Below are positions 1 through 64,000 of a stretch of 64,000 bases of DNA, piece by piece. The stretch is from an uncultured Myxococcales bacterium. Its GTDB lineage: Bacteria; Myxococcota; Kuafuiibacteriia; Kuafuiibacteriales; Kuafuiibacteriaceae. Numbering within the stretch: the stretch's first letter is position 1; each line of letters opens with the position of its first letter. Location: the NCBI GenBank assembly GCA_964463485.1, contig CAYXDO010000015.1:34259-98258 (forward strand). Reading direction: 5' to 3'. A program made the translations under genes and the position numbers. The notes under the pieces were generated by a model. The model was not told the origin of the DNA. It did not search any database and was given only the letters and a program-made list of their open reading frames with translations.

Positions 1-2720
1 ACAAGCGCCCCCACGTCGCGACGATCGACTTCGATTCACCGAGCTACGAACGAGAGCTGGATACGCTCGCGACGCAGCTCGGAGCGCGACCGTACGTCAT
101 CGCCGCGCTCACGAAATACGACTGGCTCTACTTCGGGACCGATATCGGCTTTCGGCTCTCGCAGAAGGGATCGCGCTATTTAGGCGCTTCTTTGGGGCTC
201 GACGATCACGCGGCTCGGCGCGCGCTTTCGCAGGCCGACGCGAGGTCGACGGCGGAGCTTTTGGCTCCGATTCGATCGGCCCTCGCACGTTTGGGAGCGC
301 TCGGCTCGATCTTGGGTTTGGCGCTCTTGCTTCGGCTGGTTTGTGCGCCGTTTGCGTGGTTCGAAGCGCTGTCCGCTCATGCGCGCAAGCGGATCTCCAA
401 AGACTCGCTCTACCTTGGCCTGGAGCGAGTCGCGCTGCGCTCGATCGGCGTGCGCCCCACGCTCGCCGCGCTCGGCCTGTTCGCGGCTTGGCTTCCGCTC
501 TTGGTCGCGTGGCCGCTGCTCCTGTACGAGGGCGGACCGCTGGCCGGCAGCGCACTCGAGAGACCCAGCGTGGCCGGTCTCGCGATGCTGTTGCTCGTCG
601 TGCTCGCGCGAGTGTCGATGCGAGCGGGCGTTCCTCGAGGCTCTAGGATGGTCTACCTGAGCGCGGCCTTCGCGGGTGCGGCTTGGCTCGCTTCCGAGCT
701 CGCGCTCGGGCTGTCGCTCTTCGCGACGTGTTTCATCGCGCTCGGTCTGCCGCTCGAATGGTGGGCGACGCGACGGGTGTCGACGCGCCTCCGAGTCGCC
801 GAGGAGGTTCAGCCCGGAGCGACCATTCGCGTCGGTGATGTCGAGCTCTCCTCGTTGCCCTCGTTCCGAGCGAGCGCATCCAAAGCGGGTCGACTCGCGG
901 AGCTCGCGCGTTTGTCGACGACGCTCTTCCGCGTGCCCAAAGGCGTGGTGCTCGAGGGACCGCTCACAGATCCGGCGAAGAGCCGAGTCGCCGCGACCTT
1001 GGCAACAGAGCATTTGATCGCGGACTCGTATGCGGTTCGTTCGAGCGCTCCGAAGGAAGATGCTTCGGGCTCGACGCAAGCCGGCAAGTTCCTCACGAAG
1101 CTGAAGGTGGCTCCCGAGTCACTCGCAGACGCGATCGAAGCGGTGGCGCGGAGCTACGGGGACAATGAAGATCGCGCGATCGTGATCGTGCAGGAGATGG
1201 CGCCGGCCAGATCCGCTGGGGTCGCGTTTTCGCGGTCGTTCGCGAGCCCCGCGATCACCCACGTGGAGCTCGGGCTCGGGCTCGCGGACGCTCGGCTCTC
1301 GGGAGAGGAGCAGCCGAGCTCGGTCGGTGTGTCTTGGTTGAGCGGTCGTTCGTTCCCATCCAAGCTCGACGGCGCCGCCGAAGACGCGGCCCTCGTCTCG
1401 CGCGTGCTCGAGGTCCGATTCAGAGCACCGCAAGACGTCGAGTGGGTGCACGACGGTCGCACTCTGTTCGTCGTTCAGTCACGCGACGCGGCGATTTCGA
1501 GCTCGATCGTTCAGGCCGAGCAGGAGCGTATCGTGCGCTCGCTCGATCGGTTCGATGGGAAGCTCGTTCCCGGAGACGCACTTCCGCCGAACGCTTCGAT
1601 TCTGTCGATGTCGATCGTCGCACGAACTTACTCCGACGGCCTTCCGCGAGCGATTCGAGCGCTCGGCGGCCGACCTGGCCGAGTAGCAGCGCTGGTCGCT
1701 TTTGGACGGCTGTACACCGCGACGGGTCGAATCTCGATACGGACGCCAAAGGACGCGACGGCGCGGATCGCACGTCTGAGATCGTCGATCGACGAGCTGG
1801 AAGCGAAGGCCACGCTCAGGACGCACGATGCGAAGAGCATTCACGCGGCGCTTCTCGAGGTTTCGGCTGACACGAGCGTGTCGTTCGAGACCGCGCTGCT
1901 CGCGGCCGCGCTCGATCACGGCGGATCGTCGCGGGTTCGCACGATCACCACCGAGCTCTTCGAGGGCCTTGGCGCCGTAGGGCGTGGCGAGCAGCTCGCT
2001 GAGTTTGTCGCGAAGTTCGGTCATCGCGCGGAGCACGACTACGAGCTCGCGCTGCCCAGCTTCGCGGAGGATCGCTCCGCGCTCGAGCTCTTCGCGCGGC
2101 GACACGCCCGCTGGCCTGCTTCGCGAACGGGCGACAGATCGGGGACGGCTGTGGAGATCATTCGTCTGAAGGAACGCGCCAAGGACGTCGTCGTTCGGCG
2201 CCTGAGATCCGTGCGACCGGCGCTCCTTGCGCTCGGCGCTCGGCTCGGCATCGATCCGTTCGCGCTCGAGCTCGACGATCTGTTGCTCGACGACGCTGAG
2301 CTCGCGGAGGCCGCGCGGCGGCGGGCCGCGGAGCGGGAGATTCTGCTTCGTCAGGAGCTTCCGGAGCGACCGACGAGAGAGGACTTCGAGCGATTGGGAG
2401 CCGACATAGGCGACGGTGCCGCGGGCGTCCGGTTCATCTCGGGCGGTGCGTTCGAAGGTCGGGTCGTCTTCGGACCCCCTGAGGGCGACCCGAGCGGGCT
2501 CGTGTGTGTGGTCCCGAGCCTGAGCCCCGAGCTGACCGCATCGCTGCCTGGCCTCGCCGGCGTCTTGGCGAAGGCGGGCGGAGCTTTGTCGCACCCAGCC
2601 ATCGTCGCGCGGGAGCTCGGTGTACCCATCGCGATTTCGGCAGACGAGGGGATGAGTTTGAGAGAAGGGGACTTCGTGGAGGTGAGGGCTTCGGGAGTCA
2701 CGGTTCGCCGCGGCGTTTGA
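1..2720 (+). CDS. 5'-partial CDS. Membrane-anchored PEP-utilising-enzyme family protein: N-terminal TM helices, a PPDK_N/PEP-synthase-like ATP-grasp nucleotide-binding domain and a C-terminal swivel-His mobile domain.
   Basis: The frame of ORF 192..2720 stays open with high GC3 back to position 3 of the window, so the gene starts upstream. At least four hydrophobic segments (LGLALLLRLVCAPFAWF, LGLFAAWLPLLVAWPLLLY, and others). Motif VRSSAPKEDASGSTQAGKFLTKLKV matches the PPDK_N signature VRSSAxxED..SFAGQ. C-terminal GGALSHPAIVARELGVPIAI matches the PEP-utilisers phospho-His site. Confidence 0.6.
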   Translation, partial: KRPHVATIDFDSPSYERELDTLATQLGARPYVIAALTKYDWLYFGTDIGFRLSQKGSRYLGASLGLDDHAARRALSQADARSTAELLAPIRSALARLGALGSILGLALLLRLVCAPFAWFEALSAHARKRISKDSLYLGLERVALRSIGVRPTLAALGLFAAWLPLLVAWPLLLYEGGPLAGSALERPSVAGLAMLLLVVLARVSMRAGVPRGSRMVYLSAAFAGAAWLASELALGLSLFATCFIALGLPLEWWATRRVSTRLRVAEEVQPGATIRVGDVELSSLPSFRASASKAGRLAELARLSTTLFRVPKGVVLEGPLTDPAKSRVAATLATEHLIADSYAVRSSAPKEDASGSTQAGKFLTKLKVAPESLADAIEAVARSYGDNEDRAIVIVQEMAPARSAGVAFSRSFASPAITHVELGLGLADARLSGEEQPSSVGVSWLSGRSFPSKLDGAAEDAALVSRVLEVRFRAPQDVEWVHDGRTLFVVQSRDAAISSSIVQAEQERIVRSLDRFDGKLVPGDALPPNASILSMSIVARTYSDGLPRAIRALGGRPGRVAALVAFGRLYTATGRISIRTPKDATARIARLRSSIDELEAKATLRTHDAKSIHAALLEVSADTSVSFETALLAAALDHGGSSRVRTITTELFEGLGAVGRGEQLAEFVAKFGHRAEHDYELALPSFAEDRSALELFARRHARWPASRTGDRSGTAVEIIRLKERAKDVVVRRLRSVRPALLALGARLGIDPFALELDDLLLDDAELAEAARRRAAEREILLRQELPERPTREDFERLGADIGDGAAGVRFISGGAFEGRVVFGPPEGDPSGLVCVVPSLSPELTASLPGLAGVLAKAGGALSHPAIVARELGVPIAISADEGMSLREGDFVEVRASGVTVRRGV

Positions 2721-2771
2721 CGAAGTCAGCGAGTCTTCGAACGAGTTGCTGCGAACCAGGGTGCGACAAGC

Positions 2772-3899
2772 TCATTCTCGGCCTGCGAGCGAGCTCAGGA
2801 CCAAATCGTACCGCGCCGAGACATGATCGAGCCCGTACGTACTCACAGCCCGCTGGCGCGCGGCGAGGCCCAGGCGACGACGTAGTCCTTCATCCTTCGA
2901 GAGCGCCCGGAGGACGGTTCCGAGCTCGGAGACTTCTGGGGTGACGACGAGGCCCGTCGAGTCATGATCGATCAAGCTGGCGATCCCCGGTGCGTCAGCT
3001 CCCACGCAGGCACAGCCACAAGCCATCGCCTCAATCAGGGCCTTGGAGTTCCCTTCTCGCTTGGACAAAATGACAAAGACTCGGGCCGCGTTGAGCAGCT
3101 CGGGGAGCGACTGGTTCTCGACGCGAGCGATGAACTCGACCGGCACGCCGCGCGCACGTGCGAGGGCGCGGAGGCGCGTCTCGGCCTCGCCGGTGCCTAC
3201 GATGGCCGCGCAGAGCCCGGTCCCGGCCAAGGCTTCGATCAACAAATCGTGACGTTTGTGATCGTCGAGTCTACCCACCGACACCACGTCATGGCGCGGC
3301 AAGGCGGGGCGCGGCCGAAACAAGTCGGTGTCGACGAAATTGGGCACGACGTGGATGATACGCGGTCCGAGACCGTAGCGGACTCTCGCGAACTCAGCCA
3401 ACTCCGCGGTGGGCAGAATACACTCGGCAGCGGCCCGATGGACGAACCGCTCTTCGAGGATGATTCGCTTCGCTCGCAGTGAGTCATCATTGCGAAGGGT
3501 GAACGCGTCGCCGAGCAGGTTGCCCGAGCGGGCCACGAGCGGAGCTCCCCAGATCTTGGCGGCGATCACGGCTGGGAGGCCGCCGTGGGCTTGGTTCGTC
3601 ATGATCACATGGGGGCGTTCGGAGGGTCTCGGAGGCTTGAGCCACGGGATGAGGAGGCCGTAGGCCGTAGACCAAGCTTTTGGGAGCACGAACGGCCATT
3701 GGGGTACGATGAGTCCCTCGAAACCGCCCGCGGGGACATAGGGAAGGCGGTCGAAGGTGTAGATCGCCACGCGCCAACCTCGCTCGCCGAGCGCGCGGTA
3801 AAGGGCGAGCTCACGGGAGAGGGAACCCACGCGTTCCCAGGTGCGCAGGCCGCGGCCGGTGGTCAGAAACACGGCGAGCCGCTTTTCCCTCGGGCGCAC
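2772..3899 (-). CDS. Glycosyltransferase family 1 (GT4-like, GT-B fold)
   Basis: 375-aa ORF. C-terminal EGNSKALIEAMACGCACVGADAPGIASLIDHDSTGLVV is a typical GT1 E-x7-E region. Converges on the 3' end of the upstream + gene. Confidence 0.8.
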   Translation of the reverse strand: MRPREKRLAVFLTTGRGLRTWERVGSLSRELALYRALGERGWRVAIYTFDRLPYVPAGGFEGLIVPQWPFVLPKAWSTAYGLLIPWLKPPRPSERPHVIMTNQAHGGLPAVIAAKIWGAPLVARSGNLLGDAFTLRNDDSLRAKRIILEERFVHRAAAECILPTAELAEFARVRYGLGPRIIHVVPNFVDTDLFRPRPALPRHDVVSVGRLDDHKRHDLLIEALAGTGLCAAIVGTGEAETRLRALARARGVPVEFIARVENQSLPELLNAARVFVILSKREGNSKALIEAMACGCACVGADAPGIASLIDHDSTGLVVTPEVSELGTVLRALSKDEGLRRRLGLAARQRAVSTYGLDHVSARYDLVLSSLAGRE

Positions 3900-3915
3900 T
3901 TTCGACTCTTCTCTG

Positions 3916-4767
3916 CTACCGACGTCTCGCGGAGAAATAGCCCCACACCGCGCCGGTCGCGGTGGCGGCGGCGAGGGCGAGGTGACCGATCGCGAGGCTG
4001 GGCTCCATGGAGGCCGAGTTGGTCTGTGACGCGAGCCCGACTCTATCGATCCCTCTCGCGGTCAGCGAGCGGAGCGACGTACCGTGCAGCGCGACCGAGC
4101 GGCCGCAGCCGTATCCAACACCAATGGCCTTCTCCAAAAGCTGCCTTGGAGAACGGCGAGACGGGTGCTCCACCACGACGTCGTCCCGGTAGGCGATCGC
4201 AAAACCGAAGCTCGCGGCCCGCCGACCGATTTCTGCGTCTTCTTCGTACTTGCTGAGTCGCTCGTCGAAGCCACCCGCACTCGTGAGGACTTCCCTCCGC
4301 ACGAACAAATTTGCCGTTGCTCCGAATCCTTCGCGCACATATCTTTCTTGCCGAAGGAAACGCGAGCGGTCGAGGCGCTCGGTGTACGTGGGTGGGTCGC
4401 CGGTCGAAATGACGATCCGACCGGCAACGCGCGGAGAGTCAGCCACTGCTGCGACCCCTCGTTCCAGCCAGTCAGGGCGAGGCCGGCAATCAGCGTCCGT
4501 GAATGCGACAATTTGACCCGTCGAGCTCGTCCAGCCCGTGTTTCTAGCTGCGGCGACATTTCCGCCCCCAACTCTTCGAATGACTCGGAAAGGACGAGAT
4601 GCGCGATCGAAGAGCTCTTCGGGATGGTCTTCAGACCCATCGTCGACGACGATCACTTCGAAGTCGTCGCGCGGAAGCGTTTGGGTCTCGAGAGCTCCGA
4701 TCAGATCCGGGAGGAGTGCTCGACCATTTCTAACGGGGACGACGACGGAGATCCTCGCAGCCTTCAT
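3916..4767 (-). CDS. Glycosyltransferase family 2
   Basis: N-terminal ISVVVPVRNGRALLPDLIGALETQT...FEVIVVDDGSED is a GT2 DXD-type signature. 16 nt downstream gap to the GT1 gene on the same strand. Confidence 0.8.
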   Translation of the reverse strand: MKAARISVVVPVRNGRALLPDLIGALETQTLPRDDFEVIVVDDGSEDHPEELFDRASRPFRVIRRVGGGNVAAARNTGWTSSTGQIVAFTDADCRPRPDWLERGVAAVADSPRVAGRIVISTGDPPTYTERLDRSRFLRQERYVREGFGATANLFVRREVLTSAGGFDERLSKYEEDAEIGRRAASFGFAIAYRDDVVVEHPSRRSPRQLLEKAIGVGYGCGRSVALHGTSLRSLTARGIDRVGLASQTNSASMEPSLAIGHLALAAATATGAVWGYFSARRR

Positions 4768-4832
4768 GTCACCTACTCTCGAACGGTCCTACTCGAGGAG
4801 CCGTGGACGTCCAGTCCTAACAGAAGTCGCTG

Positions 4833-5963
4833 GTGTTGGGCGAGAGGGGCTCGCTAGGAGTCGCGAAGCCCAGGCCGGCGACCGTTCCTTCGCCGGGTCA
4901 GCCATGCTACTCTTTCGCGGTGCAGGTTCTCATCTACGGGGCCGGGTCGATAGGCAATCACCTCGCCTTCGCATGCAGAGAGAGGGACTGGGAAGTCACC
5001 GTCGTCGATGTGGACAGTGCCGCCCTGGAGAGGATGCGGAGCGAAATCTATCCCAAGAGGTACGGCGCGTGGGACCCTGCGATCCGCCTGCAGCTCGGGG
5101 AGGAGGCCGCGGGGGCGGACTTGGTCATCGTCGGGACTCCGCCCGATTCCCACCTCGAATTGGCCGAACGCGCTTTGCGCCTGCGGCCTAGAATCGTGCT
5201 CATCGAGAAGCCGTTGTCGGTTCCGTTTTCCGACTTCAGCGTGGTCGAGCGGCTCGCGCGGGAAACGGGCACTCGCGTTCTGGTAGGTTACAATCATCTC
5301 CTTTGCCGGAATACGAGACACGTCGAGCAGTTGCTTGCCGAGGGTGCGATTGGAGCGCCTATCACGATTCGGGTGAGCTGGGTCGAGTCGTGGGTCGGAA
5401 TCCTGAGGGCCCACCCATGGCTCGCTGGCCCCGAGGCTTCCTACTTGGGAAACTGGGAGCGGGGAGGCGGCTCGCTCTGCGAGCACTCCCACGGGTTGAA
5501 CCTCTTTCAACATTTTGCGCGAACTCTTGGGTTTGGCGAAGTCGAGCTCGTGAGTGCGTCTTTCGACTTCGTCGAGCAGCCGGGTTCTTCGTACGATCGG
5601 ATCGCGCAGCTTCATCTCAGGACCGAAGGCGGGTTGACCGGGCTCGTCACTCAGGACGTGGTTCAAGATCCGCCGGAGAAGAGACTTACGATCGTCGGTG
5701 CGGACGGTGTGCTGAGTTGGTACGGCGCGCGTCCCGACTCGACCGACGGGGTCGTGCTCGAGTCTCGAGGCCGCCGGGAGGAGCGGACTTTCGTCCGATC
5801 GCGCCCGGACGACTTTCGCGGGGAGATCTCACATGTGGCTGACGTCCTAGCGGACCGTGAGCTCGAATCGCCGCTCTCGTTGGAGCACGGTATTCGGACC
5901 ATGAAGGTCATCGACGGAGCGTTCCGAAGCGCGCGCGAGCGCCGCTCGGAGGGGCTTCGATGA
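4833..5963 (+). CDS. Gfo/Idh/MocA-family NAD(P)-dependent oxidoreductase. Start is GTG at 4833 or possibly GTG at 4920.
   Basis: Rossmann motif VLIYGAGSIGNHLA, then VGTPPDSHLELAERAL...IVLIEKPLS typical of Gfo/Idh/MocA. The stop overlaps the next gene's start (ATGA at 5960-5963). Confidence 0.65.
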   Translation: MLGERGSLGVAKPRPATVPSPGQPCYSFAVQVLIYGAGSIGNHLAFACRERDWEVTVVDVDSAALERMRSEIYPKRYGAWDPAIRLQLGEEAAGADLVIVGTPPDSHLELAERALRLRPRIVLIEKPLSVPFSDFSVVERLARETGTRVLVGYNHLLCRNTRHVEQLLAEGAIGAPITIRVSWVESWVGILRAHPWLAGPEASYLGNWERGGGSLCEHSHGLNLFQHFARTLGFGEVELVSASFDFVEQPGSSYDRIAQLHLRTEGGLTGLVTQDVVQDPPEKRLTIVGADGVLSWYGARPDSTDGVVLESRGRREERTFVRSRPDDFRGEISHVADVLADRELESPLSLEHGIRTMKVIDGAFRSARERRSEGLR

Positions 5964-7492
5964 CACGCTTCGCTTTCGACCCGCTCTTCGTTTTCGACTT
6001 GGCGAACAACCATCAAGGAAGCCTGGACCACGGGCTGAGGATCGTGTCCGCCATTGGCGAGGTGGTGCGAGGCGAAGGGGTTCGGGCAGCGCTCAAGGTT
6101 CAACTCCGCCACCTCGAGAGCTTCATTCACCCGGCAGCTCGGGGCTCGAAGGAGAACCGCCACGTCGAGCGGTTTTTGAGCACGGCGCTCTCTGGCGAGG
6201 ATTTCGGAAGACTCATCGCTGCGGTCAGGACTGCCGGTCTGATTCCGATGGCGACTCCGTTCGACGAGAAGTCGGTGGACTCGTTGGAAGAGCTCGGTGT
6301 CGAGGTCGTCAAGATCGGAAGTTGCTCGGCGACGGACTGGCCGTTGATTCGCCGGGTCTGCGCCTCAGGCCGGCCGGTCATCGCCTCGACTGGCGGCATG
6401 TCGCTGATCGACATTGACCGGCTCGTGGCGACGTTCACAACGCACGACGTGGAGTTCGCGCTCATGCACTGTGTTTCGATTTATCCGACTCCTGACGACG
6501 CGTTGAGGTTGAATCAGATCGACGTCCTTCGGGCTCGCTATCCTTGGATCACGGTGGGCTTTTCGACGCACGAGACGCCGACGAATCTCACCGCCGTTCA
6601 GCTTGCGTATGCGAAAGGTGCCCGGATTTTCGAGCGGCACGTCGGCCTGCCCGCCGCGGGCATCGTGCTCAACGCCTACTCGTCGACGCCCGAACAAGTC
6701 CGCGACTGGATTCGCGCGCACGAGCACGCGCGAGCGATGTGTGGAGGTACGAGGCGAGCGCCCTCACCCCTCGGCGAGCTGGAGTCGCTTCGCTCCTTGA
6801 TGCGAGGTGTGTTCGCGAGCAGACCCATCGCTCGCGGCCAAACGATCGCGCGAGACGACGTGTTCTTCGCGATGCCCCTCACGGCTGGACAGCTGAGTTG
6901 TTCTCAGTGGACCGAGGGACTGACCGCCGATGGCGATTATGAACAGCTTGCGCCGCTGTCGTTGAAGCTCGCGGAGCGCGAGAAGACGCGAGAACAACTC
7001 GTCTCCGAGATTCTGCTGCAGGTGAAGGGAGCGCTGAGTAGCGCGCGCATTGCCGTCAATCGCGACGCGAGCTTCGAGATCTCGCACCACTATGGGCTCC
7101 AACGTTTTCGAGAGTTTGGAGCAGTGATCGTCACTTGCGTGAACCGGCAGTATTGCAAGAAGCTGCTCGTGCTGCTGCCTCGGCAGAAGCATCCCTATCA
7201 CATGCATCGAACCAAGGAGGAGACGTTCCAGCTCCTCGCAGGAGATCTCGAGCTCGAGCGCGACGGGACACCCATCACCCTTCGACCAGGTGACACGGCG
7301 CTCGTGGGTCCCGGCGTCTGGCACAAGTTTCACACCCTTGGGGGCGCGGTGATCGAGGAGATCTCCACGACGGACTCACCCAACGACTCGGTGTACGAAG
7401 ACTGGCGAATCAACTCGCTCGCGCCGGCCGAACGCAAGACGTCCGTGCGCGGTATCGAAACGAATCTCGAACAGCCCGAGCTTTCCGAGTAG
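5960..7492 (+). CDS. N-acylneuraminate (nonulosonic acid) synthase family protein: NeuB-like TIM barrel, SAF domain and an extra C-terminal cupin domain
   Basis: N-terminal VFDLANNHQGSLDHGLRIVSAIG resembles the NeuB/PseI/SpsE IAEIGxNHNG motif. A mid-region SAF-like segment (ARGQTIARDDVFFAMP). The last ~150 aa (HMHRTKEETFQLLAGDLELERDGTPITLRPGDTALVGPGVWHKFHT) is cupin_2-like. Confidence 0.7.
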   Translation: MTRFAFDPLFVFDLANNHQGSLDHGLRIVSAIGEVVRGEGVRAALKVQLRHLESFIHPAARGSKENRHVERFLSTALSGEDFGRLIAAVRTAGLIPMATPFDEKSVDSLEELGVEVVKIGSCSATDWPLIRRVCASGRPVIASTGGMSLIDIDRLVATFTTHDVEFALMHCVSIYPTPDDALRLNQIDVLRARYPWITVGFSTHETPTNLTAVQLAYAKGARIFERHVGLPAAGIVLNAYSSTPEQVRDWIRAHEHARAMCGGTRRAPSPLGELESLRSLMRGVFASRPIARGQTIARDDVFFAMPLTAGQLSCSQWTEGLTADGDYEQLAPLSLKLAEREKTREQLVSEILLQVKGALSSARIAVNRDASFEISHHYGLQRFREFGAVIVTCVNRQYCKKLLVLLPRQKHPYHMHRTKEETFQLLAGDLELERDGTPITLRPGDTALVGPGVWHKFHTLGGAVIEEISTTDSPNDSVYEDWRINSLAPAERKTSVRGIETNLEQPELSE

Positions 7493-7495
7493 ATC

Positions 7496-8206
7496 GTGTT
7501 CTCTAGCAAGCGAACGTTGGTCGTAGTCCCGGCGAGGGGTGGGAGCCAAGGGATCCCGCTCAAGAACCTCAAGATCGTCGGCGGGCGGTCACTTTTGGCA
7601 CGAACCGGCGAGGTCGTTTCGCAGCTCGATTTCGTCGATCGCGCGGTCTGCTCGACGGATCATCCGCGCATCGCCGAGGAAGCTCGCGCGGTCGGTCTCG
7701 AGACTCCGTTCGTGAGGCCACAGACTCTCTCGGGGCCGCTCGTCTCAGACGCCGAAGTGCTCGAGCACGCGCTACGCGAGGTCGAGCGGCAGGAGGGCGC
7801 CGAGTACGATCTGGTGGTCATGCTGCAGCCGACGTCGCCCTTGCGTCGCGCCGAAGACGTGACGGGCACGGTGAAGATGCTGGTCGAAGGCGGCTACGAC
7901 GCGGTGTGGACGGTGAGTCTGACCGATCCAAAGCACCACCCCCTCAAGCAGCTCATCATCGAAGGTGACGCCCTCGATTATTATGATGCGGAGGGAGCCC
8001 AGATCATCGCACGCCAACAACTCACTCCTGTATACCATCGGAATGGAGTTGCCTACGCCATCTCGCGTGGCTGCTTGCTCGAACGGCGAAGCATCAAGGG
8101 GTCGAGAACCGGCGCGATGATCGTCGAAGCTCCCGCGATCAGCATCGACACCGAGAGTGACTGCGACTTTGCGGAGTGGATCCTCTCTCGGAGGAGCTCC
8201 CGTTGA
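7496..8206 (+). CDS. Acylneuraminate cytidylyltransferase family (CMP-nonulosonic acid synthetase, NeuA/KdsB-like)
   Basis: N-terminal LVVVPARGGSQGIPLKNLKIVGGRSLL matches the NeuA PARGGSKGIPxKN signature. 236 aa, typical for a stand-alone NeuA domain. Begins 4 nt after the NeuB-like stop. Confidence 0.8.
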   Translation: MFSSKRTLVVVPARGGSQGIPLKNLKIVGGRSLLARTGEVVSQLDFVDRAVCSTDHPRIAEEARAVGLETPFVRPQTLSGPLVSDAEVLEHALREVERQEGAEYDLVVMLQPTSPLRRAEDVTGTVKMLVEGGYDAVWTVSLTDPKHHPLKQLIIEGDALDYYDAEGAQIIARQQLTPVYHRNGVAYAISRGCLLERRSIKGSRTGAMIVEAPAISIDTESDCDFAEWILSRRSSR

Positions 8207-8214
8207 TTCCGGAG

Positions 8215-9543
8215 ATGGCGCGCCGAAAGGCCGAGAGCGCCAAGCGCCGGGTGGGTGAGCGCGCGCTCGGCGTGGCTGCCAGGGCTCGTCGGGCCAGGGA
8301 GACCGCGTTGCTCCTGAGGGCCTTGATTCGACCCATCACACCTCGGCGCGGGTCGAACGCGATCAGGATCCTCGTGCTGCCGGCAAATGGGTTTCTGGAG
8401 GACATGCTGGAGGTCGCGGCGAGCGACCCTCGGATCGAGCTCCATGCGCTCTCGCGGACCGCGGTGAAGGCCGTTGCTTCAGCCTTTCTCTCTCCTCGGG
8501 TCAATGACTTCACGTATGGGTCTCCGGACGCGGCCGATCGGCAGGGTATGCGGGCGTATCGCGAGTTTCTCGTCGAGGTGCTCCTTCGAATGCCTTCGGA
8601 GTTGAGGTTCCATGCAGTGGCGAGCGGCAATTTTGCCTACTATGCGGAGCAGGAGCTCGCCGCAGCGTTCGAGGCCTGTGGAGTTCCGTTCGTCGTGCTT
8701 TTGAAGGAGTGTCTCAACACCCCCGGTCTCGAGCGGTTTTGGGAGAGAGTCTATCGTGAGTGGCGCCGACCGTTTGGCGGCCGAAAAATCCTCGTGTACA
8801 ACGAAGGGACTCGGGGGTTGCTCTTGCGCTCGGGTGTTGCGCCGAGCGAGCGCATCTCGGTGGTAGGGATGCCGCGGCTCGATCGCCAACATCGGGACCG
8901 GTCGGGAGGGATGTCCGCCGCACAACTCTTGTTCCTCGTCTTTGGGCCTCGAACAGGGTTGCCGGACATTCCTTCGAGCCGGCGGGACCTCCCCTCAGAG
9001 CTCAGGTACACGGGATGGCGAGACCTCGCGAGGGAGTGCCATCGCGCGGTGCTCGACGTCGCGGTCGAAGCGCCCGAGTCGAGGATCATCGTCAAGGCCA
9101 AGGAAGTCTTGGCCCACCAAAGGGAGGTGGAGGAACACTACCAGGGTCGTCGCGAGCTTCCGCCGAACGTCGAGGTGATCTCGGTGGGCGAGGTGTTCGA
9201 GCCCTTGAGGCGCAGCAGGATCGTGGTGGGTTTCAAATCGACGGCTTTGCTGGAGGCGATGGCGGCCGGCAAGGCGGTCATGGTGCCTCGCTTCGCGGAA
9301 GCGAGCGACCCGGCCTTGGCGGACTTCCTGTTGGATTTGGGAGAGTATGTCGAGTATCCGGAGTCAGCGAGCGCGTTCCGAGCTTCGATGCTACAGCACT
9401 TACGCGGGCAGCGGACGGCGCCGGGCGCTGCCGAATGGGCCGCGCTGGCAAGGCCGGTGTTGGAGCGATGGCTCGGCAACGCCGACGGTCGCTCGGCGGA
9501 GCGAGCTCGGGCCGAGCTCTTGGAGCTGAGTCGTGTCGCATAG
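8215..9543 (+). CDS. Hypothetical protein of about 442 aa. Candidate GT-B-like sugar transferase or modification enzyme acting on the CMP-nonulosonate product.
   Basis: ATG at 8215 is preceded by GGAG. ORF-track start 8176 overlaps the NeuA-like gene. No motif I can name. The position, wedged with overlaps between NeuA-like and GT2, suggests the same operon. Confidence 0.5.
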   Translation: MARRKAESAKRRVGERALGVAARARRARETALLLRALIRPITPRRGSNAIRILVLPANGFLEDMLEVAASDPRIELHALSRTAVKAVASAFLSPRVNDFTYGSPDAADRQGMRAYREFLVEVLLRMPSELRFHAVASGNFAYYAEQELAAAFEACGVPFVVLLKECLNTPGLERFWERVYREWRRPFGGRKILVYNEGTRGLLLRSGVAPSERISVVGMPRLDRQHRDRSGGMSAAQLLFLVFGPRTGLPDIPSSRRDLPSELRYTGWRDLARECHRAVLDVAVEAPESRIIVKAKEVLAHQREVEEHYQGRRELPPNVEVISVGEVFEPLRRSRIVVGFKSTALLEAMAAGKAVMVPRFAEASDPALADFLLDLGEYVEYPESASAFRASMLQHLRGQRTAPGAAEWAALARPVLERWLGNADGRSAERARAELLELSRVA

Positions 9544-10405
9544 TGTCTCGGTCGTGGTTCCGACCGCGAACAGACGACCGCACGAAATTCTCCGAGCCGT
9601 CGACAGCGTGTTGTCGCAGTCTTCGGGCCGAGCGCTCTCGGGCGTCGAGCTCATCGTCGCGAACAACTCGTCCGGGCGGCTCAACCGCGCCATCGAGGTG
9701 CTCGCAGAGTCCGGCGCGCTGCAGGTCGTGGACGCCTCACGGGTGACCGGTGTCAGTCACGCTCGAAACGCGGGCGCTCGTCTGGCGCGACACGAAGTCC
9801 TCGCATTCTTGGATGACGATGACTGGTGGTCCCCGTCTTTCCTCTCAGACTTGCTGCTCGAGCTCGACGCACACTCCGCCGATTTGTGCTCCAGCGGGTT
9901 TTGGGTTTGGACGGAGAGAGGTAAGAAGCCCGGTCCGATGCTCGAATCACCCACGACGGCGGCGCGGTTCTTGAGTGAGAATCCGGGCATCACGGGCTCG
10001 AACTTCATCATTCGTCGGAGCGCCTTCGAGGCGCTCGGCGGCTTCGACGAGGCCCTGTTCGCGTCCAACGATGGGGACTTCATGATTCGCTTCCTGGAGT
10101 CCGGAGAGTACGCATGGCGAGTCGTGATGGCGAGGCTGGTGAACGTAGACCGTACGCCACACGACCAGGTCTCCGTGCCCACGCCAAGACGAGTCCAGAG
10201 CATGCGGAGATTTCAGTCCATCCACGGCGCCAAGATGGGCCCGCGGGTCCAGAGAGACTTCGAGTACCGCCTGGCCGTGTGCGAGGCCGCGAGCAACCGA
10301 TCCTATTGGGATTTGGTCGGGCTGATTCCCCGGCATCCTAGGTGGTCACGCCAGACACTCGGGTGGATCAAGAAGCTCGCGCTGGGCCGGCACTCGACGT
10401 TCTGA
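9533..10405 (+). CDS. Glycosyltransferase family 2
   Basis: MSHSVSVVVPTANRRPHEILRAVDSVLSQS...FLDDDDWW is a GT2 fold signature. Start overlaps the previous stop by 11 nt. Confidence 0.75.
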   Translation: MSHSVSVVVPTANRRPHEILRAVDSVLSQSSGRALSGVELIVANNSSGRLNRAIEVLAESGALQVVDASRVTGVSHARNAGARLARHEVLAFLDDDDWWSPSFLSDLLLELDAHSADLCSSGFWVWTERGKKPGPMLESPTTAARFLSENPGITGSNFIIRRSAFEALGGFDEALFASNDGDFMIRFLESGEYAWRVVMARLVNVDRTPHDQVSVPTPRRVQSMRRFQSIHGAKMGPRVQRDFEYRLAVCEAASNRSYWDLVGLIPRHPRWSRQTLGWIKKLALGRHSTF

Positions 10406-11456
10406 GCGGATCGCGGCTCAGACGTCTGGCGACCGCGTCAGCCATCGCCCGCTCCACGTTCACCGGACCCCCGATTTCGATCCAGCGGTCGAATTCTCGC
10501 CGATAATGAAAGCGAGCCTTCAGCGCCGTCGTGAGCCCGAAATGCACACCTTGATACTCCAACAACAATGGACGTTCTGGGCTTGGCCGACGATCGACGA
10601 TGATGTCGAGCGACGCGAAGGGCAGGTCGAGCTCCTTGGCGGCCTCGAAAGCGAAGTCGAGGATCGTTGCGGGGACCGGCAAGAACTCGAGCCTGCCGCC
10701 CCCGCTCGCCCGAAAGTCGCGCCGACGATTGCGGCGGTAGAGGCCGCACGCGACGTCGTCCCACAGAAGTACTTTCCAATCCCCTTCGCTGACGATGAGC
10801 TCCTGAGCGACGAGTCGCCCAACGGTATGCCGGCGCAGCGCTCGGTCGAGCGCCCGCCTGACGAGACCGCGACCGGGAAACGATGCCGGATCGGTGAGGA
10901 TTCGTCGCGCGGCCCGTCGCGCCTCGCTGGGCGTGCGCGCGAGGCTCACGCCGGAGGCCCCCCACCCAGTCGCGGTCTTCAACACGATGGGAAAGTCCGC
11001 ATCAGCCAAATAGCGATCGAGGTGACCGGAAAAGCCGAAGACTCGAGTCCGCGGGACGGGAATCTTGGAGCGCCCGAGACGGACGGCCTGGTAGACCTTG
11101 TCTTCGTGGGCGAGCATGTGCTCGAACGAAGGCAAGAGGACGACGCCTTGTCTCTCCAGGGCTGAGAGTATCGACCTGATGAAAGCCGAGTACTCTGGAC
11201 GCTGGCTCGTCGCGTACACGGCGGCGGAGGGCCGAGCTGTGGCAAGCTCGAACAACCGCGGATCATGGAGCCCTACCGAAACCGCTTCGAGCCCGTGCCC
11301 GTTCAAGCTCCCCTCGAGCTCCCGCAAGTCTAGCCCCTCGTTCGCGCCGATGCGTTGTGGCACCTGGCCTTTGAAGTCCGTGAGGATCAAGACCCGAGAG
11401 ATGGGTACGGATAGGCGAGGAGAGTCCACCGCCCGACGAATAACTCGACGCTTCAC
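10368..11456 (-). CDS. ATP-grasp domain protein (RimK/D-Ala-D-Ala-ligase-like). Start uncertain, probably GTG near 11456.
   Basis: FPIVLKTATGWGASGVSLARTPSEARRAARRIL is the ATP-grasp glycine-rich ATP-binding region, followed by WKVLLWDDV...YRRN. The full ORF to 11660 would overlap the divergent GT2 start at 11475, so a shorter N-terminus is likely. Confidence 0.55.
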   Translation of the reverse strand: MKRRVIRRAVDSPRLSVPISRVLILTDFKGQVPQRIGANEGLDLRELEGSLNGHGLEAVSVGLHDPRLFELATARPSAAVYATSQRPEYSAFIRSILSALERQGVVLLPSFEHMLAHEDKVYQAVRLGRSKIPVPRTRVFGFSGHLDRYLADADFPIVLKTATGWGASGVSLARTPSEARRAARRILTDPASFPGRGLVRRALDRALRRHTVGRLVAQELIVSEGDWKVLLWDDVACGLYRRNRRRDFRASGGGRLEFLPVPATILDFAFEAAKELDLPFASLDIIVDRRPSPERPLLLEYQGVHFGLTTALKARFHYRREFDRWIEIGGPVNVERAMADAVARRLSRDPLRTSSAGPARAS

Positions 11457-11474
11457 CGATGAGAAGGGGGCCGC

Positions 11475-12407
11475 GTGAATCCGACGCTCTCGATTGTCGT
11501 TCCCGCGCGAAACGTCGCCCGGTGGATCGACGAAGCCGTTCGAAGCGCGCTCGGCTCGAGGCTCGCCTGCGAAGTGCTCGTGGTGGACGATGGCTCGAGT
11601 GATGATACTTGCTGCAGAGTCGAGCAGATTCGCGATTCGCGGGTGAGGGTCGTTCGGCAACGTCCGTTGGGACTCTCATCGGCTCGAAATCGAGGGATCA
11701 CCGAGGCCACCGGGCAATTCATTAGCTTCTTGGACGGCGATGACTGCGTGCTCGCGGCAGAGCTCGATCGAGCGGTGAGTCGCCTGGCGCGTACGGAAGC
11801 CTGGGTGATTTATGGAGAGACCATGATCATGGACTCTCTTGGCAGGGTCTTCGGAGCACGTCCGCCTCCCCTGTTTGCGCCCCGACCGGAGGGTGACGTG
11901 CTCCGGGCGCTCCTCGCTCGCAATTTCATCGCCAGCACGGGAGCCACCGCCATCCGGAGGATCGCGTTCGAGTCGGTGGGTCGGTATGCGCCCGAGCTCG
12001 TCCGGGCGCAGGACTGGGAGATGTGGTGCCGACTCGCAGCCAAGGGTAGGTTCCTTTACGCGGGTCCTCGGCCCATACTCCTCAGGAGAGTCAGAGTCGG
12101 AAGCGTGAGTGCGACGATCGGACTCTCCGCTGCCGAGATGCTTCGTACGATCGAGGTCGTGTTTTCGAATGCGGACGTGGTGGGCGCGATTCCGCGCGAG
12201 CGACTTCGCACGCTGGAGCGCATGCAGATAGCGTTTGCCCACGTAGTCGCGGGAACGGAGTGCTTGAGGGCGCGGCGGTTCGATGAAGCCCGCCGCGCCC
12301 TCGCCCGCGCCCTCGCGATGGATCCGACGCGCCCAGAGGCCGGCGTGCTGCTTCTCGCGGCGCTCGCGCGCCGACTGCCCTCCTCGCTGGAACGCAGACT
12401 CAAGTAG
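11475..12407 (+). CDS. Glycosyltransferase family 2 with C-terminal TPR-like helical tail
   Basis: MNPTLSIVVPARNVARWIDEAVRSAL...VLVVDDGSSDDT...FLDGDD are GT2 motifs. C-terminal Ala/Arg-rich helical region. Confidence 0.75.
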   Translation: MNPTLSIVVPARNVARWIDEAVRSALGSRLACEVLVVDDGSSDDTCCRVEQIRDSRVRVVRQRPLGLSSARNRGITEATGQFISFLDGDDCVLAAELDRAVSRLARTEAWVIYGETMIMDSLGRVFGARPPPLFAPRPEGDVLRALLARNFIASTGATAIRRIAFESVGRYAPELVRAQDWEMWCRLAAKGRFLYAGPRPILLRRVRVGSVSATIGLSAAEMLRTIEVVFSNADVVGAIPRERLRTLERMQIAFAHVVAGTECLRARRFDEARRALARALAMDPTRPEAGVLLLAALARRLPSSLERRLK

Positions 12408-12464
12408 TCGCAGCGGCTTCTCCTTGCACCGCAGCTGCCTCTCGGGTGATCGTCCTCGCTGCTG

Positions 12465-13457
12465 GTGCTCATCTCCATCGTCATACCGATGCTTGACGAA
12501 GCGGGGAGCCTGCCGAGCCTCCACGCGGAGCTCGTCAAAGTCATCGAATCGAGTGGTCTCGAGGCGGAGGTCATCTTCGTCGACGACGGAAGCACGGACG
12601 CGACGTGGCGAGAGCTCGAAGCCATGACCCGACAGGATTCCAGAGTCGTGGCCCTTCGCCTGCGGCGCCGATTCGGCAAGGCCGCTGCGCTCTCGGCGGG
12701 CTTTGCGTTGTCGCGAGGCGAGCTCATCGTGACCTTGGATGGAGATGGCCAAGACGACCCGATGGAGGTTCCTCGGTGCTTGCGCGCGATCGATGAGGGC
12801 CTCGACGTCGTGGTCGGGTGGAAGCGCGATCGAAGGGACCCATTTACCAGGGTCCTCGCCAGCCGAATATTCAACCTCACGGAGAGCCTGCTCAGCGGGT
12901 TGCGGCTTCACGATCATAACTCGGGGCTGAAGGCGATGCGTCGCGCAGTGGTGTCGGAGGTGCGGTTGCACGGGGAGCTCCATCGCTTCATTCCCGCGCT
13001 CGCTCATGCTCGCGGCTTCCGGGTGGGAGAGATTCCGGTGAATCACCGGCCGCGTAAGTTTGGAAAATCCAAGTACGGCTTGTCGCGGTACGTCTGGGGA
13101 CTCCTCGATCTATTGATGGTCCGCCTGCTCGTGGGTTATCGCAGCCGGCCCCAACACGTGTTGGGTCTCTTGGGCTTCGGCTCCTTCTTCGCTGGCGGGA
13201 CCGGGCTGAGTTACCTCGCGGCCACGTGGATCGCCCGTTTTTATCGAGCGGACGAATACCTTCCGCTCGCGTCACGGCCACTGACTTTGTATTCGGTGGC
13301 CGCCCTCGTCTTCGGCGCCCAGATGCTGTCCTTGGGATTTCTCGCGGGACTCCTGCCCGTCTACAGCTCCCGAGATGAGGATCATTACAGCATCAAGGGA
13401 GTCATCGACTCCCGCCGGCCCCTCGACGTGTCCGCGCAGGAGAAGAGAGGAACGTGA
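12465..13457 (+). CDS. Polyprenyl-phosphate glycosyltransferase (GT2, DPM1/ArnC/GtrB-like) with C-terminal TM helices
   Basis: MLISIVIPMLDEAGSL...VIFVDDGSTDATW...VTLDGDGQDDP is the DPM1/ArnC signature. Two C-terminal hydrophobic helices typical of bactoprenol-P sugar synthases. Confidence 0.8.
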   Translation: MLISIVIPMLDEAGSLPSLHAELVKVIESSGLEAEVIFVDDGSTDATWRELEAMTRQDSRVVALRLRRRFGKAAALSAGFALSRGELIVTLDGDGQDDPMEVPRCLRAIDEGLDVVVGWKRDRRDPFTRVLASRIFNLTESLLSGLRLHDHNSGLKAMRRAVVSEVRLHGELHRFIPALAHARGFRVGEIPVNHRPRKFGKSKYGLSRYVWGLLDLLMVRLLVGYRSRPQHVLGLLGFGSFFAGGTGLSYLAATWIARFYRADEYLPLASRPLTLYSVAALVFGAQMLSLGFLAGLLPVYSSRDEDHYSIKGVIDSRRPLDVSAQEKRGT

Positions 13458-15286
13458 ATTCGAGAGAGCCCGGAGTGACCAACTCAGCTCGCCCGGGACT
13501 TCTCGAGGCGATGGGCGCGACCTGGTCGATGCTAGCCGTCAAGGATCGGCGTCGCCTGCTCGGACTCGTGGGGCTGCTCGTGATCGGCGCTGGACTGGAG
13601 GCGCTCGGAGTTGGATCGATCTTGCCGATCGTCCTCATGATCACTCGAGGTGAGTCAGCGGCTGCCCCGGGCTTGTCGCCCAAGCTCTACGCGGTGCTCG
13701 AGCGACTCACTTCGGGAGTCGGTCCTCCTGCGGTGGCGCTGCTCGTAGTCGGCGTCTTCGTTGTCAAGAACGGCTTTCTCTCCCTGACCGCGTACCTGCA
13801 ATTTCGTTTCATCAATCGCTTGCAGGTAGAGGCGGGAGAGGAGTTGTTTCGCCTTTACATGAGTCTGCCGTACGTCGATCATCTGGGTTCGAACCCGGCG
13901 CATCTGCTGAGGGACATCGACTCGGACGTCAAGCTCGCCCATCAAAAGGTGCTGCGCGCGATGATTCAGCTCCTCACGGAGGCCTTCGTTCTCTCTGCCA
14001 TCACGCTCCTGCTCGCGCTGCTCGATCCAGCCGTCGCGATCGCGGCGTTTGGGGTTTGTGGGGCGATGGGTTGGGCGTTTCACAGACTGATTAGGCGAAA
14101 GAGCGCTGGCTTGGGGCTTGCGGAGCGTCGGGCTCGGGGTCGAATCAACGAGCTCGTCCTGCAAGGGTTGCACTCCCTTCGTGAGACGAAGGTTCTCGGA
14201 CGCGAGGGCTTCTTCATCGCCGGTTTCGCGGAGGAGGCTCGACTGTTTTCGCGCGCGCACCTTTTCAACCAAATGGCGACGACGACCCCGTACTACGTTC
14301 TCGAGACGGTCGTGGCGGCAAGTCTGCTCCTGGTCCTGTGGTTGGGTCTGGTTCGGGGGTATGAGTTGTCGACGCTGGCTCCGGTCTTGGCTGTGTTCGT
14401 GGTCGCCGCGCTCCGCCTCGCCCCTTCGCTCAATCGAACGCTCGGAGCGGTCGAGTCGATGAGGTTCCACGGCCCCTCCGTGCGGGCGCTGTTGGCGAAT
14501 CGCTCGCGGGCACGTGCGAGTATCCTCGTCGAGGTGACGATGGGCGAACGAATCGAGCTGACGAATTCCATCCAGCTCCGAGGAGTTTCGTTCTCCTATC
14601 CCGACTCGCGTCGCCGCGCGCTCACCGAAGTCGAGCTTACCATCCCTCACGGCACGATTTTCGGCCTCGTCGGCCCCACCGGTAGCGGTAAGACCACGAC
14701 GGCCGATCTCGTACTGGGGCTGCTGCGCCCTCAAAGTGGGGAAATCCTCGTCGACGGGAAAGACATCTTCCGCGGCCTCGAGAGTTGGCGGGATCAGGTC
14801 GCGTATGTACCGCAGACCGTCTATCTCACGGACGACACGATTCGTCGAAACGTCGCCTTCGCCCTGCCGCCCGAGCGAATCGACGAGGCCGCGGTACTCA
14901 GGGCGCTGGAAGGCGCGCGGCTCCTCGACTTCGTACGCTCGCTCCCCAAGGGGCTCGAAACCGTCGTGGGAGAAGCGGGAGCTAGGCTCTCGGCGGGGGA
15001 GCGTCAGCGGATTGGAATCGCCCGCGCGCTGTATCGACCGGGCCGACTCCTCGTCCTAGACGAGTCCACCTCGGCGCTCGATTTGGAAACCGAGCGGCAA
15101 ATCTGCGAGACGATTTCGAGCCTACGCAAGGATCGGACGATCCTGATCATCGCTCATCGGCCCAGCACGATCGAGTCATGCGACCAGGTCTGCCTGCTAT
15201 CAGAAGGTCGTATCATGCGGATCGGAGCTCCACGAGAGGTGATGGGCGAAGGTTTCGGAGTGGCCTCGGCTGGGGCGCTTTCATGA
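13454..15286 (+). CDS. ABC exporter, fused permease plus ATPase (MsbA/PglK-like). Candidate lipid-linked glycan flippase.
   Basis: Six-TM N-terminal half. Walker A GPTGSGKTT, ABC signature LSAGERQRIGIARAL, Walker B LLVLDESTSALD. GTG start overlaps the upstream stop (GTGA). Confidence 0.85.
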   Translation: MNSREPGVTNSARPGLLEAMGATWSMLAVKDRRRLLGLVGLLVIGAGLEALGVGSILPIVLMITRGESAAAPGLSPKLYAVLERLTSGVGPPAVALLVVGVFVVKNGFLSLTAYLQFRFINRLQVEAGEELFRLYMSLPYVDHLGSNPAHLLRDIDSDVKLAHQKVLRAMIQLLTEAFVLSAITLLLALLDPAVAIAAFGVCGAMGWAFHRLIRRKSAGLGLAERRARGRINELVLQGLHSLRETKVLGREGFFIAGFAEEARLFSRAHLFNQMATTTPYYVLETVVAASLLLVLWLGLVRGYELSTLAPVLAVFVVAALRLAPSLNRTLGAVESMRFHGPSVRALLANRSRARASILVEVTMGERIELTNSIQLRGVSFSYPDSRRRALTEVELTIPHGTIFGLVGPTGSGKTTTADLVLGLLRPQSGEILVDGKDIFRGLESWRDQVAYVPQTVYLTDDTIRRNVAFALPPERIDEAAVLRALEGARLLDFVRSLPKGLETVVGEAGARLSAGERQRIGIARALYRPGRLLVLDESTSALDLETERQICETISSLRKDRTILIIAHRPSTIESCDQVCLLSEGRIMRIGAPREVMGEGFGVASAGALS

Positions 15287-16266
15287 GTAGCGGGAGCCGT
15301 CCGCTTCGGCCTCAGTCGGGTCGGGATGAGAGCTCAACTCCGACCGCGCCGTCGAATCCGGGAAACGGAGGCCAGGTCGCCCTGAGTGTCGTGATTCCAG
15401 CATACCAGATGCGCGACGAGCTCGCGTCGTGCCTCGATGCGTTGATGTCGGAGCGCTCCGACGCGGGAGTTTCTTTCGAGGTGATTGTCGTCGAGAGCTC
15501 TGGAGATTCGACCGCCGCCGACCTGGCCGATCGATTCACCGAGGTGACTTTCGTGGACGTTGGCGCCCGCGCGTTCGCAGGAGAGGCTCGGAACATCGGC
15601 GCACGGCGCGCGAGAGCCCCTATCATCGCTTTTCTCGACGCGGACTGTATCATCGAGCCAGGCTGGGTCGAGGCCACGATTCGGTCCCATGAGTCCGTGG
15701 ACGCGATCGTCGGCGGAGCCGTGCTTCCGCGGCCGCCGATTTCGGCGAGCGGCCTCCTGCTCTTCGCGATCGAATTCTCGGAGTTCCTTCCTCGGGGGAA
15801 GCGTCGCGAGATGCGCTTCGTTCCTTCGTATAGCATGTCGCTTCGCTCGTCGACGATGGCGGCGACTGGCGGGTTCAGTGCCGAGCTCGAAGTCTCCGAA
15901 GATGTCGCATTTTGTGCAGCCGCGCGACGCGCGGGCCGACGCGTGTTGTTCGAGCCTTCCGTTCGCGTCCGTCACGTCGACCGATCTGGGTTCCAACGAG
16001 CGCTCGGGAGGCTTCACAAGCTGGGGGAGGGGTCGGGGCGAGCGAGAGTGTTGCATGAGCTTCACGGGAGCTTCATCGCGCGTTTCAGACCACTCGTACC
16101 CTTGTTGGTTCCCTACCGATTCGCCATGATTTTCGGGCGCGTCGCCGCGAGTGACCACGGTATCGAGCGGGCGCTCGCGTACGCGCTCGGCGCTCCGATC
16201 GTGCTCCTCGGCTTGGGCTCGTGGGCGCATGGGTTCTGGGTCGGGATCAAAGAGGCGAGTCCTTGA
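15283..16266 (+). CDS. Glycosyltransferase family 2
   Basis: VALSVVIPAYQMRDELASCLDAL...FEVIVVESSGD...FLDADC. ATG at 15283 overlaps the ABC-gene stop (ATGA). ORF-track start 15178 lies inside the ABC gene. Confidence 0.7.
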   Translation: MSSGSRPLRPQSGRDESSTPTAPSNPGNGGQVALSVVIPAYQMRDELASCLDALMSERSDAGVSFEVIVVESSGDSTAADLADRFTEVTFVDVGARAFAGEARNIGARRARAPIIAFLDADCIIEPGWVEATIRSHESVDAIVGGAVLPRPPISASGLLLFAIEFSEFLPRGKRREMRFVPSYSMSLRSSTMAATGGFSAELEVSEDVAFCAAARRAGRRVLFEPSVRVRHVDRSGFQRALGRLHKLGEGSGRARVLHELHGSFIARFRPLVPLLVPYRFAMIFGRVAASDHGIERALAYALGAPIVLLGLGSWAHGFWVGIKEASP

Positions 16267-17729
16267 AACGGCTCCCGCTGGCAGACCGGGTCACTCGCGC
16301 GTTGCTGGTGATGTCACTGGTCGTGCTGGTCGGCCGGGTGCTCAGCGTGCCGGGCCCCTTCGGTGCCAACGACGTCTCCAGATGGGCCACCATTCGGTCC
16401 TTGGTCGACTTCTCGACGTTCGCAGTCGGTCAGCGCATTCGGGCGCCGGACGGAAGACTGGTCGAAGACAAGCCTCAGGGGACCATCGATCTCGTGTTGG
16501 ATCCGAGGACTGGATTCTTCTACTCGAGCAAGCCTCCCCTCCTCTCGACGATCATGGCCGCGGAGTACTGGGCGCTCCATCGCGCCCTGGATTGGCGCAT
16601 CGATACTCATGAGCCTCAGATCATGAAGGTTCTGCTTCTGACGTTCAACGTCACGGCGCTCACGACCTATCTCCTCGTCTTCGCGAGATTTCTCGAAGAT
16701 TTGAAGATCGTAGGTTGGAGTCGGGCGGTGCTCATCGGGCTCGCGGGGCTCGGAACCTTCGTCACGACCTTCGCCACGTCGATCACGAATCATGTCCCCG
16801 CCGCCGTATCGACATTGCTCTCTGCATACTGCTTCCGCAACGCCTGGGTTGGCGGAGCGCGGTTGGCTTATTTCGGGGCGGGTCTCTTCGCTGGCGTCGC
16901 CGCGAGCCTGGAGATACCAGCCGTGATTTTTTTGGGCGTCGTCGGGATCGTTCTCGTCGTCAGGAGTCCGCTGCGAACGTTTGGGCTATACTTCCCGGCG
17001 GCCTTGATTCCGATGGGGGGGTTTTGGCTCACGAACAGCCTGTCGTTTGGCGACCCTTTCTTCTTCTACCGACATCCGAAAGACTGGTTTGCGTACCCGG
17101 GTGGGTACTGGGACGCGCCGAGCGGCGTCGATCTCTTCGACAAGGGCCCGGTCGAATACTCGTTTCATTATCTCCTCGGACACCATGGGATCATCTCGCT
17201 CACACCCATGTTTTTCTTGGCGATCGTGGGTCTGGTCCGGACCAACCAAGCCATTCCGCGAGCTCGGTCTTGGATGGTCGCCGGGCTGATGTGCCCGGCC
17301 CTGGTCGGACTTTTGGCCCTGGGTCGCGTCGACGTGCCCGTGCCGACGGTCGTATCGATGGCGCCTTCCCTCCTGGTTGCCGGGCTCTGCTTCGTCTTGC
17401 CATGGAGATGGTTCGAGCGGGCCGGCGCGGATCCGGCAGGGTTCGATCGAGCCTTCTCGCGAGTCACGATCGCCTGCAGCCTCGTCGTCGCTTCGTTCTA
17501 CGTCTCTGGCACCTCGAACTACGGCGGGATCGCGGCCGGACCCCGCTGGTTCATGTGGCTCATGCCGCTGTGGATTGTATTCATGGGCTCGGGGACCGCG
17601 GAGTTGCTCGACTCCAAGCGGGGCCGATTCGTGCTCTCGGCGCTCCTCGCATTCTCTGCCTACTCGGCGCTCAGCCCAGGTGTGAGTGCGTGGACCAATC
17701 CCTGGATCTACTCCTTTTTCTTCCGGTGA
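16263..17729 (+). CDS. Polytopic membrane protein with at least 10 predicted TM segments. Putative GT-C-type glycosyltransferase or glycan polymerase.
   Basis: Highly hydrophobic 480-490-aa ORF. A candidate TTG start at 16263 overlaps the GT2 stop (TTGA). Follows polyprenyl-P GT2, ABC exporter and GT2 in one coupled run. Confidence 0.5.
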   Translation: MKRLPLADRVTRALLVMSLVVLVGRVLSVPGPFGANDVSRWATIRSLVDFSTFAVGQRIRAPDGRLVEDKPQGTIDLVLDPRTGFFYSSKPPLLSTIMAAEYWALHRALDWRIDTHEPQIMKVLLLTFNVTALTTYLLVFARFLEDLKIVGWSRAVLIGLAGLGTFVTTFATSITNHVPAAVSTLLSAYCFRNAWVGGARLAYFGAGLFAGVAASLEIPAVIFLGVVGIVLVVRSPLRTFGLYFPAALIPMGGFWLTNSLSFGDPFFFYRHPKDWFAYPGGYWDAPSGVDLFDKGPVEYSFHYLLGHHGIISLTPMFFLAIVGLVRTNQAIPRARSWMVAGLMCPALVGLLALGRVDVPVPTVVSMAPSLLVAGLCFVLPWRWFERAGADPAGFDRAFSRVTIACSLVVASFYVSGTSNYGGIAAGPRWFMWLMPLWIVFMGSGTAELLDSKRGRFVLSALLAFSAYSALSPGVSAWTNPWIYSFFFR

Positions 17730-20110
17730 ACCTCGAGCGTTCCAAATGGAATCACCGCCAGGCCCAAGTAGATCGCTGCGCCGAGCGCAATGGCCACGTC
17801 GAACCCGAGCGCATGCGAGATCGGGAGGTTGAATCCCGCAGCGAGTACAGCTGCCACTGAGTTTACGGCGAGGGCCCACGGGACGAGGCTCGAGTCGGAC
17901 GCGGACAGCGCGCTCAGGCCCCGTGGAAAAACGAGGCCGAGACCGAAACCGGCCGGCGCGAGCGCGACCACACACCCGAGCATGCGCAGCGCAACCTCCG
18001 ATCCGAGGAGGGTTGCCTTGGCGAGGTCGAGCGCGAAGAGCGAACCCAAAGAGCCCAGAGCGGCCAAGACGAGCGCGCCCCTGATTCCACGACCCGCGGC
18101 CCTGGTCGACCATCTACTGCCCAGCCCGGTAAAGACGATCAGGCCGCCGAGGCCAACGGCCAAGCTCTGACCAGGCCGCCCGACCAAGAGCTCGAGCTTT
18201 TGGAGGAGTCCGAGCTCGACCATCATGAACCCGCTCCCGGCGCCGAAGAACAGAAGCAGAAACTTCACCCGCTCGGAAACGTGGGCGCGAGAAGTTTCCT
18301 CCGCGCGGCGAATGCCGCGAAACCGTCGCAGGAGCAGAGGACCCAAGATGAGTATGACGGCGACCCCCGCGAACGCGGCGAGCGCCTCGCGGCGTCGGAC
18401 TTTGTGCTCGAAGTCCGCCCGAAAACCCAGCCGGTCCAATTCGGTTGGAAGTCTCGGCCACAAATACGCCGACGGTGGGAGCAAATCATAGACGAACGGA
18501 CGTTCATCACCGTCAGGTAACAGGCGCAAGCCGAGGGGGTTCTGTTCCAACACAGAGACTGGATCGTCGGCGTGGAGCAGGTCGTAATACGGGTTTCCTG
18601 GCTGGGAATGACGGGGAGCATACAGAAATCGGCCCGACTCTCCCGCGGCGATGCGCGTCAGGTCGGCGTCCGAGAAGCCGTGCGGCTTGATCAGGATCCG
18701 TGATTGATCGTGAGGGTCCCACCAAGCACGAGTCGCGCCCGAAACCACGGCCATGGCGTCACTCGCCCGTCCGGGACCGAGGGTGGAGTCGAGGACCTCG
18801 CGCACGGTAGCGGCCAATTTGAGCTTGTTGGTGTTCAGCACGGTGAGTTGACCCCCAGGAGCGAGGTGGTCGATGAGTTGGGCAACTCCCTGGCGAGTAT
18901 ACAAGAAACCCATGGCCTCGGTCAGCACGCCTCCGAAGGCCGCATATCCGGCCCCGGTCCAGGAGACGACTATGCAATCGAACTTACGAGCGTCGCGAGC
19001 CAAAAATCCCCGAGCCTCATCGATGACGAGCTCTATGTTGGGTTTGTCGAAAAACTCCGCGAGGTGGAAGTCGGTCTGAGACCGAGGCCAGTCCACGACC
19101 TGCGGCAGCAGCTCGACGCCCGTGATCCGAGCGCGCCCGCCAAGCGCGGCGTCGATCTGAATCATGTCCCAGCCGGCTCCGGCCAAGAGGACGAGCACAG
19201 AATTTCTGGGACATGCGGCCAGCGCTAGCTCAACGGCCTCGTCTGGGTCAGAGAGACTGCCTGGGTCATAGGGAACGATCGTCGCATGACCCCGTCCCTC
19301 CTCATGCGCCATGACGTAGCGCGTGCCTCCGGCCTCCTCGATTCTCAGCGCTGCGACCCGGGTGAGTGCGGTCCAGGTGTGCCATAGCTCCGTCACGGAG
19401 CCGCTCATGGAGCGGCTGAGTTTTCGGAGATCCGGTCTAGGCTCGAACGACTCGGCGACCTTTGGAAGGAGCAGGAGGCTGGAGGACGCCGCGAGCGCCA
19501 GACACACTCCCAGGAGCTTCTGGCTCCGCGAGTAAAGCCCCGCGCAGCAGAAGGCCAAACCGACGACGAACGCGAGAGGAGGTGCGAATCCACCGAGCTC
19601 GAGCAGGGCCACGGCGAGCACACACCCCGCCGCGGCGCCGAAGAGGTCGAATGAGTAAAGGGAGGCGATTCGCTCGGGAAGAGCCGCCGAAAATACCACC
19701 GAGTGTGCGACTCCGATGAAGAAGAACGGCAGGCTCATGAGCGCTCCGATCGCCAGCGCTCCTCGCATCTCGAGCGCCGCCGACTTGGCGACCAACTCAT
19801 CCAGCGTCGCGGCAGGAAGTCCATTCAGGTGCGACTTGATGCGCGCGGCCGCGAAGAATAGAACCAAGACGGACACCGCCGCCCCGAGCATGGCCCATGC
19901 AGCTTCCTGGCCTGCCCTCGACAGAGTCGGGGGCTCCTTCCTCAAGCAAACCCAGGCTCCGGCGACCGCCGTGCCAAGCATGGCCACTGACACCGTGTAA
20001 TATACCGTCGGCGGACCAAAGACGATGCTCAGCACCCGGCTCGCCAGAATCTCGAGGAGCAGGAGCGTCGCGGAGGCGACGAACACGGACCAAGATAGCC
20101 TCACCGTCAC
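17708..20110 (-). CDS. Spermidine-synthase-like (PABS-fold) domain embedded in a polytopic membrane protein
   Basis: Central VLVLLAGAGWDMI...VELLPQVV...FDCIVVSWTGAGYA...LAPGGQLTV is a class-I/spermidine-synthase-like fold. It is flanked by N- and C-terminal multi-TM regions. Start overlaps the next gene's stop by 4 nt. Confidence 0.7.
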   Translation of the reverse strand: MTVRLSWSVFVASATLLLLEILASRVLSIVFGPPTVYYTVSVAMLGTAVAGAWVCLRKEPPTLSRAGQEAAWAMLGAAVSVLVLFFAAARIKSHLNGLPAATLDELVAKSAALEMRGALAIGALMSLPFFFIGVAHSVVFSAALPERIASLYSFDLFGAAAGCVLAVALLELGGFAPPLAFVVGLAFCCAGLYSRSQKLLGVCLALAASSSLLLLPKVAESFEPRPDLRKLSRSMSGSVTELWHTWTALTRVAALRIEEAGGTRYVMAHEEGRGHATIVPYDPGSLSDPDEAVELALAACPRNSVLVLLAGAGWDMIQIDAALGGRARITGVELLPQVVDWPRSQTDFHLAEFFDKPNIELVIDEARGFLARDARKFDCIVVSWTGAGYAAFGGVLTEAMGFLYTRQGVAQLIDHLAPGGQLTVLNTNKLKLAATVREVLDSTLGPGRASDAMAVVSGATRAWWDPHDQSRILIKPHGFSDADLTRIAAGESGRFLYAPRHSQPGNPYYDLLHADDPVSVLEQNPLGLRLLPDGDERPFVYDLLPPSAYLWPRLPTELDRLGFRADFEHKVRRREALAAFAGVAVILILGPLLLRRFRGIRRAEETSRAHVSERVKFLLLFFGAGSGFMMVELGLLQKLELLVGRPGQSLAVGLGGLIVFTGLGSRWSTRAAGRGIRGALVLAALGSLGSLFALDLAKATLLGSEVALRMLGCVVALAPAGFGLGLVFPRGLSALSASDSSLVPWALAVNSVAAVLAAGFNLPISHALGFDVAIALGAAIYLGLAVIPFGTLEVHRKKKE

Positions 20111-21504
20111 GGGTCCTCCGGGGCACTCGAAGACGGCTCATTTCGCTCCCTCAGCGGGAAGCGAGCGCTCGAGATTCCAAGCCAGGCCACGATTCCGATC
20201 AAGAGAGCATTTCGAAGGACCAAGATGGTGACCGTCGGTGCGCTCAGCGCTGGAATGAGTCCTAATTCGTCCACAAGCTCGTCTCCCAAGTGCGAAACGA
20301 AGTGCTGACGATAGACCCAGTCCGTGGCCAAATACACCAGAGTGATGAGACCCATCAGGATCGGAAGCTCGCGAGGTCGAAGGACCTCGAGCCCTACGAC
20401 GCAAGCCATGGGTACGAGCCAGATGAGGTACTGCGGAGAGAGGACCTTGGAAGCAACGACGAACCCGAGAATCGCAACCAAGAGTAAGCCCAGCTCGTTT
20501 TCGCGCCTTGCTCGCAGGGTGCACGACGCCACGATGACGCCCTGCGCGAGCAGAGAGAGCGTCGACAGGGACCCAGCGATCGAAGTCTCGAGCTCGAACG
20601 TGTGGAACGCGAGCACAGCGCGGGCGTCGAGACCGAGAGGGCGCAACATGAGTACCAAACTCGACCATACCGACTCGATCTCGAGCCCTCGCACCGCGTG
20701 GAAATGAAGAAACCTGAGCGCACCGGCTCCCGCGTCCAGATGAGGAAGAAAAGTCGCACCGATCGCAGCTCCAACGGCGACAAGGCCGATCGCCGCTCGT
20801 CTCCGGCTCGCTCTCCACCGACTCGCGAAGAGAACCGGGACGGCCGCGGCCGGAAAAATCTTCAGCGCCACGCATCCGCCCAAGGCCGCATCGGCGGCGA
20901 GGTGTCGCTGACGATTCCAGAGACACAAGAACGCGGAGATTCCTGTCAGGAGCGCCACGTCGAGTCGGTCGTAGAGGACCGACGGCACGAGAGCGGGACC
21001 GAGCGCGTATACGATGGCGCCTAGCCCCGCGCGCCGGGCCGAGTATCGAGACAGAAAGTGGAGGAACGCCACGAATCCAAGAACGTCCAGCCCGGCCATC
21101 AAAGCGCGAAACCGGTGATAGTAGACGAGCAGGACTCGGAGGCGGAGCTTGTCAGCGGGCTCGATGCGCGACCCTGCTACGGCGCCTAGAGGATAGATGT
21201 CGCGCTCATCCAGATCCACGAGCTGCCGCCGGAAATTGGGAAACCAGCCCACGAGAGTCGGATCTCTGATTTCGCGGGCCGAAATGCCCAGCGATGGCAA
21301 CGCGATCAGCCACCACGCAGGGGGTGGATATTCGACCTGGATGTCTCGATACATCGAACCGCCGAGCTTCCAAGCCACGACGCGCTCGTGGTAGCGAACC
21401 ACATCGGTGCCGCCCGTGAGCGACTCTACCTCGAGCAGAACGAACGCGCGGGTGATCACGAACAGCAGCACACCCGGCAAGAGCCAGCCTAGTCTCTTTT
21501 TCAT
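20107..21504 (-). CDS. Polytopic membrane protein, DUF2029/GT87-like (GT-C-type mannosyltransferase-like)
   Basis: N-terminal TM helix followed by RYHERVVAWKLGGSMYRDIQVEYPPPAWW (DUF2029-like eYPP region), with many TM helices after. Confidence 0.5.
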   Translation of the reverse strand: MKKRLGWLLPGVLLFVITRAFVLLEVESLTGGTDVVRYHERVVAWKLGGSMYRDIQVEYPPPAWWLIALPSLGISAREIRDPTLVGWFPNFRRQLVDLDERDIYPLGAVAGSRIEPADKLRLRVLLVYYHRFRALMAGLDVLGFVAFLHFLSRYSARRAGLGAIVYALGPALVPSVLYDRLDVALLTGISAFLCLWNRQRHLAADAALGGCVALKIFPAAAVPVLFASRWRASRRRAAIGLVAVGAAIGATFLPHLDAGAGALRFLHFHAVRGLEIESVWSSLVLMLRPLGLDARAVLAFHTFELETSIAGSLSTLSLLAQGVIVASCTLRARRENELGLLLVAILGFVVASKVLSPQYLIWLVPMACVVGLEVLRPRELPILMGLITLVYLATDWVYRQHFVSHLGDELVDELGLIPALSAPTVTILVLRNALLIGIVAWLGISSARFPLRERNEPSSSAPEDP

Positions 21505-21595
21505 AGATGTCCTGCTCTGGTCCGGACACTCGAGCGACGGTACGCTACTCCAAAGCCCAGCCGCTAGCGACTCCAGGGAGTGAGGGAGTGAGATG

Positions 21596-21695
21596 AGCTC
21601 GGTTCAGCCAGCTCTGTTCGAAGCCAGCTCGGTTCGAAGCCAGCTCTGTTCGAAGCCAGCTCCGTTCGAAGCCAGATTCGTTCGAAGCCAAGTAG
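21596..21695. repeat. Tandem array of about 6 copies of a 16-bp unit gttcgaagccagctcN, in the intergenic region upstream of the 20107..21504 gene
   Basis: Read directly: ggttcagccagctct, gttcgaagccagctcg, gttcgaagccagctct, gttcgaagccagctcc, gttcgaagccagattc, gttcgaagccaagtag. Confidence 0.8.
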
Positions 21696-21716
21696 CCGCA
21701 GGCAAGATGCCTGCGG
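21696..21716 (-). terminator. Candidate stem-loop (ccgcaggc-aagat-gcctgcgg) 26 nt downstream of the outer-membrane-factor gene stop. No clear U-tract.
   Basis: Perfect 8-bp inverted repeat with a 5-nt loop in a convergent/intergenic position. Confidence 0.3.
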
Positions 21717-21741
21717 TCCCAGGGTAGAGGAAGGAACCTAG

Positions 21742-23067
21742 TCAGGGCACTTCCGGCGGCAGTCCGGCGGAGATTTGGAGAGCCGCTCGCGCGGACGCGA
21801 GGTCGCTTTGCGCTTGGATCTGCTGCACTTCTGCGCCGAACAAGTCGCGCTCAGCTTGTATGAGATCGAGCTGCGTGGCGGCTCCGAGTTGATACCTCTT
21901 GGACGCGACCTCGCGGGCCCGCGCTACGGCTTCTACCTGCGCCTTCACGGCTTGAACCTTGGTCAGGGCGGCGTGGAGGGCCTGCCAGTCCGCGTTGATT
22001 TGGTCTCGGGCCGCCATTCGAGTCCGCTCGACCACGAGTGCCAGGATCGCCAGATTCGATCCTTGCACGTCGATACCCATGAGCGCGGGTCCGTCCAACC
22101 TCCACTGGAGATTCGCGCCCAGCGTGAACGAAGCCGAGTGGCTCGAGAACCCAGCCGAGTTGCTCACTCGCTCGGTGAATTGGGCTCCCACGATGGGTAG
22201 GAGCGCGAGCTTTGCGGCGGTCGCCAGCTTCTCTCCGCCTTCACGATCGGCCTCTGCGGCGCGCACCGCGGGCAGCGCGTCGACGTGCATTTCCAAGTCC
22301 TCGAGCCTCCCCGCGGGACTCAGATCGAGCTTGGGAAGCCTCGCCGCGGGCCCAGGGTCGTGCCCCGTGAGCGACGTCAGACTACGCCTCGAAACCGCGA
22401 CGAGTCGCTGCGCATCCGCCACACTTTGCCGATTGCGCTCTACCTCGGCCCGAGCCCGCAACAGCTCGAGCTCGGTCACCGCGCCGGCTCGTTCGCGGAT
22501 CTCCTGGAACTCGAGCTGCGCCTCGGCCGCGACGACCGAGCGCTGGGCCGAGGCCTCGAGCGCCAAAGCTGCGGCGTACCCATACCAGCCGGTCGTCACC
22601 GCACGCCGAACCTGATCCATGGTGAGCTGCTCTCGCGCCGCGAGAGCCTCCCGCGAAGCCTCCGCCGCCCCTGCCCGCATCCACCTTTGAGTATCGATCA
22701 GCGGCACGTCCACCCGCGCGGCCAGGTCGAGCTGATCGAGCGCGACCAGCGTGACCGCGTCGGGACTCAATTTCCCGGGCGGAATCTCCGACTCATACTG
22801 ATTGTGCGTCCAGCCGGCTTGAACCGACAGGCTCGGCACGAGCGCAGACCACGCCTGCTTCACCTCCAGATCACTCTTTCGGTGCTGCTCGACGGTGATT
22901 CGGCGGTCGAGGTTGCGCTCGCTCGCGGCCGTAAGCAACTGAGCCAGAGTGACCGACGGCGCCGACGAGCGACTTTCGATCGCCGTGCTCGTCGTCAGGG
23001 TCGGTCGCAAGACCTCGCCCGCCTCGGGCCCGACTTGGGTCGCGAGCGCGATGACGAGCGAGATCAT
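21742..23067 (-). CDS. Outer membrane efflux protein (TolC/OprM family, OMF)
   Basis: 441 aa with a signal-like N-terminus. Two-repeat coiled-coil/beta-barrel composition. C-terminal QAERDLFGAEVQQIQAQSDLASARAALQ is typical of OMFs. Last gene of the tetR-MFP-RND-OMF operon. Confidence 0.8.
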   Translation of the reverse strand: MISLVIALATQVGPEAGEVLRPTLTTSTAIESRSSAPSVTLAQLLTAASERNLDRRITVEQHRKSDLEVKQAWSALVPSLSVQAGWTHNQYESEIPPGKLSPDAVTLVALDQLDLAARVDVPLIDTQRWMRAGAAEASREALAAREQLTMDQVRRAVTTGWYGYAAALALEASAQRSVVAAEAQLEFQEIRERAGAVTELELLRARAEVERNRQSVADAQRLVAVSRRSLTSLTGHDPGPAARLPKLDLSPAGRLEDLEMHVDALPAVRAAEADREGGEKLATAAKLALLPIVGAQFTERVSNSAGFSSHSASFTLGANLQWRLDGPALMGIDVQGSNLAILALVVERTRMAARDQINADWQALHAALTKVQAVKAQVEAVARAREVASKRYQLGAATQLDLIQAERDLFGAEVQQIQAQSDLASARAALQISAGLPPEVP

Positions 23068-26000
23068 TTAGCCTCCGCTGCTGGGACTGACGCTTGGCGC
23101 GACTCACCCTTCATGGCGCGGATCGCTCTCCAGAGCCACTCGGACGCGTCGTCGAAGAACGAGTATGCGACGGGAACCGCCAAGAGCGTCAGCACCAACG
23201 ACATGATTTGACCTCCAACCACAACACCCGCGGTCGCGCGATTGAATCCCGAGCCGATGCCTCGCGCCGTAACGAGCGGAATCATCCCGGCCACGAAGGC
23301 GAAGGTCGTCATCAAGATCGGACGGAGGCGATCGCGATTTCCGCGAAGGATTGCTTCGTGTCGGAACCTCCAGCGAATCGACCTCTGCTCGCTCCGGTCA
23401 TTCGTCGACTGCAGCGCGGCCTCGAGCTGCGAGTTGCTCTTCTCTCGGAGCTTGTTCGTGTGATCGATCTGCAGAATCGCGTTCTTCTTGACCACGCCGA
23501 ACAGAACGAAAATGCCGAGGAAGCTGTACAGGTCGAGAGCCTGCCTGAAAACGATGACGGAGAGGATTGCGAAGGGGAGAGTCAGCGGGAGCGAAATGAG
23601 GATGGTGATTGGATGGAGCCACGAATCGAACTGGGCGGCCAAGATCAAATACATGAAGACCATCGAGGCCAAGAGCCCGAGGATGAAGGATAGGCCCGTC
23701 TCCTTCATCAGCTTGGTTTGACCCTGAGGTTTGATCGCAAATCCCTTTGGAAGGTTCTCGGCCTGAACGGCGGCGATGACGCCTTCGCCGATCGCGCCTT
23801 CATCCGCTCCGGGTTTGCCGTTCAGCATGAAGGTCACCTGGCGTTCGCGGTTGTAGCGATTGATACTCGAAGGCCCGGAACCCGGCGTGATGCGGACGAC
23901 GTCCGAGAGAGCCACGAGGCCTAGCTTCTTGGAGTTGACGGTCAGGAGCCTCAGTTTATCCTCCTGGCTCCTGTACTCATCGGAGGCTCGGAGTCTGATT
24001 TCGTACTGCTCCCCGTTGTCGGCGAACGTGGAGACTTTTTGGCCCGCAACGAGCATCTGGAGCGCCGAGGCGACGTCGACGACCTGAACGCCGAGGTCGG
24101 CGGCGCGTTCTCGATCGACGTTCACCTGAAGCTCCGGTTTGCCGTTGACCATGGTGGAGTCGACGTCGGCGGCTCCTGGGATTTGACGGATCTTCTCGAG
24201 GATGTTTTGGTTGGCGGCGGCCAGCCGTTCGAGGTCCGGGCCAGCCAGCAGGACTTGCACGCGCTGAGTTGGTTGCCCGCCGCCGAACTCGTTCACGTCC
24301 GCGATGTTAACGCGCCAATCCCTCGGTAGAGCGGGAAGTACTTTCTGGCGCACGACGTCTTTGAATTCGTTCTGGGTGATCTCGCGCTGATCTGGAGGCA
24401 CCATCTTGACGTAGATTCGAGCCTGATTGGGCGTCTTTCCTGGATCGTCCCCCACGGTCATCAGGGTCGCGGTCACCTCGGGATACTCACGGAGGATTCG
24501 AGCCACACGCTCACCCACCAGCTCGGTCGCGGCCACACTTCGACCCTCAGGCAGCCGGACGATCACTTCGAACTGGGCTCGGTCGTCGATGGGCAAGAAT
24601 CCTTTGCGCGCCGACTTCGCGAGCGGACCCATCGCGCCCAGGGCTGCGAGTGATGCAAGTACGATCACCCAACGGTGAGTCATCGAAAACTCGAGCGCGA
24701 CCATGTAGGCCCGCTCGAGCGGTCGATAGAACACATCGACGACACGCTCGAGGATCGGTCTAGCTTCGCCTCGTCGATGAGGCCGAAGGAACTGCGAAGC
24801 CAGCATGGGCGTGAGCGAGAAGCTCACGAAGAGAGAGACCGCGATCGAGAAGCTCATCGTGATTCCGAAGCTCGCGAGGAACCGACCCGGGATTCCGGCG
24901 ACGAACGCGATGGGTAAGAACACCGCGATCAGGGAGAGTGTCGTGGCCAAGACTGCCGGACCAATCTCCTTGGTGCCCACGACCGCGGCGGTCTTGGCGT
25001 CCATACCTTTTTCCTCGACCTGCTTGAAGATGTTCTCGAGCACCACGATGGCGTCGTCGATGACGATCCCCACGGCGAGCGCGAGCGCGAGCAGCGTGAT
25101 GGAATTCAGCGTATAGCCCACCAGCTTCATGACGGCGAACGTCCCGATGATCGAAGTTGGGATGGCGACGGCGGCGATGAACGTGCTCCGGAAGTTGCCG
25201 AGGAACATCAACACGACGATCGCGGCGAGGATCGCGCCCAGGATGAGGTGCTCGGTCACCGCTTCGGTTCCCGTGCGGACGACCGCCGAGCCATCGCGCT
25301 GAACGACGAGAGAGTATCCGTTCGGGAGCTCGCCCTGAATCTCCGTCATGCGAGCCCTGACCGCATCCACGACGGCCACGGTGTTGGTTCCCGACTGCTT
25401 CCGAAGCGCGAGCAGGACCGTTCGCTGACCGTTCCACCTAGCGGAGGTGGCGACGTCCTCGACGCCGTCTACGACCTCGGCCACTTCGTCCAATCGAATG
25501 GCTCGGCCGTTGACTTCCTTCACGATCACGCCTCGAAGTCCGTCGACGGACTCGACGCGACCGGCGACTCTCAGGGTCAAGTAGTCACGACTCGCGTCCA
25601 ACCGCCCGCCGGGCAAAGTCACGTTCTGGGCATTGACCGCAGCTCCGACCTCGCCAGCCGAGAGCCCGAGAGATCGCATTTTCAAGGGGTCGACCAAGAC
25701 CTGAATTTGCCGCTTTCGCCCGCCGATGAGTACGACCTGCCCAACGCCGCTGACGGACTCGAGACGCCTGCGCACGAGCCGGTCCGCGATGTCGGTCACT
25801 TCGCGTACGTCAGTCTCCCTTCCGTCTTTGGGCGGCGCGCTGAGCGCGATGTAGAGGACCGGCTGCGCGTCGGGGTCGAGCTTCTGCACGATCGGTGGGT
25901 CGATCCCCTTCGGCAACTCGGCCAAGACGGCGTTCACCTTCTGCTGGACCTCTTGGGCCGCGGTGTCGATGTTCTTCTCGAGGAGGAACTGAATGACGAC

Positions 26001-26273
26001 CTGAGACAGTCCCTCGGACGAGCTGCTACGGAGCTCGTCGATGCCCGAGATCGTATTCACAGACCCTTCGATCTTTTCCGTGATCTCCCGCTCGACGTCC
26101 TCCGGCGAGCTGCCAGGCAAGGCCGTAAGAATCACGACCGCGGGAAAATCGATCTTCGGAAACTGATCGACCCCGAGCTTGGTATAGAAGACACTTCCAA
26201 CGACCAAAATCACCAACGAAAGCACCGACGCCAGCACAGGGCGGCGCACGCAGAGCTCGGCTAGCCACAACAT
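23064..26273 (-). CDS. RND-family efflux transporter, inner-membrane permease (AcrB/CzcA-like)
   Basis: 1069 aa. N-terminus MLWLAELCVRRPVLASVLSLVILVVGSVFYTKLGVDQFPKIDFPAVVILT is the canonical AcrB start. 12-TM topology with two large periplasmic loops. Overlaps both neighbours by 4 nt. Confidence 0.9.
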   Translation of the reverse strand: MLWLAELCVRRPVLASVLSLVILVVGSVFYTKLGVDQFPKIDFPAVVILTALPGSSPEDVEREITEKIEGSVNTISGIDELRSSSSEGLSQVVIQFLLEKNIDTAAQEVQQKVNAVLAELPKGIDPPIVQKLDPDAQPVLYIALSAPPKDGRETDVREVTDIADRLVRRRLESVSGVGQVVLIGGRKRQIQVLVDPLKMRSLGLSAGEVGAAVNAQNVTLPGGRLDASRDYLTLRVAGRVESVDGLRGVIVKEVNGRAIRLDEVAEVVDGVEDVATSARWNGQRTVLLALRKQSGTNTVAVVDAVRARMTEIQGELPNGYSLVVQRDGSAVVRTGTEAVTEHLILGAILAAIVVLMFLGNFRSTFIAAVAIPTSIIGTFAVMKLVGYTLNSITLLALALAVGIVIDDAIVVLENIFKQVEEKGMDAKTAAVVGTKEIGPAVLATTLSLIAVFLPIAFVAGIPGRFLASFGITMSFSIAVSLFVSFSLTPMLASQFLRPHRRGEARPILERVVDVFYRPLERAYMVALEFSMTHRWVIVLASLAALGAMGPLAKSARKGFLPIDDRAQFEVIVRLPEGRSVAATELVGERVARILREYPEVTATLMTVGDDPGKTPNQARIYVKMVPPDQREITQNEFKDVVRQKVLPALPRDWRVNIADVNEFGGGQPTQRVQVLLAGPDLERLAAANQNILEKIRQIPGAADVDSTMVNGKPELQVNVDRERAADLGVQVVDVASALQMLVAGQKVSTFADNGEQYEIRLRASDEYRSQEDKLRLLTVNSKKLGLVALSDVVRITPGSGPSSINRYNRERQVTFMLNGKPGADEGAIGEGVIAAVQAENLPKGFAIKPQGQTKLMKETGLSFILGLLASMVFMYLILAAQFDSWLHPITILISLPLTLPFAILSVIVFRQALDLYSFLGIFVLFGVVKKNAILQIDHTNKLREKSNSQLEAALQSTNDRSEQRSIRWRFRHEAILRGNRDRLRPILMTTFAFVAGMIPLVTARGIGSGFNRATAGVVVGGQIMSLVLTLLAVPVAYSFFDDASEWLWRAIRAMKGESRQASVPAAEAK

Positions 26274-26285
26274 CTGGAGCTCCGT

Positions 26286-27359
26286 TCACTGAATGGGATG
26301 GCCGTCGTGAAGCCCCGGCGGTGGGGAGACGATGACTCGGTCTTTGTCGCTCAGCGGTTCGAGCACGGCGATGCGTCCATCCTTCTCCACTCCGGTGCGC
26401 ACGACCATTTCGAACGCGGCGCCTTCACGAGCTAAAAAGATCCTTTTCACGATCCCGTCGGAACGAACTGCAGCGGAGGGGACCGTGGGTTCGTCCGCCT
26501 CCCCCACGACCAAGGAGACTGTAGCGAACATCCCCGGCATGAGTTTCCTCTCCTCGTTCTTGGCGAAGGCTTCGACGATGAGATCGCGTGTAGCAGGTCG
26601 AAGCGCCGGGCCGAGGAGCCTCACGACGGCGGGAAAGGTCCTGTCCGGATAGGCCGAGACTCTCACATCGAGCGTCTGGCCTTCACGGACCAATCTCACG
26701 GCAGACTCGGGAACGCTGATGTTGATTCGGACAGGATTGATCGAGTAGAGGCTCGCCACTCTCGAGCTGGGTTGTACATACTCGCCCACGTTGATGTAAC
26801 GTTCACCGATCAAACCGTCCATCGGAGCTCGGATTTCGGTGTCACCGGCGAGCTTGCCGGCGAGATCGGCCTGCGCCTGAATTGCGTTCGCGTTGTATAG
26901 CTGGGCCGAGCACTGGGTGGTCTGGCGGTCATACTCGGACTTGGGGAGCGCGCCTTCCTTGAACAGCATTTCGGCGCGAGCGCAGTCCTGGCGAGCGAGC
27001 GCCACTTGGGACTCAGCGGCCTTCGATTGAGCGATGGCCGCGGCCACTTGAAAACTGGCGGCCTTGGCGTCGACCACCGCGATGATTTGCCCGGCCTTCA
27101 CGGGCTGGCCACGCTCGACGTAAGTCGCCGTCACGTGCCCGGATACGTTCGCCGCGATCTCGGAACTGCGATCGGCCAGAACGCTCCCTGTGAGCGTGAG
27201 GTATTTGGGCATCTTCCGTGTTTCGACAGCCGCCGTGTCGACCTTCACCAAGTCGACCACGGGCTTCGACTTCTGAGTCGGCGTAGCCGCTTCGGGTCGG
27301 CCGCAGCTGAGCAGAATGATCGGAAGGAGCTCGAGCGTTCGATGATTCATGTTCTTCAT
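26286..27359 (-). CDS. RND efflux membrane-fusion protein (periplasmic adaptor, HlyD/AcrA family)
   Basis: Lipoprotein-like N-terminus (ILLSCG). Coiled-coil hairpin region (AQADLAGKL...), then barrel-sandwich and beta-barrel segments. Sits between TetR and the RND pump. Confidence 0.85.
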   Translation of the reverse strand: MKNMNHRTLELLPIILLSCGRPEAATPTQKSKPVVDLVKVDTAAVETRKMPKYLTLTGSVLADRSSEIAANVSGHVTATYVERGQPVKAGQIIAVVDAKAASFQVAAAIAQSKAAESQVALARQDCARAEMLFKEGALPKSEYDRQTTQCSAQLYNANAIQAQADLAGKLAGDTEIRAPMDGLIGERYINVGEYVQPSSRVASLYSINPVRINISVPESAVRLVREGQTLDVRVSAYPDRTFPAVVRLLGPALRPATRDLIVEAFAKNEERKLMPGMFATVSLVVGEADEPTVPSAAVRSDGIVKRIFLAREGAAFEMVVRTGVEKDGRIAVLEPLSDKDRVIVSPPPGLHDGHPIQ

Positions 27360-27970
27360 GTGCCTCGTCGGGATCTCTTCGTAGAGCTCGTCCCAAGGCC
27401 CCTCGCGACGAGCCTTGCGAGCTCCAACTCGAACTTGGTCCGAGCTCGGCTCGTGCGACGTTTCTCGGTCAGGCGAGCTTCGATCGCTCGAAGGGTCACC
27501 GCGCCCACGATCGACGTCGCGGCGGTTTCGAGCGCGTCGCTCTCGATGGCGCTCGCTTCTCTACGCTCGGTCAGCCAGCGCGTCGTCGCCGCCACCGCTC
27601 GCACGGGCATGGGCAGCCTGATGCGATCTCGAATCAACTCGTGCGAGACTCCGCACTCCTTCAGGGCCATCACACGCGGCAAAGCGAGCTCGAAATACGC
27701 GGCCAGCCGCCCGACCAAGGAAGCGAGTTGGTCGACGAACGGGCGATCGTCGATCGGCATCGCAAAGACCTCATCGAGCTCCACTTCCCTCGGGCAGAGC
27801 GCCTGGAGCATCAGGTTCTGCCGCGTTCCGTAGCGTTTGATCAGCGCCGGAGACGTCACGCCCAGTCGTTGAGCGACGAAATCGAGGGACACTTGCGCTC
27901 CCTTCTCGAGCACCGCAGCCCGAGTGGCATCGAGGATCTGCTCGTCGGTGACCTGACGGGGACGCGCCAT
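27356..27970 (-). CDS. TetR-family transcriptional repressor of the efflux operon
   Basis: N-terminal HTH ILDATRAAVLEKGAQVSLDFVAQRLGVTSPALIKRYGTRQNL is the TetR_N signature. 4-nt overlap with the MFP gene. Confidence 0.85.
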   Translation of the reverse strand: MARPRQVTDEQILDATRAAVLEKGAQVSLDFVAQRLGVTSPALIKRYGTRQNLMLQALCPREVELDEVFAMPIDDRPFVDQLASLVGRLAAYFELALPRVMALKECGVSHELIRDRIRLPMPVRAVAATTRWLTERREASAIESDALETAATSIVGAVTLRAIEARLTEKRRTSRARTKFELELARLVARGLGTSSTKRSRRGT

Positions 27971-27977
27971 GCTGTCA

Positions 27978-28007
27978 GGATGGTTAGTAAGTGTTCACTA
28001 ACCATCC
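27978..28007. promoter_or_regulatory. Candidate TetR operator: perfect 11-bp inverted repeat GGATGGTTAGT-N8-ACTAACCATCC, 8 nt upstream of the tetR start codon
   Basis: Read directly from the sequence. The position in the tetR promoter is typical of an autoregulatory operator. Confidence 0.6.
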
Positions 28008-28211
28008 GGCAAGTGAAGAAGTGTGAAGACTGGCGAAGGTGCTGAACAACAGTGTCTTGCCTCGGGAACGATCCGGCTGGGTCGGCATCAGCCAGGGATA
28101 GTTGCGTCACGAGGAAACGTGTCCGGAATTTCACGGCCTAAGTACTGAGTGTGAGTGCGAGTCCCTCCGGATCCCCTCGCAAGCTTGCGGAGGACGTGAG
28201 AGAGTCCCCTG

Positions 28212-28619
28212 GTGCAGCTCAGAAATTTCCAGGGTGTGCTCGAAGCGATTCGCTCGGCGCGCGTCGATCAAGGTGTAGCGCTCGCTCATTGTGCGCAGAG
28301 CATCGAGCTCTCCATATCCGGATTTCCACAGCTCCGTGGGCTTGTGGTTCGAAGGCTGGTCGGACCCTTGGTGTTCCGCAGGTTCGCCCGGCGCGGATTC
28401 ATGAAGCACGCGTTGAAAGCGCAGATCCCGGGCGCGGCCGAGATCGACCCAAACACGACAGTCGAGGCCGGTAGGGCGCGACTCGAGGCCGCGATCGAGG
28501 CGTTTCGCGCCCATGATGGCACGCTGGCCGAGCACTTTGCGTACGGGCGCTTGAGCCGCGATGAGTACGAGCTCGCTCATTCGATGCACGTAGCCGACCA
28601 TTTGGGCCTGAGCTCGTGA
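28212..28619 (+). CDS. Hypothetical small protein. Low confidence; the first half has poor GC3 and the true start may be near 28401.
   Basis: GC3 is high (about 17/20) only in the 3' half. C-terminus ends HSMHVADHL. A competing minus-strand ORF 28131..28697 is not clearly better. Confidence 0.3.
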   Translation: MQLRNFQGVLEAIRSARVDQGVALAHCAQSIELSISGFPQLRGLVVRRLVGPLVFRRFARRGFMKHALKAQIPGAAEIDPNTTVEAGRARLEAAIEAFRAHDGTLAEHFAYGRLSRDEYELAHSMHVADHLGLSS

Positions 28620-28675
28620 CCACTGCGCCGGGTCATGACGTTCTCGATCGCTCGGACCGACTCGTGGTGAATCGC

Positions 28676-30025
28676 TCACCGGCTGACTTCGAGCCACCAG
28701 ACCTCGCGACCCGTCGAGTTGTCCGCTGCGCTCCCGAGGATCAGCGCTCGGTCGCCGGGTGCGGGAGTAACTGCATAGAACGAGAACTCTCGGAGCGACT
28801 GGTCTTCGACCTGGCAGTAGCCGGTCTCCATGCTGAAGTAACCCATCGATCCCGCCACACCGGCCACTGCGTACCCACCACCGTCGAGCGGACGCATATC
28901 GTACAAAAGCCCGGGAGCGGCGAAAATGTCGATGACGTACCAGACACCACGCGCTGGGTCCCAGGCGAGCAGAACCGTGCGCCCTCCCGCATCCCCGAGG
29001 AGGAGGACGCCGAGGTCGGTGTTGGCTGCGCGGTAGAGAGTGAGCTCGTCCCGAGACTCATCGAACTTCGGCGTGATGCGTTCGTGCTGCCCGTCGTGCC
29101 ACCAGATCATCTGCGGCTTCGAGATGGTCGTCACGGTCGCATCAGGACCGATCCACTCCATAAAATCGAAATAGAAAGGCTTCACATCGAACTCGGCGAT
29201 GGGTATTCCGCGATCCTCGTCGTAGCGGATCAGGGTCGTGCCGCGAGTGAGTCCGAAGCGCTGTTCGGTTCCGTCGGGCAACTCACCTTGAACGAGGCGC
29301 ACGACGGGGAATTCGTCGTGCACGTGGTCGACGGGGCACGCCGCGTCCATGTGGACCTCGAACGCGCCGGTGGCCGGATCGACCGGCACGAGTCGAGCGA
29401 GGCGACGCGTCATGCAGCCGGAGAGCCAGATGGAGCCGTCCTTGCTTTGGACGGCAGCGTCTCGTGGGAGCTCCCTTGGAAGCGGGAGGGATGTCATCGT
29501 GTCGAGGGTGACTCGGTAGAACTGACCAGCATTTCCGTCCGCCTGAGTTACGAGGAGACTCCCGTCGGCCAGTACGACAGCGTCGGTGAACCAGTCGCTC
29601 GCGGTTCCGGTCAGAGTGTGCACCGACATACGCGGGCAGCTCGCGACGCGCTCTCTGCGGTCGGCCAGCCACACTCGTGCGGGCGCCGGGTCCAAGGTCA
29701 CCTCCGCATGATCCGAGCTGGACTCGTAGACGAGAGCGGCTTTGGGGAGCGGTCGTCCGAACCTGCCGGACTCGGCGAGCTCCAGCAGCCCGGGTCCGAG
29801 GCCGAGCTCTTGGAGACTCTCTTTATAGACGTGGATTTCCGCAGGAGCCGAGTCTGCCACGGCCACGGAGTGCGGAGATCGATCGAGCGCGACGGCCCGC
29901 GCCACCCGTCGGCCAGAGACCTCCCCGATCACGACTGCGGTCTTGACCTCGCGAGGGAGCGCCAAGTCGGCGTTTTGAGCGTCCAAACATCCCGCGAAGC
30001 TCACAGCGACCAGGGCCCAGCGCAC
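28676..30025 (-). CDS. Hypothetical lipoprotein, beta-rich and probably beta-propeller-like
   Basis: Signal peptide with lipobox MRWALVAVSFAGC. Coding-like composition on the minus strand. The overlapping + ORF 28616..30034 looks antisense. Confidence 0.6.
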   Translation of the reverse strand: MRWALVAVSFAGCLDAQNADLALPREVKTAVVIGEVSGRRVARAVALDRSPHSVAVADSAPAEIHVYKESLQELGLGPGLLELAESGRFGRPLPKAALVYESSSDHAEVTLDPAPARVWLADRRERVASCPRMSVHTLTGTASDWFTDAVVLADGSLLVTQADGNAGQFYRVTLDTMTSLPLPRELPRDAAVQSKDGSIWLSGCMTRRLARLVPVDPATGAFEVHMDAACPVDHVHDEFPVVRLVQGELPDGTEQRFGLTRGTTLIRYDEDRGIPIAEFDVKPFYFDFMEWIGPDATVTTISKPQMIWWHDGQHERITPKFDESRDELTLYRAANTDLGVLLLGDAGGRTVLLAWDPARGVWYVIDIFAAPGLLYDMRPLDGGGYAVAGVAGSMGYFSMETGYCQVEDQSLREFSFYAVTPAPGDRALILGSAADNSTGREVWWLEVSR

Positions 30026-30169
30026 GCCGCATAGTAACGCAAAGGCGCTCCGGCGCCTGCGTCAGATCGTCCCGCGAAGGAGCGACCACGCCGGATGGAC
30101 GCCAAACCCGCACAGGCCCCGGCATGAATCGAGTCTCGTGAGTAGAGCTTCCAGCGGAATGAGTCCTTC

Positions 30170-32131
30170 ATGTCGCATCTCACCTTTGATGTCCCGGCCA
30201 AGCACATTTATCTGCTGGTCTTTGCGGGCCACCTCGCGTTACACCAAGTCGAGCTCATGGAGGACGACGAGTCGAACCTGCGGAGCGCGCTCGACGTTCG
30301 GCAGACCATCGAGGCCAATCTACCGGCCTTTCTCGAGGCTGCGCCCGACGCGATGGTCATCGTCGGGGCCGACGGTCGTATCGTACTCATCAACGGCCAG
30401 GCTGAGAGGTTGTTCGGATATCCTCGGAGTGAGTTGCTGGGTCAGTCGGTCGAGGTCTTGATTCCGGTTCGGTATCGGCACTTGCACCCGGCCCATCGCG
30501 GCGAGTTTTTCAAAAGTCCGCGGCCGCGCCCGATGGGGGCAGGCGTCGATCTTTGCGCGGTGCGCAAGGACGGAACGGAGTTTCCGGCCGAAATCAGCCT
30601 CGGGCCAGTGGAAACGGCGCAGGGAGTGCTCGTAACCGCCGCGATTCGCGACGTCACGGAGCGTCGCAAGGTCGAGGCGAAGTTTCGTGGGTTGCTCGAA
30701 GCGGCACCCGATGCCGTCGTGATCGTAAATCGCGACGGGCACATCGTCCTCGTCAACTCACAGACCGAGAGACTCTTCGGTTACTTGCGGGACGAGCTCC
30801 TTGGTAGACCGGTGGAGCTGCTCATTCCGGAGCGATTTCGTGGGGCCCATCCTTCACATCGAGATCACTACTTCGCCGGCCCAAAAGTCCGCACGATGGG
30901 TTCGGGGTTGGAGCTTTGGGGGCGACGCCGAAACGGCTCCGAGTTCCCCGTGGAGATCAGCCTGAGCCCGCTCGAGGCGGAAGGGGGCGTGCTCATTTCC
31001 AGCACCATTCGCGACGTGAGCGATCGGAGGAGGGCCGAGGAGCTCAGGGCTCAGTTGGCGGCGATCGTGGATTCGTCCGACGACGCGATCATCGGAAGGA
31101 GCCTGGAAGGGGTGATTCGCAGCTGGAACAAGGGTGCCGAGCGGATATTTGGTTACTCGGCGGACGAGATGATTGGCCGACCGATCGAAGTTCTCATACC
31201 CTCAGGAAGAGCGGGCGAGGAGCGATCGATCGTAGAGCAACTGAAGCGGGGCGAGCGGGTCGCACCCTTCGAGACCGTTCGACACCGTAAGGACGGGACG
31301 GAGATTCACGTGTCGGTGACCATCTCGCCGATTCACGACTCTCGGGGCGAGGTGGTGGGCGCGTCAAAGGTGGCTCGAGACATTTCCGAGCGCAAGCGGT
31401 CCGAGGAGGCGGTCGCTCGGGCGAAGGAAGCCACCGAGGTCGCCAATCGCGAGCTCGAGGCATTCAGTTACTCGGTGGCCCACGACTTGCGAGCCCCGCT
31501 TCGCGGAATCGATGGTTTCAGTCTGGCGCTCCTCGAAGACTACTCAGACCGGCTCGACGAGGATGGGCAGCGCTACCTGCGAAGGGTACGCGAGTCGGCT
31601 CAACACATGGCCCAACTCATCGAGAGTTTGCTCTCGCTCGCTCGTATCACGCGGGGGGAGATTCGGCGTGAGAAGGTCGACTTGAGCGAGCTCGCCCGCA
31701 GCACGGCGGAGCGACTTCGAGCCAGCCAACCCGACCGAAACGTCGAATTCTTACTCGAGAAGGGCCTGACGACGATGGGTGATGGTCGGCTCCTCGGCGT
31801 GGTCGTCGAAAACTTGCTCGGCAACGCCTGGAAGTTCACCCGCGATCGCCCCAAGGCCACCATCGAGCTCGGGTCCAAGCGCGAGCGTGGAACCGTCGTC
31901 TATTTCGTTCGCGACAATGGCGCGGGCTTCGACATGGCGTTCGCGTCGAAGCTCTTCGGTGTGTTCCAGCGGCTGCACTCGCCGACCGAATTCGAAGGAA
32001 CCGGCATAGGTTTGGCGACCGTCCAGCGAATCATCCGTCGACATGACGGCCACATTTGGGCGGAAGGAGAGGTGCATCGCGGAGCCACCTTCTTCTTCAC
32101 GCTCGACGCGAGGGCCAGCGCCGATGAGTGA
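30170..32131 (+). CDS. Multi-PAS sensor histidine kinase (three or four PAS domains, then HisKA and HATPase_c)
   Basis: Repeated PDAxVIVxxDGxIVLxNxQxERLFGY...ELLG...VExLIP PAS cores (x3), plus a fourth PAS. H-box [15 protein letters not shown]1 and G2 boxes ([27 protein letters not shown]). Confidence 0.85.
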
Positions 32132-32564
32132 GGAGCACGTCATCTTGCTGGTCGAGGACAATCCGATCGATGAGGAGCTGACGTTGCGGGCGCTCAAAAA
32201 GAGCAAGATCGGCAACAAGGTCGTGGTGACGAGGGATGGAGCCGAGGCGCTCGACTACCTCTTCGCTCGAGGCCGCCACGCTGGGCGGAACCTGAAGGAG
32301 GTGCCGCAGATCGTTCTGCTCGATTTGAACCTCCCCAAGATGGGCGGCCTCGAAGTGCTTCGTATCATGCGGAGCGACGACCGAACGAAGCTCCTTCCCG
32401 TCGTCATTTTGGCGTCCTCCAAAGAGGACCAGGATTTGATCGGCGGCTATGAGTCGGGCGCCAACAGCTACATCGTCAAGCCGGTCGATTTCACCCAATT
32501 CGCGGACGCGGTGAAGCAACTCGGAGTCTATTGGCTCGTGCTCAACCAGTCCGTGCCGCCTTGA
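32124..32564 (+). CDS. Single-domain response regulator (CheY-like receiver)
   Basis: [20 protein letters not shown]...[13 protein letters not shown]...KP. ATG at 32124 overlaps the kinase stop (ATGAGTGA). Confidence 0.8.
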
Positions 32565-32651
32565 TTCCCGTCCCTTCGGAGTGACGTGCCCACGCTCGGC
32601 GAACCGTGCGCGTGGCGGGAGCGACCGGTGCGACTTTGGTACACTTCCCTG

Positions 32652-33416
32652 ATGAGACGATGGAACGCTCTGTTGGTCGCGATGTTCGGATGCGCCGGAT
32701 CCGAGGAGCCCGGCGGGAGCTCGGCAGCGGATCGGGTCGCCGGGTACATTCGCGGCGACGCCTACTCCCGGTTGGTATTCGAGGTCGACGCCGTGCCTAG
32801 TGTCGCGCTGCGATCCGGCGTGAGCCCGGCGCTGACCCAGGAGCTCGCTTCGCTCCTCGACAAACCAGCCGGAATCGAGCTGGTCGCGAGCGGTTCCATC
32901 GAGAGCCGCGGCGCCGAGCACGCCTGGACGGAGCAAGAGGTCTTCGACCTCGAATCGACCACGGACGACCTCGCGCCATCATCGACGGGCGCGATCAAAA
33001 TTCACCTGCTGCTCGTCGATGGACATTCCGCCGAGGATGACGAGAACGGTCAGGTGCTCGGCTTTGCCTGGGCCAACCGGAACGTAGTTCTCTTTTTGAA
33101 GACGATCGAAATGGGTTGCTCGGGATTGCTCCCTAGACTCTCCGCCAAGCTCTGCGAGGCCGCAGAGATTTCCGTCGCCACACACGAGGTGGGCCATGTG
33201 ATCGGCTTGGTGGACAATGGGCTCGAGATGGTGGCGAACCACCGCGACGCCGAGCACGGCGCGCATGACGTGAACGACGATTGCGTCATGTATTGGGCGT
33301 ACGAAGGCGCGGGAGTGTTGGACGTCCTCGGAGCTCGGTTCAACTCGGGTCAGGAGAGCGCGCTCGGCTTCGACGATGCGTGCCGCGCGGACGTGGACAA
33401 AGTGCGACTTCGCTGA
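32652..33416 (+). CDS. Metzincin-like zinc metalloprotease lipoprotein (snapalysin-type HExxHxxGxxD)
   Basis: Lipoprotein signal MRRWNALLVAMFGCAG. Zinc site SVATHEVGHVIGLVDNG (HExxHxxGxxD) followed by a CVMYW Met-turn-like segment. Confidence 0.65.
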   Translation: MRRWNALLVAMFGCAGSEEPGGSSAADRVAGYIRGDAYSRLVFEVDAVPSVALRSGVSPALTQELASLLDKPAGIELVASGSIESRGAEHAWTEQEVFDLESTTDDLAPSSTGAIKIHLLLVDGHSAEDDENGQVLGFAWANRNVVLFLKTIEMGCSGLLPRLSAKLCEAAEISVATHEVGHVIGLVDNGLEMVANHRDAEHGAHDVNDDCVMYWAYEGAGVLDVLGARFNSGQESALGFDDACRADVDKVRLR

Positions 33417-33478
33417 TCGACGGAAAAGGGTGAGCGTTCAGCCATGAGCGTTGAGCGCTCAGCAGGATCAAGCGCTTC

Positions 33479-33526
33479 GCTTACGGAAGATGAGCTTACG
33501 GAAGATGAGCTTACGGAAGATGAGCT
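33479..33526. repeat. Tandem 15-bp repeat gcttacggaagatga x3.3 at the convergent 3' ends of the metzincin and chagasin-like genes
   Basis: Read directly: gcttacggaagatga gcttacggaagatga gcttacggaagatga gcttcag. Confidence 0.8.
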
Positions 33527-34661
33527 TCAGTACTGCGGTTCCTGGCCGATTTTGTACCAAGTGACTTTGTCACTCGGCGGAAACAGTGACTGCACCGACG
33601 CGTAGATCTGGCCCTTGATCGCGTAGGCGTTCACGTTGGCCTCGAGGCCGGCCTTGGTCATCGAGATTCGCTCGGCCTTCTTCCAGCCGGCGGGCGCCCG
33701 TCCGAGCTTGGTAGCGGTCTTGTCGTCTCCGAAGAGCGCGTCCTTCACCATGCCTCGAATCACGGCCTTCCGGTCGGCTTCGGTCGGTGCCATGATCGAC
33801 GCGCCTTCGGCGTCCTCCACTTTCACGGTGAAGTTGAACTTCTTGGCCGGATGCGCAGGATCGAACGGCCGAACGTATTCGAGCTCCACCTTGTGCGTGC
33901 CCACCGTGTTCAAGAACCCATCCGTCTTCCAGACGAGCTTGGTGTGACCGCCCGCGCCGACCGGCCCGCCGGCCCCGGGGCCCACGTACTCATTGGTGGC
34001 CGGATGGCCGAAGGTCTTGTCGGTCGAGTTGACCTGCCACTTGTATCCGGTCGTCGCGTTCGACCCCAGCTCGACGATGACGTCTTCGCCGCGCTTGACC
34101 GTGATGGTCTTGCCGTTGTCGTCGTCGCCGAGCTTGTTCACTTTGGCCGACGCGGCCTCCTTCACGTTCAGGGTGAAGGTGAATTTCTTGGCCGGATGGG
34201 CCGCATCGAAGGGACGCACGTACTCGAGCTCGACCTTGTGCTTCCCGACCGTATTCAAGAACCCATCGGTCTTCCAGATGAGTTGGGCAACTCCGCCGCC
34301 CCCCACCGGACCGCTCGAACCCGGACCGATGTACTCGTTCGACACGGGATGGCCGAGGGTCTTGTCGGTGGAGCTGACTTGCCACTTGTACCCAGTCGTG
34401 GCGTTCGCCGGCAACTTCACGACGACGTTCTCGCCCTTGGTCACATCGATCGTCTTGCCGTTGTCGTCCTCACCGATTCGGACACCGGTAATCATCTTGC
34501 CGCGCGTGCTCGACGGGCCGCCCAGTCGGCTCGCAGCCGAGGTGCCTACACGCTCCGCGGTATCGAGCGCCTTCTTGCTGCTCTTCTTCTTCGCCGTGGT
34601 GGGTTCAGTGGAAGTCGAGTGGACGGCGCCGGCCCCACCGGCTTTTCGGATGCTGCTGCTC
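33527..34661 (-). CDS. Tandem chagasin-family (MEROPS I42) cysteine-protease-inhibitor-like protein: two about 115-aa repeats plus a C-terminal domain of unknown function
   Basis: Two copies of GKTIxVxxGExVxVxLxxNATTGYKWQVxSTDKTxGHP...VGxHKVELEYVRPFDxAHPAKKF. NATTGYKW matches the chagasin NPTTG(Y/F)xW loop. ATG at 34661 has a GAGG RBS. No signal peptide. ORF-track start 34948 adds a basic, unlikely extension. Confidence 0.65.
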
Positions 34662-34842
34662 ATGATCGCCTCTGAAGATCGAACTGTGTCGGTCTTCTCC
34701 GGAGTTAATTGTGGGCCTATGTCGGTCGAACGAACGAATTTGTCAAGGGAAAACCGGGCGCGTCTGCTGACGGAGCCCCAGACACGAAGCCGCAAGTGAT
34801 CCGGAGCAACAGTGGGTCGCTTCAGCCGATAACGAGAGCAGG

Positions 34843-36444
34843 TTGAATCCGCCAATCCATCGGGCTCGGTGTGTCTTAGTCTTCGCTGTCTTCGCCGCTT
34901 GCGGAGACTCGGGATCGATCGGGAGGACGCCGCCCTATCTGGCTGCATCGGCCGACAAGATCGACTTTGGGGAGCGGACGGTCGGGACGGACGAAGAGCG
35001 CACGATCTACCTCATCAACAAAGGTCAGACGCCGCTCGAGCTCGAGATTCCGTCCGGAGACACACTCAACGGCATTTTCGCGGTGCTCTTGGATGAGTTC
35101 ACGGTGGCCGGAGAGCAGGACACAGTGGCTCGGGTTCGTTTCGAGCCCGCCGATCCGGTCTCCTACGAGACGGTGCTGCACGTACGCAACAACAGCTCGA
35201 ACCAGCCGGAGCTGAGTATCCAGGTGCTCGGGGTGGGGATCGAGCGAGACCCGTGCGACGGCGTGGACTGCTCCGCCGCGCCGGCGCCGTCGTGTGTATC
35301 CGAGTCGACCAGTCGTCACTACGAGCCGCTCGGAGTGTGCAACGCCGGTCATTGCGAGCATCAGTACCAGGACGACGTTTGCGAGCGTGGGTGCGACGTC
35401 ACGAGCGGAGTCTGCCGGCGAGACCCGTGTGAAGGGCTCGCGTGCAACACGCCACCGAGCCCGTGTTTCTTTGCGCAGGGCGCGTGTCGCGACGGCGCGT
35501 GCCAATACGAGCCCAACAACGCGGGCGTCTGCAGTGACTCGAGCCCGTGTACTCAGAACGACCGTTGTGCGGAGGGCAACTGCGTGGGTGACCCCATCGT
35601 GTGCTCGACGCCTCCGGACCCGCTCTGTGTAGACTCGACGACGCGGGAGGTAGCCAACCCGCAGGGCGTATGCAACCCGGCGACCGGGGGTTGTGAGTAT
35701 GCCGTTCAGCGTCAGTTTTGTGAGTTTGGATGTCTACCTCAAGGCTGTGACGGCGACCCTTGCATGGGTGTGGACTGTAACATGCCTCCGGCCACGCAAT
35801 GCTTTTCGCAGACGGGCGTGTGTGAGCTCGGCGTATGCAGCTACGAGTTGGTGGCGGGCCCTTGCGACGACGGCGACCCCTGCTCCCTCAACGACGCCTG
35901 TCGTATCGGCAGCTGTGTAGGCCAACCCACGATCTGCAACTCACCGCCGCCGCCGGACTGCGCCGCGCCCGACACGCGGCGTGTGTATGACACGAGCGGC
36001 GTGTGCACCAACGGCGCTTGTGAGTACGGAGCCACGACCGTCGCCTGCAACGACAGCAACGCGTGCACGGCGGGCGACTACTGCAGCGCCGGTGCTTGTC
36101 ACAGCGGCAGTGGGGTCAATTGCGACGACGGCAACCCATGCACGAGTGATAGCTGCGATCCGGGCGCGGGGTGCCGACACACCGCGATCAGCGGCGGGAG
36201 CTGCGTGAGCCCGAGCGGCGCGTGCCCCACGGGTACGTGCTCGTCCGGGACCTGCGTGCCCGTACCCAACGTGACTTGTGTGGCCACGTACCAGGCCGAC
36301 TTGTGCAACGACGTGGAGGTCGCCGGAATATGCGCTGCGAGCGGCGACTGCGTGGTGAGTCAAACGCCCCCCGAGTTCTATTGCCCGTGGTGTTACGGCA
36401 TCTGCCTGCAGTGTTATTTCATCCAGCTCTGCATCCCGTTCTGA
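34843..36444 (+). CDS. Cysteine-rich repeat lipoprotein (myxobacterial Cys-rich repeat type)
   Basis: Lipoprotein signal VLVFAVFAACGDSG. More than 15 repeats of C-x-D-G/N-x-C. Hydrophobic Cys-rich C-terminus CPWCYGICLQCYFIQLCIPF. Confidence 0.65.
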   Translation: MNPPIHRARCVLVFAVFAACGDSGSIGRTPPYLAASADKIDFGERTVGTDEERTIYLINKGQTPLELEIPSGDTLNGIFAVLLDEFTVAGEQDTVARVRFEPADPVSYETVLHVRNNSSNQPELSIQVLGVGIERDPCDGVDCSAAPAPSCVSESTSRHYEPLGVCNAGHCEHQYQDDVCERGCDVTSGVCRRDPCEGLACNTPPSPCFFAQGACRDGACQYEPNNAGVCSDSSPCTQNDRCAEGNCVGDPIVCSTPPDPLCVDSTTREVANPQGVCNPATGGCEYAVQRQFCEFGCLPQGCDGDPCMGVDCNMPPATQCFSQTGVCELGVCSYELVAGPCDDGDPCSLNDACRIGSCVGQPTICNSPPPPDCAAPDTRRVYDTSGVCTNGACEYGATTVACNDSNACTAGDYCSAGACHSGSGVNCDDGNPCTSDSCDPGAGCRHTAISGGSCVSPSGACPTGTCSSGTCVPVPNVTCVATYQADLCNDVEVAGICAASGDCVVSQTPPEFYCPWCYGICLQCYFIQLCIPF

Positions 36445-36529
36445 TCCCTTCTGATCCCTCGATTCGCGCCGATCGAGACCTCTGACGAAGGCGGTTCAAC
36501 ATCGGCCTCCGCCGAAGTATAGGGCCTCG

Positions 36530-37534
36530 ATGATCGACGCGCATGCCGCGGTCTTCCTGCCCGGCGCCCAAAAGAGTGGCACGACCGCGCTCTTCTCCGT
36601 GATCAGAGACGCCGGAGGACAAGGGCCCAGCATCCCGAAGCGCAAGGAGCCGGTGTTCTTCGCGCTCCAACCCCATGCGATCGCGCGTTACATCGATTGG
36701 TATCGCTCGCTTTACGACGCCAACGATCCGCGACCGTTCGTCGACGGGTCCACCGCGTACTTGTCGTGTCCGAGCGCGCCGGCGGCCATTCGCTCCTTTT
36801 TTCCGAAGGCCAAGATCGTCATCGTACTCAGGGACCCGGTGCTGCGGGCGTACTCGGGCTTTCTGCACGAAGCCAAGAAATCACCGTGCCCAGAGCGCCG
36901 CACCTTCGAGCAGGTGATCGAAGACGCGTCGACGACCGAGGGCGGAGCTGACAGGGTCGAGCGGGAGCGCGTGGCTCTGCGGATACGGACAGGGGAGCTC
37001 GACCCTTCGCGATACGGCGATCGATATCTCGAGCAGACGGTGGGCGCTCCTTTTAGGGCAGAGCTCGCGGACCCGTTGTGGGCCTACCTGCATTTTTCCA
37101 ACAGTCGTTACTCGGAGAAGGTCGATCGGTGGAGGCAGGAATTCGGAGCCGAGAACGTCAAAGTCACTTTTCTCGAGCAACTCGTCTCGGACCCCACGCT
37201 TCGACTCGGCGAGGTGCTCGACTTCGTCGGCCTGCCTCATACGGGCGCGCTCACGCTGCCGCGTGAGAACGAGACGAGAGTTCCGAAGGGTTCGGCCGCT
37301 CGATTGTTCACGCGAGCTCGTTCGGCTCCTGGCATCCGCGAGGCTTCGAGGTTTCTGCGAGACCTCGGGTTTGGCGGCGCGATGGAGCGGGTGAAGCGAG
37401 GCGGAACCGAGACCAGGAAGTCACTCGATCGAAGCACGTACGATCGGGCCAAGAAGAACCTTTTGGCCGAGTATGATCGATTCATCCGCGAGGAGCCCAA
37501 GCTCGAGGAGTCATGGCGGTTCGGCGCGCACTGA
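36530..37534 (+). CDS. Sulfotransferase-family protein (PAPS-dependent)
   Basis: 5'-PSB motif FLPGAQKSGTTALF, and the 3'-PB region RDPVLRAYSGF. No signal peptide. Confidence 0.75.
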   Translation: MIDAHAAVFLPGAQKSGTTALFSVIRDAGGQGPSIPKRKEPVFFALQPHAIARYIDWYRSLYDANDPRPFVDGSTAYLSCPSAPAAIRSFFPKAKIVIVLRDPVLRAYSGFLHEAKKSPCPERRTFEQVIEDASTTEGGADRVERERVALRIRTGELDPSRYGDRYLEQTVGAPFRAELADPLWAYLHFSNSRYSEKVDRWRQEFGAENVKVTFLEQLVSDPTLRLGEVLDFVGLPHTGALTLPRENETRVPKGSAARLFTRARSAPGIREASRFLRDLGFGGAMERVKRGGTETRKSLDRSTYDRAKKNLLAEYDRFIREEPKLEESWRFGAH

Positions 37535-37544
37535 AGGTCGGCGC

Positions 37545-39299
37545 TCAGCGGCGCTGACTCAGGAGTTGCGCGTGAACGGAGACGTCGATCGGGGCGTCAG
37601 GGGTCGCGGATCCCGTACGGATTTCGATCCACCCCTGCCAGAAAAAGCCCACGACTTCGAGCTCGGCGCCGGGTCGTGGAATGCGCAACAAGGCACCCGC
37701 GACGCTCTCGCCATCGATGGGAACGAGCCCGCTCGCGAGCTTCTGAGGGTCCATCACGACGTACACCACTGGGATTGATCCGTCGGCGGTCGTGGAGGCT
37801 TGAAGCAAGACGACCCGGCCGAGATCGTTGGGTTCGACGCCGATTCCGGCCGAGCTTCCGACGATCAAGCCTTCGATCCGCTGGGCGCCGACGGTTGCGG
37901 TGAAGGTACCGGTTCCGGTCCGGAAGATGTCTGGGGCAGGGTGAGTTCCGAAGCGGGTTTGGATGTGCGCCGAGAGTGAGGCGAAGTCGAAGCACAATGG
38001 GTCGCGGGCCGGATTGGTCCACTCGGCGCCTCCGAGATCGAGCTCGGCGCGGAGTTGGCGTTCGCGAGCGGTAACGAACCCTCGGAGCCGCTCGGTCGCG
38101 TCGTGGAGGGGCTGAATCGCTGCGGCGGGAACGGCCGGAGCGATCACCCGGGCAGCGCGGTCGATTTCAGCCCGCATCTGGTCAGCATCCCAAATCTCGT
38201 CGAGGATCGACTCGAAGGTTGCGACATACCGTTGGCGGCCTTGCGGGTGGAGATAGAGTCTTCGGGCCAAATAACCCTCCGCGAGCACGGAGGTCGGTGC
38301 GACGTCCCGCGAGTCGAAGATCCCATCGGCGCCCCACGGGATGAAGCGAAACTTCCCATTCACGGGGTGTCGGTAAACGAAGAAGTTGTTGGTGTTGCCG
38401 GCGTAGCCGTCCCAGTGAGCGATCAGACTCTCGACGACCCAGAATCGGTAGAATTGGTCCAGATCGACCCAAGGCTCGAGGGACTCGAAGAGTCGAGCGT
38501 CGGGGGCGTCCAGCGCCCGAGTGAGCCCTTCGAGGTCGGCGCGATCGTAAGGCGTGTCCTCGTTGGTCTTCTGTTCGAAGGTTCCGAGCCACTCGTCACG
38601 AAAATCGCTGAGCGTGCCTTCATAGAGTTGACCTTCGTCCTCGACGAAATGGCTTCGGAGGAAGGGCTTGTTGACGGTTTGCAGGTTCACATAGGGCCCG
38701 AGCGATTCACCGTTGACGATGACTTCGGCATAGTTGCACCGGGGAGCGGGCAAGCCGGCGCGTCGGAACACGTCGTAGCCGAGGCAAGGCTTGATGAGTG
38801 TGGGATCCTGCTGGCCGTTGTTGAGGGTGAGAGAGCTCAGCCCCAAGAATTCGAGGCCGGGTAGGTACTCGTCGAGCTTGATTTTGAGCGATGGTCGAGT
38901 TTCGCTGAGTGAGCCTAGGAAGCCTTTCTTGCGCACGCCGACGTGTTCGAAGCGCTCGCCGTCGATTCGGACCTGGGCTTTGAAATACGTGAAGGGAGAC
39001 TCGAAGGGTGCGGCCAGGCACTCCGCGCGCGCCAGCGTGGACTCGAGAGTACGGGTCTGGGACCTCAGGGCGTCCCAGTCGTGGGGCGCGAGCTCGATTT
39101 CGATGGACACGAGGTGGTCGCGATCGAAGAGGGGGTCAGCCATATCTTCTGCGTGAATGGTCGGAGCGCCGGAGTCGATCTCATGGATCGCAGCGTCGGT
39201 GGGTGATTCGGCTCCGGCGTCCCGTGACAGTCGTGTGCCTTCAGTCGTCGACCCGCAGGCGCAGGCGAGGAGCGCGACCACCAACGCTTTACGACACAC
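37545..39299 (-). CDS. Secreted lipoprotein, CotH-like (putative atypical kinase fold)
   Basis: Signal with lipobox VVALLACACGST. The segment LIAHWDGYAGNTNNFFVYRHPVNGKFRFIPWGADGIF resembles the conserved core of the CotH family. Assignment is by motif only. Confidence 0.5.
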   Translation of the reverse strand: MCRKALVVALLACACGSTTEGTRLSRDAGAESPTDAAIHEIDSGAPTIHAEDMADPLFDRDHLVSIEIELAPHDWDALRSQTRTLESTLARAECLAAPFESPFTYFKAQVRIDGERFEHVGVRKKGFLGSLSETRPSLKIKLDEYLPGLEFLGLSSLTLNNGQQDPTLIKPCLGYDVFRRAGLPAPRCNYAEVIVNGESLGPYVNLQTVNKPFLRSHFVEDEGQLYEGTLSDFRDEWLGTFEQKTNEDTPYDRADLEGLTRALDAPDARLFESLEPWVDLDQFYRFWVVESLIAHWDGYAGNTNNFFVYRHPVNGKFRFIPWGADGIFDSRDVAPTSVLAEGYLARRLYLHPQGRQRYVATFESILDEIWDADQMRAEIDRAARVIAPAVPAAAIQPLHDATERLRGFVTARERQLRAELDLGGAEWTNPARDPLCFDFASLSAHIQTRFGTHPAPDIFRTGTGTFTATVGAQRIEGLIVGSSAGIGVEPNDLGRVVLLQASTTADGSIPVVYVVMDPQKLASGLVPIDGESVAGALLRIPRPGAELEVVGFFWQGWIEIRTGSATPDAPIDVSVHAQLLSQRR

Positions 39300-39322
39300 G
39301 CCGCCAGCTTACGCCCGTTCGC

Positions 39323-40294
39323 TCATTCCGCGAAGTGAACATATCCGGCCGGAATGGGGGCCCCGCGGAATTCGAAGGATGGGTTGGACGTGACCGTTCC
39401 CAGCCGCGTCAACGAGACGCCCGTGGCCCGCACAATCTGCATGAGCTCGGCCTGGTGTTCGTTCGGAGCGGTGAACAAGAGCTCGTAGTCTTCGCCGCCG
39501 GAGAGCGCGAGCGGGAGGGCAGCGTCACCGAGCAGCCGTTCAAGCTCCGGCTCCACGGGAAGCTCGCTCAACTCGGCGCCGAGCCCGTGGGGCCCGAGCA
39601 GGCGAACGAGGTCACGTCCGAGTCCGTCCGAAATGTCGCAGGCCGCGCGGACGAGCCCGGATTCGCTGAGTCGCTGACCGATCTCGACTCGCGGAGTGGG
39701 GTCGATCAGTCGGCGTTCCAGCTCGGGCCAGGCCTTCAGCGCACCGCGCCTTTGGACCTCGAGGCCACCACGCGCGCCGCCCAATGAACCCGTGACGAAG
39801 ATGCCATCTCCCGGGATGGACGCGGACCTTCGCAAGGTCTTCAGAGGGTCCACGGCGCCAAGGAGAGTCAGATCGAGCACGAGCGGACCGTCGATGCGCG
39901 AGACGTTGCCGCCGATCAAATAAACGCCAAACTCGCCGAGGCGCTCCCTCAACCCTCGACCGATCTCCGCGAGTCGATCGGCGCTTTCGGAGCCGCTGAC
40001 GCATACGGAGAGGAGCGCGAAGCGAGGACGAGCTCCCATCGCGGCCAGGTCGCTCAGGTTGACGGCGGCGAGCTTCCTCCCGATCGACCTCGCCGGAGTG
40101 GTTTTTAGGAAATGTGAGCCTTCGACTTGAGCGTCGGTGGTCGCGACGGTTGCGCCGGGAAAGGAGGTCCAGACCGCAGCGTCGTCGCCGTTATCCACGA
40201 CGACGTCCGAGGGAGCATCCGCGGGATCGACCAAGAGGCGAATGAGTTGCTCCTCGCCGATTTCGGAGATGGTTCGCTCCACGTACTCCTCCAC
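39323..40294 (-). CDS. thiL: Thiamine-monophosphate kinase (ThiL, AIR-synthase-related fold)
   Basis: GDDAAVW...ATTDAQVEGSHF and downstream PurM-like motifs. Probable GTG start near 40294 with a GGAG RBS. The ORF-track extension to 40438 is unlikely. Confidence 0.7.
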   Translation of the reverse strand: MEEYVERTISEIGEEQLIRLLVDPADAPSDVVVDNGDDAAVWTSFPGATVATTDAQVEGSHFLKTTPARSIGRKLAAVNLSDLAAMGARPRFALLSVCVSGSESADRLAEIGRGLRERLGEFGVYLIGGNVSRIDGPLVLDLTLLGAVDPLKTLRRSASIPGDGIFVTGSLGGARGGLEVQRRGALKAWPELERRLIDPTPRVEIGQRLSESGLVRAACDISDGLGRDLVRLLGPHGLGAELSELPVEPELERLLGDAALPLALSGGEDYELLFTAPNEHQAELMQIVRATGVSLTRLGTVTSNPSFEFRGAPIPAGYVHFAE

Positions 40295-40307
40295 GTACTC
40301 TCCACGA

Positions 40308-41855
40308 TCATTCGAGGATGGGGATGTCAGGGAGGGAGCCGCTACGCTGCTCGCGCTCCTCCGTGCGGGGCGGTAAATCAGCCAGGCGCACGGTCTTCTG
40401 GGCTTTGCAGAAGACGCGAAGCTCAGGCCGGCTCTCACTCTCGAGCACCATGTGGGAGAGTTTGCACGTGCAGGGAGCTTGGGGATCCAAGTGATCCTGA
40501 GTGGGGAACGGGGGAAGCCAACAGCCGGTATTGAGATAGGTGCGACCGTTCGGGAGCGGGATGTTTCGTCGGACGTGGCTGTGTCCCATGACGACTACGG
40601 GCACTTCGAGGGTCTCGGCGATCTTGTCGGCAGCGCGCGCTTGCTTCGGACCGGGCAGCAAGAACCGGTGTCGCAACATCGACTTGTTGGCTCGCAAGGC
40701 CGCCGCGAAGACGAACCCGATGCCGACCAGCTCCAGCCAAGTTCGTTCGACGAACAGGAGCACCAGGAAGACGAGGAACATCGCGCCGACGGCGAGGAGC
40801 ACTCGGTCGAGGAACAAGAGCCGCATCAGCTCGGGTAGGTTTCGAATCACCGTGAGGTGGTGAAGATTGTCGATCCGTTCGAGCTTCTCGGGATCGATGC
40901 CGAACCGGTTCGCTTCTTCGACGAGTCGCTTTTTGTGCTCCTGGTTGTAGCGACCCACGCGCCCGAAAGTCCATTGACCGGCGAACCATACGATCCGAAG
41001 CCCTGCGACCAGGCCCATCCGAACGGTGTAGAGCGCGCCCCCTGGACCCTTTTCTCTGGCCCAGCTGAGATAGTCCCGCCAACCCCAAGTCTCCACGTGA
41101 TCCGCGGTGTAGTCACTCATCATGTTCACGAAGAACCGCATCGCGAAGGCCGAGACGGGCGTGTCGATCATGCGAGGATTCGTCGGACTGACGGGGTACA
41201 GCCAGTGATCGAAGGAGCAATATTCGTCGTACTGGTGTCCGTGCTCGACGTAGATCCGGCCTGGCTCGAAATAGATCCAGGGGGCAAAAATCACGCGAGA
41301 CTGAAACTCCGATCGACGCCTCAAGTCGTCGTCGATTTCGGCCGGGTCGTCGCGAAAAGCGAGGGACGCGAGCTCCCTGCGGAAGGCTCTTTGGACTTTG
41401 GGCCAATAAAACTCCACGTCGTGATTTCCGCGCATCACGACGATCTCCCCGCCGCCTTTGACGAAGCGAGCGAGGCGGGCGAAGAGGTCTTGGTGATACT
41501 CGAGGGTGGTATAGAGCTTCTCGAGGACGCGTTCGGCGGCGGTACCCAGCCCGAATTCTTGTTCCTCGTTGGTGACGTCGAAGGAGAGGAGGAATCGGCG
41601 GCGGTCGTCTCTCACCACGACGACCTCGAGGAAGTCGATGAAGTCGCCGGCCAGGATCAGCTTCCAGTCACCTTCCTTGCCAGCGGTGTACAGGTCGAGC
41701 AGGTCGACGAAGGCGCGATCGAACGCGGGGTTCGGGCGACCTTGAGCGAAGCCGGTGATGAGCTTCTGGTCACGGCCCACGTGCATGTCGGAGACCACGA
41801 GGAGCTTTCGCCCCTTGGTTCCGATGTTCTTGGCTAACTCAGTCCTCGACGACAC
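40308..41855 (-). CDS. Calcineurin-like metallophosphoesterase with a C-terminal TM helix
   Basis: LLVVSDMHVG...ILAGDFIDF...MRGNHDVEF...EHGHQYD metallophosphoesterase motifs. Hydrophobic segment LLAVGAMFLVFLVLLFV. Confidence 0.75.
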   Translation of the reverse strand: MSSRTELAKNIGTKGRKLLVVSDMHVGRDQKLITGFAQGRPNPAFDRAFVDLLDLYTAGKEGDWKLILAGDFIDFLEVVVVRDDRRRFLLSFDVTNEEQEFGLGTAAERVLEKLYTTLEYHQDLFARLARFVKGGGEIVVMRGNHDVEFYWPKVQRAFRRELASLAFRDDPAEIDDDLRRRSEFQSRVIFAPWIYFEPGRIYVEHGHQYDEYCSFDHWLYPVSPTNPRMIDTPVSAFAMRFFVNMMSDYTADHVETWGWRDYLSWAREKGPGGALYTVRMGLVAGLRIVWFAGQWTFGRVGRYNQEHKKRLVEEANRFGIDPEKLERIDNLHHLTVIRNLPELMRLLFLDRVLLAVGAMFLVFLVLLFVERTWLELVGIGFVFAAALRANKSMLRHRFLLPGPKQARAADKIAETLEVPVVVMGHSHVRRNIPLPNGRTYLNTGCWLPPFPTQDHLDPQAPCTCKLSHMVLESESRPELRVFCKAQKTVRLADLPPRTEEREQRSGSLPDIPILE

Positions 41856-43845
41856 ACAGATAGAATTTGTTGCTGGAGCGATCGATGATTTGGATCTTGT
41901 TGCGCTTCTCGGGGGACAAGGCGCTCTTGAGAGCCTGATATCGCTCCTGTTCGGTGACGATGAACTCGCGGCCGGGTTGGTCGACGAGGCTTCGAATACG
42001 TTGGTTGGCGCCGCTCTCCTTCACTTGCAGCACCCGATTCCTCGAGTAGAAGGTCTCGCCCCGCCAGTTGAGTTGGTACGCGTAGATCGGCTCGGTCCCT
42101 TTCTTTTCGGCGTAGTACGTCTTGAAGAGGTGAGCTTGGCTCCAATGGGGCGAGAGCATGTTGAAGTGGTGGTGTGAAATCCAGGTGCCGAAGAGGACTC
42201 CCATGGCGACGAACGCGAGGAGGGCGCGGGCGCGCTGTTTGAGAGCGTAAGCGAGGATCGCGAGGGCGCCGGTGGCGCCGACGATCGCCCCCATGAAGGG
42301 CCGGGGCTGAACCTCCCGAGGAAATTCTCGGTCGTATTTGTAGGTGAACAGGTTCACGAGGTCCCGCGGCTCGTCGAACAAATCACGGGCGACCACAGCG
42401 AAGAGAACGACGATCACGGCGACGACGCCGCGGTCGAGCCTCGACGGACGCTCGGCGATGTGAGTCAGCCAGTAGGCCACGAGCACGGAAAAGGCGGGGA
42501 CCGCGGGGAAGATGTAGTGATGGAACTTGGTCTGGCTGATCGTGAAGAAGCAGTAGCTCCACAAGGCCCAGAGCGCCAAGAACAAGACCAGTCGGCTTCG
42601 CTGTGCGTCTCGATCTTGGTGGACGGGCACCTCAGTCAGGGTCGGGATCGGCTCGGGCCACCTCAGCTTCAGCGCGTAGGCGATGGCGATGGGGAGCAAG
42701 GCGCTCCATGGGAACATTCCGTAGCCGAGCTGCTCGATGAAGTAGCCAAGCCCCGCCCGATCCCCGTGCACGCCGGCGCCGACGCGGGAGAAGTTGTCGT
42801 GCACGACGAAGCGCTGATAAAAAGTGAGCCCTTCGTCGTCGCGCCCATTGAAGCTCAAGAGCGTGGCGTACCAGGGAGACGCGACGAGCAGAAACAGAGG
42901 GGCGAAGACGAGCACTCGACTGCGCCGCAACACGTTGGGGTCGATCGCGAAGAGCAGGTACAAGATGACGAGCGGACCTACGACGGCGAGCACCGCGAGT
43001 CCCTTGGCGATGACGGCGAGGGCCATCGCCACGTAGAACATGACGAGCTTTTGATCTCTCCTCGAGCCGGCCATGAAGACCCAGCCGATCACGAGGAATC
43101 CGGCGAGCGCTCCGGCGGCGCAAAGCAGCCTGGCTGTTTGGGGCACGGACTGATTGGCCCCGATCAACGCGAGCTGCGAAAACAGCGCTACCCCGGTGCC
43201 GAAGGCGGTTCCGATTCGAAGCAGCGGGGACGGCGGCCCGTCTTCTTCCACGTCGAAGACGGCTTCGATGAAGAACGCGAGCCCGATGGTGAGCAAGCAG
43301 ACGAGCGGGTTGTCGGTGATGGCTTGCTTGCCGATGAAGACGAATTGAGGCGAGGAGGCGAGGACCACGGCGGCGAGCAGTCCGGTCGCGCGGCCAGCGA
43401 GCCGAGATCCGATCCGGTAGACGGCGATCATCGCGCCGATGGCGAGGAGGGCAAAAGGCATGCGAACGCCCCACTCGGTGAGGCTGCCCAGCGCTTCGCC
43501 GGCAGGGGTGGACTCGGCGCCGACGACGAACATCCCGAGGGCCATGAGCCACAAGGTGAGGGCGGGCTTGGAGAAGAAATAGGCGCTCTCCCAGTATGGG
43601 TAGACGTAGTCGCCGCGCTGAATCATCGCGCGCGCGACTTCGCCGTAGTGGGTCTCCCAAGGATCCCAGAGCCCGAGGGTGCCCAGGAAGGGCAAAAAGA
43701 GCAGCGCGCCGAGGATCGCGACGAGGACCACCGCTGATTTTTCGGTGGGCACGCGCGCCTCGAGCGCGGTGAGCCACGACGCGCGAGGCTCGTCGTGGGA
43801 GGCATTCGGGCCCGCGGGGGGGGCTAGCGGTTGTTCCGAAGTCAC
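41839..43845 (-). CDS. GT-C glycosyltransferase of the PMT/ArnT type (GT39/GT83-like dolichyl/undecaprenyl-phosphate-sugar:protein or lipid transferase)
   Basis: 668 aa with at least 11 TM helices. First-loop acidic motif LWDPWETHYGEVARAM is comparable to the PMT/ArnT D-E loop. Composition typical of PMT_2 proteins. Confidence 0.7.
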   Translation of the reverse strand: MTSEQPLAPPAGPNASHDEPRASWLTALEARVPTEKSAVVLVAILGALLFLPFLGTLGLWDPWETHYGEVARAMIQRGDYVYPYWESAYFFSKPALTLWLMALGMFVVGAESTPAGEALGSLTEWGVRMPFALLAIGAMIAVYRIGSRLAGRATGLLAAVVLASSPQFVFIGKQAITDNPLVCLLTIGLAFFIEAVFDVEEDGPPSPLLRIGTAFGTGVALFSQLALIGANQSVPQTARLLCAAGALAGFLVIGWVFMAGSRRDQKLVMFYVAMALAVIAKGLAVLAVVGPLVILYLLFAIDPNVLRRSRVLVFAPLFLLVASPWYATLLSFNGRDDEGLTFYQRFVVHDNFSRVGAGVHGDRAGLGYFIEQLGYGMFPWSALLPIAIAYALKLRWPEPIPTLTEVPVHQDRDAQRSRLVLFLALWALWSYCFFTISQTKFHHYIFPAVPAFSVLVAYWLTHIAERPSRLDRGVVAVIVVLFAVVARDLFDEPRDLVNLFTYKYDREFPREVQPRPFMGAIVGATGALAILAYALKQRARALLAFVAMGVLFGTWISHHHFNMLSPHWSQAHLFKTYYAEKKGTEPIYAYQLNWRGETFYSRNRVLQVKESGANQRIRSLVDQPGREFIVTEQERYQALKSALSPEKRNKIQIIDRSSNKFYLCVVED

Positions 43846-43961
43846 GACGAAAGGCGCGGAACCCTAGAAATGGCGTCGGGTTGTGTCAATCGAGAAGCCC
43901 AATCTCCCGTCGGACAAGAGGCCCAGGGCCGGAACCGCACGGGAAGTGCTATACCTCGAAT

Positions 43962-46900
43962 ATGATCGGCCGGAGAGTTTTTCACGCGGCGCCTTTGCTT
44001 CTCGCGCTCGTCTCGTGTGGTCGCGATGGGCCGGCGCTCGGCAAGTCCGTCGAACGCTCCCTGCTGATTCGTCCAGGGTCCTTCGAGCTGTATCGAGGCC
44101 AGCGCTTCGGGTTCGACGTGTTGCTCGTCGAGGGCGGGTTGGAGAAGTCGGTGCTCTCCGAGGCCGAGACCTCCCTCGAGCCCGCGAAGATCGTGGAGCT
44201 CCAAGGGCTCGGCGCGGGGATCGCGCGGGCTGCGGGCGAGGCGAAGCTGCTCGCTAAACATGGGCCGCTCTCCGCATCGGCCGACATCACGGTCCATGCG
44301 GCCGAGCTGACCGGCATCTCCGTCAAACCCGAACGCTTCACCTTGGCCACGGGTGAGTCGCGGCCGCTCGAGGTCGAGGGAACGCTGAGCGATGGGTCCC
44401 GAGTCGATCTGACTCCTGGCGCCACGGGGACGACGTACCGCAGCTCTGGGGCGCGGTTTGCGAGCGTCGATGCGAATGGCTCGGTGCTCGCGCTTGCTCC
44501 CGGCGAGGTCGAAATCACCGTGACGCACGGCAGATTCTCCGCGACCGCGAATCTCACGATCACCGGCGAGCCTCCGAAGGGCTTCGTGAGCTTGCGACTC
44601 GACCCCGACGTGTTGGCGTTGGGATTCGGCCAGAGCGCTCTCCTTAGAGCCATCGGCAAAACCGAAGACGGAACCGAGCACGACCTCGTCAGAGAGGGCT
44701 TCGAGGTGAGCTTCGGTTCCTCGGACAACAACTTACTGGTCGTGTCTCCCATGGGGTCGGTTCAAGCTCGCAACTCGGAGGGCTCCGTCACGGTCACCGC
44801 CAAACACCGCGAGCTCTCGGCGACGGCGAAGGTCGACATCAAGCGGGAGGTCGAGCGCCGACTCACTTCCATCACCATCGTGCCAGAGACCGCGACGCTC
44901 AACGTCGGCGAGACTCTTCAGCTCCAAGTGCTGGGAAATTATTCGGATGGAACTCAGGCCGATCTCACTCGCGGCTCCGGAACGACCTATCGCCCCACGC
45001 CCGCCAACGGCCCGGCGACCGTGGGCCAAACCACCGGGCTCGTGCGCGGGGCACGACCAGGCAACTCGGTCATTACGGCGACCAACTCGGGATTCACCGC
45101 GCAGACTCGCATTCGAGTGCTGGAGGCGGACGTCACACTCACCGAGCTCATCGTCGAACCCGCTCAGGTCTCCATCCCCGTCGGGGAGACTCGCGAGCTG
45201 ACCGTCACCGCCGTGTTCTCCGATGGGTCTCGCACCAACGTCACGAGCTCACCGTCCACAACGTACTCGGTGTCTCCCATCGACGTGGCCACGGTGAATG
45301 CTGGTCGAGTCACGGGCCGACGCCCCGGGCGCGCCGAAGTTAGGATCACATACGGCGGAATCACGCGCTCGGTCGAGGTCGTGGTCACCGATCAGCCGGT
45401 CACCGTCGTCGGACTGCGGTTCGTGCCGGACCCGATCCGAGTCGCCGTCGGCAGCTCCGTACCCTTCCAAGTCATCGCGCAATACTCGGACGGGTCGACG
45501 CGAGACGTAACCGGCTCGAGGGGGCTGGCGCTCCGCATTTTGGACACTTCCGTCGCGGCCCTCTCCGGTATCGGAGGGATCCAGGGACAAGCGGCCGGCG
45601 ATACTTTCATCGAAGCCAACTTCCAGAACGCGTCGGCTCGCGCACGGATCGTCGTCGAAGGGGGGCCGGTCGGATATGTCGCACTCATCCTGGTCGTACC
45701 CAATACCATCGACGTCGGATCCACGGAGGCTTGGCAGGTGGGCGGAGTGCGTTCCGACGGCCAGATCGACGATCTCACACACGACCCTAGGCTCCAAATC
45801 TCGGTGTCGAGCTCGAACGTCATCGCCGTGAGGCCGGGCGAGGTCGAGGGGCTACGCGTGGGGGTCTCGGATCTGACCGTGCGGATGTTGGGGCTGAGCG
45901 CGACGCGCAGCGTACGTGTGATCGCGACGGTCGATCCAGTGGTTCGGATCGAGTTCGTGCCTGCCTCCATCACGATGGACGTGGGCGATCAAGTCATCGT
46001 GCAGTTGTTCGCAATCTACCAGTCCGGAGCTCGGCGCGACATCACGTACGATCCCGGCGTGAACGGCAGCGCGACCGGCCCCGTCGACCTGCTCCCCGAT
46101 CCGAACGGGGTGATCGTGGTTGCGCTCGGTGCTGGGCGGGCACAAATCGACGTCACCTACCAGAACCTCTCGGCGAGCCTGCCGATCACGATTCGGGGCG
46201 CGAACCCCACCCTCACGTCGCTCGAGGTGGTCGCGCCCACTTCGATGAACGTGGGCAACGTCGTGGCGTATCAAGTCATCGCGCACTACAGCGACGGGTC
46301 GGTCGAGGACGTGACCTTCGATCCGAACGTCGTCGTGCGAGTGTCTCCGCCTGGAGTGGCCAGCCTGCTCGGCGCCGGGGCCATCCGAGGAGACTCTCCG
46401 GGGACGGCGATGGTCGAGGCCGTGCTCGGGGGCTTCCAGGCGAACGCGTTCATCCGCGTGCTACCCGCGTCATTCGTGGCGCTCTTCTGGGTACCCTCGG
46501 CGCTCACACTGCAGGTCGCAGAGTCGGCGACGGCCGAGCTATTCGGTCGCCGAGCGGACGGGAGCACCAGCCGAATTTCTCCGTCCGGCGTGGACGCGCT
46601 CTCGGCGTCTGGCCCGATCGCAGTCAGCGTGGGCCCGACGAGCTTCATCATCAGCGGCAGCGGCGTTGGGACAGGTGAGTTGCGTGCCTCGATGGATGGG
46701 CTCGAGGCGGTGCTTCCCGTCAACGTGACACCTGGCCCAGCCCAGGTCACCGGCATTCGCGGAGAACCGAACCCGATGAACCTGACGATCCTGGGAATCG
46801 GTCGAATCACCGTGATTGCGACCTACTCGGATGGGCGGGAGGGCCCTGTCACCGGCGCAACCTTCGTGAGCGCGAACGGGATGGTCGCAAACGTGGATCC

Positions 46901-48710
46901 CAGCGGCACGGTGATCGGATTCAGCCCGGGCACCACGACGATTCAAATCAGTTATTCGGGCTTCAACGCGACGGTGACGGTCAATGTCGGCGCGACGCCC
47001 TTACGACTGATCGTCACGCCAGACCCGGTCGACGTCGACGTCGGTTCCGTCGTGGCGCTGAGTGTGTCCGTCCAACTCAGTGACGGAACGACTCAGCCCG
47101 CTACGGGTGCGACCTTCAGCTCCGACGACCCGTCGGTGGCCTCAGTCGGTCCACTCGGCGGCGTTCGCGGGGTGACCGCGGGACAGACGTTCGTGACGGT
47201 CAGCGCGATGGGATTGAGCGCGCGCATCGGCGTCACCGTCCACGCGGTCCCGCCGCCGGTGCTCACGCGCCTCGACCCGGATGCGATCGCGGTGGGTTCG
47301 CCAGCGACGACCGTTCGTGCGCTCGGGAGTGATTTCCGAGCGGGCGATCGTATCATCTTCGATGGCGGCGTGCTCACGGCGACCTTCGTCAGCGCCAACG
47401 AGCTCACCTTCAGACTCACCGCTACTCAGCTCCGGACCGTCGCCAATCACCGCGTCCAGGTCGAGCGTCCCACGACCGCGCAGAGATCGGTCGTTCGAAC
47501 TCTGCGGGTCGGAGAGCCTCCCAACATCAGCGAGCTCAACCCGGCGGCGATGCGAGAGGGTACGACGGAGGATTTGGAGGCCGTCGGCAGCGGACTCACG
47601 GGGCTGACGATCACCTCCAACAGCCCGGTGATTTCGATTTGCTGTGCGGCCGAGTCAGGGACTTCGGTCCAATTCAGGGTGACCGCGCCGGCGAGCTCGG
47701 CGGGTTCGTATACGCTCACCTTCACGAACGACTTTGGCTCGACGACGGTCACGCTCACCGTCCTGGCTGGCCCAGCGGATCTCGTGGTCAGTGCGGGTCA
47801 AACGGTCCATCTGTCCGGTGCGAATACCTATCACGACGTTCGTGTCGAGGCTGGCGGGACGATCATCGGGGATGGGTTCACGCCCCTGCACCTGTTTGCG
47901 GAGGGCACGATCACGATTCGAGGGATGATCGACGTAAGCGGGTCGGACGGGCAGGACGGCTTTCGCGGACCGGCGGGCGGCGGTGACGCAGGACCCGGCG
48001 GCGGTGGCGGTGGCGGCGGTGCGGACGGCAACACCAACTCTCCTGCGGCAGGCGGGCAAGGCGCGCCGAACGGAGGCTCTGCGGCGATCGGCGCGGGAGC
48101 TGGCACGGCGGCCGGAGACGGCGGCGGCTTGGGTGCGGGCGAAGGTGCAGCCGGAGGCTGTGGACAAGGCGGTGGCGGTGGCGCCTTTGGCGGCAACGGT
48201 GGCGCGGGCGGCGGCGACGCTGGAGACGGGCGCGGAGCCCCCGGAGGCACGGCCTCCGGCGGGAGCACGTTCGCGGGTGGCACCGGCGGAGGCGGCGGAA
48301 GCACATGCAGCAATAGCTCCGGCGGAGGCGGGGGCGGAGGCGGAGGCGTGCTCGTCCTCGAGACTGCAGGCGGCCAAATCTCGGTGGTCGGCATCGTGAG
48401 GGCTAACGGCGGCAAAGGGGGCGATGGGTTTGGCAACACCGGAGGCGCAGGCGGAGGCGCGGGCGGCCGAGTTCAGCTCGCAGCCCCAGGCGGAGTCGTG
48501 AGTGTGTCGGGTACGGTCGAGGCGGTCGGCGGCGGCGGCGGCAACTCCTTCGACGGGGATGCCGGCGGCGGCGGCGGCGGCGGCCAGATCGTGATCAGCG
48601 CGGGGACTCGCAATCTCACCGGAGTCATCGACGTGGCGGGAGGCAACGGCGGGCTCGCCATTCGAAATGGAAACTCGGGGCGACCCGGAGCCTCGGGAGT
48701 CACGCCCTAA
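43962..48710 (+). CDS. Giant surface lipoprotein, about 1580 aa: about 14 tandem bacterial Ig-like (Big_2) domains, IPT-like segments and a Gly-rich low-complexity C-terminal region
   Basis: Lipoprotein signal MIGRRVFHAAPLLLALVSCG. Recurrent about 85-aa units with ...G..A..G.A.ITA/VT....... typical of Big_2. Final about 215 aa are Gly/Ala/Asp-rich. ORF-track start 43881 precedes the signal peptide. Confidence 0.75.
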   Translation: MIGRRVFHAAPLLLALVSCGRDGPALGKSVERSLLIRPGSFELYRGQRFGFDVLLVEGGLEKSVLSEAETSLEPAKIVELQGLGAGIARAAGEAKLLAKHGPLSASADITVHAAELTGISVKPERFTLATGESRPLEVEGTLSDGSRVDLTPGATGTTYRSSGARFASVDANGSVLALAPGEVEITVTHGRFSATANLTITGEPPKGFVSLRLDPDVLALGFGQSALLRAIGKTEDGTEHDLVREGFEVSFGSSDNNLLVVSPMGSVQARNSEGSVTVTAKHRELSATAKVDIKREVERRLTSITIVPETATLNVGETLQLQVLGNYSDGTQADLTRGSGTTYRPTPANGPATVGQTTGLVRGARPGNSVITATNSGFTAQTRIRVLEADVTLTELIVEPAQVSIPVGETRELTVTAVFSDGSRTNVTSSPSTTYSVSPIDVATVNAGRVTGRRPGRAEVRITYGGITRSVEVVVTDQPVTVVGLRFVPDPIRVAVGSSVPFQVIAQYSDGSTRDVTGSRGLALRILDTSVAALSGIGGIQGQAAGDTFIEANFQNASARARIVVEGGPVGYVALILVVPNTIDVGSTEAWQVGGVRSDGQIDDLTHDPRLQISVSSSNVIAVRPGEVEGLRVGVSDLTVRMLGLSATRSVRVIATVDPVVRIEFVPASITMDVGDQVIVQLFAIYQSGARRDITYDPGVNGSATGPVDLLPDPNGVIVVALGAGRAQIDVTYQNLSASLPITIRGANPTLTSLEVVAPTSMNVGNVVAYQVIAHYSDGSVEDVTFDPNVVVRVSPPGVASLLGAGAIRGDSPGTAMVEAVLGGFQANAFIRVLPASFVALFWVPSALTLQVAESATAELFGRRADGSTSRISPSGVDALSASGPIAVSVGPTSFIISGSGVGTGELRASMDGLEAVLPVNVTPGPAQVTGIRGEPNPMNLTILGIGRITVIATYSDGREGPVTGATFVSANGMVANVDPSGTVIGFSPGTTTIQISYSGFNATVTVNVGATPLRLIVTPDPVDVDVGSVVALSVSVQLSDGTTQPATGATFSSDDPSVASVGPLGGVRGVTAGQTFVTVSAMGLSARIGVTVHAVPPPVLTRLDPDAIAVGSPATTVRALGSDFRAGDRIIFDGGVLTATFVSANELTFRLTATQLRTVANHRVQVERPTTAQRSVVRTLRVGEPPNISELNPAAMREGTTEDLEAVGSGLTGLTITSNSPVISICCAAESGTSVQFRVTAPASSAGSYTLTFTNDFGSTTVTLTVLAGPADLVVSAGQTVHLSGANTYHDVRVEAGGTIIGDGFTPLHLFAEGTITIRGMIDVSGSDGQDGFRGPAGGGDAGPGGGGGGGGADGNTNSPAAGGQGAPNGGSAAIGAGAGTAAGDGGGLGAGEGAAGGCGQGGGGGAFGGNGGAGGGDAGDGRGAPGGTASGGSTFAGGTGGGGGSTCSNSSGGGGGGGGGVLVLETAGGQISVVGIVRANGGKGGDGFGNTGGAGGGAGGRVQLAAPGGVVSVSGTVEAVGGGGGNSFDGDAGGGGGGGQIVISAGTRNLTGVIDVAGGNGGLAIRNGNSGRPGASGVTP
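47990..48640 (+). repeat. Gly-rich low-complexity coding region (GGGxGxG runs) at the C-terminus of the giant lipoprotein
   Basis: Translated runs GGGDAGPGGGGGGGGADG...GGGGGGGGGVLVLE...GGGGGGQIVIS. The underlying DNA is GGC/GGN-rich. Confidence 0.8.
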
Positions 48711-48803
48711 TCGGTATTTTTGACAGGCCCTGGCCCCAGGTACGGCGAACGTAAATCATAGAGCAGCCCCAAGCGCGGCGTGACAACTCACGGGCGTGAC
48801 AAC

Positions 48804-51341
48804 TCACGGGCGGGCCCTGGCGACGGCCACGCGGCGGCCAGACATTCCGAAAGCGAGCTCTTGGTCACCGATCAGGGCCACAGCGCCAGCGAATTCAGCA
48901 TCGAGCCGCGTCCATCGGTCGAGGGCGAAAGGCCTTTCGATGAAAGTGCGGCGACCGAGCGACAAGGTCTGCGCAAAGACGGTCAAGTGCCCCAGCGGGT
49001 CAATCAGCACCGACGGAGTTCCCGTCATGAGTAGCCTGGGAGAGTCTCGCGCCGGCACATCGTACCCGGGCAACGCTCGGATTCGAAGCCCGTCGGCGCG
49101 GTCTGCGAGTCGGCGCGGTCGAGCCTCGACCAGGTTGACTCGATCGAGGATGCTGGAGCGAACCGCGAAGAGGACACCGCCCTGCTCGAGGTCTTGAATC
49201 GATTCGATGGGTCGACTCTGCCCGAGAGTGGAGTCTGCGACGACCTCGGCGGGGAGGGCAACACGCTGGACTCTGCCAGCCGCGTATCGGGCCAGCACTC
49301 CGGAGCAGCCCCCGAGCCAGGCGACACCCCCTCCCGCGGATGCGACGTGACGCCACGACCCCGGGATGGGTGCGAACGGATCCGGAAACTCGGCGGTTCG
49401 CGCGCAATCGTTCGTGCCCGGCGAGGTTTCGAGTTCGGGAGTGCTCGGATCGTCCCACGCGACCTCGACCTCGGCGGCGACGTCTCCTCGGAGCTCGTAG
49501 ACTTTCCAGCCCGCACCCACGAGGAGCCCCACTCCGTGGGCGACCTCTGCGACGTCGTCGTAGGTGATTTCGGGTAGGTCATATTTGGTCCAATGAGGCG
49601 GGTTGATTGAAACGTCGAGCCGTCCAGCGAAGCCGCCCTCGGGTGTCGTCGCTGCGATCCAGAACGTCCCATCCGCGCGCGATCGAGCGGCGCCGACGAC
49701 AAAAGCGCGAGGATCGACCGGCAGCGAGATCGGCGAGCCCAGAGCGCGGCCTTCGAGCTTCGTGACCTCCGGGGGGCTTGGCCAGAACACCCAAGCCGCG
49801 TCGCCGTCGGGTACGATCGCGGCGGCAGGGAGGGTGTGCTCGCGGCCGTAGGTAGGTTCGGGAGGGCTGCCCGAATGAGACCGCAGCCACTCGCCATCGC
49901 GGGCTCTCGCGAGCAAAGTCCCGACGGGAATCGAGTCTGGCCGAAAGAGATCAGCTGGCAGGCCCAACTCGGCAAGTAAACCGGCGCGAGCGTGGTCGTC
50001 GGCATCCAGCACGAGCGCTCGACCGTCGGCCATACTCACCCAGGTCTCGGTCTCCGTTCGATGAACGATTCCGGAGATGGCGACCGAGGAGGTCAGGATT
50101 GTCTCCCAAGGACTCGTCCCTCGGACCTGGGATCGATGAAGTCGGTAACGCCCCTCTTCGACGGTGTAGACTAGGCCTTTGCTACCGACGCGACCCAGGT
50201 GGACCCGCGACCCGAGGCGACTGACATCCCGAGTCGCCAGCTGAGGAGACAAGTCGAGCGCGAAGACGGCGCCCTGCCCGCCGAGGAGCAGCGTGGACTC
50301 GTCGAGGGCGACCACAGATTCCGCCTTGTCTGGGGCTCTCGACAGGCTGCCGCGGACGGTGCAAGTCGACAGATTGTCGCACTCATAGACGATCAATCGG
50401 TGGGGCGAGTTGATGTCTTGGTGTATGATGAGTACGGACCCAGAGGGAGCTCGACACAAAGTGTATTTCTCGATCCCCGAAAACCGTGGAATCGAGTGTT
50501 TCAGCTCGACACCTCGACTCGACATCGAGAAGACGCGCGCGAGGTCCGCTTGGTCGGTGTCGAGGCTGAGCACGAGGACGGAAGCGTCACCGAGGGCCTC
50601 CGCATCGATGATCGGCCCGGGGAAAGTCACCGGGTGCGTCGTTCGCTCCCCGGCTGAACCGATCCACAGCGCGACTCGCTCGCTGACGAACGCGGATGCG
50701 CCGCTCGGCGTCATCGCGGCGATCTCGACGGGCTCTGCGTCCAAAGGGGGATGGATGAACTCGATATCCAGCGGAGGGCTCGTCGCGGCGACTTCCGGCC
50801 AGGCCGAGCAGGTGCCCGGGCGCGTCACGACGACCGACCGTTCGAGCGCGAGCGCGGAGGGATCTGAGGAATCGAGCCTATGAGTCGGGTCGAACACGGC
50901 GGCGAACGGGGGGATCGGGCACGCGTCGCCTTCGAGCAAGAGCTGAGGAGGTTGCGTCGCGGGCACGGCGCAGAACGGACAGCTCCCAATCAGAGGGGCA
51001 TCGGTGGACTTTCGCACATCGAGCGCTCCGACTTCGGTGACACTCAGCGGCGCGCTGGTGGGGCCCACGAGGTCCGCGGCAGCGACGACCACGAGGAGCT
51101 TCCCGTAGGTTTCGTCGACCTCGACGCGACCCAGTCCGTCGCGAATGGGTACGACTTTGTCCACCTGCCCGCTGGCGTCCATGGAAACGAAAACGACCAG
51201 ATCGCCGGGCAGCGCGTCGACGGGAAACGTGAGCGCGTCGGGAGCGCAAGCGATCAGGCCGCAAGCGATCAGGCAGCAAGCGATCAGGGCGAGGCGCAGC
51301 GTCGCGCTCCCTGAAGAGGGACTCACCTTCTCAGCATGCAC
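48804..51341 (-). CDS. Large secreted (lipo)protein of about 845 aa, of unknown function. The signal peptide contains three tandem LIAC lipobox-like motifs.
   Basis: N-terminus ...SATLRLALIACCLIACGLIACAPDA. Long beta-rich body with no motif I recognise. Start placed at a GTG about 51341; ORF-track start 51419. Confidence 0.55.
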   Translation of the reverse strand: MHAEKVSPSSGSATLRLALIACCLIACGLIACAPDALTFPVDALPGDLVVFVSMDASGQVDKVVPIRDGLGRVEVDETYGKLLVVVAAADLVGPTSAPLSVTEVGALDVRKSTDAPLIGSCPFCAVPATQPPQLLLEGDACPIPPFAAVFDPTHRLDSSDPSALALERSVVVTRPGTCSAWPEVAATSPPLDIEFIHPPLDAEPVEIAAMTPSGASAFVSERVALWIGSAGERTTHPVTFPGPIIDAEALGDASVLVLSLDTDQADLARVFSMSSRGVELKHSIPRFSGIEKYTLCRAPSGSVLIIHQDINSPHRLIVYECDNLSTCTVRGSLSRAPDKAESVVALDESTLLLGGQGAVFALDLSPQLATRDVSRLGSRVHLGRVGSKGLVYTVEEGRYRLHRSQVRGTSPWETILTSSVAISGIVHRTETETWVSMADGRALVLDADDHARAGLLAELGLPADLFRPDSIPVGTLLARARDGEWLRSHSGSPPEPTYGREHTLPAAAIVPDGDAAWVFWPSPPEVTKLEGRALGSPISLPVDPRAFVVGAARSRADGTFWIAATTPEGGFAGRLDVSINPPHWTKYDLPEITYDDVAEVAHGVGLLVGAGWKVYELRGDVAAEVEVAWDDPSTPELETSPGTNDCARTAEFPDPFAPIPGSWRHVASAGGGVAWLGGCSGVLARYAAGRVQRVALPAEVVADSTLGQSRPIESIQDLEQGGVLFAVRSSILDRVNLVEARPRRLADRADGLRIRALPGYDVPARDSPRLLMTGTPSVLIDPLGHLTVFAQTLSLGRRTFIERPFALDRWTRLDAEFAGAVALIGDQELAFGMSGRRVAVARARP
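51246..51290. repeat. 15-bp x3 tandem repeat gcaagcgatcaggNc inside the signal-peptide coding region of the 48804..51341 gene
   Basis: Read directly: gcaagcgatcaggcc gcaagcgatcaggca gcaagcgatcagggc. On the minus strand it encodes LIAC-C, LIAC-G, LIAC-A. Confidence 0.85.
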
Positions 51342-51673
51342 TCGACCGTGGAGACGAGGAAGCCTTGCACATCGAAATTCCGGCGGAATGTCGTCCGGGG
51401 ACAGGTGACACGACCCCATGTCCGCTGACCACGGGCATCGAACGAGTCTCTGCGGGGCTCGGCCACAAGCCTTTCTTCGTCAGCCGAGTAGGCCGGGAGC
51501 TGGTCGAGATGCCCGCAATGGAGCTCGAGTGAAGCACCGGTTTGACACCTCGTGCGATCCTCCCCATGACTGAGGAGCCCAAACGAGGGCTGCCGAACGA
51601 ATCCGAGGAAGTCGAGAGGCCGGAGCGAGTCTTGTGAGTGAAGCCAAGCGACGCGAGGTTCGACGACAGGAAA

Positions 51674-52615
51674 TCACCAGCGGAACTGGTTGGGATCGAA
51701 CTCTCGCTCGTCGAGGAGGCGATAGCCTTCGGGATCTTGGATTTCCGCCGGGATCGACTCACCCGATCCGAGCCCCGCGGGCTCGCTGACGTCGACGACC
51801 ACGCGCGCTTGAGTTGCGGAGGGATCGGCGCTCGGCGTGCTCTCAGGGGCGTCCCACGACTTGACGAGCTGCGCGGTGAGCCAGCGATCAGCCGGGATGC
51901 CGAGTACGACGTGGAGCCGCGAAGTCTCCGAAAGCTCGACGACCAAGTCGACCGAGTCGGAGCCTCGGAGCTCGAAGGGGACCGAAGCCTGAGCTCGGAG
52001 CGCATCACGATCGCACGCGATTCGATACCACCAATCCGGTCGCGCGGGCTCGCCATCCGGGCCCGGTTCACGAACGTCCTTGGCCGGCTCACCATCCGGG
52101 CCCGGTTCGCACGGATCCTTCGCGGGCTCTCCGTCTGGGCCTGGCTCGAGGGGTGACTCCCGATGAGTGACCCCTTTTTCGTCGGTGACCGTGGGGCCGC
52201 TGACTCGGCCGCGGATCACGACGGAGGCTCCGTCCAAAGCCTCGGTTGGGCCGACTCTGCCGAACACGGCCAACCCACCTTGAACGTAGGCCTCGGGGAA
52301 CGGAAAGAGGGCCTCGCCTTCTCGAGAGCTCAGGAGGTGCGGTCCTTCGACGAGGGGGTGCCCGCCCGTGGGAATGGCTGGGTTATCGCCGAGCAAGCGC
52401 AAGACGTCGACGTTCACGGAGATCTCTTCGACGGTGACCCGGCCAGAGAGCTCGCTCGAGAGTCCACCGAGGTCGAGCGCGGCGACCAGCCCAACCCGCG
52501 CTTCACGCGGCTCGGGCAGCGAGAGCGAAGCGTCGGTGCGCTGGCCACACGCGGAGAGGGCGAGCATGGAGCTCGCGGTGAGTGTTACCCATTTTGGAGT
52601 TCTTCGGCCTTTCAT
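51674..52615 (-). CDS. Lipoprotein with three acidic Pro/Gly-rich 13-aa repeats ([13 protein letters not shown])
   Basis: Signal with lipobox [30 protein letters not shown] lies 9 nt upstream of the ATG at 52615. Start overlaps the stop of the upstream regulator gene (ATGA). Confidence 0.55.
52044..52160. repeat. 39-bp x3 imperfect tandem repeat encoding [13 protein letters not shown] / [13 protein letters not shown] / [13 protein letters not shown]
   Basis: Recurrent catccgggcccggttc(a/g)c cores read in the sequence, matching the 13-aa protein repeats. Confidence 0.7.
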
Positions 52616-55600
52616 CGCGCCGCCTCCTGGCACAACTTCTTGAGTGCCTCGTTTGCATTGATGATTTGGGACAACCTCGGCCGCTTCATGCCCAGCTTTT
52701 CGGCGGCTCGCGTGATGTTCCCTTGGCTCTCCGCGAGCGCCCGCGCGATCGCTTCTACCTGAATCCTCTTCTTCAGCTCGGACAGCGAGACGTCACCCGC
52801 GAGAATTCGCGAGAGCAGCGCGTCCTCGGGATTCTTGGCCGGTCGCTCCTCGGGCCTCGCGCGAATCACCTCGGGCCGCTCGGCGGTCACGAGGGGCTCG
52901 GTCGGATCGGGAGGAGGGGCCGCCGAGCGAGTGAGGGGTGGCGAATCAGCGAACAGCTCCTCGTACTCTGCGAAGTCGTCCGGACCGATCACCGAGCCAT
53001 CGGCGAGCAGAGCCACCGAGCGAATGACGTTCTCGAGCTCGCGGACGTTTCCGGGCCAGGAATACCTGGTCAGCATGGCCTCTGCGCCTTTGGACATGGA
53101 CTTCTGCGGCGTGCCGGTCTCGAGCGCATGGCGGCCGAGGAAGTGCTGTGCCAGCTCGATGATGTCCTCGACTCGCTCGCGGAGCGGCGGGAGCTCCACG
53201 GTGATTCCTCGGAGCCGATAGTAGAGGTCCTCGCGAAAAGTGCCTTGGCGCACGAGCTCCACCAGGTTCTTGTTGGTCGCACAGAGTACCCGGGCCTCCA
53301 GCTTGATGGGTCGGCCTCCGCCAACCCGTTCGAACTCACGCTCCTGCAATACTCTCAGCAGCGAGACTTGAGTCTTGGGAGAAATATCGCCGATCTCGTC
53401 GAGGAAGATGGTGCCTCCGGCCGCCATCTCGAATCGACCGGCCTTCTTCTGGTGGGCGCCGGTGAACGACCCGCGTTCGTGCCCGAACAGCTCGGACAAC
53501 AACAGGGTCTCAACCAAGGCCGCGCAGTTCAACTTCACGAAGGGTCCCGACGCGCGCGGAGACGATCGATGCAACGCCTCAGCCGCGAGCTCCTTGCCGG
53601 TACCCGACTCTCCGAGGATCAAGACCGTGTTGTCGCTGTGCGCCACTCGGTCGAGAATGTGAAAGACCTTGAGCAGCTTCGGGGAACGGCCGATGAGTGC
53701 GACATATCGCTCGTCCCATTCGGAGCTCCTCGTCCGTGCACCGCGCGGCTGCGGAGCGACGAGGATCGGCTCGCCGCTCTGTCGGCGCGACTCTCCCTTG
53801 ATCCGTTTCGAACCGGGCTCGTCGAGCGCGCGCATCGCCTGCTCGAGCTCCACCTGCGTGCGGGAACCTGCAAACGCAGCGCGAAGGTCCGCCGGGAGCT
53901 CCGCGGAGAGCTCCCCTCGCAGCTTCTCGGCCTGAAGCAAGTGGGCCCTGGCCGTTTGAGTGTCTCCGCGAAGTAGGAGCGCTCGCCCGAGCGTCGCCTC
54001 GACCTCTGCGCGGAGCAGCCTGTCCTCGGTCTTGTGCTCCGAGGCCGCCGTTTGCGCCGCTTCGACCGCCCTCGGATCCTTCTCCGCGATACGGATCTTG
54101 GCGGCGAGCAGGCTCACCTTGGTCGCGATGCGAGCGGTCTTGATCTTGGCCTTGGATGCCTCGAGCTCCGCCAGAATCTGGGCCGCCACTTGCGGCTCTC
54201 CGGCCCGCAGCTCGACTTCGGCCAGGTCTGCCAGAGTTTCGACCGGACGCTCGGGCCCGAGCCTTCGCTGATGAATCATGGCTTCGCGGAGCCGCTTGGC
54301 GGCGAGCTCGTACTGACCTCGCTCCGCAGCGATGCTCCCATCGAGCGCCAAGGAGATCGCGCGGAGGCGCTCCACCCCGCCGGCCTCGGCGATCCTGAGC
54401 GCCTCGGCGTTGTAGGCCTCCGCGCGATCCAGCGATCCGACAGCGAAGGAGAGATTCGCGAGGTTGTAAAGCACGCGGGCGAGCTGAGTCTTGTTGCCGA
54501 GCCTGCGGAACAGGCCGAGCGCGGAGCGATAGTGTCCGAGCGCGACGCCCAGCCGGGACTGCTGGTGAGCCAATACACCGAGGTTCAAGTGGCCGAACGC
54601 CAAGTGCGACATTTCTCCGGCCGACTTGGCCCGCTGAATACCGGCCTCGAGGCTCGCTTCGGCGAGGGACTCGCGCCCCGCGCGCATGTGCGCCAGGCCG
54701 ATGTTGACCAGCGAACGCGCCTCCGCGCGCAACAGCCCGCTCGACTCGGACAACCTCAACGTCTCGTCGAACGACAAGAGCGCGGTGTCCACGTCGTCAG
54801 CCGCCAGCGCGATCTTGCCCAGCAAATTCACCAGCTCGATTCGCACACGCACGGACCCGCATGAGTCTATGCTCTCGAGACCTGCTCGGCCGCGCTCCCG
54901 CGCTTCGTCCAATTTTCCCTTATGGTACAAGGCTTCGGCGCAGGCCACTTCGAGCTCGGGGCGCTCGGCAGCATCATCCGCCAATGCCCGACGAGCTTCC
55001 TCGATCACCGCCAGCGCCCGGTCGTACTCGCCCGACTGATTGGCAAGCTCCGCTTCGAAGAGTACGGCCGGTCCCACGCTGGACTCAGGCAGCGCAGCCT
55101 TCCACTCTTCGGCCCGCCGGAGCGCATCTCGACGCTCCCCGCGGATCGCCGCCAGGCGCGCCAGTTGCTCGAGCACCAGGACACGAGACTCGCCCGAGGC
55201 CAGTGGCAAGACCTCTTCATACGTGCGCGCCGCCGCGGCATGAGCCCCCGCCACGGCGTGGGCCTCCGCGGCCTTGATCGCCAAGCTCATCCCACGCTCG
55301 GGCTGATCGGAGCGCAAGTAGTGATGCGCGATGATCGCGGCTCCGGCCGGACGACCGGGCTCCGAGGCCAACACTTCAGCCCACCGCCGATGAAGGCTCT
55401 GCGCGAGAGCTGTGGGCATCGCGGCGATCGTCGAATCGAGGTTCACGCGTCGAGCGAACGAGAACCGAAGCTCGCCGTTCTCGATCGAACGATCGAGGAT
55501 TCGAGAGTCTCGCAATCCAGAGAGAGATTTCACGACGTCCTTTTGCGGGCGTCCGGTGACTTCGGCGACGACTTTGGCGGAGGCGGGCGCGGAGGCGAGC

Positions 55601-56457
55601 GCGAGCGCGTAAAGGAGCTCCCGCGAGAGCGGGTCGAGCCCGGCGAGCCGGCGCGCATAGAGCTCCTCGACGTTCGACGGCAGAGTCTCGAGGAGCTCGT
55701 CGATCTCGCGGGGCAACCCATTGGACGCGGCGAGCAACCGCTCGAGCACGCGAGGTGAGTCGAGGTAACGTCGCAACCCATCCAAGTCGAGACGACCGAG
55801 GAACATCACGTCGTCCGCGCGACGCTCCCTTTGCTCCTCGAGAAAGTCTCGTACCGGCGCACTCGACTCCGACTCATCTGAGAAACTCAGTACGAGCAAC
55901 CCAGGACGGGCTGCCTCGAGCGGCTCGCCCCGAAATCCCTCCGCCAAGTCCGCAGCGAGCTCGAGCGTATCAGCGCCCGCTCGCTCGAGCTCGTGTACGA
56001 TGACGAGCAGCCGCGTTCGCTCCGCGACTCCAAGCAACAGGCGTCGCACCGAGTCGAAAAACAGGAGTTTTCGTTCGAGCGACGGAGTCCCCGCGGCACT
56101 CTCCTCGGCCCCAAGCACCGGTTCGAGCCCAGAGAGCAGCGGGTCGATGAGCGCCCGCTCTCCCATGCTCTCCGCCCAAACGATCGCGGCTCTCGCAATT
56201 TCCGCGAAGGGCGCGAAGCTCGGGCCCGCTGCGTGGGGCGTACGCCCCTCGAGCACCAGGACGTGCCCGGCTTTTGCGCCCTTGACGAGACCGAAGAGCA
56301 AGCGACTCTTCCCTGCCCCGCTCGGTCCGTGCAGCACGACGGCGCTCCCGCGATCGGCGAGCAACCGCTCCTGCAACCGCACGAGCTCCGAGCCGCGAAC
56401 TTCCCACTTCGCGCTGCGCTCGGAGTCGGACGAAAACGATCGCGCAAGCTCGGTCAT
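52612..56457 (-). CDS. Sigma-54-dependent transcriptional activator (bEBP) with an N-terminal STAND-like P-loop NTPase and a long TPR array (about 1281 aa)
   Basis: N-terminal P-loop [14 protein letters not shown]. About 600 aa of TPR-like repeats. Central sigma-54 AAA+ domain: [23 protein letters not shown] (GAFTGA variant), [18 protein letters not shown]-terminal Fis-type [24 protein letters not shown]. Start placed at ATG 56457 (MTELARSF); ORF-track start 56820. Confidence 0.8.
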
Positions 56458-56667
56458 TGCTCCCACTCTAGGGGCTCGACCACGCGGGAGGCCAGTCGCC
56501 AGTTGGGGGATGGGACCGCGACGTACCCGAACAAACCCGCCGGCAAAGTGGCGAGGTTCATCGGCGAGCGTAGCGCGCACCGAACGATCTGTAGCTTCCA
56601 AGGCACGAAAGACGTAGCCACCGCAGAACGACCAGCGCAGCCGGCCCCTTTCGAACGCGTACGAACG

Positions 56668-56686
56668 GGTGGCACGGGGGCTGCAT
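56668..56686 (+). promoter_or_regulatory. Candidate sigma-54 (-24/-12) promoter TGGCACG-GGGG-CTGCA, facing the 56698 gene and divergent from the sigma-54 activator gene
   Basis: TGGCAC at about 56670-56675 and GC at about 56683-56684, with exact GG-N10-GC spacing. The predicted TSS falls at or just before the ATG at 56698. Confidence 0.5.
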
Positions 56687-56697
56687 TTTCGGCTTGC

Positions 56698-57957
56698 ATG
56701 GTTGCCGTCGCGATTCAGAATCCCTTCTCGCTCCCCGCCGCTCAGCTTTCCGTGGTTGGCGAACCGACTCATCTCGATGCGGCCGAGCTTGCTGGCGCCT
56801 TCGAGGAGCTCGGACTTCAAGGTGGGGCCTCGAAGTCCGCCATCCGGCAGTTCCAGGCCCGATTCAACGCGCTCAACCCGAGCACGCCGATCAAGGTCGA
56901 TGGGATCGTCGGTCCCGAGACGCTCGGAGCCCTTCGTCAGGTGTCGAACGGCGGCGCCGACTGGACCGCGCCCTCCGCATCGTTCAACCCACAGGCCGCC
57001 TATCGCTCTGCTTCACCGGAAATGAGCGCGGATGCGCCGCGCGTCGACGCGCGCTGGCTCAATACGTTCGGCGACGCCGCGGCTCGGGAGAGCCTTCTGA
57101 GAGCGACCAACCGACAGACGGACCCACAGTCGGACGCTGAAGGCGCTTCCGTGGCGTCCGTGGCTGGCAGCCTGTCGGGCCTCGCCGCAGGCGCAGCCGT
57201 CGCCGCGCGGGCAAAGTCTCCGGTCAAACTCACTTCGATCCAAGGCGGCGCCCTGGTCGACGACGTCGCGGGCTCGATGGCCAAGAAGGCCACGCTCACG
57301 AGCCGGCCCTACACCGCGAGCTTCAACGGCGCCGAGCTCCGCGTGAACCCAGGTGAGTCGGCGAAGGTCGCCGTCGAACGTTGGGCAGCGGCCCCCCGAA
57401 CCCTGACTCAGTTCCCCACCAACACCAGCATGCTCCGCGGAGTCATGGGCGGGGACACGCTCGAGTCGGTCGCCAAGCGCATGTCCGATGCCGCCGCGAA
57501 CAGCGGCAAGCTCATCGGTCATGAGTTCAACGGCGTCAAGCTGCTCGCGCGGCCGGGTGACTCACAGGCCCAAATCCTGAAGTCGTTCACCGCCGGTCAG
57601 GCCGCCAAGAAGGCCACGAGCCAGGCCGCGGCGGTCGCAGCCAAGGCCGGAATCGCCTCGAAGATCGCCCCTCGCCTCGGCGGCGCGGTCACCGCAGCCT
57701 TCGCCGTCGCGGACATCGCCTCCGGATTCCACGCCGACAAGGTTCGCAACGACGGCTCGTACACCGAGACGACCAAGGCGAGCGGACGAGCGGCGGGCGG
57801 CGTGGCTGGCGCGTTGGCCGGCGCGAAGGTCGGAGCGGCCGTCGGCACGATCTTCTTCCCCGGCGTTGGGACCGCGGTCGGCGCGGCCATCGGCGGCGTC
57901 GCCTTTGGCGTCGCCGGATCGATCTTCGGTGAGAAGATCGCCGACGCCACCAACTGA
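56698..57957 (+). CDS. Putative peptidoglycan-binding (PGB_1-like) protein with an Ala/Gly-rich region and a C-terminal glycine-zipper membrane segment
   Basis: [20 protein letters not shown]...[17 protein letters not shown] resembles the PG_binding_1 helix-repeat. C-terminal [33 protein letters not shown] is a GxxxG zipper. The first 235 codons of ORF 55993..57957 overlap the activator gene and were excluded. Confidence 0.5.
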
Positions 57958-58207
57958 GTCTGTCGGCCGTCGGCCGTCACACGCGGAGAGGGTCCGACGA
58001 CCGTCGTCGGGCTCGAATATCCGGGTTCGGGCGCGAGCATGACGAGCATGGGCGCGTGAGTATGAGTGGCCTTCGACCCACCGACGAAATCTCTTCCGAA
58101 GCAGCGGACAAGGTCTCCGGGGGACAACTCAGAATCGGTGCGTCGGACGATCCTTTGGAGCAAGAGGCCGACCGGGTGGCTCGCTCCGTCTTTTGACGCT
58201 CCCGCCT

Positions 58208-59617
58208 TCAGGCAGATCCGCGATCAGCGCCACTGATACTCAGCCTTCCGCCCGACTGAATACTCAGCGCGCCGGGCGAGCCACGGTGCTCGCACACCGA
58301 GAGCGCTCCTTCCATTCGCGCTGGCACGACCGCTGAGTCGATCGCCTTTTCGATTTCGCGCGCTAGCTCCTCGATCCCCTCGGCGTCTGGCCGCGGACTC
58401 CGACATGGGACGTTCCGACGCGGGCGAGGGACGAGCCAGGTCAGCGCACGTCGGAAGCTGCTGATGCCTCCGAACACGAACAGAGTGGGCAACATCCAGA
58501 ATCCGACGAGAAAGGGGACGCCGAGCGGAACCATGAACCAGGGACCACGATCCGTGAACATCGCCACGGCGAGGATTGCTGCCGAACCGGCCGAAAGCGT
58601 TGCCACCACGACCGCGAACCCCTGGAGCTTCCGAGCCAGCGCGGCGTGGATCGACCCGCGATGCCGCAGGGTCCAAAAGACGGAGAACGCGGCCACACAA
58701 GCGACCCTCGTGACGAAGAGACGCGCCACGTCGAACGGCACTTGCGCGTCGAGGATCACTCTCGGGCTACTCAGCCGCGAGTAGCACAGAGTCGCCGCCA
58801 CGAACATGAGCACGCCTGCGAAGACGGCTTCGATCGCGGTCGCTTGGGGCTCCGAGGAACACTCAGTCCCGCCGTTGGGCCAACGCACGAGTCTCCGATA
58901 CACGACCAGCGCGCCGGCACCGAACAGCAGTAAGATCGGCGTCGCGGCGCCCACCGACACCGCCAAGGCCAAGAGCTCGGAGGCGCTGAGTCTGAGGGTC
59001 GGGGTATAGAAGTCTCCGAAGGGAGCCGCTCGAACCGCGAGTATGAAGAACACTCCCACCGCGACGAGGAACTGCGTCCTCGCAAAGTCGGTCACTTTCC
59101 TTCCGAAGGCGTCGGTGGCCGGGTCGTGGCTTCGAATGGCCAGCGAGAGCGCCCGACGGGTGAGTCGCTTGAGAGCCCGTCGACTCTCCGCCATCGCCCG
59201 AGTCCCCCCATTTCCCAAGCGCGCCTCGCGATCGATTCTCCACTCCAAAGCGTCGAGAGCTCGAAGAATCTCTCGCACGGGCCGGAGCTCGAAGCCGACC
59301 AGCGTCCGCCGGATCCTGCTCAGGGCCACGCTCGCCGAGCGAGGAAACCGAAGCGCGGCGACGAAAATGAGTATGGAGACGACGAACAAGAACGTGAGAC
59401 CGACCACCAACGTGCCGCCCATCATGAATTCGACGAGGTCCGAGCGCTGCATGACGCGGTCCCATGGCCATGGGCCAAAGCAGAGCTCTGGAGCCGTCAG
59501 AAGAAATCCGAGCGCCAACACGGTCTCGAGGCGGGCCTCGATCGGATGAGACGCGATACCCCAAGTGCCTCGACGAAGTGCCATAGCCGATGGGTCTCCA
59601 AACGTCGTACCAAGCAC
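58208..59617 (-). CDS. Hypothetical polytopic membrane protein with at least 8 TM helices
   Basis: 469-aa ORF with many long hydrophobic segments. No recognisable catalytic motif. Confidence 0.45.
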   Translation of the reverse strand: MLGTTFGDPSAMALRRGTWGIASHPIEARLETVLALGFLLTAPELCFGPWPWDRVMQRSDLVEFMMGGTLVVGLTFLFVVSILIFVAALRFPRSASVALSRIRRTLVGFELRPVREILRALDALEWRIDREARLGNGGTRAMAESRRALKRLTRRALSLAIRSHDPATDAFGRKVTDFARTQFLVAVGVFFILAVRAAPFGDFYTPTLRLSASELLALAVSVGAATPILLLFGAGALVVYRRLVRWPNGGTECSSEPQATAIEAVFAGVLMFVAATLCYSRLSSPRVILDAQVPFDVARLFVTRVACVAAFSVFWTLRHRGSIHAALARKLQGFAVVVATLSAGSAAILAVAMFTDRGPWFMVPLGVPFLVGFWMLPTLFVFGGISSFRRALTWLVPRPRRNVPCRSPRPDAEGIEELAREIEKAIDSAVVPARMEGALSVCEHRGSPGALSIQSGGRLSISGADRGSA

Positions 59618-59817
59618 GAAACCTGCGGGCCATTCGAGAGGCTGGGGAGCTTCTTACACACTCGGGAAGCCGACGGCACGGACCACACCTTCGCTACCGA
59701 GGCCAGCCCGGGCGGGCGCAGGGACTCGCGATGGGTGAGCGGCCTGGCTGGACGGTCGACTATCGAGCCCTGATCGAGCCCTGAAGGGCGGACGGTGGGG
59801 TCGGTAGAACGATGAGA

Positions 59818-61260
59818 TCAGCGGCAGTCAGCCGGGCAGGTCAGACTCGATTCGCCGCCGGGATTCTCACACTCACCGTTGCCGCACTCTGCTACTTGGT
59901 AATGGACGACTACGTCCTGACCCTCGGAGGGCGCGGGCGTCAGCACCAGGTCTTGGCCATCACTCGAGACCGTGAAGTCGGACCCGTAGCTGAGTTGCCG
60001 ATCTCCCAAGCTCACGCTGACCCCCTTGGGAAAGGCGGCGGGCGGATCGAGCAAAATTCTGTTCGGCACGATGAGCTCATTGGCAATACGCTCCAGGGTG
60101 TTGGCGAACTCGGTCTGGCAGATTGAATCGACCAGGCACGCGGCCTGTTGGCCTTGCGGGGCGTGGCAGAGAGCCCGACCAAGACCCGGGGCTGCGTCGG
60201 CGATCTTCTGCTCCATGGCGACGGCGAACTCGACGTACCGACTGCCGGCCAGGGCCGAGCAACACGACGGCGTATCGTAATACGAGCACCAGTGGCAATT
60301 TTCCCAAAACATCAGGTTCTGGTTCTCGCACCGATCGAGCGAACGGTCGCAGAACTCTCCAGCTGGACAGAGGCCTGGATTGCTGATGCAGCCCGCCGCA
60401 TGACTTCCAGGGGAAGGCGTCTGATTACACGTGTCCCCGCAGGAGGTTGGTCCGCCGTCGATGCCGATACGGCACTGGCTTGCGGAGCCGTCGTTCCCGA
60501 TCCCGCCGATCACCGCCACGCGCACCTTCGACGCCTCCTTGACGTTGAGCAGCTCGTCGACCACGACCGCGACCGGAGTGACCTGAGGATCGTCGTCGTT
60601 TTCATCGGTGACGAAGACGACGATCAAATTCGCATCCTCGCGAAGAAATCCGGCGTTGCAGCTCTCGAGGCGATCTTTACTCAGCGCGAGCAACATCGCG
60701 CTCAACCCTTCTTCCTGTCCCGATCCGCAGGAGCCGACCCGGACGTTCCCTTTGAAGAATCGCAGTTGGTCGGCGGGGGCCATGTCGGACGTGATGATCT
60801 TGCTTCCTTCGCGGCCTCGGAAACAGCCGTGTCGCAGCTGGAGGGGCTCACACTGCGAGACGTCTGGGCTCCCTTCGAGACGGCCGTTCGGGGAGTACGT
60901 GCTCACAGCGAGTCCGCCCAACTCTCCTCGGTCGCATCGCGTCGTCTGTCCCGGAGCGCAAAGCGGAAGGTGGGCGTCCGAGACGTCGGTGGTGACGATG
61001 CCGATCTGGTAGCTGCCAGACCGGGGAAGCTGGCTGATGAAGGCTTCGAAGTTCCGCGCGAGGTTCTCCTGTTCATCGGCCATGGACCCGGAGTTGTCGA
61101 CGACGAAGAGAATGTCGGCAGGCGTTGGCTTCGGTGCCGAGACGAAGACTTCGCGTTCCGTCGCCGAGCGCACCGGCGGGCGCTCGAAGTCGTAGGCAAT
61201 GCAGGCAGTCAGCAATCCAGAAGAGAGGGCGGTGAGGACGAAAGGGGACTCCTTGAACAT
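59818..61260 (-). CDS. von Willebrand factor type A (vWA) domain lipoprotein with a Cys-rich C-terminal region
   Basis: Lipoprotein signal MFKESPFVLTALSSGLLTAC. MIDAS motif ILFVVDNSGSM (DxSxS). Downstream vWA elements. C-terminal CxxC-rich region ending ECGNGECE...CPADCR. Confidence 0.7.
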   Translation of the reverse strand: MFKESPFVLTALSSGLLTACIAYDFERPPVRSATEREVFVSAPKPTPADILFVVDNSGSMADEQENLARNFEAFISQLPRSGSYQIGIVTTDVSDAHLPLCAPGQTTRCDRGELGGLAVSTYSPNGRLEGSPDVSQCEPLQLRHGCFRGREGSKIITSDMAPADQLRFFKGNVRVGSCGSGQEEGLSAMLLALSKDRLESCNAGFLREDANLIVVFVTDENDDDPQVTPVAVVVDELLNVKEASKVRVAVIGGIGNDGSASQCRIGIDGGPTSCGDTCNQTPSPGSHAAGCISNPGLCPAGEFCDRSLDRCENQNLMFWENCHWCSYYDTPSCCSALAGSRYVEFAVAMEQKIADAAPGLGRALCHAPQGQQAACLVDSICQTEFANTLERIANELIVPNRILLDPPAAFPKGVSVSLGDRQLSYGSDFTVSSDGQDLVLTPAPSEGQDVVVHYQVAECGNGECENPGGESSLTCPADCR

Positions 61261-61282
61261 GCCCCAGGGTGAGGGGCTCGAT

Positions 61283-61316
61283 GCGAAAAAAGCAAGGCGG
61301 CGAGTCTTCGCCGCCT
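61283..61316 (-). terminator. Rho-independent terminator on the minus strand: 9-bp stem aggcggcga / tcgccgcct with a 4-nt loop, followed on the minus strand by TGCTTTTTT
   Basis: Read directly: aaaaaagcaaggcggcgagtcttcgccgcct on the + strand. Lies 3' of the methyltransferase gene (stop 61464). Confidence 0.5.
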
Positions 61317-61463
61317 CGGACCGAAGGTGCGGAGACTCCCTCGAGCTTGAATCTATTGAAGGCGGGCTCCGAACCCGAACGAGCGCAAGTCCCGCCGTTC
61401 GACGTGCGCGGTGGCGTCTTCGCCAACGGTGTACCGCCATCGCTGGTCCGGACCGCAACGTTC

Positions 61464-62108
61464 TTAGGCAGGCCGACCGAGCGCCGAAATCGAGATCTGT
61501 TCGGTACGACCCCGAAACGACACCTCCCGGAACGTCTCCTCGTGAGTATATCCTGAGGCTTTCAACCGATGGACGAGCTCGTACACGACGTGACGGCGTG
61601 CCTCGGATGCCGACAAGACGAGCTTCCCTCCGGGCAGCAGCAGGCCACGAGACTCGATCAGCTCGAACAACACCGGCGGTGAGTCGGGCTCGTACAGAAT
61701 ATCCGAGCCCACCAAAAAATCGCTCGGACTAGCCTCTGTGATCGCCCAGTCGAGAAATCTCACCGAAATGCCGCGCAGCCCGCTCTGTTCGATGTTGAGC
61801 GCTGCGAGCGCCAGCGCGCCCGGCTCGCGGTCGGACGCCTCCACTTCGTAACCCAGATGGGCCAGTGTGAGGCTCACCAGCGCGGGGCCGCAACCGAGCT
61901 CCTTGATTGGTGTACTCGCTGAAATTCGAGGCCCCTGCAAGAGCCACTGGCTCGTGGCGACCGCCGCCGGCCAGATCTTCGACCAGTAGCGATCGGGCTG
62001 GTTCTTCACTTCGAACAAGCGAAAAGACAGGCTCGGCGTGAGCACGACGTCGATCGGACGAACTCGGTACGCAGAAAGGGACTCCGGTAGGCTCGGCTCG
62101 CCGCCCAT
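61464..62108 (-). CDS. Class I SAM-dependent methyltransferase (Methyltransf_16 / protein-lysine-methyltransferase-like)
   Basis: SAM motif I region IKELGCGPALVSLTLAHLGYEVEASD. Post-I acidic residue. FLVGSDILYEP motif. Confidence 0.7.
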   Translation of the reverse strand: MGGEPSLPESLSAYRVRPIDVVLTPSLSFRLFEVKNQPDRYWSKIWPAAVATSQWLLQGPRISASTPIKELGCGPALVSLTLAHLGYEVEASDREPGALALAALNIEQSGLRGISVRFLDWAITEASPSDFLVGSDILYEPDSPPVLFELIESRGLLLPGGKLVLSASEARRHVVYELVHRLKASGYTHEETFREVSFRGRTEQISISALGRPA

Positions 62109-62115
62109 CGAAGTC

Positions 62116-63129
62116 TCAAACCAGCCCGCGCGTGGAGAGCTCGTCCTTGAGCCACGCGTAATAGATCGGGGCTGCGACGAGCCCGGCCACGCCGAACGCG
62201 CTCTCCATGATCAGCATCGCCGTGAGGAGCTCCCAGGCCGACGCGCGGATCGTGGACCCTACGATTCGTGCGTTCAGGAAGTACTCGAGCTTGTGAATGA
62301 CGACGAGAAACACGAGCGAACCCACGGCAACGACCGGCGACACGGCCAGACTCACGACGACGATCGCGGTGTTCGAGACGAGATTTCCGATCACCGGCAT
62401 GAGCCCAGCGATGAACGTGACCAGCACGAGCGTCTTCGAGACGGGTAGGTGCGCGTTCAGGATGGGAAGCAAGACGAGCAGATACAGCCCCGTGAACAGC
62501 GTGTTGATCGCGGAGATTCGAACCTGAGCGAACACGATCCTCCGAAACGCTTCGCTCAGCTTGTGTACGCGGTCGGCGAGGGCTCGCGCCAGCGGGGCGG
62601 CCGCGTGGTGCTCGGTCACCTCACGGAGCGAGACCATGCCTCCGATCACCATACCGATGAGTATGTGAGCGAGGGTGTGGCCGGTCTTCTTTCCGACGAG
62701 CTGGATTTCGGAGGCGTGCTCGCGTAGCCACCGCGTCGCATCTTCTTGGACCGCGGCGGCGCTGCTCGGGATCCAGTTGGCCGCCCACTCGGGCAAGGAG
62801 GAGCGTGAGCCTTCGATGATCTCGGCCATCTTGGCCAGGAGCGCGGGGATGCTGGCGTCCTCGCTCTTGACGAGCCCGAGAGTCCAGACGACCGCGACGG
62901 TCACCATGGCGACCACGACGCCCACCAAAACCCCGACCGCCAACCCCTTCGACCCTTTGGTGGACAGGCGTCGCGCGAAGACGGGAGCGATCGAGGTGAC
63001 GAGCTCGTGCACGAGAAGGCCCGCCACGAGGGCGGGCAGGAGATGCAAACCCAGCACACCGAGGGCGCCGATGACCGACACGCCGTAGGCCGCGTACTCG
63101 GTCCGGGTCGGCTGAGTTGCTTCGGTCAT
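62116..63129 (-). CDS. AI-2E family transporter (PerM/YhhT, UPF0118)
   Basis: 8-TM protein with the conserved C-terminal core ...FIAGLMPVIGNLVSNTAIVVVSLAVSP...LVFLVVIHKLEYFLNARIVG. ATG at 63129 overlaps the stop of the upstream POT gene. The about 210-aa Arg-rich extension to 63756 in the ORF track is unlikely. Confidence 0.7.
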   Translation of the reverse strand: MTEATQPTRTEYAAYGVSVIGALGVLGLHLLPALVAGLLVHELVTSIAPVFARRLSTKGSKGLAVGVLVGVVVAMVTVAVVWTLGLVKSEDASIPALLAKMAEIIEGSRSSLPEWAANWIPSSAAAVQEDATRWLREHASEIQLVGKKTGHTLAHILIGMVIGGMVSLREVTEHHAAAPLARALADRVHKLSEAFRRIVFAQVRISAINTLFTGLYLLVLLPILNAHLPVSKTLVLVTFIAGLMPVIGNLVSNTAIVVVSLAVSPVVAVGSLVFLVVIHKLEYFLNARIVGSTIRASAWELLTAMLIMESAFGVAGLVAAPIYYAWLKDELSTRGLV

Positions 63130-64000
63130 TACTCGTGTTCTTCTCCGGTCATGGGAAGCTCGGGATGAATCCACTTTTTGAGCAGCGGGGTCAGCGCGAA
63201 GAGCAATACGGCCGCGATCCCGGAGGCGATGGCGATGCGGCCGAACACGTCGGCATAGACGTGCAGGGTCTCGATCGGCGGGGGAATGATCTTTTCCTCG
63301 CCTGCGGTGTGGCTCACGCCGGTCAAGGTCGCAATCAGCCCCGCGAGGTACTCGGAGAATGCAGTGGCCAGAAACCAGCCGCCCATCATCGTCGACACCA
63401 TGTGGGCCGGCGACAGCTTGGTGACCATCGAGAGACCCACCGGGCTCAAGCAAAGCTCTCCGGTGGTGTGCAGCAGATACGCGAGCACGAGCCACGAAGC
63501 TCCGATCATGCCGCGAGGCGTGGCGCCCTGGGCACTCCACCAGAGCACCGCGAACCCAAGCGAGAGTTGCACGAGCCCCAGCGCGAACTTGATGGGTGTG
63601 GAAGGCTCCATGCCCAGCCGGCCCAATAAGCCCCAGAGCATCGTGAAGACGAGGCCGAAGAGGAGCACGAAGGCTGGGTTCGCGGCCTGAAACACACTGG
63701 CGGGGACTTCGTTGCCTCCGATCCCCATCCCCACGTGAGAGGTCTCGACCGGCCAACTCACCGTCGCGGTGCGCGAGGCTCTCTGGGCCTCCTGCTTGAG
63801 CGCGTCGAGGCGATCGATGGTGAAGACTTTCCCATTCAAGACATAACCAAGCTGCTCTTGGTTCACCTCGATCGTGAGGGACTGGCCGACGTCCGCCTGA
63901 GTCACCACTTTGGACTCACGCACGCGATCCACGTTGCGGTCCGCGAAGTTGTTCATCGAGCTCCCGGCCTGCTCGAAGAACGCCCAGAACAGCATCGAAA
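63129..64000 (-). CDS. Proton-dependent oligopeptide transporter (POT/PTR2 family, MFS), 3' portion only. The gene continues beyond the window end.
   Basis: FWAFFEQAGSS matches the POT FWxxFxQ signature. Multiple TM helices. The frame remains open to position 64000. Confidence 0.7.
   Translation of the reverse strand, partial: SMLFWAFFEQAGSSMNNFADRNVDRVRESKVVTQADVGQSLTIEVNQEQLGYVLNGKVFTIDRLDALKQEAQRASRTATVSWPVETSHVGMGIGGNEVPASVFQAANPAFVLLFGLVFTMLWGLLGRLGMEPSTPIKFALGLVQLSLGFAVLWWSAQGATPRGMIGASWLVLAYLLHTTGELCLSPVGLSMVTKLSPAHMVSTMMGGWFLATAFSEYLAGLIATLTGVSHTAGEEKIIPPPIETLHVYADVFGRIAIASGIAAVLLFALTPLLKKWIHPELPMTGEEHE

What the first reader, a model, noticed from the sequence alone, without database searches (positions are those of the whole stretch)
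8215..9543. Unannotatable 442-aa protein wedged between the CMP-nonulosonate synthetase and a GT2
It overlaps both neighbours (start just after the NeuA-like stop, its own stop overlapping the GT2 start by 11 nt). It has a GGAG-ATG start and no motif I can assign. In Neu/Pse/Leg loci this slot is often held by the transferase that uses the CMP-sugar (sialyltransferase or motility-associated-factor-like). This is a candidate new family of nonulosonate transferase or O-acyl/amidino modifier.
Basis: inference. Interest (0 to 1): 0.6.

Follow-up and report, generated by a model that had tools for sequence, protein, structure and literature searches.

The report
Uncharacterised sugar-acid transferase-like enzyme family
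The unannotated 442-446 aa protein is a real enzyme with a two-domain glycosyltransferase (GT-B) fold, from a widespread unnamed family that sits next to genes making CMP-activated sialic-acid-like sugars, so it most likely attaches that sugar to a surface glycan, but it lacks the catalytic histidine motif of all known enzymes of this type.

Summary
The ORF is real. It has the same codon-position GC pattern as its neighbours, 678 homologous 50%-identity clusters at E<=1e-30, and an AlphaFold model with pLDDT 88. The likelier start is TTG 8203, with a GGAGGAG Shine-Dalgarno 6 nt upstream, not the ATG at 8215. No Pfam or NCBIfam model reaches its cut-off, and NCBI calls the protein hypothetical.

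In 37 independent loci from many phyla, a CMP-sugar synthetase homologue lies within 10 kb in 32 and a NeuB homologue in 29. In some operons the protein is the only glycosyltransferase-like gene.

The family replaces the hallmark (K/R)XHP motif with K-x-K (never His in 136 representatives) and D/E-D/E-G with K-E.

Best reading, confidence about 0.55: a new family of CMP-ulosonate (nonulosonate-type) glycosyltransferases. The O-acyl/amidino-modifier idea is not supported. Function remains untested.

The parts
8203..9543 (+). Target gene: GT-B-fold protein of an unnamed family. It is 446 aa from TTG 8203, 442 aa from ATG 8215 and 455 aa from GTG 8176.
8190..8196 (+). GGAGGAG Shine-Dalgarno-like site 6 nt upstream of TTG 8203
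Evidence: Read directly from the sequence.
8701..8709 (+). L163-K164-E165 (family consensus H-K-E), placed after N-domain strand 4. Profile alignment puts it opposite the D/E-D/E-G motif (WCEEG) of TIGR04396.
   Evidence: K164 is Lys in 135 of 136 representatives and E165 is Glu in 136 of 136. hhalign pairing. This N-terminal part is absent from the default-parameter alignment, so the pairing is tentative.
8866..8901 (+). Inter-domain linker motif G218-M-P-R221-L-D223-x-x-H226-x-x-R229. It is shared as GNPRFD with TIGR04396.
   Evidence: R221 is conserved in 136 of 136, G218 in 135, D223 in 134, H226 in 121 and R229 in 125. Aligned to GNPRFD, which is invariant or nearly so in TIGR04396.
9094..9102 (+). 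K294-A-K296 after C-domain strand 2. It occupies the position of the (K/R)XHP CMP-phosphate-binding motif, with the His replaced by Lys.
   Evidence: Position 294 is K in 132 and R in 4 of 136 representatives. Position 296 is K in 133 and R in 3, never His. Aligned to R-P-H-P of TIGR04396. Motif definition and its importance are taken from PMC12887879.
9235..9258 (+). K341-S-T343-A-L-L-E347-A (family consensus N-S-T-x-L-L-E-A): the nucleotide-ribose-binding helix typical of GT-B C-terminal domains
   Evidence: T343 conserved in 131 of 136 and E347 in 133 of 136. Aligned to NCTTGVEA of TIGR04396 and to the equivalent helix of the GT1 enzymes CalG4 and YjiC.
9475..9504 (+). C-terminal G421-N-A-D-G425-x-x-x-x-R430 motif, a family signature. 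It resembles the C-terminal GdG-A-x-rI motif of UDP-GlcNAc 2-epimerases.
   Evidence: N422 conserved in 132, D424 in 132, G425 in 133 and R430 in 130 of 136. hhalign to Epimerase_2 covers this stretch.
7496..8206 (+). CMP-ulosonate synthetase-like gene (CTP_transf_3), translationally coupled to the target
   Evidence: PF02348 at 59 bits. PseF model at 100 bits, below its cut-off. Best solved relative is N. meningitidis CMP-NeuAc synthetase at 80 bits.
5960..7492 (+). NeuB-like ulosonate synthase fused to a C-terminal cupin domain (D-lyxose/mannose-isomerase-like)
   Evidence: PF03102 at 136 bits plus Cupin_2 and Lyx_isomer. Far below the NeuB and PseI equivalog cut-offs. Best PDB match is 3g8r, SpsE-like, at 299 bits, against 97 bits for N. 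meningitidis NeuB. The cupin domain matches 7nzo.
4833..5963 (+). Gfo/Idh/MocA oxidoreductase, first gene of the operon. It overlaps the NeuB::cupin start by 4 nt.
   Evidence: PF01408, PF22725 and PF02894. It co-occurs with the target in 19 of 37 loci.
9533..10405 (+). GT2 glycosyltransferase whose start overlaps the target's stop by 11 nt
   Evidence: PF00535 at 81.5 bits.
13454..15286 (+). Fused TMD-NBD ABC exporter of the glycan locus
   Evidence: PF00005. Homologous exporters lie within 10 kb of target homologues in 18 of 37 loci.

Best explanation
The gene encodes a cytoplasmic, probably membrane-peripheral, GT-B glycosyltransferase. It most likely uses the CMP-activated 2-keto-3-deoxy sugar acid (ulosonic/nonulosonic acid) made by the three genes immediately upstream: Gfo/Idh/MocA oxidoreductase, NeuB::cupin synthase and a CMP-sugar synthetase.

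Proposed mechanism, all inferred:
- The C-terminal Rossmann domain binds the CMP moiety. E347 contacts the ribose, and K294/K296 contact the phosphate in place of the usual (K/R)XHP motif.
- The N-terminal domain and linker (K164, E165, R221, D223, H226, R229) hold the sugar acid and the acceptor hydroxyl. E165 is the most likely general base.
- The sugar is transferred to a lipid-linked glycan built by the neighbouring GT2/GT4 enzymes. The glycan is then exported by the locus's ABC transporter.

What is shown: the gene is real; the predicted fold is GT-B; it is remotely homologous to the TIGR04396/BFO_1060 group; its link to CMP-sugar genes is conserved.

What is inferred: the donor, the acceptor, the residue roles and the stereochemistry.
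For: 2. **Homology.**
   - 85 of 100 family members hit TIGR04396 and 72 of 100 hit NF046086 (BFO_1060), all weakly.
   - hhalign family against TIGR04396 gives 98.2-98.4% probability and E 4e-14 to 8e-15.
   - True TIGR04396 members score 56-99 bits on the BFO_1060 model.
   - BFO_1060/Tanf_01245 homologues are required for adding Pse/Leg derivatives in T. forsythia (PMC5420450).
3. **Gene context in 37 non-duplicate loci.** The loci come from Alpha-, Delta- and Gammaproteobacteria, Verrucomicrobia, Planctomycetes, Patescibacteria and Actinomycetes.
   - CTP_transf_3 lies within 10 kb in 32 and NeuB in 29.
   - The five loci without a clear hit are truncated or have weak hits.
4. **Sole glycosyltransferase-like gene.** In the Scalindua locus L038 the target is the only glycosyltransferase-like gene in a NulO-biosynthesis plus ABC-exporter operon. 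The Parcubacteria locus L034 has matching ORF sizes and order. About 12 loci have no detectable GT2/GT4.
5. **No other candidate in the window.** The window has no TIGR04396 member or other candidate to consume the CMP-sugar.
6. **Paralogue pairs.** They occur within loci and fall in different subclades, as expected for linkage-specific transferases rather than pathway enzymes.
7. **Position of conserved residues.** Invariant charged residues sit at the C-terminal ends of strands in both domains.
8. **Translational coupling.** The start overlaps the CMP-sugar synthetase gene (TTGA).
Against: - The family lacks the two motifs found in known CMP-sialic-acid and retaining CMP-Kdo transferases. 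(K/R)XHP is K-x-K, never His in 136 representatives. D/E-D/E-G is K-E-x. Mutating the His to Ala abolishes activity in KrkA (PMC12887879).
- The K-x-K-G loop also resembles the phosphate loop of NDP-sugar-dependent GT4 enzymes, for example CapJ.
- In 18 of 37 loci a motif-bearing TIGR04396 protein is also present and could be the real ulosonate transferase.
- The best structural match is an epimerase, not a transferase.
- The N-terminal-domain motif pairing appears only in relaxed or alternative hhalign runs, not in the default run.
- There is no biochemical or genetic evidence for any member of this family.
- The neighbourhood counts rest on home-made HMMs. The GTDB loci were retrieved through a single peptide pattern.
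Confidence: 0.55

Rival explanations
1. It is a GT-B glycosyltransferase of the same glycan pathway but uses an ordinary NDP-sugar donor. It would add the residue that carries the ulosonic acid or the residue that follows it. Another enzyme would transfer the CMP-sugar: TIGR04396 where present, or an unlinked gene in this genome.
For: The (K/R)XHP histidine is lost, and the K-x-K(G) loop aligns with the phosphate loop of the GT4-type CapJ. Weak sequence matches fall on the GT1 C-terminal domains of CalG4, YjiC and SnogD. TIGR04396, which has intact WCEEG and RPHPSE motifs, co-occurs in 18 of 37 loci, often adjacent.
Against: The link to CMP-sugar synthetase genes holds in the 19 loci without TIGR04396, including the window. 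In L038 no other glycosyltransferase is present to use the CMP-sugar, and L034 shows the same ORF layout. The closest sequence relatives are the TIGR04396/BFO_1060 group rather than GT4 or GT1. The first basic residue of (K/R)XHP is retained (K294).
Confidence: 0.2
2. It is not a transferase. It would be a GT-B-fold nucleotide-sugar hydrolase or 2-epimerase, analogous to NeuC/LegG or PseG, that supplies the free sugar condensed by the NeuB-like synthase.
For: The top structural hits are UDP-GlcNAc 2-epimerases and NeuC. 5 of 100 members hit Epimerase_2 weakly. hhalign to Epimerase_2 gives 94% probability over the C-terminal 103 columns, including a shared GdG-A-x-R motif. The window and the other five NeuB::cupin loci lack a canonical Epimerase_2 gene.
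Against: A canonical Epimerase_2 gene sits in about 20 loci that also carry the target family, so the target would be redundant there. The His at the position after C-domain strand 2, which is part of the HP motif of TIGR04396 and which my recollection places in the epimerases too, is Lys here. Similarity to epimerases covers only part of the C-terminal domain, whereas TIGR04396 aligns over 164-348 columns. Several loci have two diverged paralogues, which is unusual for a pathway enzyme.
Confidence: 0.08
3. It is a TagF/TarL-like phosphotransferase or polymerase that uses a CDP-activated alcohol, or transfers sugar-phosphate, to build a teichoic-acid-like or capsule-like polymer.
Against: None of the window genes scanned is a CDP-glycerol or CDP-ribitol cytidylyltransferase. 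The adjacent cytidylyltransferase is of the CMP-NeuAc/CMP-Kdo type. The HP histidine, which I recall as catalytic in TagF-type enzymes, is absent. The target itself has no Pfam PF04464 hit.
Confidence: 0.07
4. It is a catalytically inactive scaffold or pseudo-enzyme, or a spurious ORF of a GC-rich genome.
For: Long chance ORFs are common in this 63% GC sequence. The hallmark catalytic motifs of the related families are missing.
Against: About 25 polar or charged positions are conserved in at least 90% of 136 representatives from many phyla. The codon-position GC pattern is that of a coding frame. The structure model is confident. There are 678 cluster representatives at E<=1e-30.
Confidence: 0.02

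Closest known systems
BFO_1060 family glycosyltransferases (NCBIfam NF046086): Tannerella forsythia Tanf_01245 and TFUB4_00887, Pse and Leg derivative transferases
   Same: - About 445 aa, soluble and GT-B/TagB-like.
- Encoded beside the CMP-nonulosonate biosynthesis genes.
- Weak but systematic sequence similarity: 72 of 100 family members, best E 1.9e-18. The target itself scores 24 bits over its C-terminal 160 residues.
- Knockouts of the T. forsythia genes lose the terminal nonulosonic acid (PMC5420450).
   Different: - The target scores 24 bits against a cut-off of 200.
- The T. forsythia enzymes carry the D/E-D/E-G and HP motifs (PMC5420450). The target family has K-E-x and K-x-K at the corresponding places.
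- No direct alignment to the T. forsythia sequences could be made, because they were not retrievable here.
TIGR04396 'surface carbohydrate biosynthesis protein' (uncharacterised)
   Same: - Closest profile-level relative: hhalign 98.2-98.4%, E about 1e-14.
- Same length.
- Shares G-x-P-R-x-D, N-x-T-x-x-x-E-A, the Pro after C-domain strand 5 and a C-terminal D-G...R element.
- Found in the same loci, often adjacent to the target family.
   Different: - The target scores 32 bits against a cut-off of 125.
- TIGR04396 has near-invariant AWCEEG and RPHPSE. The target family has neither.
- The two families co-occur as distinct paralogues rather than replacing one another.
Bacterial sialyltransferases (GT38, GT52, GT80) and retaining beta-Kdo transferases (GT99, GT107, GT140)
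   Same: - GT-B-type architecture.
- Presumed CMP-ulosonate donor.
- A basic residue (K294) at the first position of the (K/R)XHP motif.
- Gene placed beside the CMP-sugar synthetase gene.
   Different: - His-Pro of (K/R)XHP is replaced by Lys-x in every family member examined. The His is essential in KrkA (PMC12887879).
- Only 2 of 100 members hit Capsule_synth weakly.
UDP-GlcNAc 2-epimerases / NeuC (Pfam Epimerase_2)
   Same: - Shared C-terminal GdG-A-x-R motif.
   Different: - Only a partial C-terminal profile match: 103 columns, E 1e-7.
- The target itself has no Epimerase_2 hit.
- Canonical epimerases are encoded alongside it in about 20 loci.
TagF/TarL CDP-alditol phosphotransferases and Bcs3-type capsule polymerases
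   Same: - GT-B fold with a cytidine-nucleotide donor.
- Similar linker motif (recollection).
   Different: - No PF04464 hit for the target.
- No HP histidine.
- No CDP-alditol synthesis genes among the window genes scanned.
Pfam DUF6716 (PF20471, 'putative glycosyltransferase')
   Same: - The only Pfam hit. 31 of 100 members match weakly over the C-terminal domain.
   Different: - All tested members fall below the 27-bit gathering score: 25.1 bits for P0016, the highest of those scored individually, and 18.4 bits for the target.
- Only part of the profile is covered.

Membership tests
GT-B fold glycosyltransferase superfamily | Two Rossmann-like alpha/beta domains with an inter-domain cleft and a C-terminal helix that crosses back | tested here: met
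   [not shown]
GT-B fold glycosyltransferase superfamily | Conserved Glu on the C-domain alpha-4 helix that binds the nucleotide ribose | tested here: met
   E347 is conserved in 133 of 136 representatives. It aligns to the equivalent Glu of CalG4/YjiC and of TIGR04396. Its role is inferred.
TIGR04396 surface carbohydrate biosynthesis protein | Score at or above the curated cut-off (125 bits) over the full-length model | tested here: not met
   32.4 bits, C-terminal 136 residues only. The best E-value among 100 family members is 1.7e-15.
TIGR04396 surface carbohydrate biosynthesis protein | Near-invariant AWCEEG and RPHPSE motifs | tested here: not met
   The motifs are at least 90% conserved in 139 and in 50 TIGR04396 sequences. 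The target family has [LH]-K-E and K-x-K at the aligned positions.
BFO_1060 family glycosyltransferase (NF046086; T. forsythia Pse/Leg transferases) | Score at or above the curated cut-off (200 bits) | tested here: not met
   24.2 bits.
BFO_1060 family glycosyltransferase (NF046086; T. forsythia Pse/Leg transferases) | Required for addition of the nonulosonic acid to the glycan (genetic test) | not testable with these tools
   Shown only for the T. forsythia proteins (PMC5420450).
CMP-sialic acid / CMP-Kdo transferases with sialyltransferase motifs (GT38/52/80, GT99/107/140) | (K/R)XHP motif after the second strand of the C-terminal domain | tested here: not met
   K294-x-K296-x. Position 296 is K in 133 and R in 3 of 136, never His. 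The next position is variable, with Gly the commonest residue. Motif definition from PMC12887879.
CMP-sialic acid / CMP-Kdo transferases with sialyltransferase motifs (GT38/52/80, GT99/107/140) | D/E-D/E-G motif (sialyltransferases) or QXXXD nucleophile motif (retaining Kdo transferases) | tested here: not met
   The aligned position reads K164-E165-[C/N/S]. Only the second acid is kept. No conserved QXXXD appears among the conserved columns.
CMP-sialic acid / CMP-Kdo transferases with sialyltransferase motifs (GT38/52/80, GT99/107/140) | Use of a CMP-activated ulosonic acid donor | not testable with these tools
   Supported only by gene context: CTP_transf_3 within 10 kb in 32 of 37 loci.
UDP-GlcNAc 2-epimerase (Pfam Epimerase_2 / NeuC) | Match to PF02350, TIGR03568 or TIGR00236 over both domains | tested here: not met
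   The target has no hit. 5 of 100 members hit weakly. hhalign covers only 103 C-terminal columns.
TagF-like CDP-glycerol glycerophosphotransferase (PF04464) | Match to PF04464 and the catalytic His of the HP motif | tested here: not met
   The target has no hit. 2 of 100 members hit weakly. The His is replaced by Lys.
DUF6716 (PF20471) | Score at or above the gathering threshold (27 bits) | tested here: not met
   18.4 bits for the target. 25.1 bits for P0016, the highest among the members scored individually.

The most novel reading that the evidence does not exclude
The protein founds a new CAZy-level family of CMP-ulosonate glycosyltransferases. The family works without the (K/R)XHP histidine thought to be universal in sialyl-, nonulosonyl- and retaining Kdo-transferases, using a K-x-K phosphate clamp instead. 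In this genome it serves a previously undescribed ulosonic-acid pathway (Gfo/Idh/MocA oxidoreductase plus a NeuB::sugar-isomerase-cupin fusion, with no NeuC-type enzyme). That pathway may make a Kdn-like or new keto-deoxy sugar acid.
Probability: 0.3. Interest if true: 0.6.

Novelty: new variant of a known kind. Interest (0 to 1): 0.42.

Why it matters
- **Missing enzymes.** Transferases for bacterial nonulosonic acids (Pse, Leg, Kdn and relatives) are the least known step of these pathways. The T. forsythia paper says so explicitly (PMC5420450).
- **A new search handle.** An unnamed family with hundreds of sequence clusters, almost always encoded next to CMP-sugar synthetase and NeuB genes, would be a ready marker for sialic-acid-like surface glycans in uncultivated bacteria. 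Carriers here include Patescibacteria, anammox Planctomycetes, Verrucomicrobia and many Proteobacteria.
- **New catalysts.** It could supply enzymes for chemoenzymatic synthesis of nonulosonosides.
- **Mechanism.** If the family really uses CMP-sugars, the His-Pro motif is dispensable for CMP-ulosonate transfer in a GT-B enzyme.
- **If not.** If it uses another donor, it is an ordinary, if unclassified, glycosyltransferase of these loci.

Tried and rejected
**Searches that gave little or nothing**
- Single-sequence and profile searches of PDB sequences gave only weak C-terminal GT1/GT4 matches: CalG4 E 4e-5, CapJ 0.009.
- The TIGR04396 profile has no solved relative by sequence, only noise.
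- Foldseek against AFDB50 was not available.
- tblastn against plasmids and phages found nothing.
- A database search seeded with a TIGR04396 neighbour returned that family, mostly 'hypothetical' or 'surface carbohydrate biosynthesis protein'. It did not return the T. forsythia enzymes, so no direct alignment with the validated proteins was possible.
- Literature searches found nothing on TIGR04396, DUF6716 or this family beyond the T. forsythia work.
- Two family scans failed on a size limit and were repeated with a smaller alignment.

**Ideas rejected**
- O-acyl or amidino modifier: wrong fold.
- NeuC/PseG-type biosynthetic enzyme: canonical epimerases co-occur, and the similarity is only partial.
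- TagF-type phosphotransferase: no CDP-alditol genes and no HP histidine.
- Horizontally acquired island: GC is uniform at about 0.63 across the window.

**Weak result**
- An NJ tree of locus-derived family members clustered only four of the six NeuB::cupin-associated proteins. The window protein and L030 branch separately, so donor-type co-evolution is not demonstrated.

**Not possible**
Full report
**1. The observation**

An ORF in this frame runs from GTG 8176 to TAG 9541-9543. From ATG 8215 it encodes 442 aa. Its stop overlaps the GTG 9533 start of a GT2 gene by 11 nt. The upstream CMP-sugar-synthetase-like gene ends at TGA 8204-8206.

- The GGAG (8211-8214) touches the ATG with no spacer.
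- A GGAGGAG at 8190-8196 lies 6 nt before TTG 8203. That start overlaps the upstream stop as TTGA.
- The TTG start gives the 446-aa form found in the protein collection (P0001).
- NCBI annotates a 455-aa form from GTG 8176 as 'hypothetical protein' MBI4818515.1, from a Deltaproteobacteria MAG.

The frame has the coding signature of its neighbours: GC1/GC2/GC3 = 0.68/0.50/0.77. The overlapping 328-aa alternative-frame ORF does not. GC content is uniform across the window. The gene belongs to a tightly coupled operon: Gfo/Idh/MocA oxidoreductase, NeuB::cupin, CTP_transf_3, the target, then GT2.

**2. Is it unannotatable?**

No Pfam or NCBIfam model reaches its cut-off. Three sub-threshold hits all point the same way:

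| Model | Description | Score (bits) | Cut-off (bits) |
|---|---|---|---|
| DUF6716 | putative glycosyltransferase | 18.4 | 27 |
| TIGR04396 | surface carbohydrate biosynthesis protein | 32.4 | 125 |
| NF046086 | BFO_1060 family glycosyltransferase | 24.2 | 200 |

- A word-indexed search found only 18 relatives.
- An exhaustive profile search found 2,873 cluster representatives at E<=1e-3 and 678 at E<=1e-30. This is a sizeable family without a name.
- Of 100 members scanned, 85 touch TIGR04396 and 72 touch BFO_1060. Also, 31 touch DUF6716, 5 Epimerase_2, 2 Glyphos_transf and 2 Capsule_synth. All are weak.

**3. Fold**

With an 18-sequence alignment, AlphaFold gives pLDDT 87.9 and pTM 0.88. 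The model has two N-terminal basic helices followed by two Rossmann-like domains.
- No single subfamily stands out, so the fold alone cannot choose between a transferase and an epimerase/hydrolase.

**4. Closest relatives and motifs**

Profile-profile comparison with TIGR04396 gives 98.2-98.4% probability and E 4e-14 to 8e-15. The TIGR04396 sequences came from the neighbouring genes of related loci and from a database search.
- The alignment covers 164 columns of the C-terminal domain by default. It covers 275-348 columns in two other runs.
- The same family against Epimerase_2 gives only 94% probability over 103 C-terminal columns.
- True TIGR04396 proteins score 56-99 bits on the BFO_1060 model.
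- BFO_1060/Tanf_01245-type proteins are the genetically proven Pse- and Leg-derivative transferases of Tannerella forsythia. They carry the sialyltransferase D/E-D/E-G and HP motifs (PMC5420450).
- TIGR04396 likewise has near-invariant AWCEEG, GNPRxD, RPHPSE and HNxCTTGxE.

The target family keeps some of these elements:
- the linker motif G-[MC]-P-R-x-D (R221 in 136 of 136 representatives);
- the ribose-binding helix N-S-T-x-L-L-E-A (E347 in 133 of 136).

It has changed the two hallmark motifs:

| Motif in relatives | Target family | Conservation in 136 representatives |
|---|---|---|
| R-P-H-P | K294-x-K296 | position 294: K132/R4; position 296: K133/R3, never His |
| E-E-G | K164-E165-x | K164 in 135; E165 in 136 |

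The (K/R)XHP motif is described as conserved across sialyltransferase families and retaining Kdo transferases, and its His is essential in KrkA (PMC12887879). The family therefore fails the motif-based membership tests, even though it is homologous to motif-bearing proteins. The window protein is itself a slightly atypical member (L163 for the usual His, K341 for Asn) but keeps every position conserved at 90% or more.

**5. Gene neighbourhood**

Seven metagenomic places and 30 GTDB genomes were scanned with home-made HMMs. Among 37 non-duplicate loci, the following lie within 10 kb of the family member:

| Neighbour | Loci (of 37) |
|---|---|
| CTP_transf_3 homologue | 32 (median distance 2.2 kb) |
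| NeuB homologue | 29 |
| Gfo/Idh/MocA | 19 |
| TIGR04396 member | 18 |
| Fused ABC exporter | 18 |
| Sulfotransferase | 15 |
| Polysaccharide deacetylase | 13 |

- The five loci without a clear CTP hit are truncated or have weak hits.
- The hosts span Alpha-, Delta- and Gammaproteobacteria, Verrucomicrobia, Planctomycetes (Scalindua), Patescibacteria and Actinomycetes.
- The Scalindua operon L038 reads: dehydratase, sugar dehydrogenase, HAD, NTP-transferase, NeuB, CMP-synthetase, methyltransferase, acetyltransferase, target, methyltransferase, ABC exporter. The target is its only glycosyltransferase-like gene. The Parcubacteria locus L034 has matching ORF sizes and order.
- About 12 loci show no GT2 or GT4. 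This screen had low sensitivity.
- The window has no TIGR04396 member. Ten further window genes that were scanned include no other candidate.
- Several loci hold two diverged paralogues that fall in different subclades.
- Canonical Epimerase_2 genes co-occur with the family in about 20 loci.

Together this favours a transferase that consumes the CMP-sugar over a biosynthetic enzyme.

**6. Most likely mechanism (inferred)**

The protein is most likely a peripheral-membrane GT-B enzyme, consistent with the basic N-terminal helices (residues 1-37).
- Its C-terminal domain would bind CMP, with E347 at the ribose and K294/K296 plus the G248-x-P250 loop at the phosphate.
- Its N-terminal domain and linker (K164, E165, Y195, R221, D223, H226, R229) would bind the ulosonate carboxylate and the acceptor. 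E165 is the candidate general base.
- The donor would be the product of the upstream genes.
- That donor is unusual. The NeuB domain is SpsE-like (3g8r 299 bits against 97 bits for N. meningitidis NeuB) and is fused to a lyxose/mannose-isomerase-type cupin. The cytidylyltransferase is closest to CMP-NeuAc synthetase. The six loci with this fusion lack a NeuC-type enzyme.

**7. Rivals**

- **(a) Same pathway, but an NDP-sugar donor.** The lost His and a K-x-K-G loop like that of the GT4 enzyme CapJ make this the serious alternative, at about 0.2.
- **(b) NeuC/PseG-like hydrolase or epimerase.** About 0.08.
- **(c) TagF-like phosphotransferase.** About 0.07.
- **(d) Inactive or spurious.** About 0.02.

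**8. Verdict**

The interpretation as a candidate new nonulosonate-transferase family is supported by fold, remote homology and strongly conserved synteny, but it is unproven. The protein is a divergent sister of the TIGR04396/BFO_1060 group rather than something without relatives. It is best described as a new variant of a known kind, marked by the K-x-K replacement of (K/R)XHP. Interest is moderate. The family is a useful, testable lead for an under-populated enzyme class, not a categorically new system.

Noticed in passing
window 5960-7492 (+), with 4833-5963 (+): A NeuB-like synthase is fused to a C-terminal cupin of the D-lyxose/D-mannose-isomerase type and is preceded by a Gfo/Idh/MocA oxidoreductase. 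The same trio recurs in L006, L007, L022, L030 and L031, and none of these six loci has a NeuC-type Epimerase_2 gene. This suggests a different route to the sugar substrate, possibly a Kdn-like or novel ulosonic acid made from a ketose.
   Followed up: partly
L010-L025 (e.g. L015:6438-12695, L019:6404-13665, L011:4310-12723): A recurrent operon, mainly in Alphaproteobacteria: Gfo/Idh/MocA, CMP-sugar synthetase, sulfotransferase, polysaccharide deacetylase, target family, TIGR04396. NeuB and NeuC lie 5-8 kb upstream. It hints at a sulfated and/or de-N-acetylated nonulosonate glycan. I found no literature on it.
   Followed up: no
L002:8996-9910, L004:9090-10004, L010:5966-6910, L020:3591-4982, L028:7289-8485: An unannotated 304-aa protein with no Pfam or NCBIfam hit lies directly upstream of the target homologue, overlapping or abutting it, in L002, L004 and L020. 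In those three loci an APH-like kinase gene is also nearby. Homologues lie 2.8 and 6.2 kb away in L010 and L028.
   Followed up: no
window 13454-15286 (+); L002:5106-6809, L006:3121-4938, L007:17138-18958, L038:12485-14311: A fused TMD-NBD ABC exporter (27-46% identity between loci) accompanies the target family in 18 of 37 loci. This suggests the glycan is exported or flipped by an ABC-dependent route.
   Followed up: partly
L038:1836-14311 and L034:62-9019: Scalindua (Planctomycetes) and a Parcubacteria MAG carry nonulosonate cassettes with matching ORF sizes and order, including the target family. This points to horizontal transfer of the whole cassette between very distant phyla.
   Followed up: partly
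L002:17580-19499 and L009:5920-7842: A transketolase/DXP-synthase-like gene sits beside NeuB, the CMP-synthetase and an SDR in two loci that carry the target family. This may be a third, different precursor pathway for the sugar acid.
   Followed up: no
L032:9776-11322, L033:9698-11249, L025:17864-21232: The target homologues in L032 and L033 are split into 2-3 ORFs, and the neighbouring GFO, CTP and deacetylase genes in L025 are also split. These are either pseudogenes or frameshift errors of the long-read MAG assemblies.
   Followed up: no
window 192-2720 (+); continues upstream, 1566 aa in L001:1-4518: A very large protein with PPDK_N and PEP-utilising mobile domains lies just upstream of the glycan locus, which depends on a PEP-consuming synthase. 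Whether the two are functionally linked is unknown.
   Followed up: no
window 10368-11429 (-): A RimK/ATP-grasp-like ligase gene (sub-threshold hits only) is convergent with, and overlaps, the end of the GT2 gene. It could add an amino acid or another acyl group to the glycan or the sugar acid.
   Followed up: no
window 16221-17729 (+), 17708-20110 (-), 20107-21504 (-), 41839-43845 (-): Several large proteins have no or only weak family hits: GT87-like at 21 bits for 20107-21504, and PMT_2 for 41839-43845. The first three read as strongly hydrophobic, membrane-type sequences in their translations. They could be GT-C-type enzymes acting on the periplasmic side.
   Followed up: no
window 36530-37534 (+) and 37545-39299 (-): A sulfotransferase and a CotH-kinase-like gene lie about 27 kb from the target. 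Sulfotransferases are frequent neighbours of the target family elsewhere, but here the gene is not in the locus.
   Followed up: no
window 21742-27970 (-): An ordinary RND efflux operon lies next to the glycan locus. I read it from the translations as an outer-membrane factor, an AcrB-like pump, a membrane-fusion protein and a TetR-type regulator. None of these was scanned against a family library.
   Followed up: no

What the first reader, a model, noticed from the sequence alone, without database searches (positions are those of the whole stretch)
12465..17729. Coupled module: polyprenyl-P GT2, ABC exporter, GT2, polytopic membrane protein
Four genes are joined by start/stop overlaps (GTGA at 13454, ATGA at 15283, TTGA at 16263). 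A DPM1/ArnC/GtrB-type GT2 makes a polyprenyl-phosphate sugar. A fused TMD-NBD ABC exporter resembles MsbA/PglK lipid-linked-oligosaccharide flippases. The final 10+ TM protein could be the periplasmic GT-C transferase or polymerase. Together this looks like a self-contained make, flip and transfer unit, possibly delivering the nonulosonate-containing glycan to a protein or lipid acceptor.
Basis: partly seen in the sequence, partly recalled or inferred. Interest (0 to 1): 0.6.

Follow-up and report, generated by a model that had tools for sequence, protein, structure and literature searches.

The report
Lipid-linked sugar make, flip, transfer operon
Four overlapping genes in an uncultured deltaproteobacterium encode a lipid-sugar synthase, a PglK-like ABC flippase, a second glycosyltransferase and a membrane sugar transferase from an undescribed family; this is an ordinary kind of envelope-glycosylation system with unusual gene content.

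Summary
Four same-strand genes (12465-17729) are joined by GTGA, ATGA and TTGA overlaps. The public annotation uses the same starts.

- **Gene 1** is a full-length ArnC/GtrB/DPMS-type polyprenyl-phosphate GT2.
- **Gene 2** is an intact half-size ABC exporter. Its membrane domain alone matches only PglK among all PDB chains, and matches no peptide or bacteriocin exporter.

New findings:
- Genes 1 and 4 form a widely conserved pair. They are adjacent in 54 and fused in 4 of 79 genomes, mostly Planctomycetota.
- Only here is the pair split by the ABC gene plus a GT2.
- The nearest ABC relatives (37-40% identity) sit in nonulosonate sugar clusters in 5 of 6 contexts, never with the pair.

Most likely this is a composite operon. 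A lipid-sugar donor synthase and its periplasmic transferase are combined with the flippase of the surrounding nonulosonate glycan locus. "Self-contained" and the acceptor remain unproven. Interest is modest: a new member of a known kind.

The parts
12465..13457 (+). Gene 1: polyprenyl-phosphate glycosyltransferase (GT2, ArnC/GtrB/DPMS class), 330 aa, with a C-terminal TM hairpin
   Evidence: Pfam Glycos_transf_2 4.9e-27. PDB ArnC 9bhc E 1.7e-43 over residues 3-301, including the TM helices; GtrB 5eke 6e-22; DPMS 5mlz 2e-15. DDGS and LDGDGQDDP motifs align with ArnC LDADLQNPP. Orthologues (36-58% identity) abut or are fused to gene-4 orthologues in 58 of 79 genomes.
13454..15286 (+). Gene 2: half-size (TMD-NBD) type IV ABC exporter, PglK-like, 610 aa
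   Evidence: ABC_tran 1e-27. NCBIfam MsbA 267, PglK 252 and HepA 242 bits, all below cut-off. TMD alone: only PDB hit is PglK, E 2.3e-10; NCBIfam PglK 47.7 > MsbA 27.9 > CydC 27.3 bits. Walker A, Q-loop, LSAGE signature, Walker B-E and H-loop are intact. PglK R302 and R309 are conserved; R260 and R86 are not.
15283..16266 (+). Gene 3: GT2 (GT-A) glycosyltransferase, MftF/EpsD-like, 327 aa, with one C-terminal hydrophobic segment
   Evidence: Pfam Glycos_transf_2 6e-16 and Glyco_tranf_2_3 4e-13. NCBIfam MftF 94 bits and EpsD 71 bits, below cut-offs. Nearest homologues are 41-43% identical, in non-conserved contexts. Related GT2s sit in gene-4-family loci of Vicinamibacteria and in L001.
16263..17729 (+). 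Gene 4: GT-C fold glycosyltransferase of an undescribed sequence family, 488 aa, about 12 TM
5960..8206 (+). Context: NeuB-cupin fusion and PseF-like cytidylyltransferase (nonulosonate synthesis and activation). The functional link to gene 2 is inferred.
   Evidence: Pfam NeuB 1.6e-39 and CTP_transf_3 7.8e-16. NCBIfam NeuB 131 bits and PseF 100 bits, below cut-offs. Five of six contexts of the nearest gene-2 homologues carry the same kind of genes.
20107..21504 (-). Context: convergent 465-aa polytopic protein, probably a second GT-C (GT87/DUF2029-like). It could also draw on the gene-1 donor.
   Evidence: Pfam GT87 21.1 bits against a cut-off of 25, covering model positions 24-237 of 237. A relative (phmmer 1e-9) lies directly upstream of the closest gene-4 homologue in L001/L002.

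Best explanation
This is a composite envelope-glycosylation operon inside a roughly 19-kb surface-glycan locus (about 2772-21504).

Gene 1 transfers a sugar from a nucleotide sugar to undecaprenyl (polyprenyl) phosphate on the cytoplasmic face. This makes a monophosphate-linked lipid-sugar donor. Gene 4 is a GT-C enzyme whose conserved residues lie in loops predicted to be periplasmic. It uses that donor to glycosylate an acceptor outside the cytoplasm. These two genes are an ancient, obligately linked pair.

Two genes have been placed between them. Gene 2 is a PglK-type ABC exporter. Its clade accompanies nonulosonate sugar pathways, so it most likely flips the lipid-linked nonulosonate-containing glycan that the locus's cytoplasmic transferases build. 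Gene 3 is an ordinary GT2 that likely adds one of those sugars. The flipped glycan, or its final carrier, is then a plausible acceptor for gene 4.

Shown: the fold or family of each protein, the gene 1-gene 4 linkage, and the genomic company the ABC clade keeps. Inferred: the sugar, the lipid, the acceptor, and which lipid-linked species the ABC protein moves.
For: - Gene 1 shows full-length homology to solved ArnC, GtrB and DPMS, with the DxD region and TM hairpin.
- Of 79 genome loci with a gene-4 homologue, 54 have the gene-1 orthologue directly upstream and 4 have a single fused ORF. A called fusion protein, P0108, exists.
- No conserved third neighbour accompanies the pair.
- ABC: the TMD matches only PglK and the ATPase motifs are intact.
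- The nearest ABC homologues sit beside NeuB, CTP_transf_3, Epimerase_2 or PseB/C-like genes in 5 of 6 contexts, and never beside gene 1 or gene 4. The window has NeuB and a cytidylyltransferase 5 kb upstream.
- PglK and Wzk are established flippases of UndPP-linked glycans with relaxed specificity (PMC2841628).
Against: - No initiating phosphoglycosyltransferase, Wzx/Wzy, WaaL or oligosaccharyltransferase was found in the 64-kb window. The UndPP-glycan that the ABC protein is proposed to flip therefore has no visible start or end enzyme here.
- The ABC gene is translationally coupled on both sides to the pair. In Vicinamibacteria, a polytopic PF03706 'flippase-like' gene plus gene-3-like GT2s sit with the gene 1/gene 4 homologues. 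Both facts fit a self-contained module equally well.
- Only 2 of the 4 PglK cavity arginines are conserved.
- The arrangement is a singleton: the nearest ABC and GT2 relatives are at most 43% identical.
Confidence: 0.45

Rival explanations
1. Self-contained make-flip-transfer module. Gene 1 makes Und-P-sugar, and gene 3 may add a second sugar to it. The ABC protein flips this monophosphate-linked donor in place of the usual small GtrA/SMR/MATE flippase. Gene 4 transfers it to the acceptor.
For: The ABC gene lies between gene 1 and gene 4 with 4-nt overlaps on both sides. Vicinamibacteria loci L004, L005, L016 and L060 combine an ArnC-like GT2, MftF/EpsD-like GT2(s), a polytopic PF03706 protein and a gene-4 homologue. 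These are the same four functional categories, with PF03706 in the ABC slot. P0005 is a gene-4-like protein fused to PF03706. Flippase classes in three-component systems are already known to vary between GtrA/SMR and MATE (PMC11127046).
Against: An ABC homologue lies within 10 kb in only 4 of the 83 gene-4-family loci examined (L001-L084, including the four), and is never adjacent. The nearest ABC relatives lie in nonulosonate clusters that lack genes 1 and 4. The conserved PglK R302 and R309 were proposed to contact a pyrophosphate, which Und-P-sugar lacks. Most pairs manage without any linked flippase.
Confidence: 0.25
2. Monophosphate-linked oligosaccharide pathway with haloarchaeal Agl-like logic. 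Gene 1 is the initiating enzyme. The locus's GT2 and GT4 enzymes and a CMP-nonulosonate transferase extend Und-P-sugar to an oligosaccharide. The ABC protein flips it, and gene 4 transfers it en bloc.
For: No PGT or OST/ligase is present in the window. Extra GT2s and a dedicated polytopic protein appear together with the pair here and in Vicinamibacteria, whereas bare pairs lack both. Gene 1 aligns end to end with the AglJ model (61.6 bits) and gene 3 partly with AglG (36 bits).
Confidence: 0.15
3. The ABC protein is functionally unrelated to glycosylation, for example an MsbA-like lipid exporter or a drug or peptide exporter, and is merely co-transcribed.
For: All NCBIfam scores are far below family cut-offs. 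The full-length MsbA score (267 bits) slightly exceeds PglK (252). Pfam ABC_membrane did not reach 0.01.
Against: The TMD-only search hits PglK alone in the PDB and ranks PglK first in NCBIfam. No C39 peptidase domain and no peptide-exporter TMD hit is present. Six of six homologue contexts are glycan loci.
Confidence: 0.08

Closest known systems
Three-component periplasmic glycosylation systems (GtrA/GtrB/Gtr* of Shigella/Salmonella; Citrobacter ORF15/14/12, GT136; PMC11127046)
   Same: A polyprenyl-P-sugar synthase is genetically linked to a GT-C transferase that acts outside the cytoplasm. A membrane protein in the same operon is available as flippase.
   Different: The candidate flippase is a 610-aa ATP-driven ABC exporter, not GtrA/SMR/MATE. 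An extra GT2 is present. The GT-C belongs to no described sequence family. The synthase-GT-C pair is elsewhere often fused. The acceptor is unknown.
ArnC / ArnE-F / ArnT lipid A aminoarabinose pathway
   Different: Gene 1 scores 151 bits against the 529-bit ArnC cut-off. The window has no ArnA/B/D or ArnE/F genes. Gene 4 has no PMT_2 (GT83) sequence signature.
PglK (Campylobacter) and Wzk (Helicobacter) UndPP-glycan ABC flippases
   Same: Same half-transporter architecture. PglK is the only solved protein whose TMD matches. The RLxPSxNR segment with R302 and R309 is conserved. The gene is located in a glycan locus.
   Different: 252 bits against the 1000-bit equivalog cut-off. R86 and R260 are not conserved. 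No PglB, PglC, WecA or WaaL is visible nearby. The gene is embedded in a GtrB-like/GT-C pair.
Streptococcal GtrB/PgtC2 and PgfS/PgfM1 protein O-glycosylation (PMC12041528)
   Same: An Und-P-sugar synthase (PgfS model 125 bits, full length) works with a GT-C partner, which shows proteins can be the acceptor.
   Different: Gram-positive systems with different GT-C families. No ABC component is described.
Eukaryotic Dol-P-Man-dependent mannosyltransferases ALG12/ALG9/ALG3 and PIG-M
   Different: 10-15% identity, and no sequence-level relationship is detectable even with a profile. Bacterial context.

Membership tests
Polyprenyl-phosphate glycosyltransferases of GT2 (GtrB/ArnC/DPMS class) - gene 1 | GT-A catalytic domain with a DxD region | tested here: met
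   Pfam PF00535 4.9e-27. DDGS and LDGDGQDDP align with ArnC LDADLQNPP and GtrB IDADLQDPP.
Polyprenyl-phosphate glycosyltransferases of GT2 (GtrB/ArnC/DPMS class) - gene 1 | End-to-end homology, including the juxtamembrane region and C-terminal TM hairpin | tested here: met
   ArnC 9bhc residues 10-300 align to query 3-301, E 1.7e-43. The ArnC alignment runs through its C-terminal transmembrane region; a hydropathy scan flags one segment (278-296) above threshold.
Polyprenyl-phosphate glycosyltransferases of GT2 (GtrB/ArnC/DPMS class) - gene 1 | Orthology to a named enzyme (ArnC, PgfS, AglJ, PpgS) by curated cut-off | tested here: not met
   ArnC 150.8 bits against 529; PgfS 124.9 against 500; AglJ 61.6 against 325. 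The sugar specificity is therefore unknown.
Polyprenyl-phosphate glycosyltransferases of GT2 (GtrB/ArnC/DPMS class) - gene 1 | Formation of a polyprenyl-P-sugar | not testable with these tools
   Needs a membrane assay with labelled NDP-sugars.
PglK/Wzk-type ABC flippase of lipid-linked oligosaccharides - gene 2 | TMD-NBD half-transporter with intact ATPase motifs | tested here: met
   Walker A GPTGSGKT 407, VPQ 452, LSAGE 512, LLVLDE 532, IAHR 566. ABC_tran 1e-27.
PglK/Wzk-type ABC flippase of lipid-linked oligosaccharides - gene 2 | Membrane domain closer to PglK than to other exporters | tested here: met
   TMD-only search: PglK is the sole PDB hit (2.3e-10). NCBIfam PglK 47.7 > MsbA 27.9 > CydC 27.3 bits.
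PglK/Wzk-type ABC flippase of lipid-linked oligosaccharides - gene 2 | Curated equivalog score | tested here: not met
   252 bits against a cut-off of 1000.
PglK/Wzk-type ABC flippase of lipid-linked oligosaccharides - gene 2 | Cavity arginines R86, R260, R302 and R309 | tested here: inconclusive
   R302 and R309 are conserved (RLAPSLNR). R260 aligns to Tyr. R86 aligns to N106, with K105 adjacent.
PglK/Wzk-type ABC flippase of lipid-linked oligosaccharides - gene 2 | Companion PGT and OST or ligase in the locus | tested here: not met
   None found among the window's large ORFs. They may lie elsewhere in the genome.
GT-C fold glycosyltransferases - gene 4 | Polytopic membrane protein with the GT-C core fold | tested here: met
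GT-C fold glycosyltransferases - gene 4 | Invariant acidic residue in the first extracytoplasmic loop | tested here: met
   N36-D37 and D76 are invariant in 70 sequences, within loop 28-91 after TM1. The sidedness is inferred from the fold, not measured.
GT-C fold glycosyltransferases - gene 4 | Membership of a described sequence family (GT87/DUF2029, PMT/PMT_2, STT3, LA_3751/2 and others) | tested here: not met
   No Pfam hit. NF047440 scores 28 bits against 200. No PDB sequence hit with the single sequence or the profile. A few homologues have sub-threshold GT87 hits.
Oligosaccharyltransferase (PglB/STT3/AglB) - gene 4 | C-terminal periplasmic domain with the WWDxG motif | tested here: not met
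Three-component (Gtr-like) periplasmic glycosylation system - whole block | Conserved genetic linkage of the lipid-sugar synthase and the GT-C | tested here: met
   54 adjacent and 4 fused among 79 genome loci.
Three-component (Gtr-like) periplasmic glycosylation system - whole block | Small GtrA/SMR or MATE flippase | tested here: not met
   None in the block. The only candidate is the ABC exporter.

The most novel reading that the evidence does not exclude
A bacterial glycan, possibly nonulosonate-containing, is assembled on undecaprenyl MONOphosphate. Gene 1 initiates it, the locus's soluble GTs extend it, the PglK-like ABC protein flips it, and a GT-C from a new and widespread family (about 1000 clusters at 50% identity) transfers it en bloc. 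This would be a bacterial counterpart of the haloarchaeal Agl pathway. It would also explain why no phosphoglycosyltransferase, ligase or OST is seen in the locus.
Probability: 0.15. Interest if true: 0.65.

Novelty: new member of a known kind. Interest (0 to 1): 0.35.

Why it matters
The work assigns a fold and a likely donor to a large, unnamed membrane-protein family. The family has about 1000 clusters at 50% identity with E <= 1e-30, found in at least 592 species genomes and dominant in Planctomycetota. These proteins are GT-C glycosyltransferases fed by a dedicated, often fused, ArnC-like lipid-sugar synthase. This points to an uncharacterised and apparently housekeeping envelope modification in Planctomycetota and Acidobacteriota.

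The window itself offers a natural experiment. The pair is combined with a PglK-like ABC flippase and nonulosonate genes. That could reveal whether ABC exporters can serve polyprenyl-monophosphate donors, a flippase question still open for Und-P and Dol-P sugars. None of this overturns current understanding. It is a plausible, testable extension of known glycosylation logic.

Tried and rejected
- **Sequence searches for gene 4.** Pfam, NCBIfam, PDB phmmer and a PDB profile search gave nothing usable. The fold had to come from structure prediction.
- **afdb50 fold search.** The library was unavailable.
- **The 840-aa neighbour of the closest gene-4 homologue.** I tested whether it matched the 800-aa convergent gene. 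It does not. It weakly matches the 465-aa GT87-like gene instead.
- **The 537-aa partner of a gene-3 homologue (L090).** It is not gene-4-like, and the window's 465-aa protein is not related to the gene-4 profile.
- **A conserved third (flippase) gene next to the pair in 80 genomes.** Clustering of neighbours found only lineage-specific synteny and shadow ORFs.
- **The nearest deltaproteobacterial gene-4 homologue (L058, Myxococcales).** It stands in a non-glycan context without a GT2.
- **Gene-3 homologue contexts.** They are not conserved.
- **Recent horizontal insertion of genes 2-3.** GC and GC3 are uniform across the locus, so there is no compositional sign of it.
- **The 'polymerase' reading of gene 4.** It was dropped because no Wzy, WaaL or SEDS structure appears among the fold matches.
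- **The peptide/bacteriocin exporter reading of gene 2.** It was dropped after the TMD-only searches.

Full report
**Observation.** The block 12465-17729 holds four + strand ORFs of 330, 610, 327 and 488 aa. The junction sequences are GTGA at 13454, ATGA at 15283 and TTGA at 16263, so each start overlaps the preceding stop by 4 nt. Exact-length database entries from the same MAG ('Deltaproteobacteria bacterium', locus tag HY791_19735, 282.7-kb contig) use the same starts. Promoter-like and terminator-like sites inside the block do not exceed shuffled expectation. The preceding GT2-TPR gene ends 57 nt upstream, so the operon may be longer. At the 3' end, gene 4 overlaps the convergent 800-aa gene by 22 nt. 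GC and GC3 are uniform across the locus.

**Gene 1 (12465-13457).**
- Pfam gives GT2.
- Against solved structures, the best matches are ArnC (E 1.7e-43, query 3-301 against chain 10-300, through the C-terminal membrane helices), GtrB sll0501 (6e-22) and Pyrococcus DPMS (2e-15).
- The DDGS and LDGDGQDDP segments align with ArnC LDADLQNPP and GtrB IDADLQDPP.
- NCBIfam ranks ArnC, PgfS, AglJ and PpgS, all well below equivalog cut-offs.

Gene 1 is therefore a polyprenyl-phosphate sugar synthase of unknown sugar specificity. It is not an ArnC orthologue.

**Gene 2 (13454-15286).**
- It is a TMD-NBD half-transporter with intact Walker A, Q-loop, signature, Walker B-Glu and H-loop motifs.
- Full-length NCBIfam scores are MsbA 267, PglK 252 and HepA 242 bits. 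Peptide-exporter models score 200 or less, and mainly through the NBD.
- I removed the NBD and searched residues 1-365 alone. The only PDB hit was PglK (2.3e-10). The only NCBIfam hits were PglK (47.7 bits), MsbA (27.9) and CydC (27.3).
- Of the four PglK cavity arginines proposed to contact the LLO pyrophosphate (R86, R260, R302, R309; PMC5395944), R302 and R309 are conserved in an RLxPSxNR segment. R260 aligns to Tyr and R86 to Asn, next to a Lys.
- The nearest database homologues are only 37-40% identical, and several are labelled PglK by JGI.
- Their genomic contexts are informative. Five of six carry nonulosonate-type genes: NeuB, CTP_transf_3, Epimerase_2, or PseB/PseC-like pairs. Two also have Wzz/GNVR and one has Capsule_synth. 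The sixth is a GT2-rich locus with Wzy_C. None contains gene 1 or gene 4 relatives.
- The window has a NeuB-cupin fusion, a PseF-like cytidylyltransferase and a GFO/IDH/MocA oxidoreductase 5-8 kb upstream.

**Gene 3 (15283-16266).** This is a generic GT-A GT2 (MftF/EpsD-like, below cut-offs). Its nearest homologues are 41-43% identical and their contexts are not conserved.

**Gene 4 (16263-17729).**
- It has no Pfam family and only a 28-bit hit to the LA_3751/2 putative-GT model (cut-off 200). It has no PDB sequence hit, even with a 70-sequence profile.
- Homologues are all 'hypothetical'.
- A ColabFold model built on a 70-sequence alignment is confident (pLDDT 88.9, pTM 0.90).
- Foldseek agrees. 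Transporter hits have probability below 0.4 and TM-score about 0.13.
- The invariant residues N36, D37, R40, W41, R45, D76 and K90 fall in the first large loop after TM1. H307 and R428/W429 fall in the other large loops. This is the pattern expected of a GT-C active site on the outer face, although the sidedness is inferred.
- There is no soluble C-terminal domain and no WWD motif, so it is not an OST.
- The family is large: 1002 clusters at 50% identity with E <= 1e-30 and 2172 with E <= 1e-10. At least 592 species genomes carry it, mostly Planctomycetota, plus Vicinamibacteria and others.

**The key comparative result.** I ran phmmer with the window proteins against six-frame ORFs of the fetched loci.
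- A close gene-1 orthologue (36-58% identity, median 51%) lies directly upstream on the same strand in 54 of 79 genome loci. That is far closer than ArnC.
- It is in the same ORF as the gene-4 homologue in 4 loci, and elsewhere in the flank in 7. Eleven loci lack it and 3 are truncated.
- A called fusion protein, P0108 (GT2 plus gene-4-like, 736 aa), confirms that fusions are real.
- No other gene is consistently adjacent.
- ABC homologues occur within 10 kb in only 4 loci and are never adjacent.

Genes 1 and 4 are therefore a conserved donor-synthase/GT-C pair. In this window, and so far only here, the pair is interrupted by the ABC gene and a GT2.

**A second pattern.** In Vicinamibacteria (L004, L005, L016, L060), the gene-4 homologue clusters with an ArnC-like GT2, one or two MftF/EpsD-like GT2s and a polytopic PF03706 (LPG_synthase_TM, 'flippase-like') protein. 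P0005 is a gene-4-like/PF03706 fusion. These are the same four functional categories as in the window, with PF03706 where the window has the ABC protein.

**Mechanism.**
- *Shown:* the family or fold of each product, the gene 1-gene 4 linkage, and the nonulosonate company kept by the ABC clade.
- *Inferred:* gene 1 charges Und-P with a sugar in the cytoplasm, and gene 4 transfers it to an acceptor in the periplasm. The ABC protein translocates a lipid-linked saccharide.
- *Which saccharide is the open point.* I favour (0.45) the lipid-linked nonulosonate glycan of the surrounding locus. The reasons are the clade's contexts, the PglK-like TMD and the conserved R302/R309. On this reading gene 3 is one of the cytoplasmic GTs, and gene 4 decorates that glycan or its carrier.
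- *The self-contained reading* (ABC flips the gene-1 product; 0.25) is supported by the tight coupling and the Vicinamibacteria analogy.
- *A unifying and more novel reading* (0.15) is an Und-P-linked oligosaccharide started by gene 1 and transferred en bloc by gene 4. It would explain why no PGT, Wzx/Wzy, WaaL or OST appears in the window. However, gene 4's nearest folds are single-sugar transferases.
- *An unrelated exporter* is unlikely (0.08).

**Comparison with known systems.** Functionally this is the logic of Gtr-type three-component systems and the Arn pathway: a lipid-sugar synthase, a flippase and a GT-C (PMC11127046). It also parallels the streptococcal GtrB/PgtC2 and PgfS/PgfM1 pairs (PMC12041528). 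Here that logic is combined with a PglK/Wzk-type flippase (PMC2841628). The block is not a member of any named orthologous group, because every curated cut-off is missed. It differs from known systems in four ways:
- the ABC protein sits in the flippase position;
- an extra GT2 is present;
- the GT-C belongs to no described sequence family;
- the synthase and the GT-C are frequently fused elsewhere.

**Verdict.** The finding is real and its parts are correctly recognised. It is a new member of a known kind of system, in a singleton arrangement of moderate interest. The most useful by-product is the functional hypothesis for a large uncharacterised GT-C family and its dedicated GT2 partner.

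Noticed in passing
window 17708-20110 (-): An 800-aa protein with about 7 TM helices, a central soluble domain faintly resembling spermidine synthase or a methyltransferase (PDB 1uir E 0.026), then about 6 more TM helices. It has no Pfam hit. Its 3' end overlaps the 3' end of gene 4 by 22 nt. It is GTGA-coupled to the upstream 465-aa gene.
   Followed up: partly
window 20107-21504 (-): A 465-aa polytopic protein with a sub-threshold but full-model-length GT87/DUF2029 hit (21.1 bits against 25). It is probably a second GT-C beside the operon. An 840-aa relative lies directly upstream of the closest gene-4 homologue in L001/L002.
   Followed up: partly
window 5960-7492 (+): A NeuB-family nonulosonate synthase domain fused to a C-terminal cupin domain. 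A PseF-like cytidylyltransferase follows (7496-8206) and a GFO/IDH/MocA oxidoreductase precedes it. All score far below NCBIfam equivalog cut-offs, so the sugar is probably not standard Neu5Ac or Pse.
   Followed up: partly
window 41839-43845 (-): A third GT-C in the window: a 668-aa PMT_2/PMT family protein (ArnT/PMT-like), about 24 kb from the operon. It lies near CotH kinase, sulfotransferase and AIR-synthase-related genes.
   Followed up: no
window 10368-11660 (-): A RimK-like ATP-grasp ligase sits on the opposite strand in the middle of the GT2 run. Its longest ORF overlaps the start of the 11475 GT2-TPR gene by 186 nt, so its true start is probably internal. It may add an amino-acid substituent to the glycan.
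   Followed up: no
P0108, L064, L070, L074, L081; P0005: Natural fusions exist. In several Planctomycetota and Kuenenia genomes, the ArnC-like GT2 and the gene-4-family GT-C form one polypeptide. One gene-4-like protein is fused to a PF03706 (LPG_synthase_TM) domain.
   Followed up: partly
L087 6001-9185; L086 and L093: In the closest ABC homologue contexts, the ABC gene overlaps a downstream Capsule_synth (KpsC/S-like) gene (L087) or directly follows a Wzz/GNVR gene (L086, L093). This hints that the ABC clade may export polymers rather than short oligosaccharides.
   Followed up: no
window 21742-27359 (-): A complete RND efflux operon (outer-membrane factor, AcrB-family pump, membrane-fusion protein) lies immediately downstream of the glycan locus and marks its boundary.
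   Followed up: no
window 192-2720 (+): An 842-aa protein with PPDK_N and PEP-utilising mobile domains (PEP synthase / rifampicin phosphotransferase-like, far below cut-offs) lies at the 5' edge of the glycan locus. It may be a sugar or glycan phosphotransferase.
   Followed up: no

What the first reader, a model, noticed from the sequence alone, without database searches (positions are those of the whole stretch)
21596..21716. Six tandem 16-bp repeats plus a hairpin in the region between the efflux operon end and the DUF2029 gene start
gttcgaagccagctcN is repeated about 6 times head-to-tail (21596-21695). It is immediately followed by a perfect 8-bp stem hairpin (ccgcaggc-aagat-gcctgcgg). The array sits exactly where the promoter of the 20107..21504 / 17708..20110 operon must be. 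It could be an iterated transcription-factor binding array, a contingency (copy-number-variable) element, or a REP-like intergenic repeat family member.
Basis: seen in the sequence. Interest (0 to 1): 0.5.

Follow-up and report, generated by a model that had tools for sequence, protein, structure and literature searches.

The report
Orphan 16-bp minisatellite between two operons
A real but one-of-a-kind run of six 16-base repeats sits between the end of a drug-efflux operon and the start of a sugar-transferase operon in an uncultured myxobacterium. It looks like an ordinary young DNA-slippage product that may touch the downstream promoter, not a known or widespread element.

Summary
Window 21596-21695 holds a head-to-tail 16-bp array, read on the gene strand (minus) as N-GAGC-TGGCTTCGAAC. 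It has three perfect units, two units changed only in the GAGC linker, one unit with a 2-bp deletion and a 6-nt partial unit. It abuts a perfect 9-bp-stem, 3-nt-loop hairpin at 21696-21716, 25 nt after the stop of the outer-membrane efflux gene.

The array is far beyond chance. The hairpin alone is not.

Neither element recurs in the window, in about 1 Mb of related Myxococcota loci, in 185,579 species-representative genomes, or in JGI metagenomes, phages and plasmids. This refutes the REP-like reading, although the rest of the source genome could not be scanned.

Two independent short-read assemblies give the identical array, so copy-number variation has no support.

The TetR-MFP-RND-OMP module is conserved in about 45 relatives, never followed by the GT87-like gene. 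The array therefore lies at a synteny break, in the only space available for the downstream promoter.

Best reading: a lineage-specific, slippage-born minisatellite between a U-tract-less terminator hairpin and that promoter. A protein-binding array stays open, because all five substitutions avoid the 11-bp core (corrected p about 0.013). Interest is low.

The parts
21596..21695 (-). 16-bp tandem array: 5 full units, 1 unit with a 2-bp deletion and a 6-nt partial unit. The unit is N-GAGC-TGGCTTCGAAC on the minus strand. A period-32 substructure is present (alternating N).
   Evidence: TRF score 135-148 against at most 63 in simulations.
21696..21716 (-). Perfect hairpin (9-bp stem, 3-nt loop) 25 nt after the OEP stop codon. 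Terminator-like but without a U tract; the tail is CUACUUGGCUUCG.
   Evidence: No hit in the consensus terminator scan. Relatives carry hairpins, some canonical, at the same place.
21575..21592 (-). Second micro-duplication, 8 bp x 2.2 (AGGGAGTG on plus, CACTCCCT on minus). It lies directly promoter-proximal to the 16-bp array.
21505..21574 (-). Unique 70 nt upstream of the ATG. It holds a GCTAGC-centred palindrome (21559-21572) and an AGGA Shine-Dalgarno at 21510-21513. This is the presumed core promoter and 5' UTR of the GT87-like operon; no consensus promoter was found.
21742..23067 (-). Outer-membrane efflux protein (OEP/TolC-like), the last gene of the TetR-MFP-RND-OMP module.
20107..21504 (-). 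GT87/DUF2029-like membrane protein, the first gene of the downstream two-gene unit (with 17708-20110). It is nearly an orphan: the best homologue is 29% identical.

Best explanation
This is a lineage-specific intergenic minisatellite. It arose by successive tandem duplications (slipped-strand mispairing or unequal exchange) in the spacer between two co-directional transcription units.

The hairpin 25 nt after the OEP stop is the terminator-like end of the conserved efflux operon. This is inferred.

The array starts at the very next base. Its most recent step was duplication of a 32-bp double unit, followed by a 2-bp deletion. Together with a neighbouring 8-bp micro-duplication, it fills the distal upstream region (-92 to -191 from the ATG) of the GT87-like operon.

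It has no dedicated, conserved function. Its likeliest effect is incidental: it separates the terminator from the downstream promoter by about 100 bp and provides the upstream sequence context of that promoter.

Shown: the anatomy, its uniqueness, its stability between assemblies, and the synteny break.
Inferred: the slippage origin, the terminator role, and promoter proximity.
For: - Uniqueness. There is no other copy of the unit with fewer than two mismatches anywhere in the window. The 11-nt core with up to one mismatch occurs 3 times outside the array against 1.8 expected. The core is absent from 80 related Myxococcota loci. The two-unit pattern has 0 hits in 185,579 species-representative genomes and 0 in viral contigs. 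It has one unrelated 2-copy hit in JGI metagenomes. There is no blastn hit in plasmids or phages.
- Signs of stepwise duplication. The period-32 row scores higher than the period-16 row. The two promoter-proximal double units differ only by a 2-bp deletion. An adjacent 8-bp x 2.2 duplication is present.
- Such arrays with unrelated units are common here and in relatives. The window has 15 bp x 3.3 at 33479-33527 and 16 bp x 2.2 at 48777-48812. Intergenic 23-bp arrays occur in L039 and L074.
- Synteny. The efflux module ends at the OMP in about 45 relatives, and GT87 or the 800-aa gene never follows.
- Hairpins. The 80 nt after the OMP stop in 40 relatives folds into stronger hairpins than coding controls (median -16.8 vs -15.4 kcal/mol, p = 0.002). 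Canonical U-tract terminators are seen in L012, L082 and L017.
- No RNA family, no tRNA and no credible ORF.
- The whole spacer is not unusually structured as RNA (z = -0.82).
Against: - All five substitutions among the five full units fall in the 4-nt GAGC linker and none in the 11-nt core (Fisher p = 0.0009). After correcting for choosing the partition post hoc, p is about 0.013. Neutral decay would not be expected to give this pattern.
- The hairpin lacks a U tract and is not statistically exceptional.
- The rest of the source genome (GCA_016208175.1) could not be scanned, so dispersed single copies of the core elsewhere are not excluded.
- No close relative exists to test conservation.
Confidence: 0.5

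Rival explanations
1. The array is an iterated protein-binding platform (operator or upstream activating array). Five in-register copies of the 11-bp core TGGCTTCGAAC, spaced 16 bp apart, recruit or polymerise a DNA-binding regulator. That regulator activates or represses the promoter of the GT87-like glycan operon just downstream.
For: - The core is invariant in 5 units while the 5-nt linker varies (0/55 vs 5/20 substitutions, p = 0.0009; corrected about 0.013).
- The position, -92 to -191 from the ATG, is typical of upstream regulatory sites.
- The 32-bp double-unit periodicity is about 3 helical turns.
- The core contains the palindrome TTCGAA.
Against: - No DNA-binding regulator is encoded next to the operon.
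- The TetR-like gene of the efflux operon has its own unrelated perfect 11-bp inverted repeat directly upstream of its start codon.
- No extra core sites lie in other intergenic regions of the 64-kb window.
- No sigma-54-like promoter lies between the array and the ATG that would call for an enhancer-binding protein, and no sigma-70 consensus is found.
- A 16-bp spacing puts successive sites on opposite faces of the helix.
- The promoter-proximal unit has a deletion inside the core.
- Conservation cannot be tested, because the best homologue of the downstream gene is 29% identical.
Confidence: 0.28
2. The array is a copy-number-variable (contingency-type) element. Gain or loss of 16- or 32-bp units changes promoter geometry, and so expression of a surface-glycan operon, within the population.
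For: - It lies upstream of a glycosyltransferase-type operon, the class of genes often under phase variation (established knowledge).
- There are three perfect consecutive units, with signs of recent 32-bp duplication.
- Two Logan contigs end at the neighbouring hairpin, which might reflect local heterogeneity.
Against: - The MAG contig and an independent assembly of run SRR12113406 carry exactly the same array and are identical over 11.6 kb.
- The contig breaks are at the hairpin, not inside the array, and every 26-mer in the region is unique.
- Only three units are identical and the unit is 16 bp, so slippage rates should be far below those of classic 1-9-bp contingency repeats (established knowledge).
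Confidence: 0.1
3. The array is an RNA-level element. It is transcribed as a 3' extension of the efflux mRNA or as the 5' leader of the GT87-like mRNA, and its repeated motif forms structure or binds an RNA-binding protein.
For: - The array alone folds somewhat better than shuffles as RNA (z = -2.67, 2 of 200 shuffles as good).
- Neighbouring units can form a 12-bp stem that includes 4 G-U pairs.
Against: - The whole intergenic RNA is not unusually stable (z = -0.82).
- There is no Rfam match.
- Self-pairing follows trivially from the small palindromes (AGCT, TTCGAA) repeated in tandem.
- No covariation test is possible because there are no homologues.
Confidence: 0.07
4. The array is a member of a dispersed REP/BIME-like intergenic repeat family.
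For: A hairpin plus short repeats in an intergenic gap between co-directional operons is the usual home of REP-type elements (established knowledge).
Against: - Neither the unit nor the hairpin recurs in the window.
- Neither recurs in related loci.
- Neither is found in any searched collection.
Confidence: 0.03

Closest known systems
Bacterial intergenic minisatellites / VNTR loci (e.g. the MIRU-type and other 10-100-bp tandem repeats used for MLVA typing)
   Same: - Head-to-tail units of 10-100 bp lie in a non-coding gap between co-directional genes.
- Perfect units alternate with altered ones.
- The array is locus-specific and probably born by slippage.
   Different: - No copy-number polymorphism has been shown.
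- This is not a multi-locus family (MIRUs are dispersed).
- The terminal-unit changes are confined to a 4-nt linker rather than spread over the unit.
Reiterated regulator-binding arrays (plasmid iterons, ParR/omega-type direct-repeat operators, tandem activator sites)
   Same: - Five in-register copies of an invariant 11-bp core carry variable linkers.
- They lie directly upstream of an operon.
   Different: - No cognate binding protein or replication/partition genes are nearby.
- The 16-bp period is not a whole number of helical turns.
- No homologous array exists elsewhere.
- There is no match to plasmids.
Promoter-located contingency repeats (e.g. the 7-bp repeats upstream of Haemophilus hmw genes, tetranucleotide repeats upstream of Neisseria nadA)
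   Same: The tandem repeat lies upstream of genes for cell-surface structures, where unit number could alter promoter output.
   Different: - The unit is much longer (16 bp).
- There are few perfect copies.
- The copy number is identical in independent assemblies.
Rho-independent terminators
   Same: A G+C-rich perfect stem-loop lies 25 nt after the last stop codon of an operon. Homologous operons in relatives carry hairpins there, some canonical.
   Different: There is no U tract after the stem, and it is not detected by the consensus scan.

Membership tests
Intergenic minisatellite / VNTR | Head-to-tail repeats of a 10-100-bp unit, non-coding | tested here: met
   TRF period 16, 5.3 copies, score 135; period 32, score 148. 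No credible ORF.
Intergenic minisatellite / VNTR | Copy number differs between strains or within populations | tested here: inconclusive
   Only one strain is available. The MAG and the Logan assembly of another run are identical. No reads and no second strain could be examined.
REP/BIME-like dispersed intergenic repeats | Many copies dispersed through the genome | tested here: not met
   No further copy in the 64-kb window, in related loci or in genome, metagenome and viral collections. The rest of the source MAG was not searchable.
Contingency (phase-variable) simple-sequence repeat | Long run of identical short (1-9 bp) units prone to slippage | tested here: not met
   The unit is 16 bp and only 3 units are identical.
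Contingency (phase-variable) simple-sequence repeat | Length heterogeneity in the population | not testable with these tools
   This needs read-level data. The assemblies agree.
Iteron / reiterated operator array | Regularly spaced repeats with a conserved recognition core | tested here: met
   The 11-nt core is invariant in 5 units: 0/55 substitutions against 5/20 in the linker. Corrected p = 0.013.
Iteron / reiterated operator array | Cognate DNA-binding protein (Rep, ParR or other regulator) encoded nearby or shown to bind | tested here: not met
   The neighbours are efflux components and membrane glycosyltransferase-like proteins. The TetR-like gene has its own, different palindrome. Binding itself is not testable here.
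Rho-independent terminator | G+C-rich stem-loop just after the last gene of an operon | tested here: met
   9-bp perfect stem, -16.2 kcal/mol, 25 nt after the stop.
Rho-independent terminator | U-rich tract immediately 3' of the stem | tested here: not met
   The tail is CUACUUGGCUUCG. No terminator-like site is reported.
Sigma-54 promoter with enhancer-binding-protein sites | TGGCAC-N5-TTGC element between the upstream sites and the gene | tested here: not met
   No match with 3 or fewer mismatches on the minus strand in 21505-21595. The window-wide count equals chance.
Known RNA families (Rfam 15) | Covariance-model match | tested here: not met
   Only one hit at E = 9.1, far below the gathering score.

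The most novel reading that the evidence does not exclude
The array is a purpose-built regulatory platform. An unidentified DNA-binding protein recognises the invariant 11-bp core TGGCTTCGAAC. It coats five or six sites at 16-bp spacing, alternating faces, with 32 bp equal to three turns. In this way it switches a lineage-specific, nearly orphan GT-C-type glycan operon, and unit gain or loss tunes the response.
Probability: 0.2. Interest if true: 0.35.

Novelty: new member of a known kind. Interest (0 to 1): 0.17.

Why it matters
As it stands it matters little. It is one more locus-specific minisatellite in an uncultured myxobacterial genome.

It is useful as a strain marker. It is also a reminder that the downstream, almost orphan GT87-like operon needs its own promoter.

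If the conserved core proved to be a binding site, the array would give a ready-made handle (pull-down bait) to find the regulator of a lineage-specific surface-glycan operon.

Tried and rejected
- Dispersed repeat family. I searched the unit, the core and the hairpin in the window, in 89 fetched loci, and in genome, metagenome, viral, plasmid and phage collections. Nothing related turned up.
- tRNA-derived sequence or integration site. The unit contains GGTTCGAA, reminiscent of a T-loop, but ARAGORN finds no tRNA in the window and by eye the flanks do not form a T-stem.
- Known RNA element. There is no Rfam hit, and the whole-spacer fold is not exceptional.
- Sigma-54 promoter with enhancer sites, and sigma-70 promoter. 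There are no convincing matches.
- Coding potential. Only short repeat-derived ORFs of 29-58 aa cross the spacer, and the period is not a multiple of 3.
- Genomic-island boundary. There is no G+C or skew discontinuity around 21.5 kb.
- Orthologous upstream regions. The GT87-like protein has no homologue above 29% identity, and the two distant homologues examined sit in unrelated contexts.
- TetR operator identity. The palindrome directly upstream of the TetR-like gene's start codon is unrelated to the array core.
- CRISPR, parS and iteron resemblance by eye. There are no spacers, the unit is not palindromic, and no replication or partition genes are present.

Full report
**1. What is there**

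All genes around the finding lie on the minus strand. Read in that direction the order is:
- a TetR-like gene (27970-27356)
- a membrane-fusion protein (27359-26286)
- an AcrB-type RND pump (26273-23064)
- an OEP/TolC-like outer-membrane protein (23067-21742)
- a 237-nt gap
- a GT87/DUF2029-like membrane protein (21504-20107)
- an overlapping 800-aa protein without family assignment (20110-17708)

In the gap, 25 nt after the OEP stop, lies a perfect hairpin: CCGCAGGCA-UCU-UGCCUGCGG at 21716-21696, with a 9-bp stem and a 3-nt loop (-16.2 kcal/mol).

The tandem array begins at the very next base. Its units are CTACTTGGCTTCGAAC, GAATCTGGCTTCGAAC, GGAGCTGGCTTCGAAC, AGAGCTGGCTTCGAAC, CGAGCTGGCTTCGAAC, AGAGCTGGCT--GAAC and CGAGCT (21695-21596).

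An 8-bp x 2.2 micro-repeat follows at 21592-21575. Then come 70 unique bases with an AGGA ribosome-binding site 5 nt before the ATG.

**2. Is it more than chance?**

The array clearly is. TRF scores are 135 (period 16) and 148 (period 32), against a maximum of 63 in 30 Markov simulations of the window.

The hairpin alone is not. The window has 18 perfect 8-bp hairpins against 12.9 +/- 4.3 expected. Only its position after a stop codon makes it meaningful.

The array is not an assembly artefact. All k-mers of 26 bases or more in the region are unique. Logan assemblies of two other sequencing runs are 100% identical to the window over 11.4 and 11.6 kb. One of them crosses the whole array.

**3. 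Source and relatives**

The window is part of contig JACQYO010000084.1 of MAG GCA_016208175.1, named 'Deltaproteobacteria bacterium'.

The closest RND-pump homologues in 185,579 species-representative genomes are Myxococcaceae and Archangiaceae MAGs, at no more than about 76% amino-acid identity. No close relative is therefore available.

The four-gene efflux module is conserved in about 45 of the fetched loci. None of them has the GT87-like or the 800-aa gene downstream.

The GT87-like protein itself has no homologue above 29% identity among 5.8 billion proteins. The two distant homologues examined sit in unrelated contexts.

The array therefore lies at a synteny break between a conserved module and a lineage-specific glycan cluster. 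The downstream pair needs its own promoter inside the 237-nt gap unless it depends on read-through.

**4. Is the unit a family?**

It is not, on the data available.
- In the window no other copy has fewer than 2 mismatches.
- The 11-nt core with up to 1 mismatch occurs 3 times outside the array, against 1.8 expected, none of them in or near this spacer.
- The core and the hairpin are absent from all related loci.
- A two-unit pattern with 23 specified bases finds nothing in the genome collection or the viral collection.
- In JGI metagenomes it finds only a two-copy chance hit in an AT-rich, eukaryote-like contig.
- blastn against plasmids and phages finds nothing.

The source MAG is not in the genome collection, so its other contigs remain unsearched.

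**5. Hairpin**

In 40 related loci the 80 nt after the OMP stop fold into stronger single hairpins than coding controls (median -16.8 vs -15.4 kcal/mol, Mann-Whitney p = 0.002).

Several are canonical terminators with U tracts (L012, L082, L017).

The hairpin here is in the top 12% of control windows but has no U tract, and the consensus scan does not report it. I read it as the terminator-like end of the efflux operon. This is an inference.

**6. Origin and possible function of the array**

The period-32 signal, and two double units that differ only by a 2-bp deletion, indicate recent duplication of a 32-bp block. The adjacent 8-bp duplication shows that the spacer is prone to slippage.

Unrelated short perfect arrays occur elsewhere in the window: 33479-33527, 48777-48812 and 51245-51288. 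Intergenic 23-bp arrays occur in relatives L039 and L074. Such arrays are therefore a generic product in these genomes.

One observation argues against pure neutrality. The five substitutions among the five full units all lie in the GAGC linker and none in the core (Fisher p = 0.0009). The probability that five random substitutions fall in some 4-nt window is 0.013. This keeps a protein-binding array alive.

Several points weigh against the binding-array reading:
- There is no nearby regulator.
- The TetR-like gene has its own unrelated 11-bp inverted repeat.
- No sigma-54 or sigma-70 consensus is found.
- There are no additional core sites.
- The promoter-proximal unit carries a deletion in its core.

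At the RNA level there is no Rfam family. The spacer as a whole is not unusually stable (z = -0.82). The array alone folds moderately better than shuffles (z = -2.67), as expected for tandem units that contain the palindromes AGCT and TTCGAA.

**7. Verdict**

The element is a real, unique, stable 16-bp minisatellite next to a terminator-like hairpin, in the upstream region of a lineage-specific operon.

| Reading | Confidence |
|---|---|
| Young slippage product with at most incidental promoter effects | 0.5 |
| Reiterated binding array | 0.28 |
| Contingency element | 0.1 |
| RNA element | 0.07 |
| REP-like family | 0.03 |

It is a new member of a known kind, and interest is low.

Noticed in passing
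window 21696-21717; L002:1-22; L004:11351-11372: Two Logan (k=31) contigs from runs SRR12113406 and SRR12113402 are identical to the window over more than 11 kb, yet both stop at the hairpin and overlap by only 22 nt. The eight 31-mers that contain the whole hairpin plus both flanks are missing. No repeat explains this. Possible causes are sequence-specific Illumina errors after an inverted repeat (my own knowledge, untested) or micro-heterogeneity at 21695 and 21718.
   Followed up: partly
window 27978-28007: A perfect 11-bp inverted repeat, GGATGGTTAGT-N8-ACTAACCATCC, ends 7 nt upstream of the ATG of the TetR-like gene. It is a likely TetR operator of the efflux operon and is unrelated to the 16-bp array.
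   Followed up: partly
window 33479-33527: A perfect 15-bp x 3.3 tandem array (GCTTACGGAAGATGA) begins 3 nt after the stop codon of the minus-strand gene 33527-34948. On the minus strand its unit junction shares the 9-mer AGCTCATCT with the promoter-proximal flank of the 16-bp array.
   Followed up: no
window 48777-48812: A perfect 16-bp x 2.2 tandem repeat (GGCGTGACAACTCACG) lies in the gap between convergent ORFs ending at 48710 (+) and 48804 (-).
   Followed up: no
window 51245-51288: An in-frame 15-bp x 2.9 repeat near the N-terminus of ORF 48804-51419 (-) encodes LIACC-LIACG-LIACA. This is a triplicated lipobox-like segment of a signal peptide.
   Followed up: partly
window 33808-34476: A 345-bp x 1.9 internal repeat (78% matches) lies inside the minus-strand ORF 33527-34948. 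It is presumably a duplicated protein domain.
   Followed up: no
window 17708-21504: The GT87/DUF2029-like protein has almost no relatives: 7 hits at E of 1e-10 or better among 5.8 billion proteins, the best 29% identical. Its 800-aa partner matches no Pfam or NCBIfam family, but was not searched against that protein database. The pair sits next to a cluster of GT2 glycosyltransferases and an ABC transporter.
   Followed up: partly
L074:11876-11981; L039:13374-13484: Related Myxococcota MAGs carry their own intergenic 23-bp tandem arrays (4.6 and 4.9 copies) between co-directional ORFs. Their unit sequences are unrelated to this one.
   Followed up: partly
L005:103-133: The only metagenome hit to the two-unit pattern is a 2-copy 16-bp repeat in a 1.2-kb AT-rich contig that looks eukaryotic. 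It is judged a chance match.
   Followed up: yes
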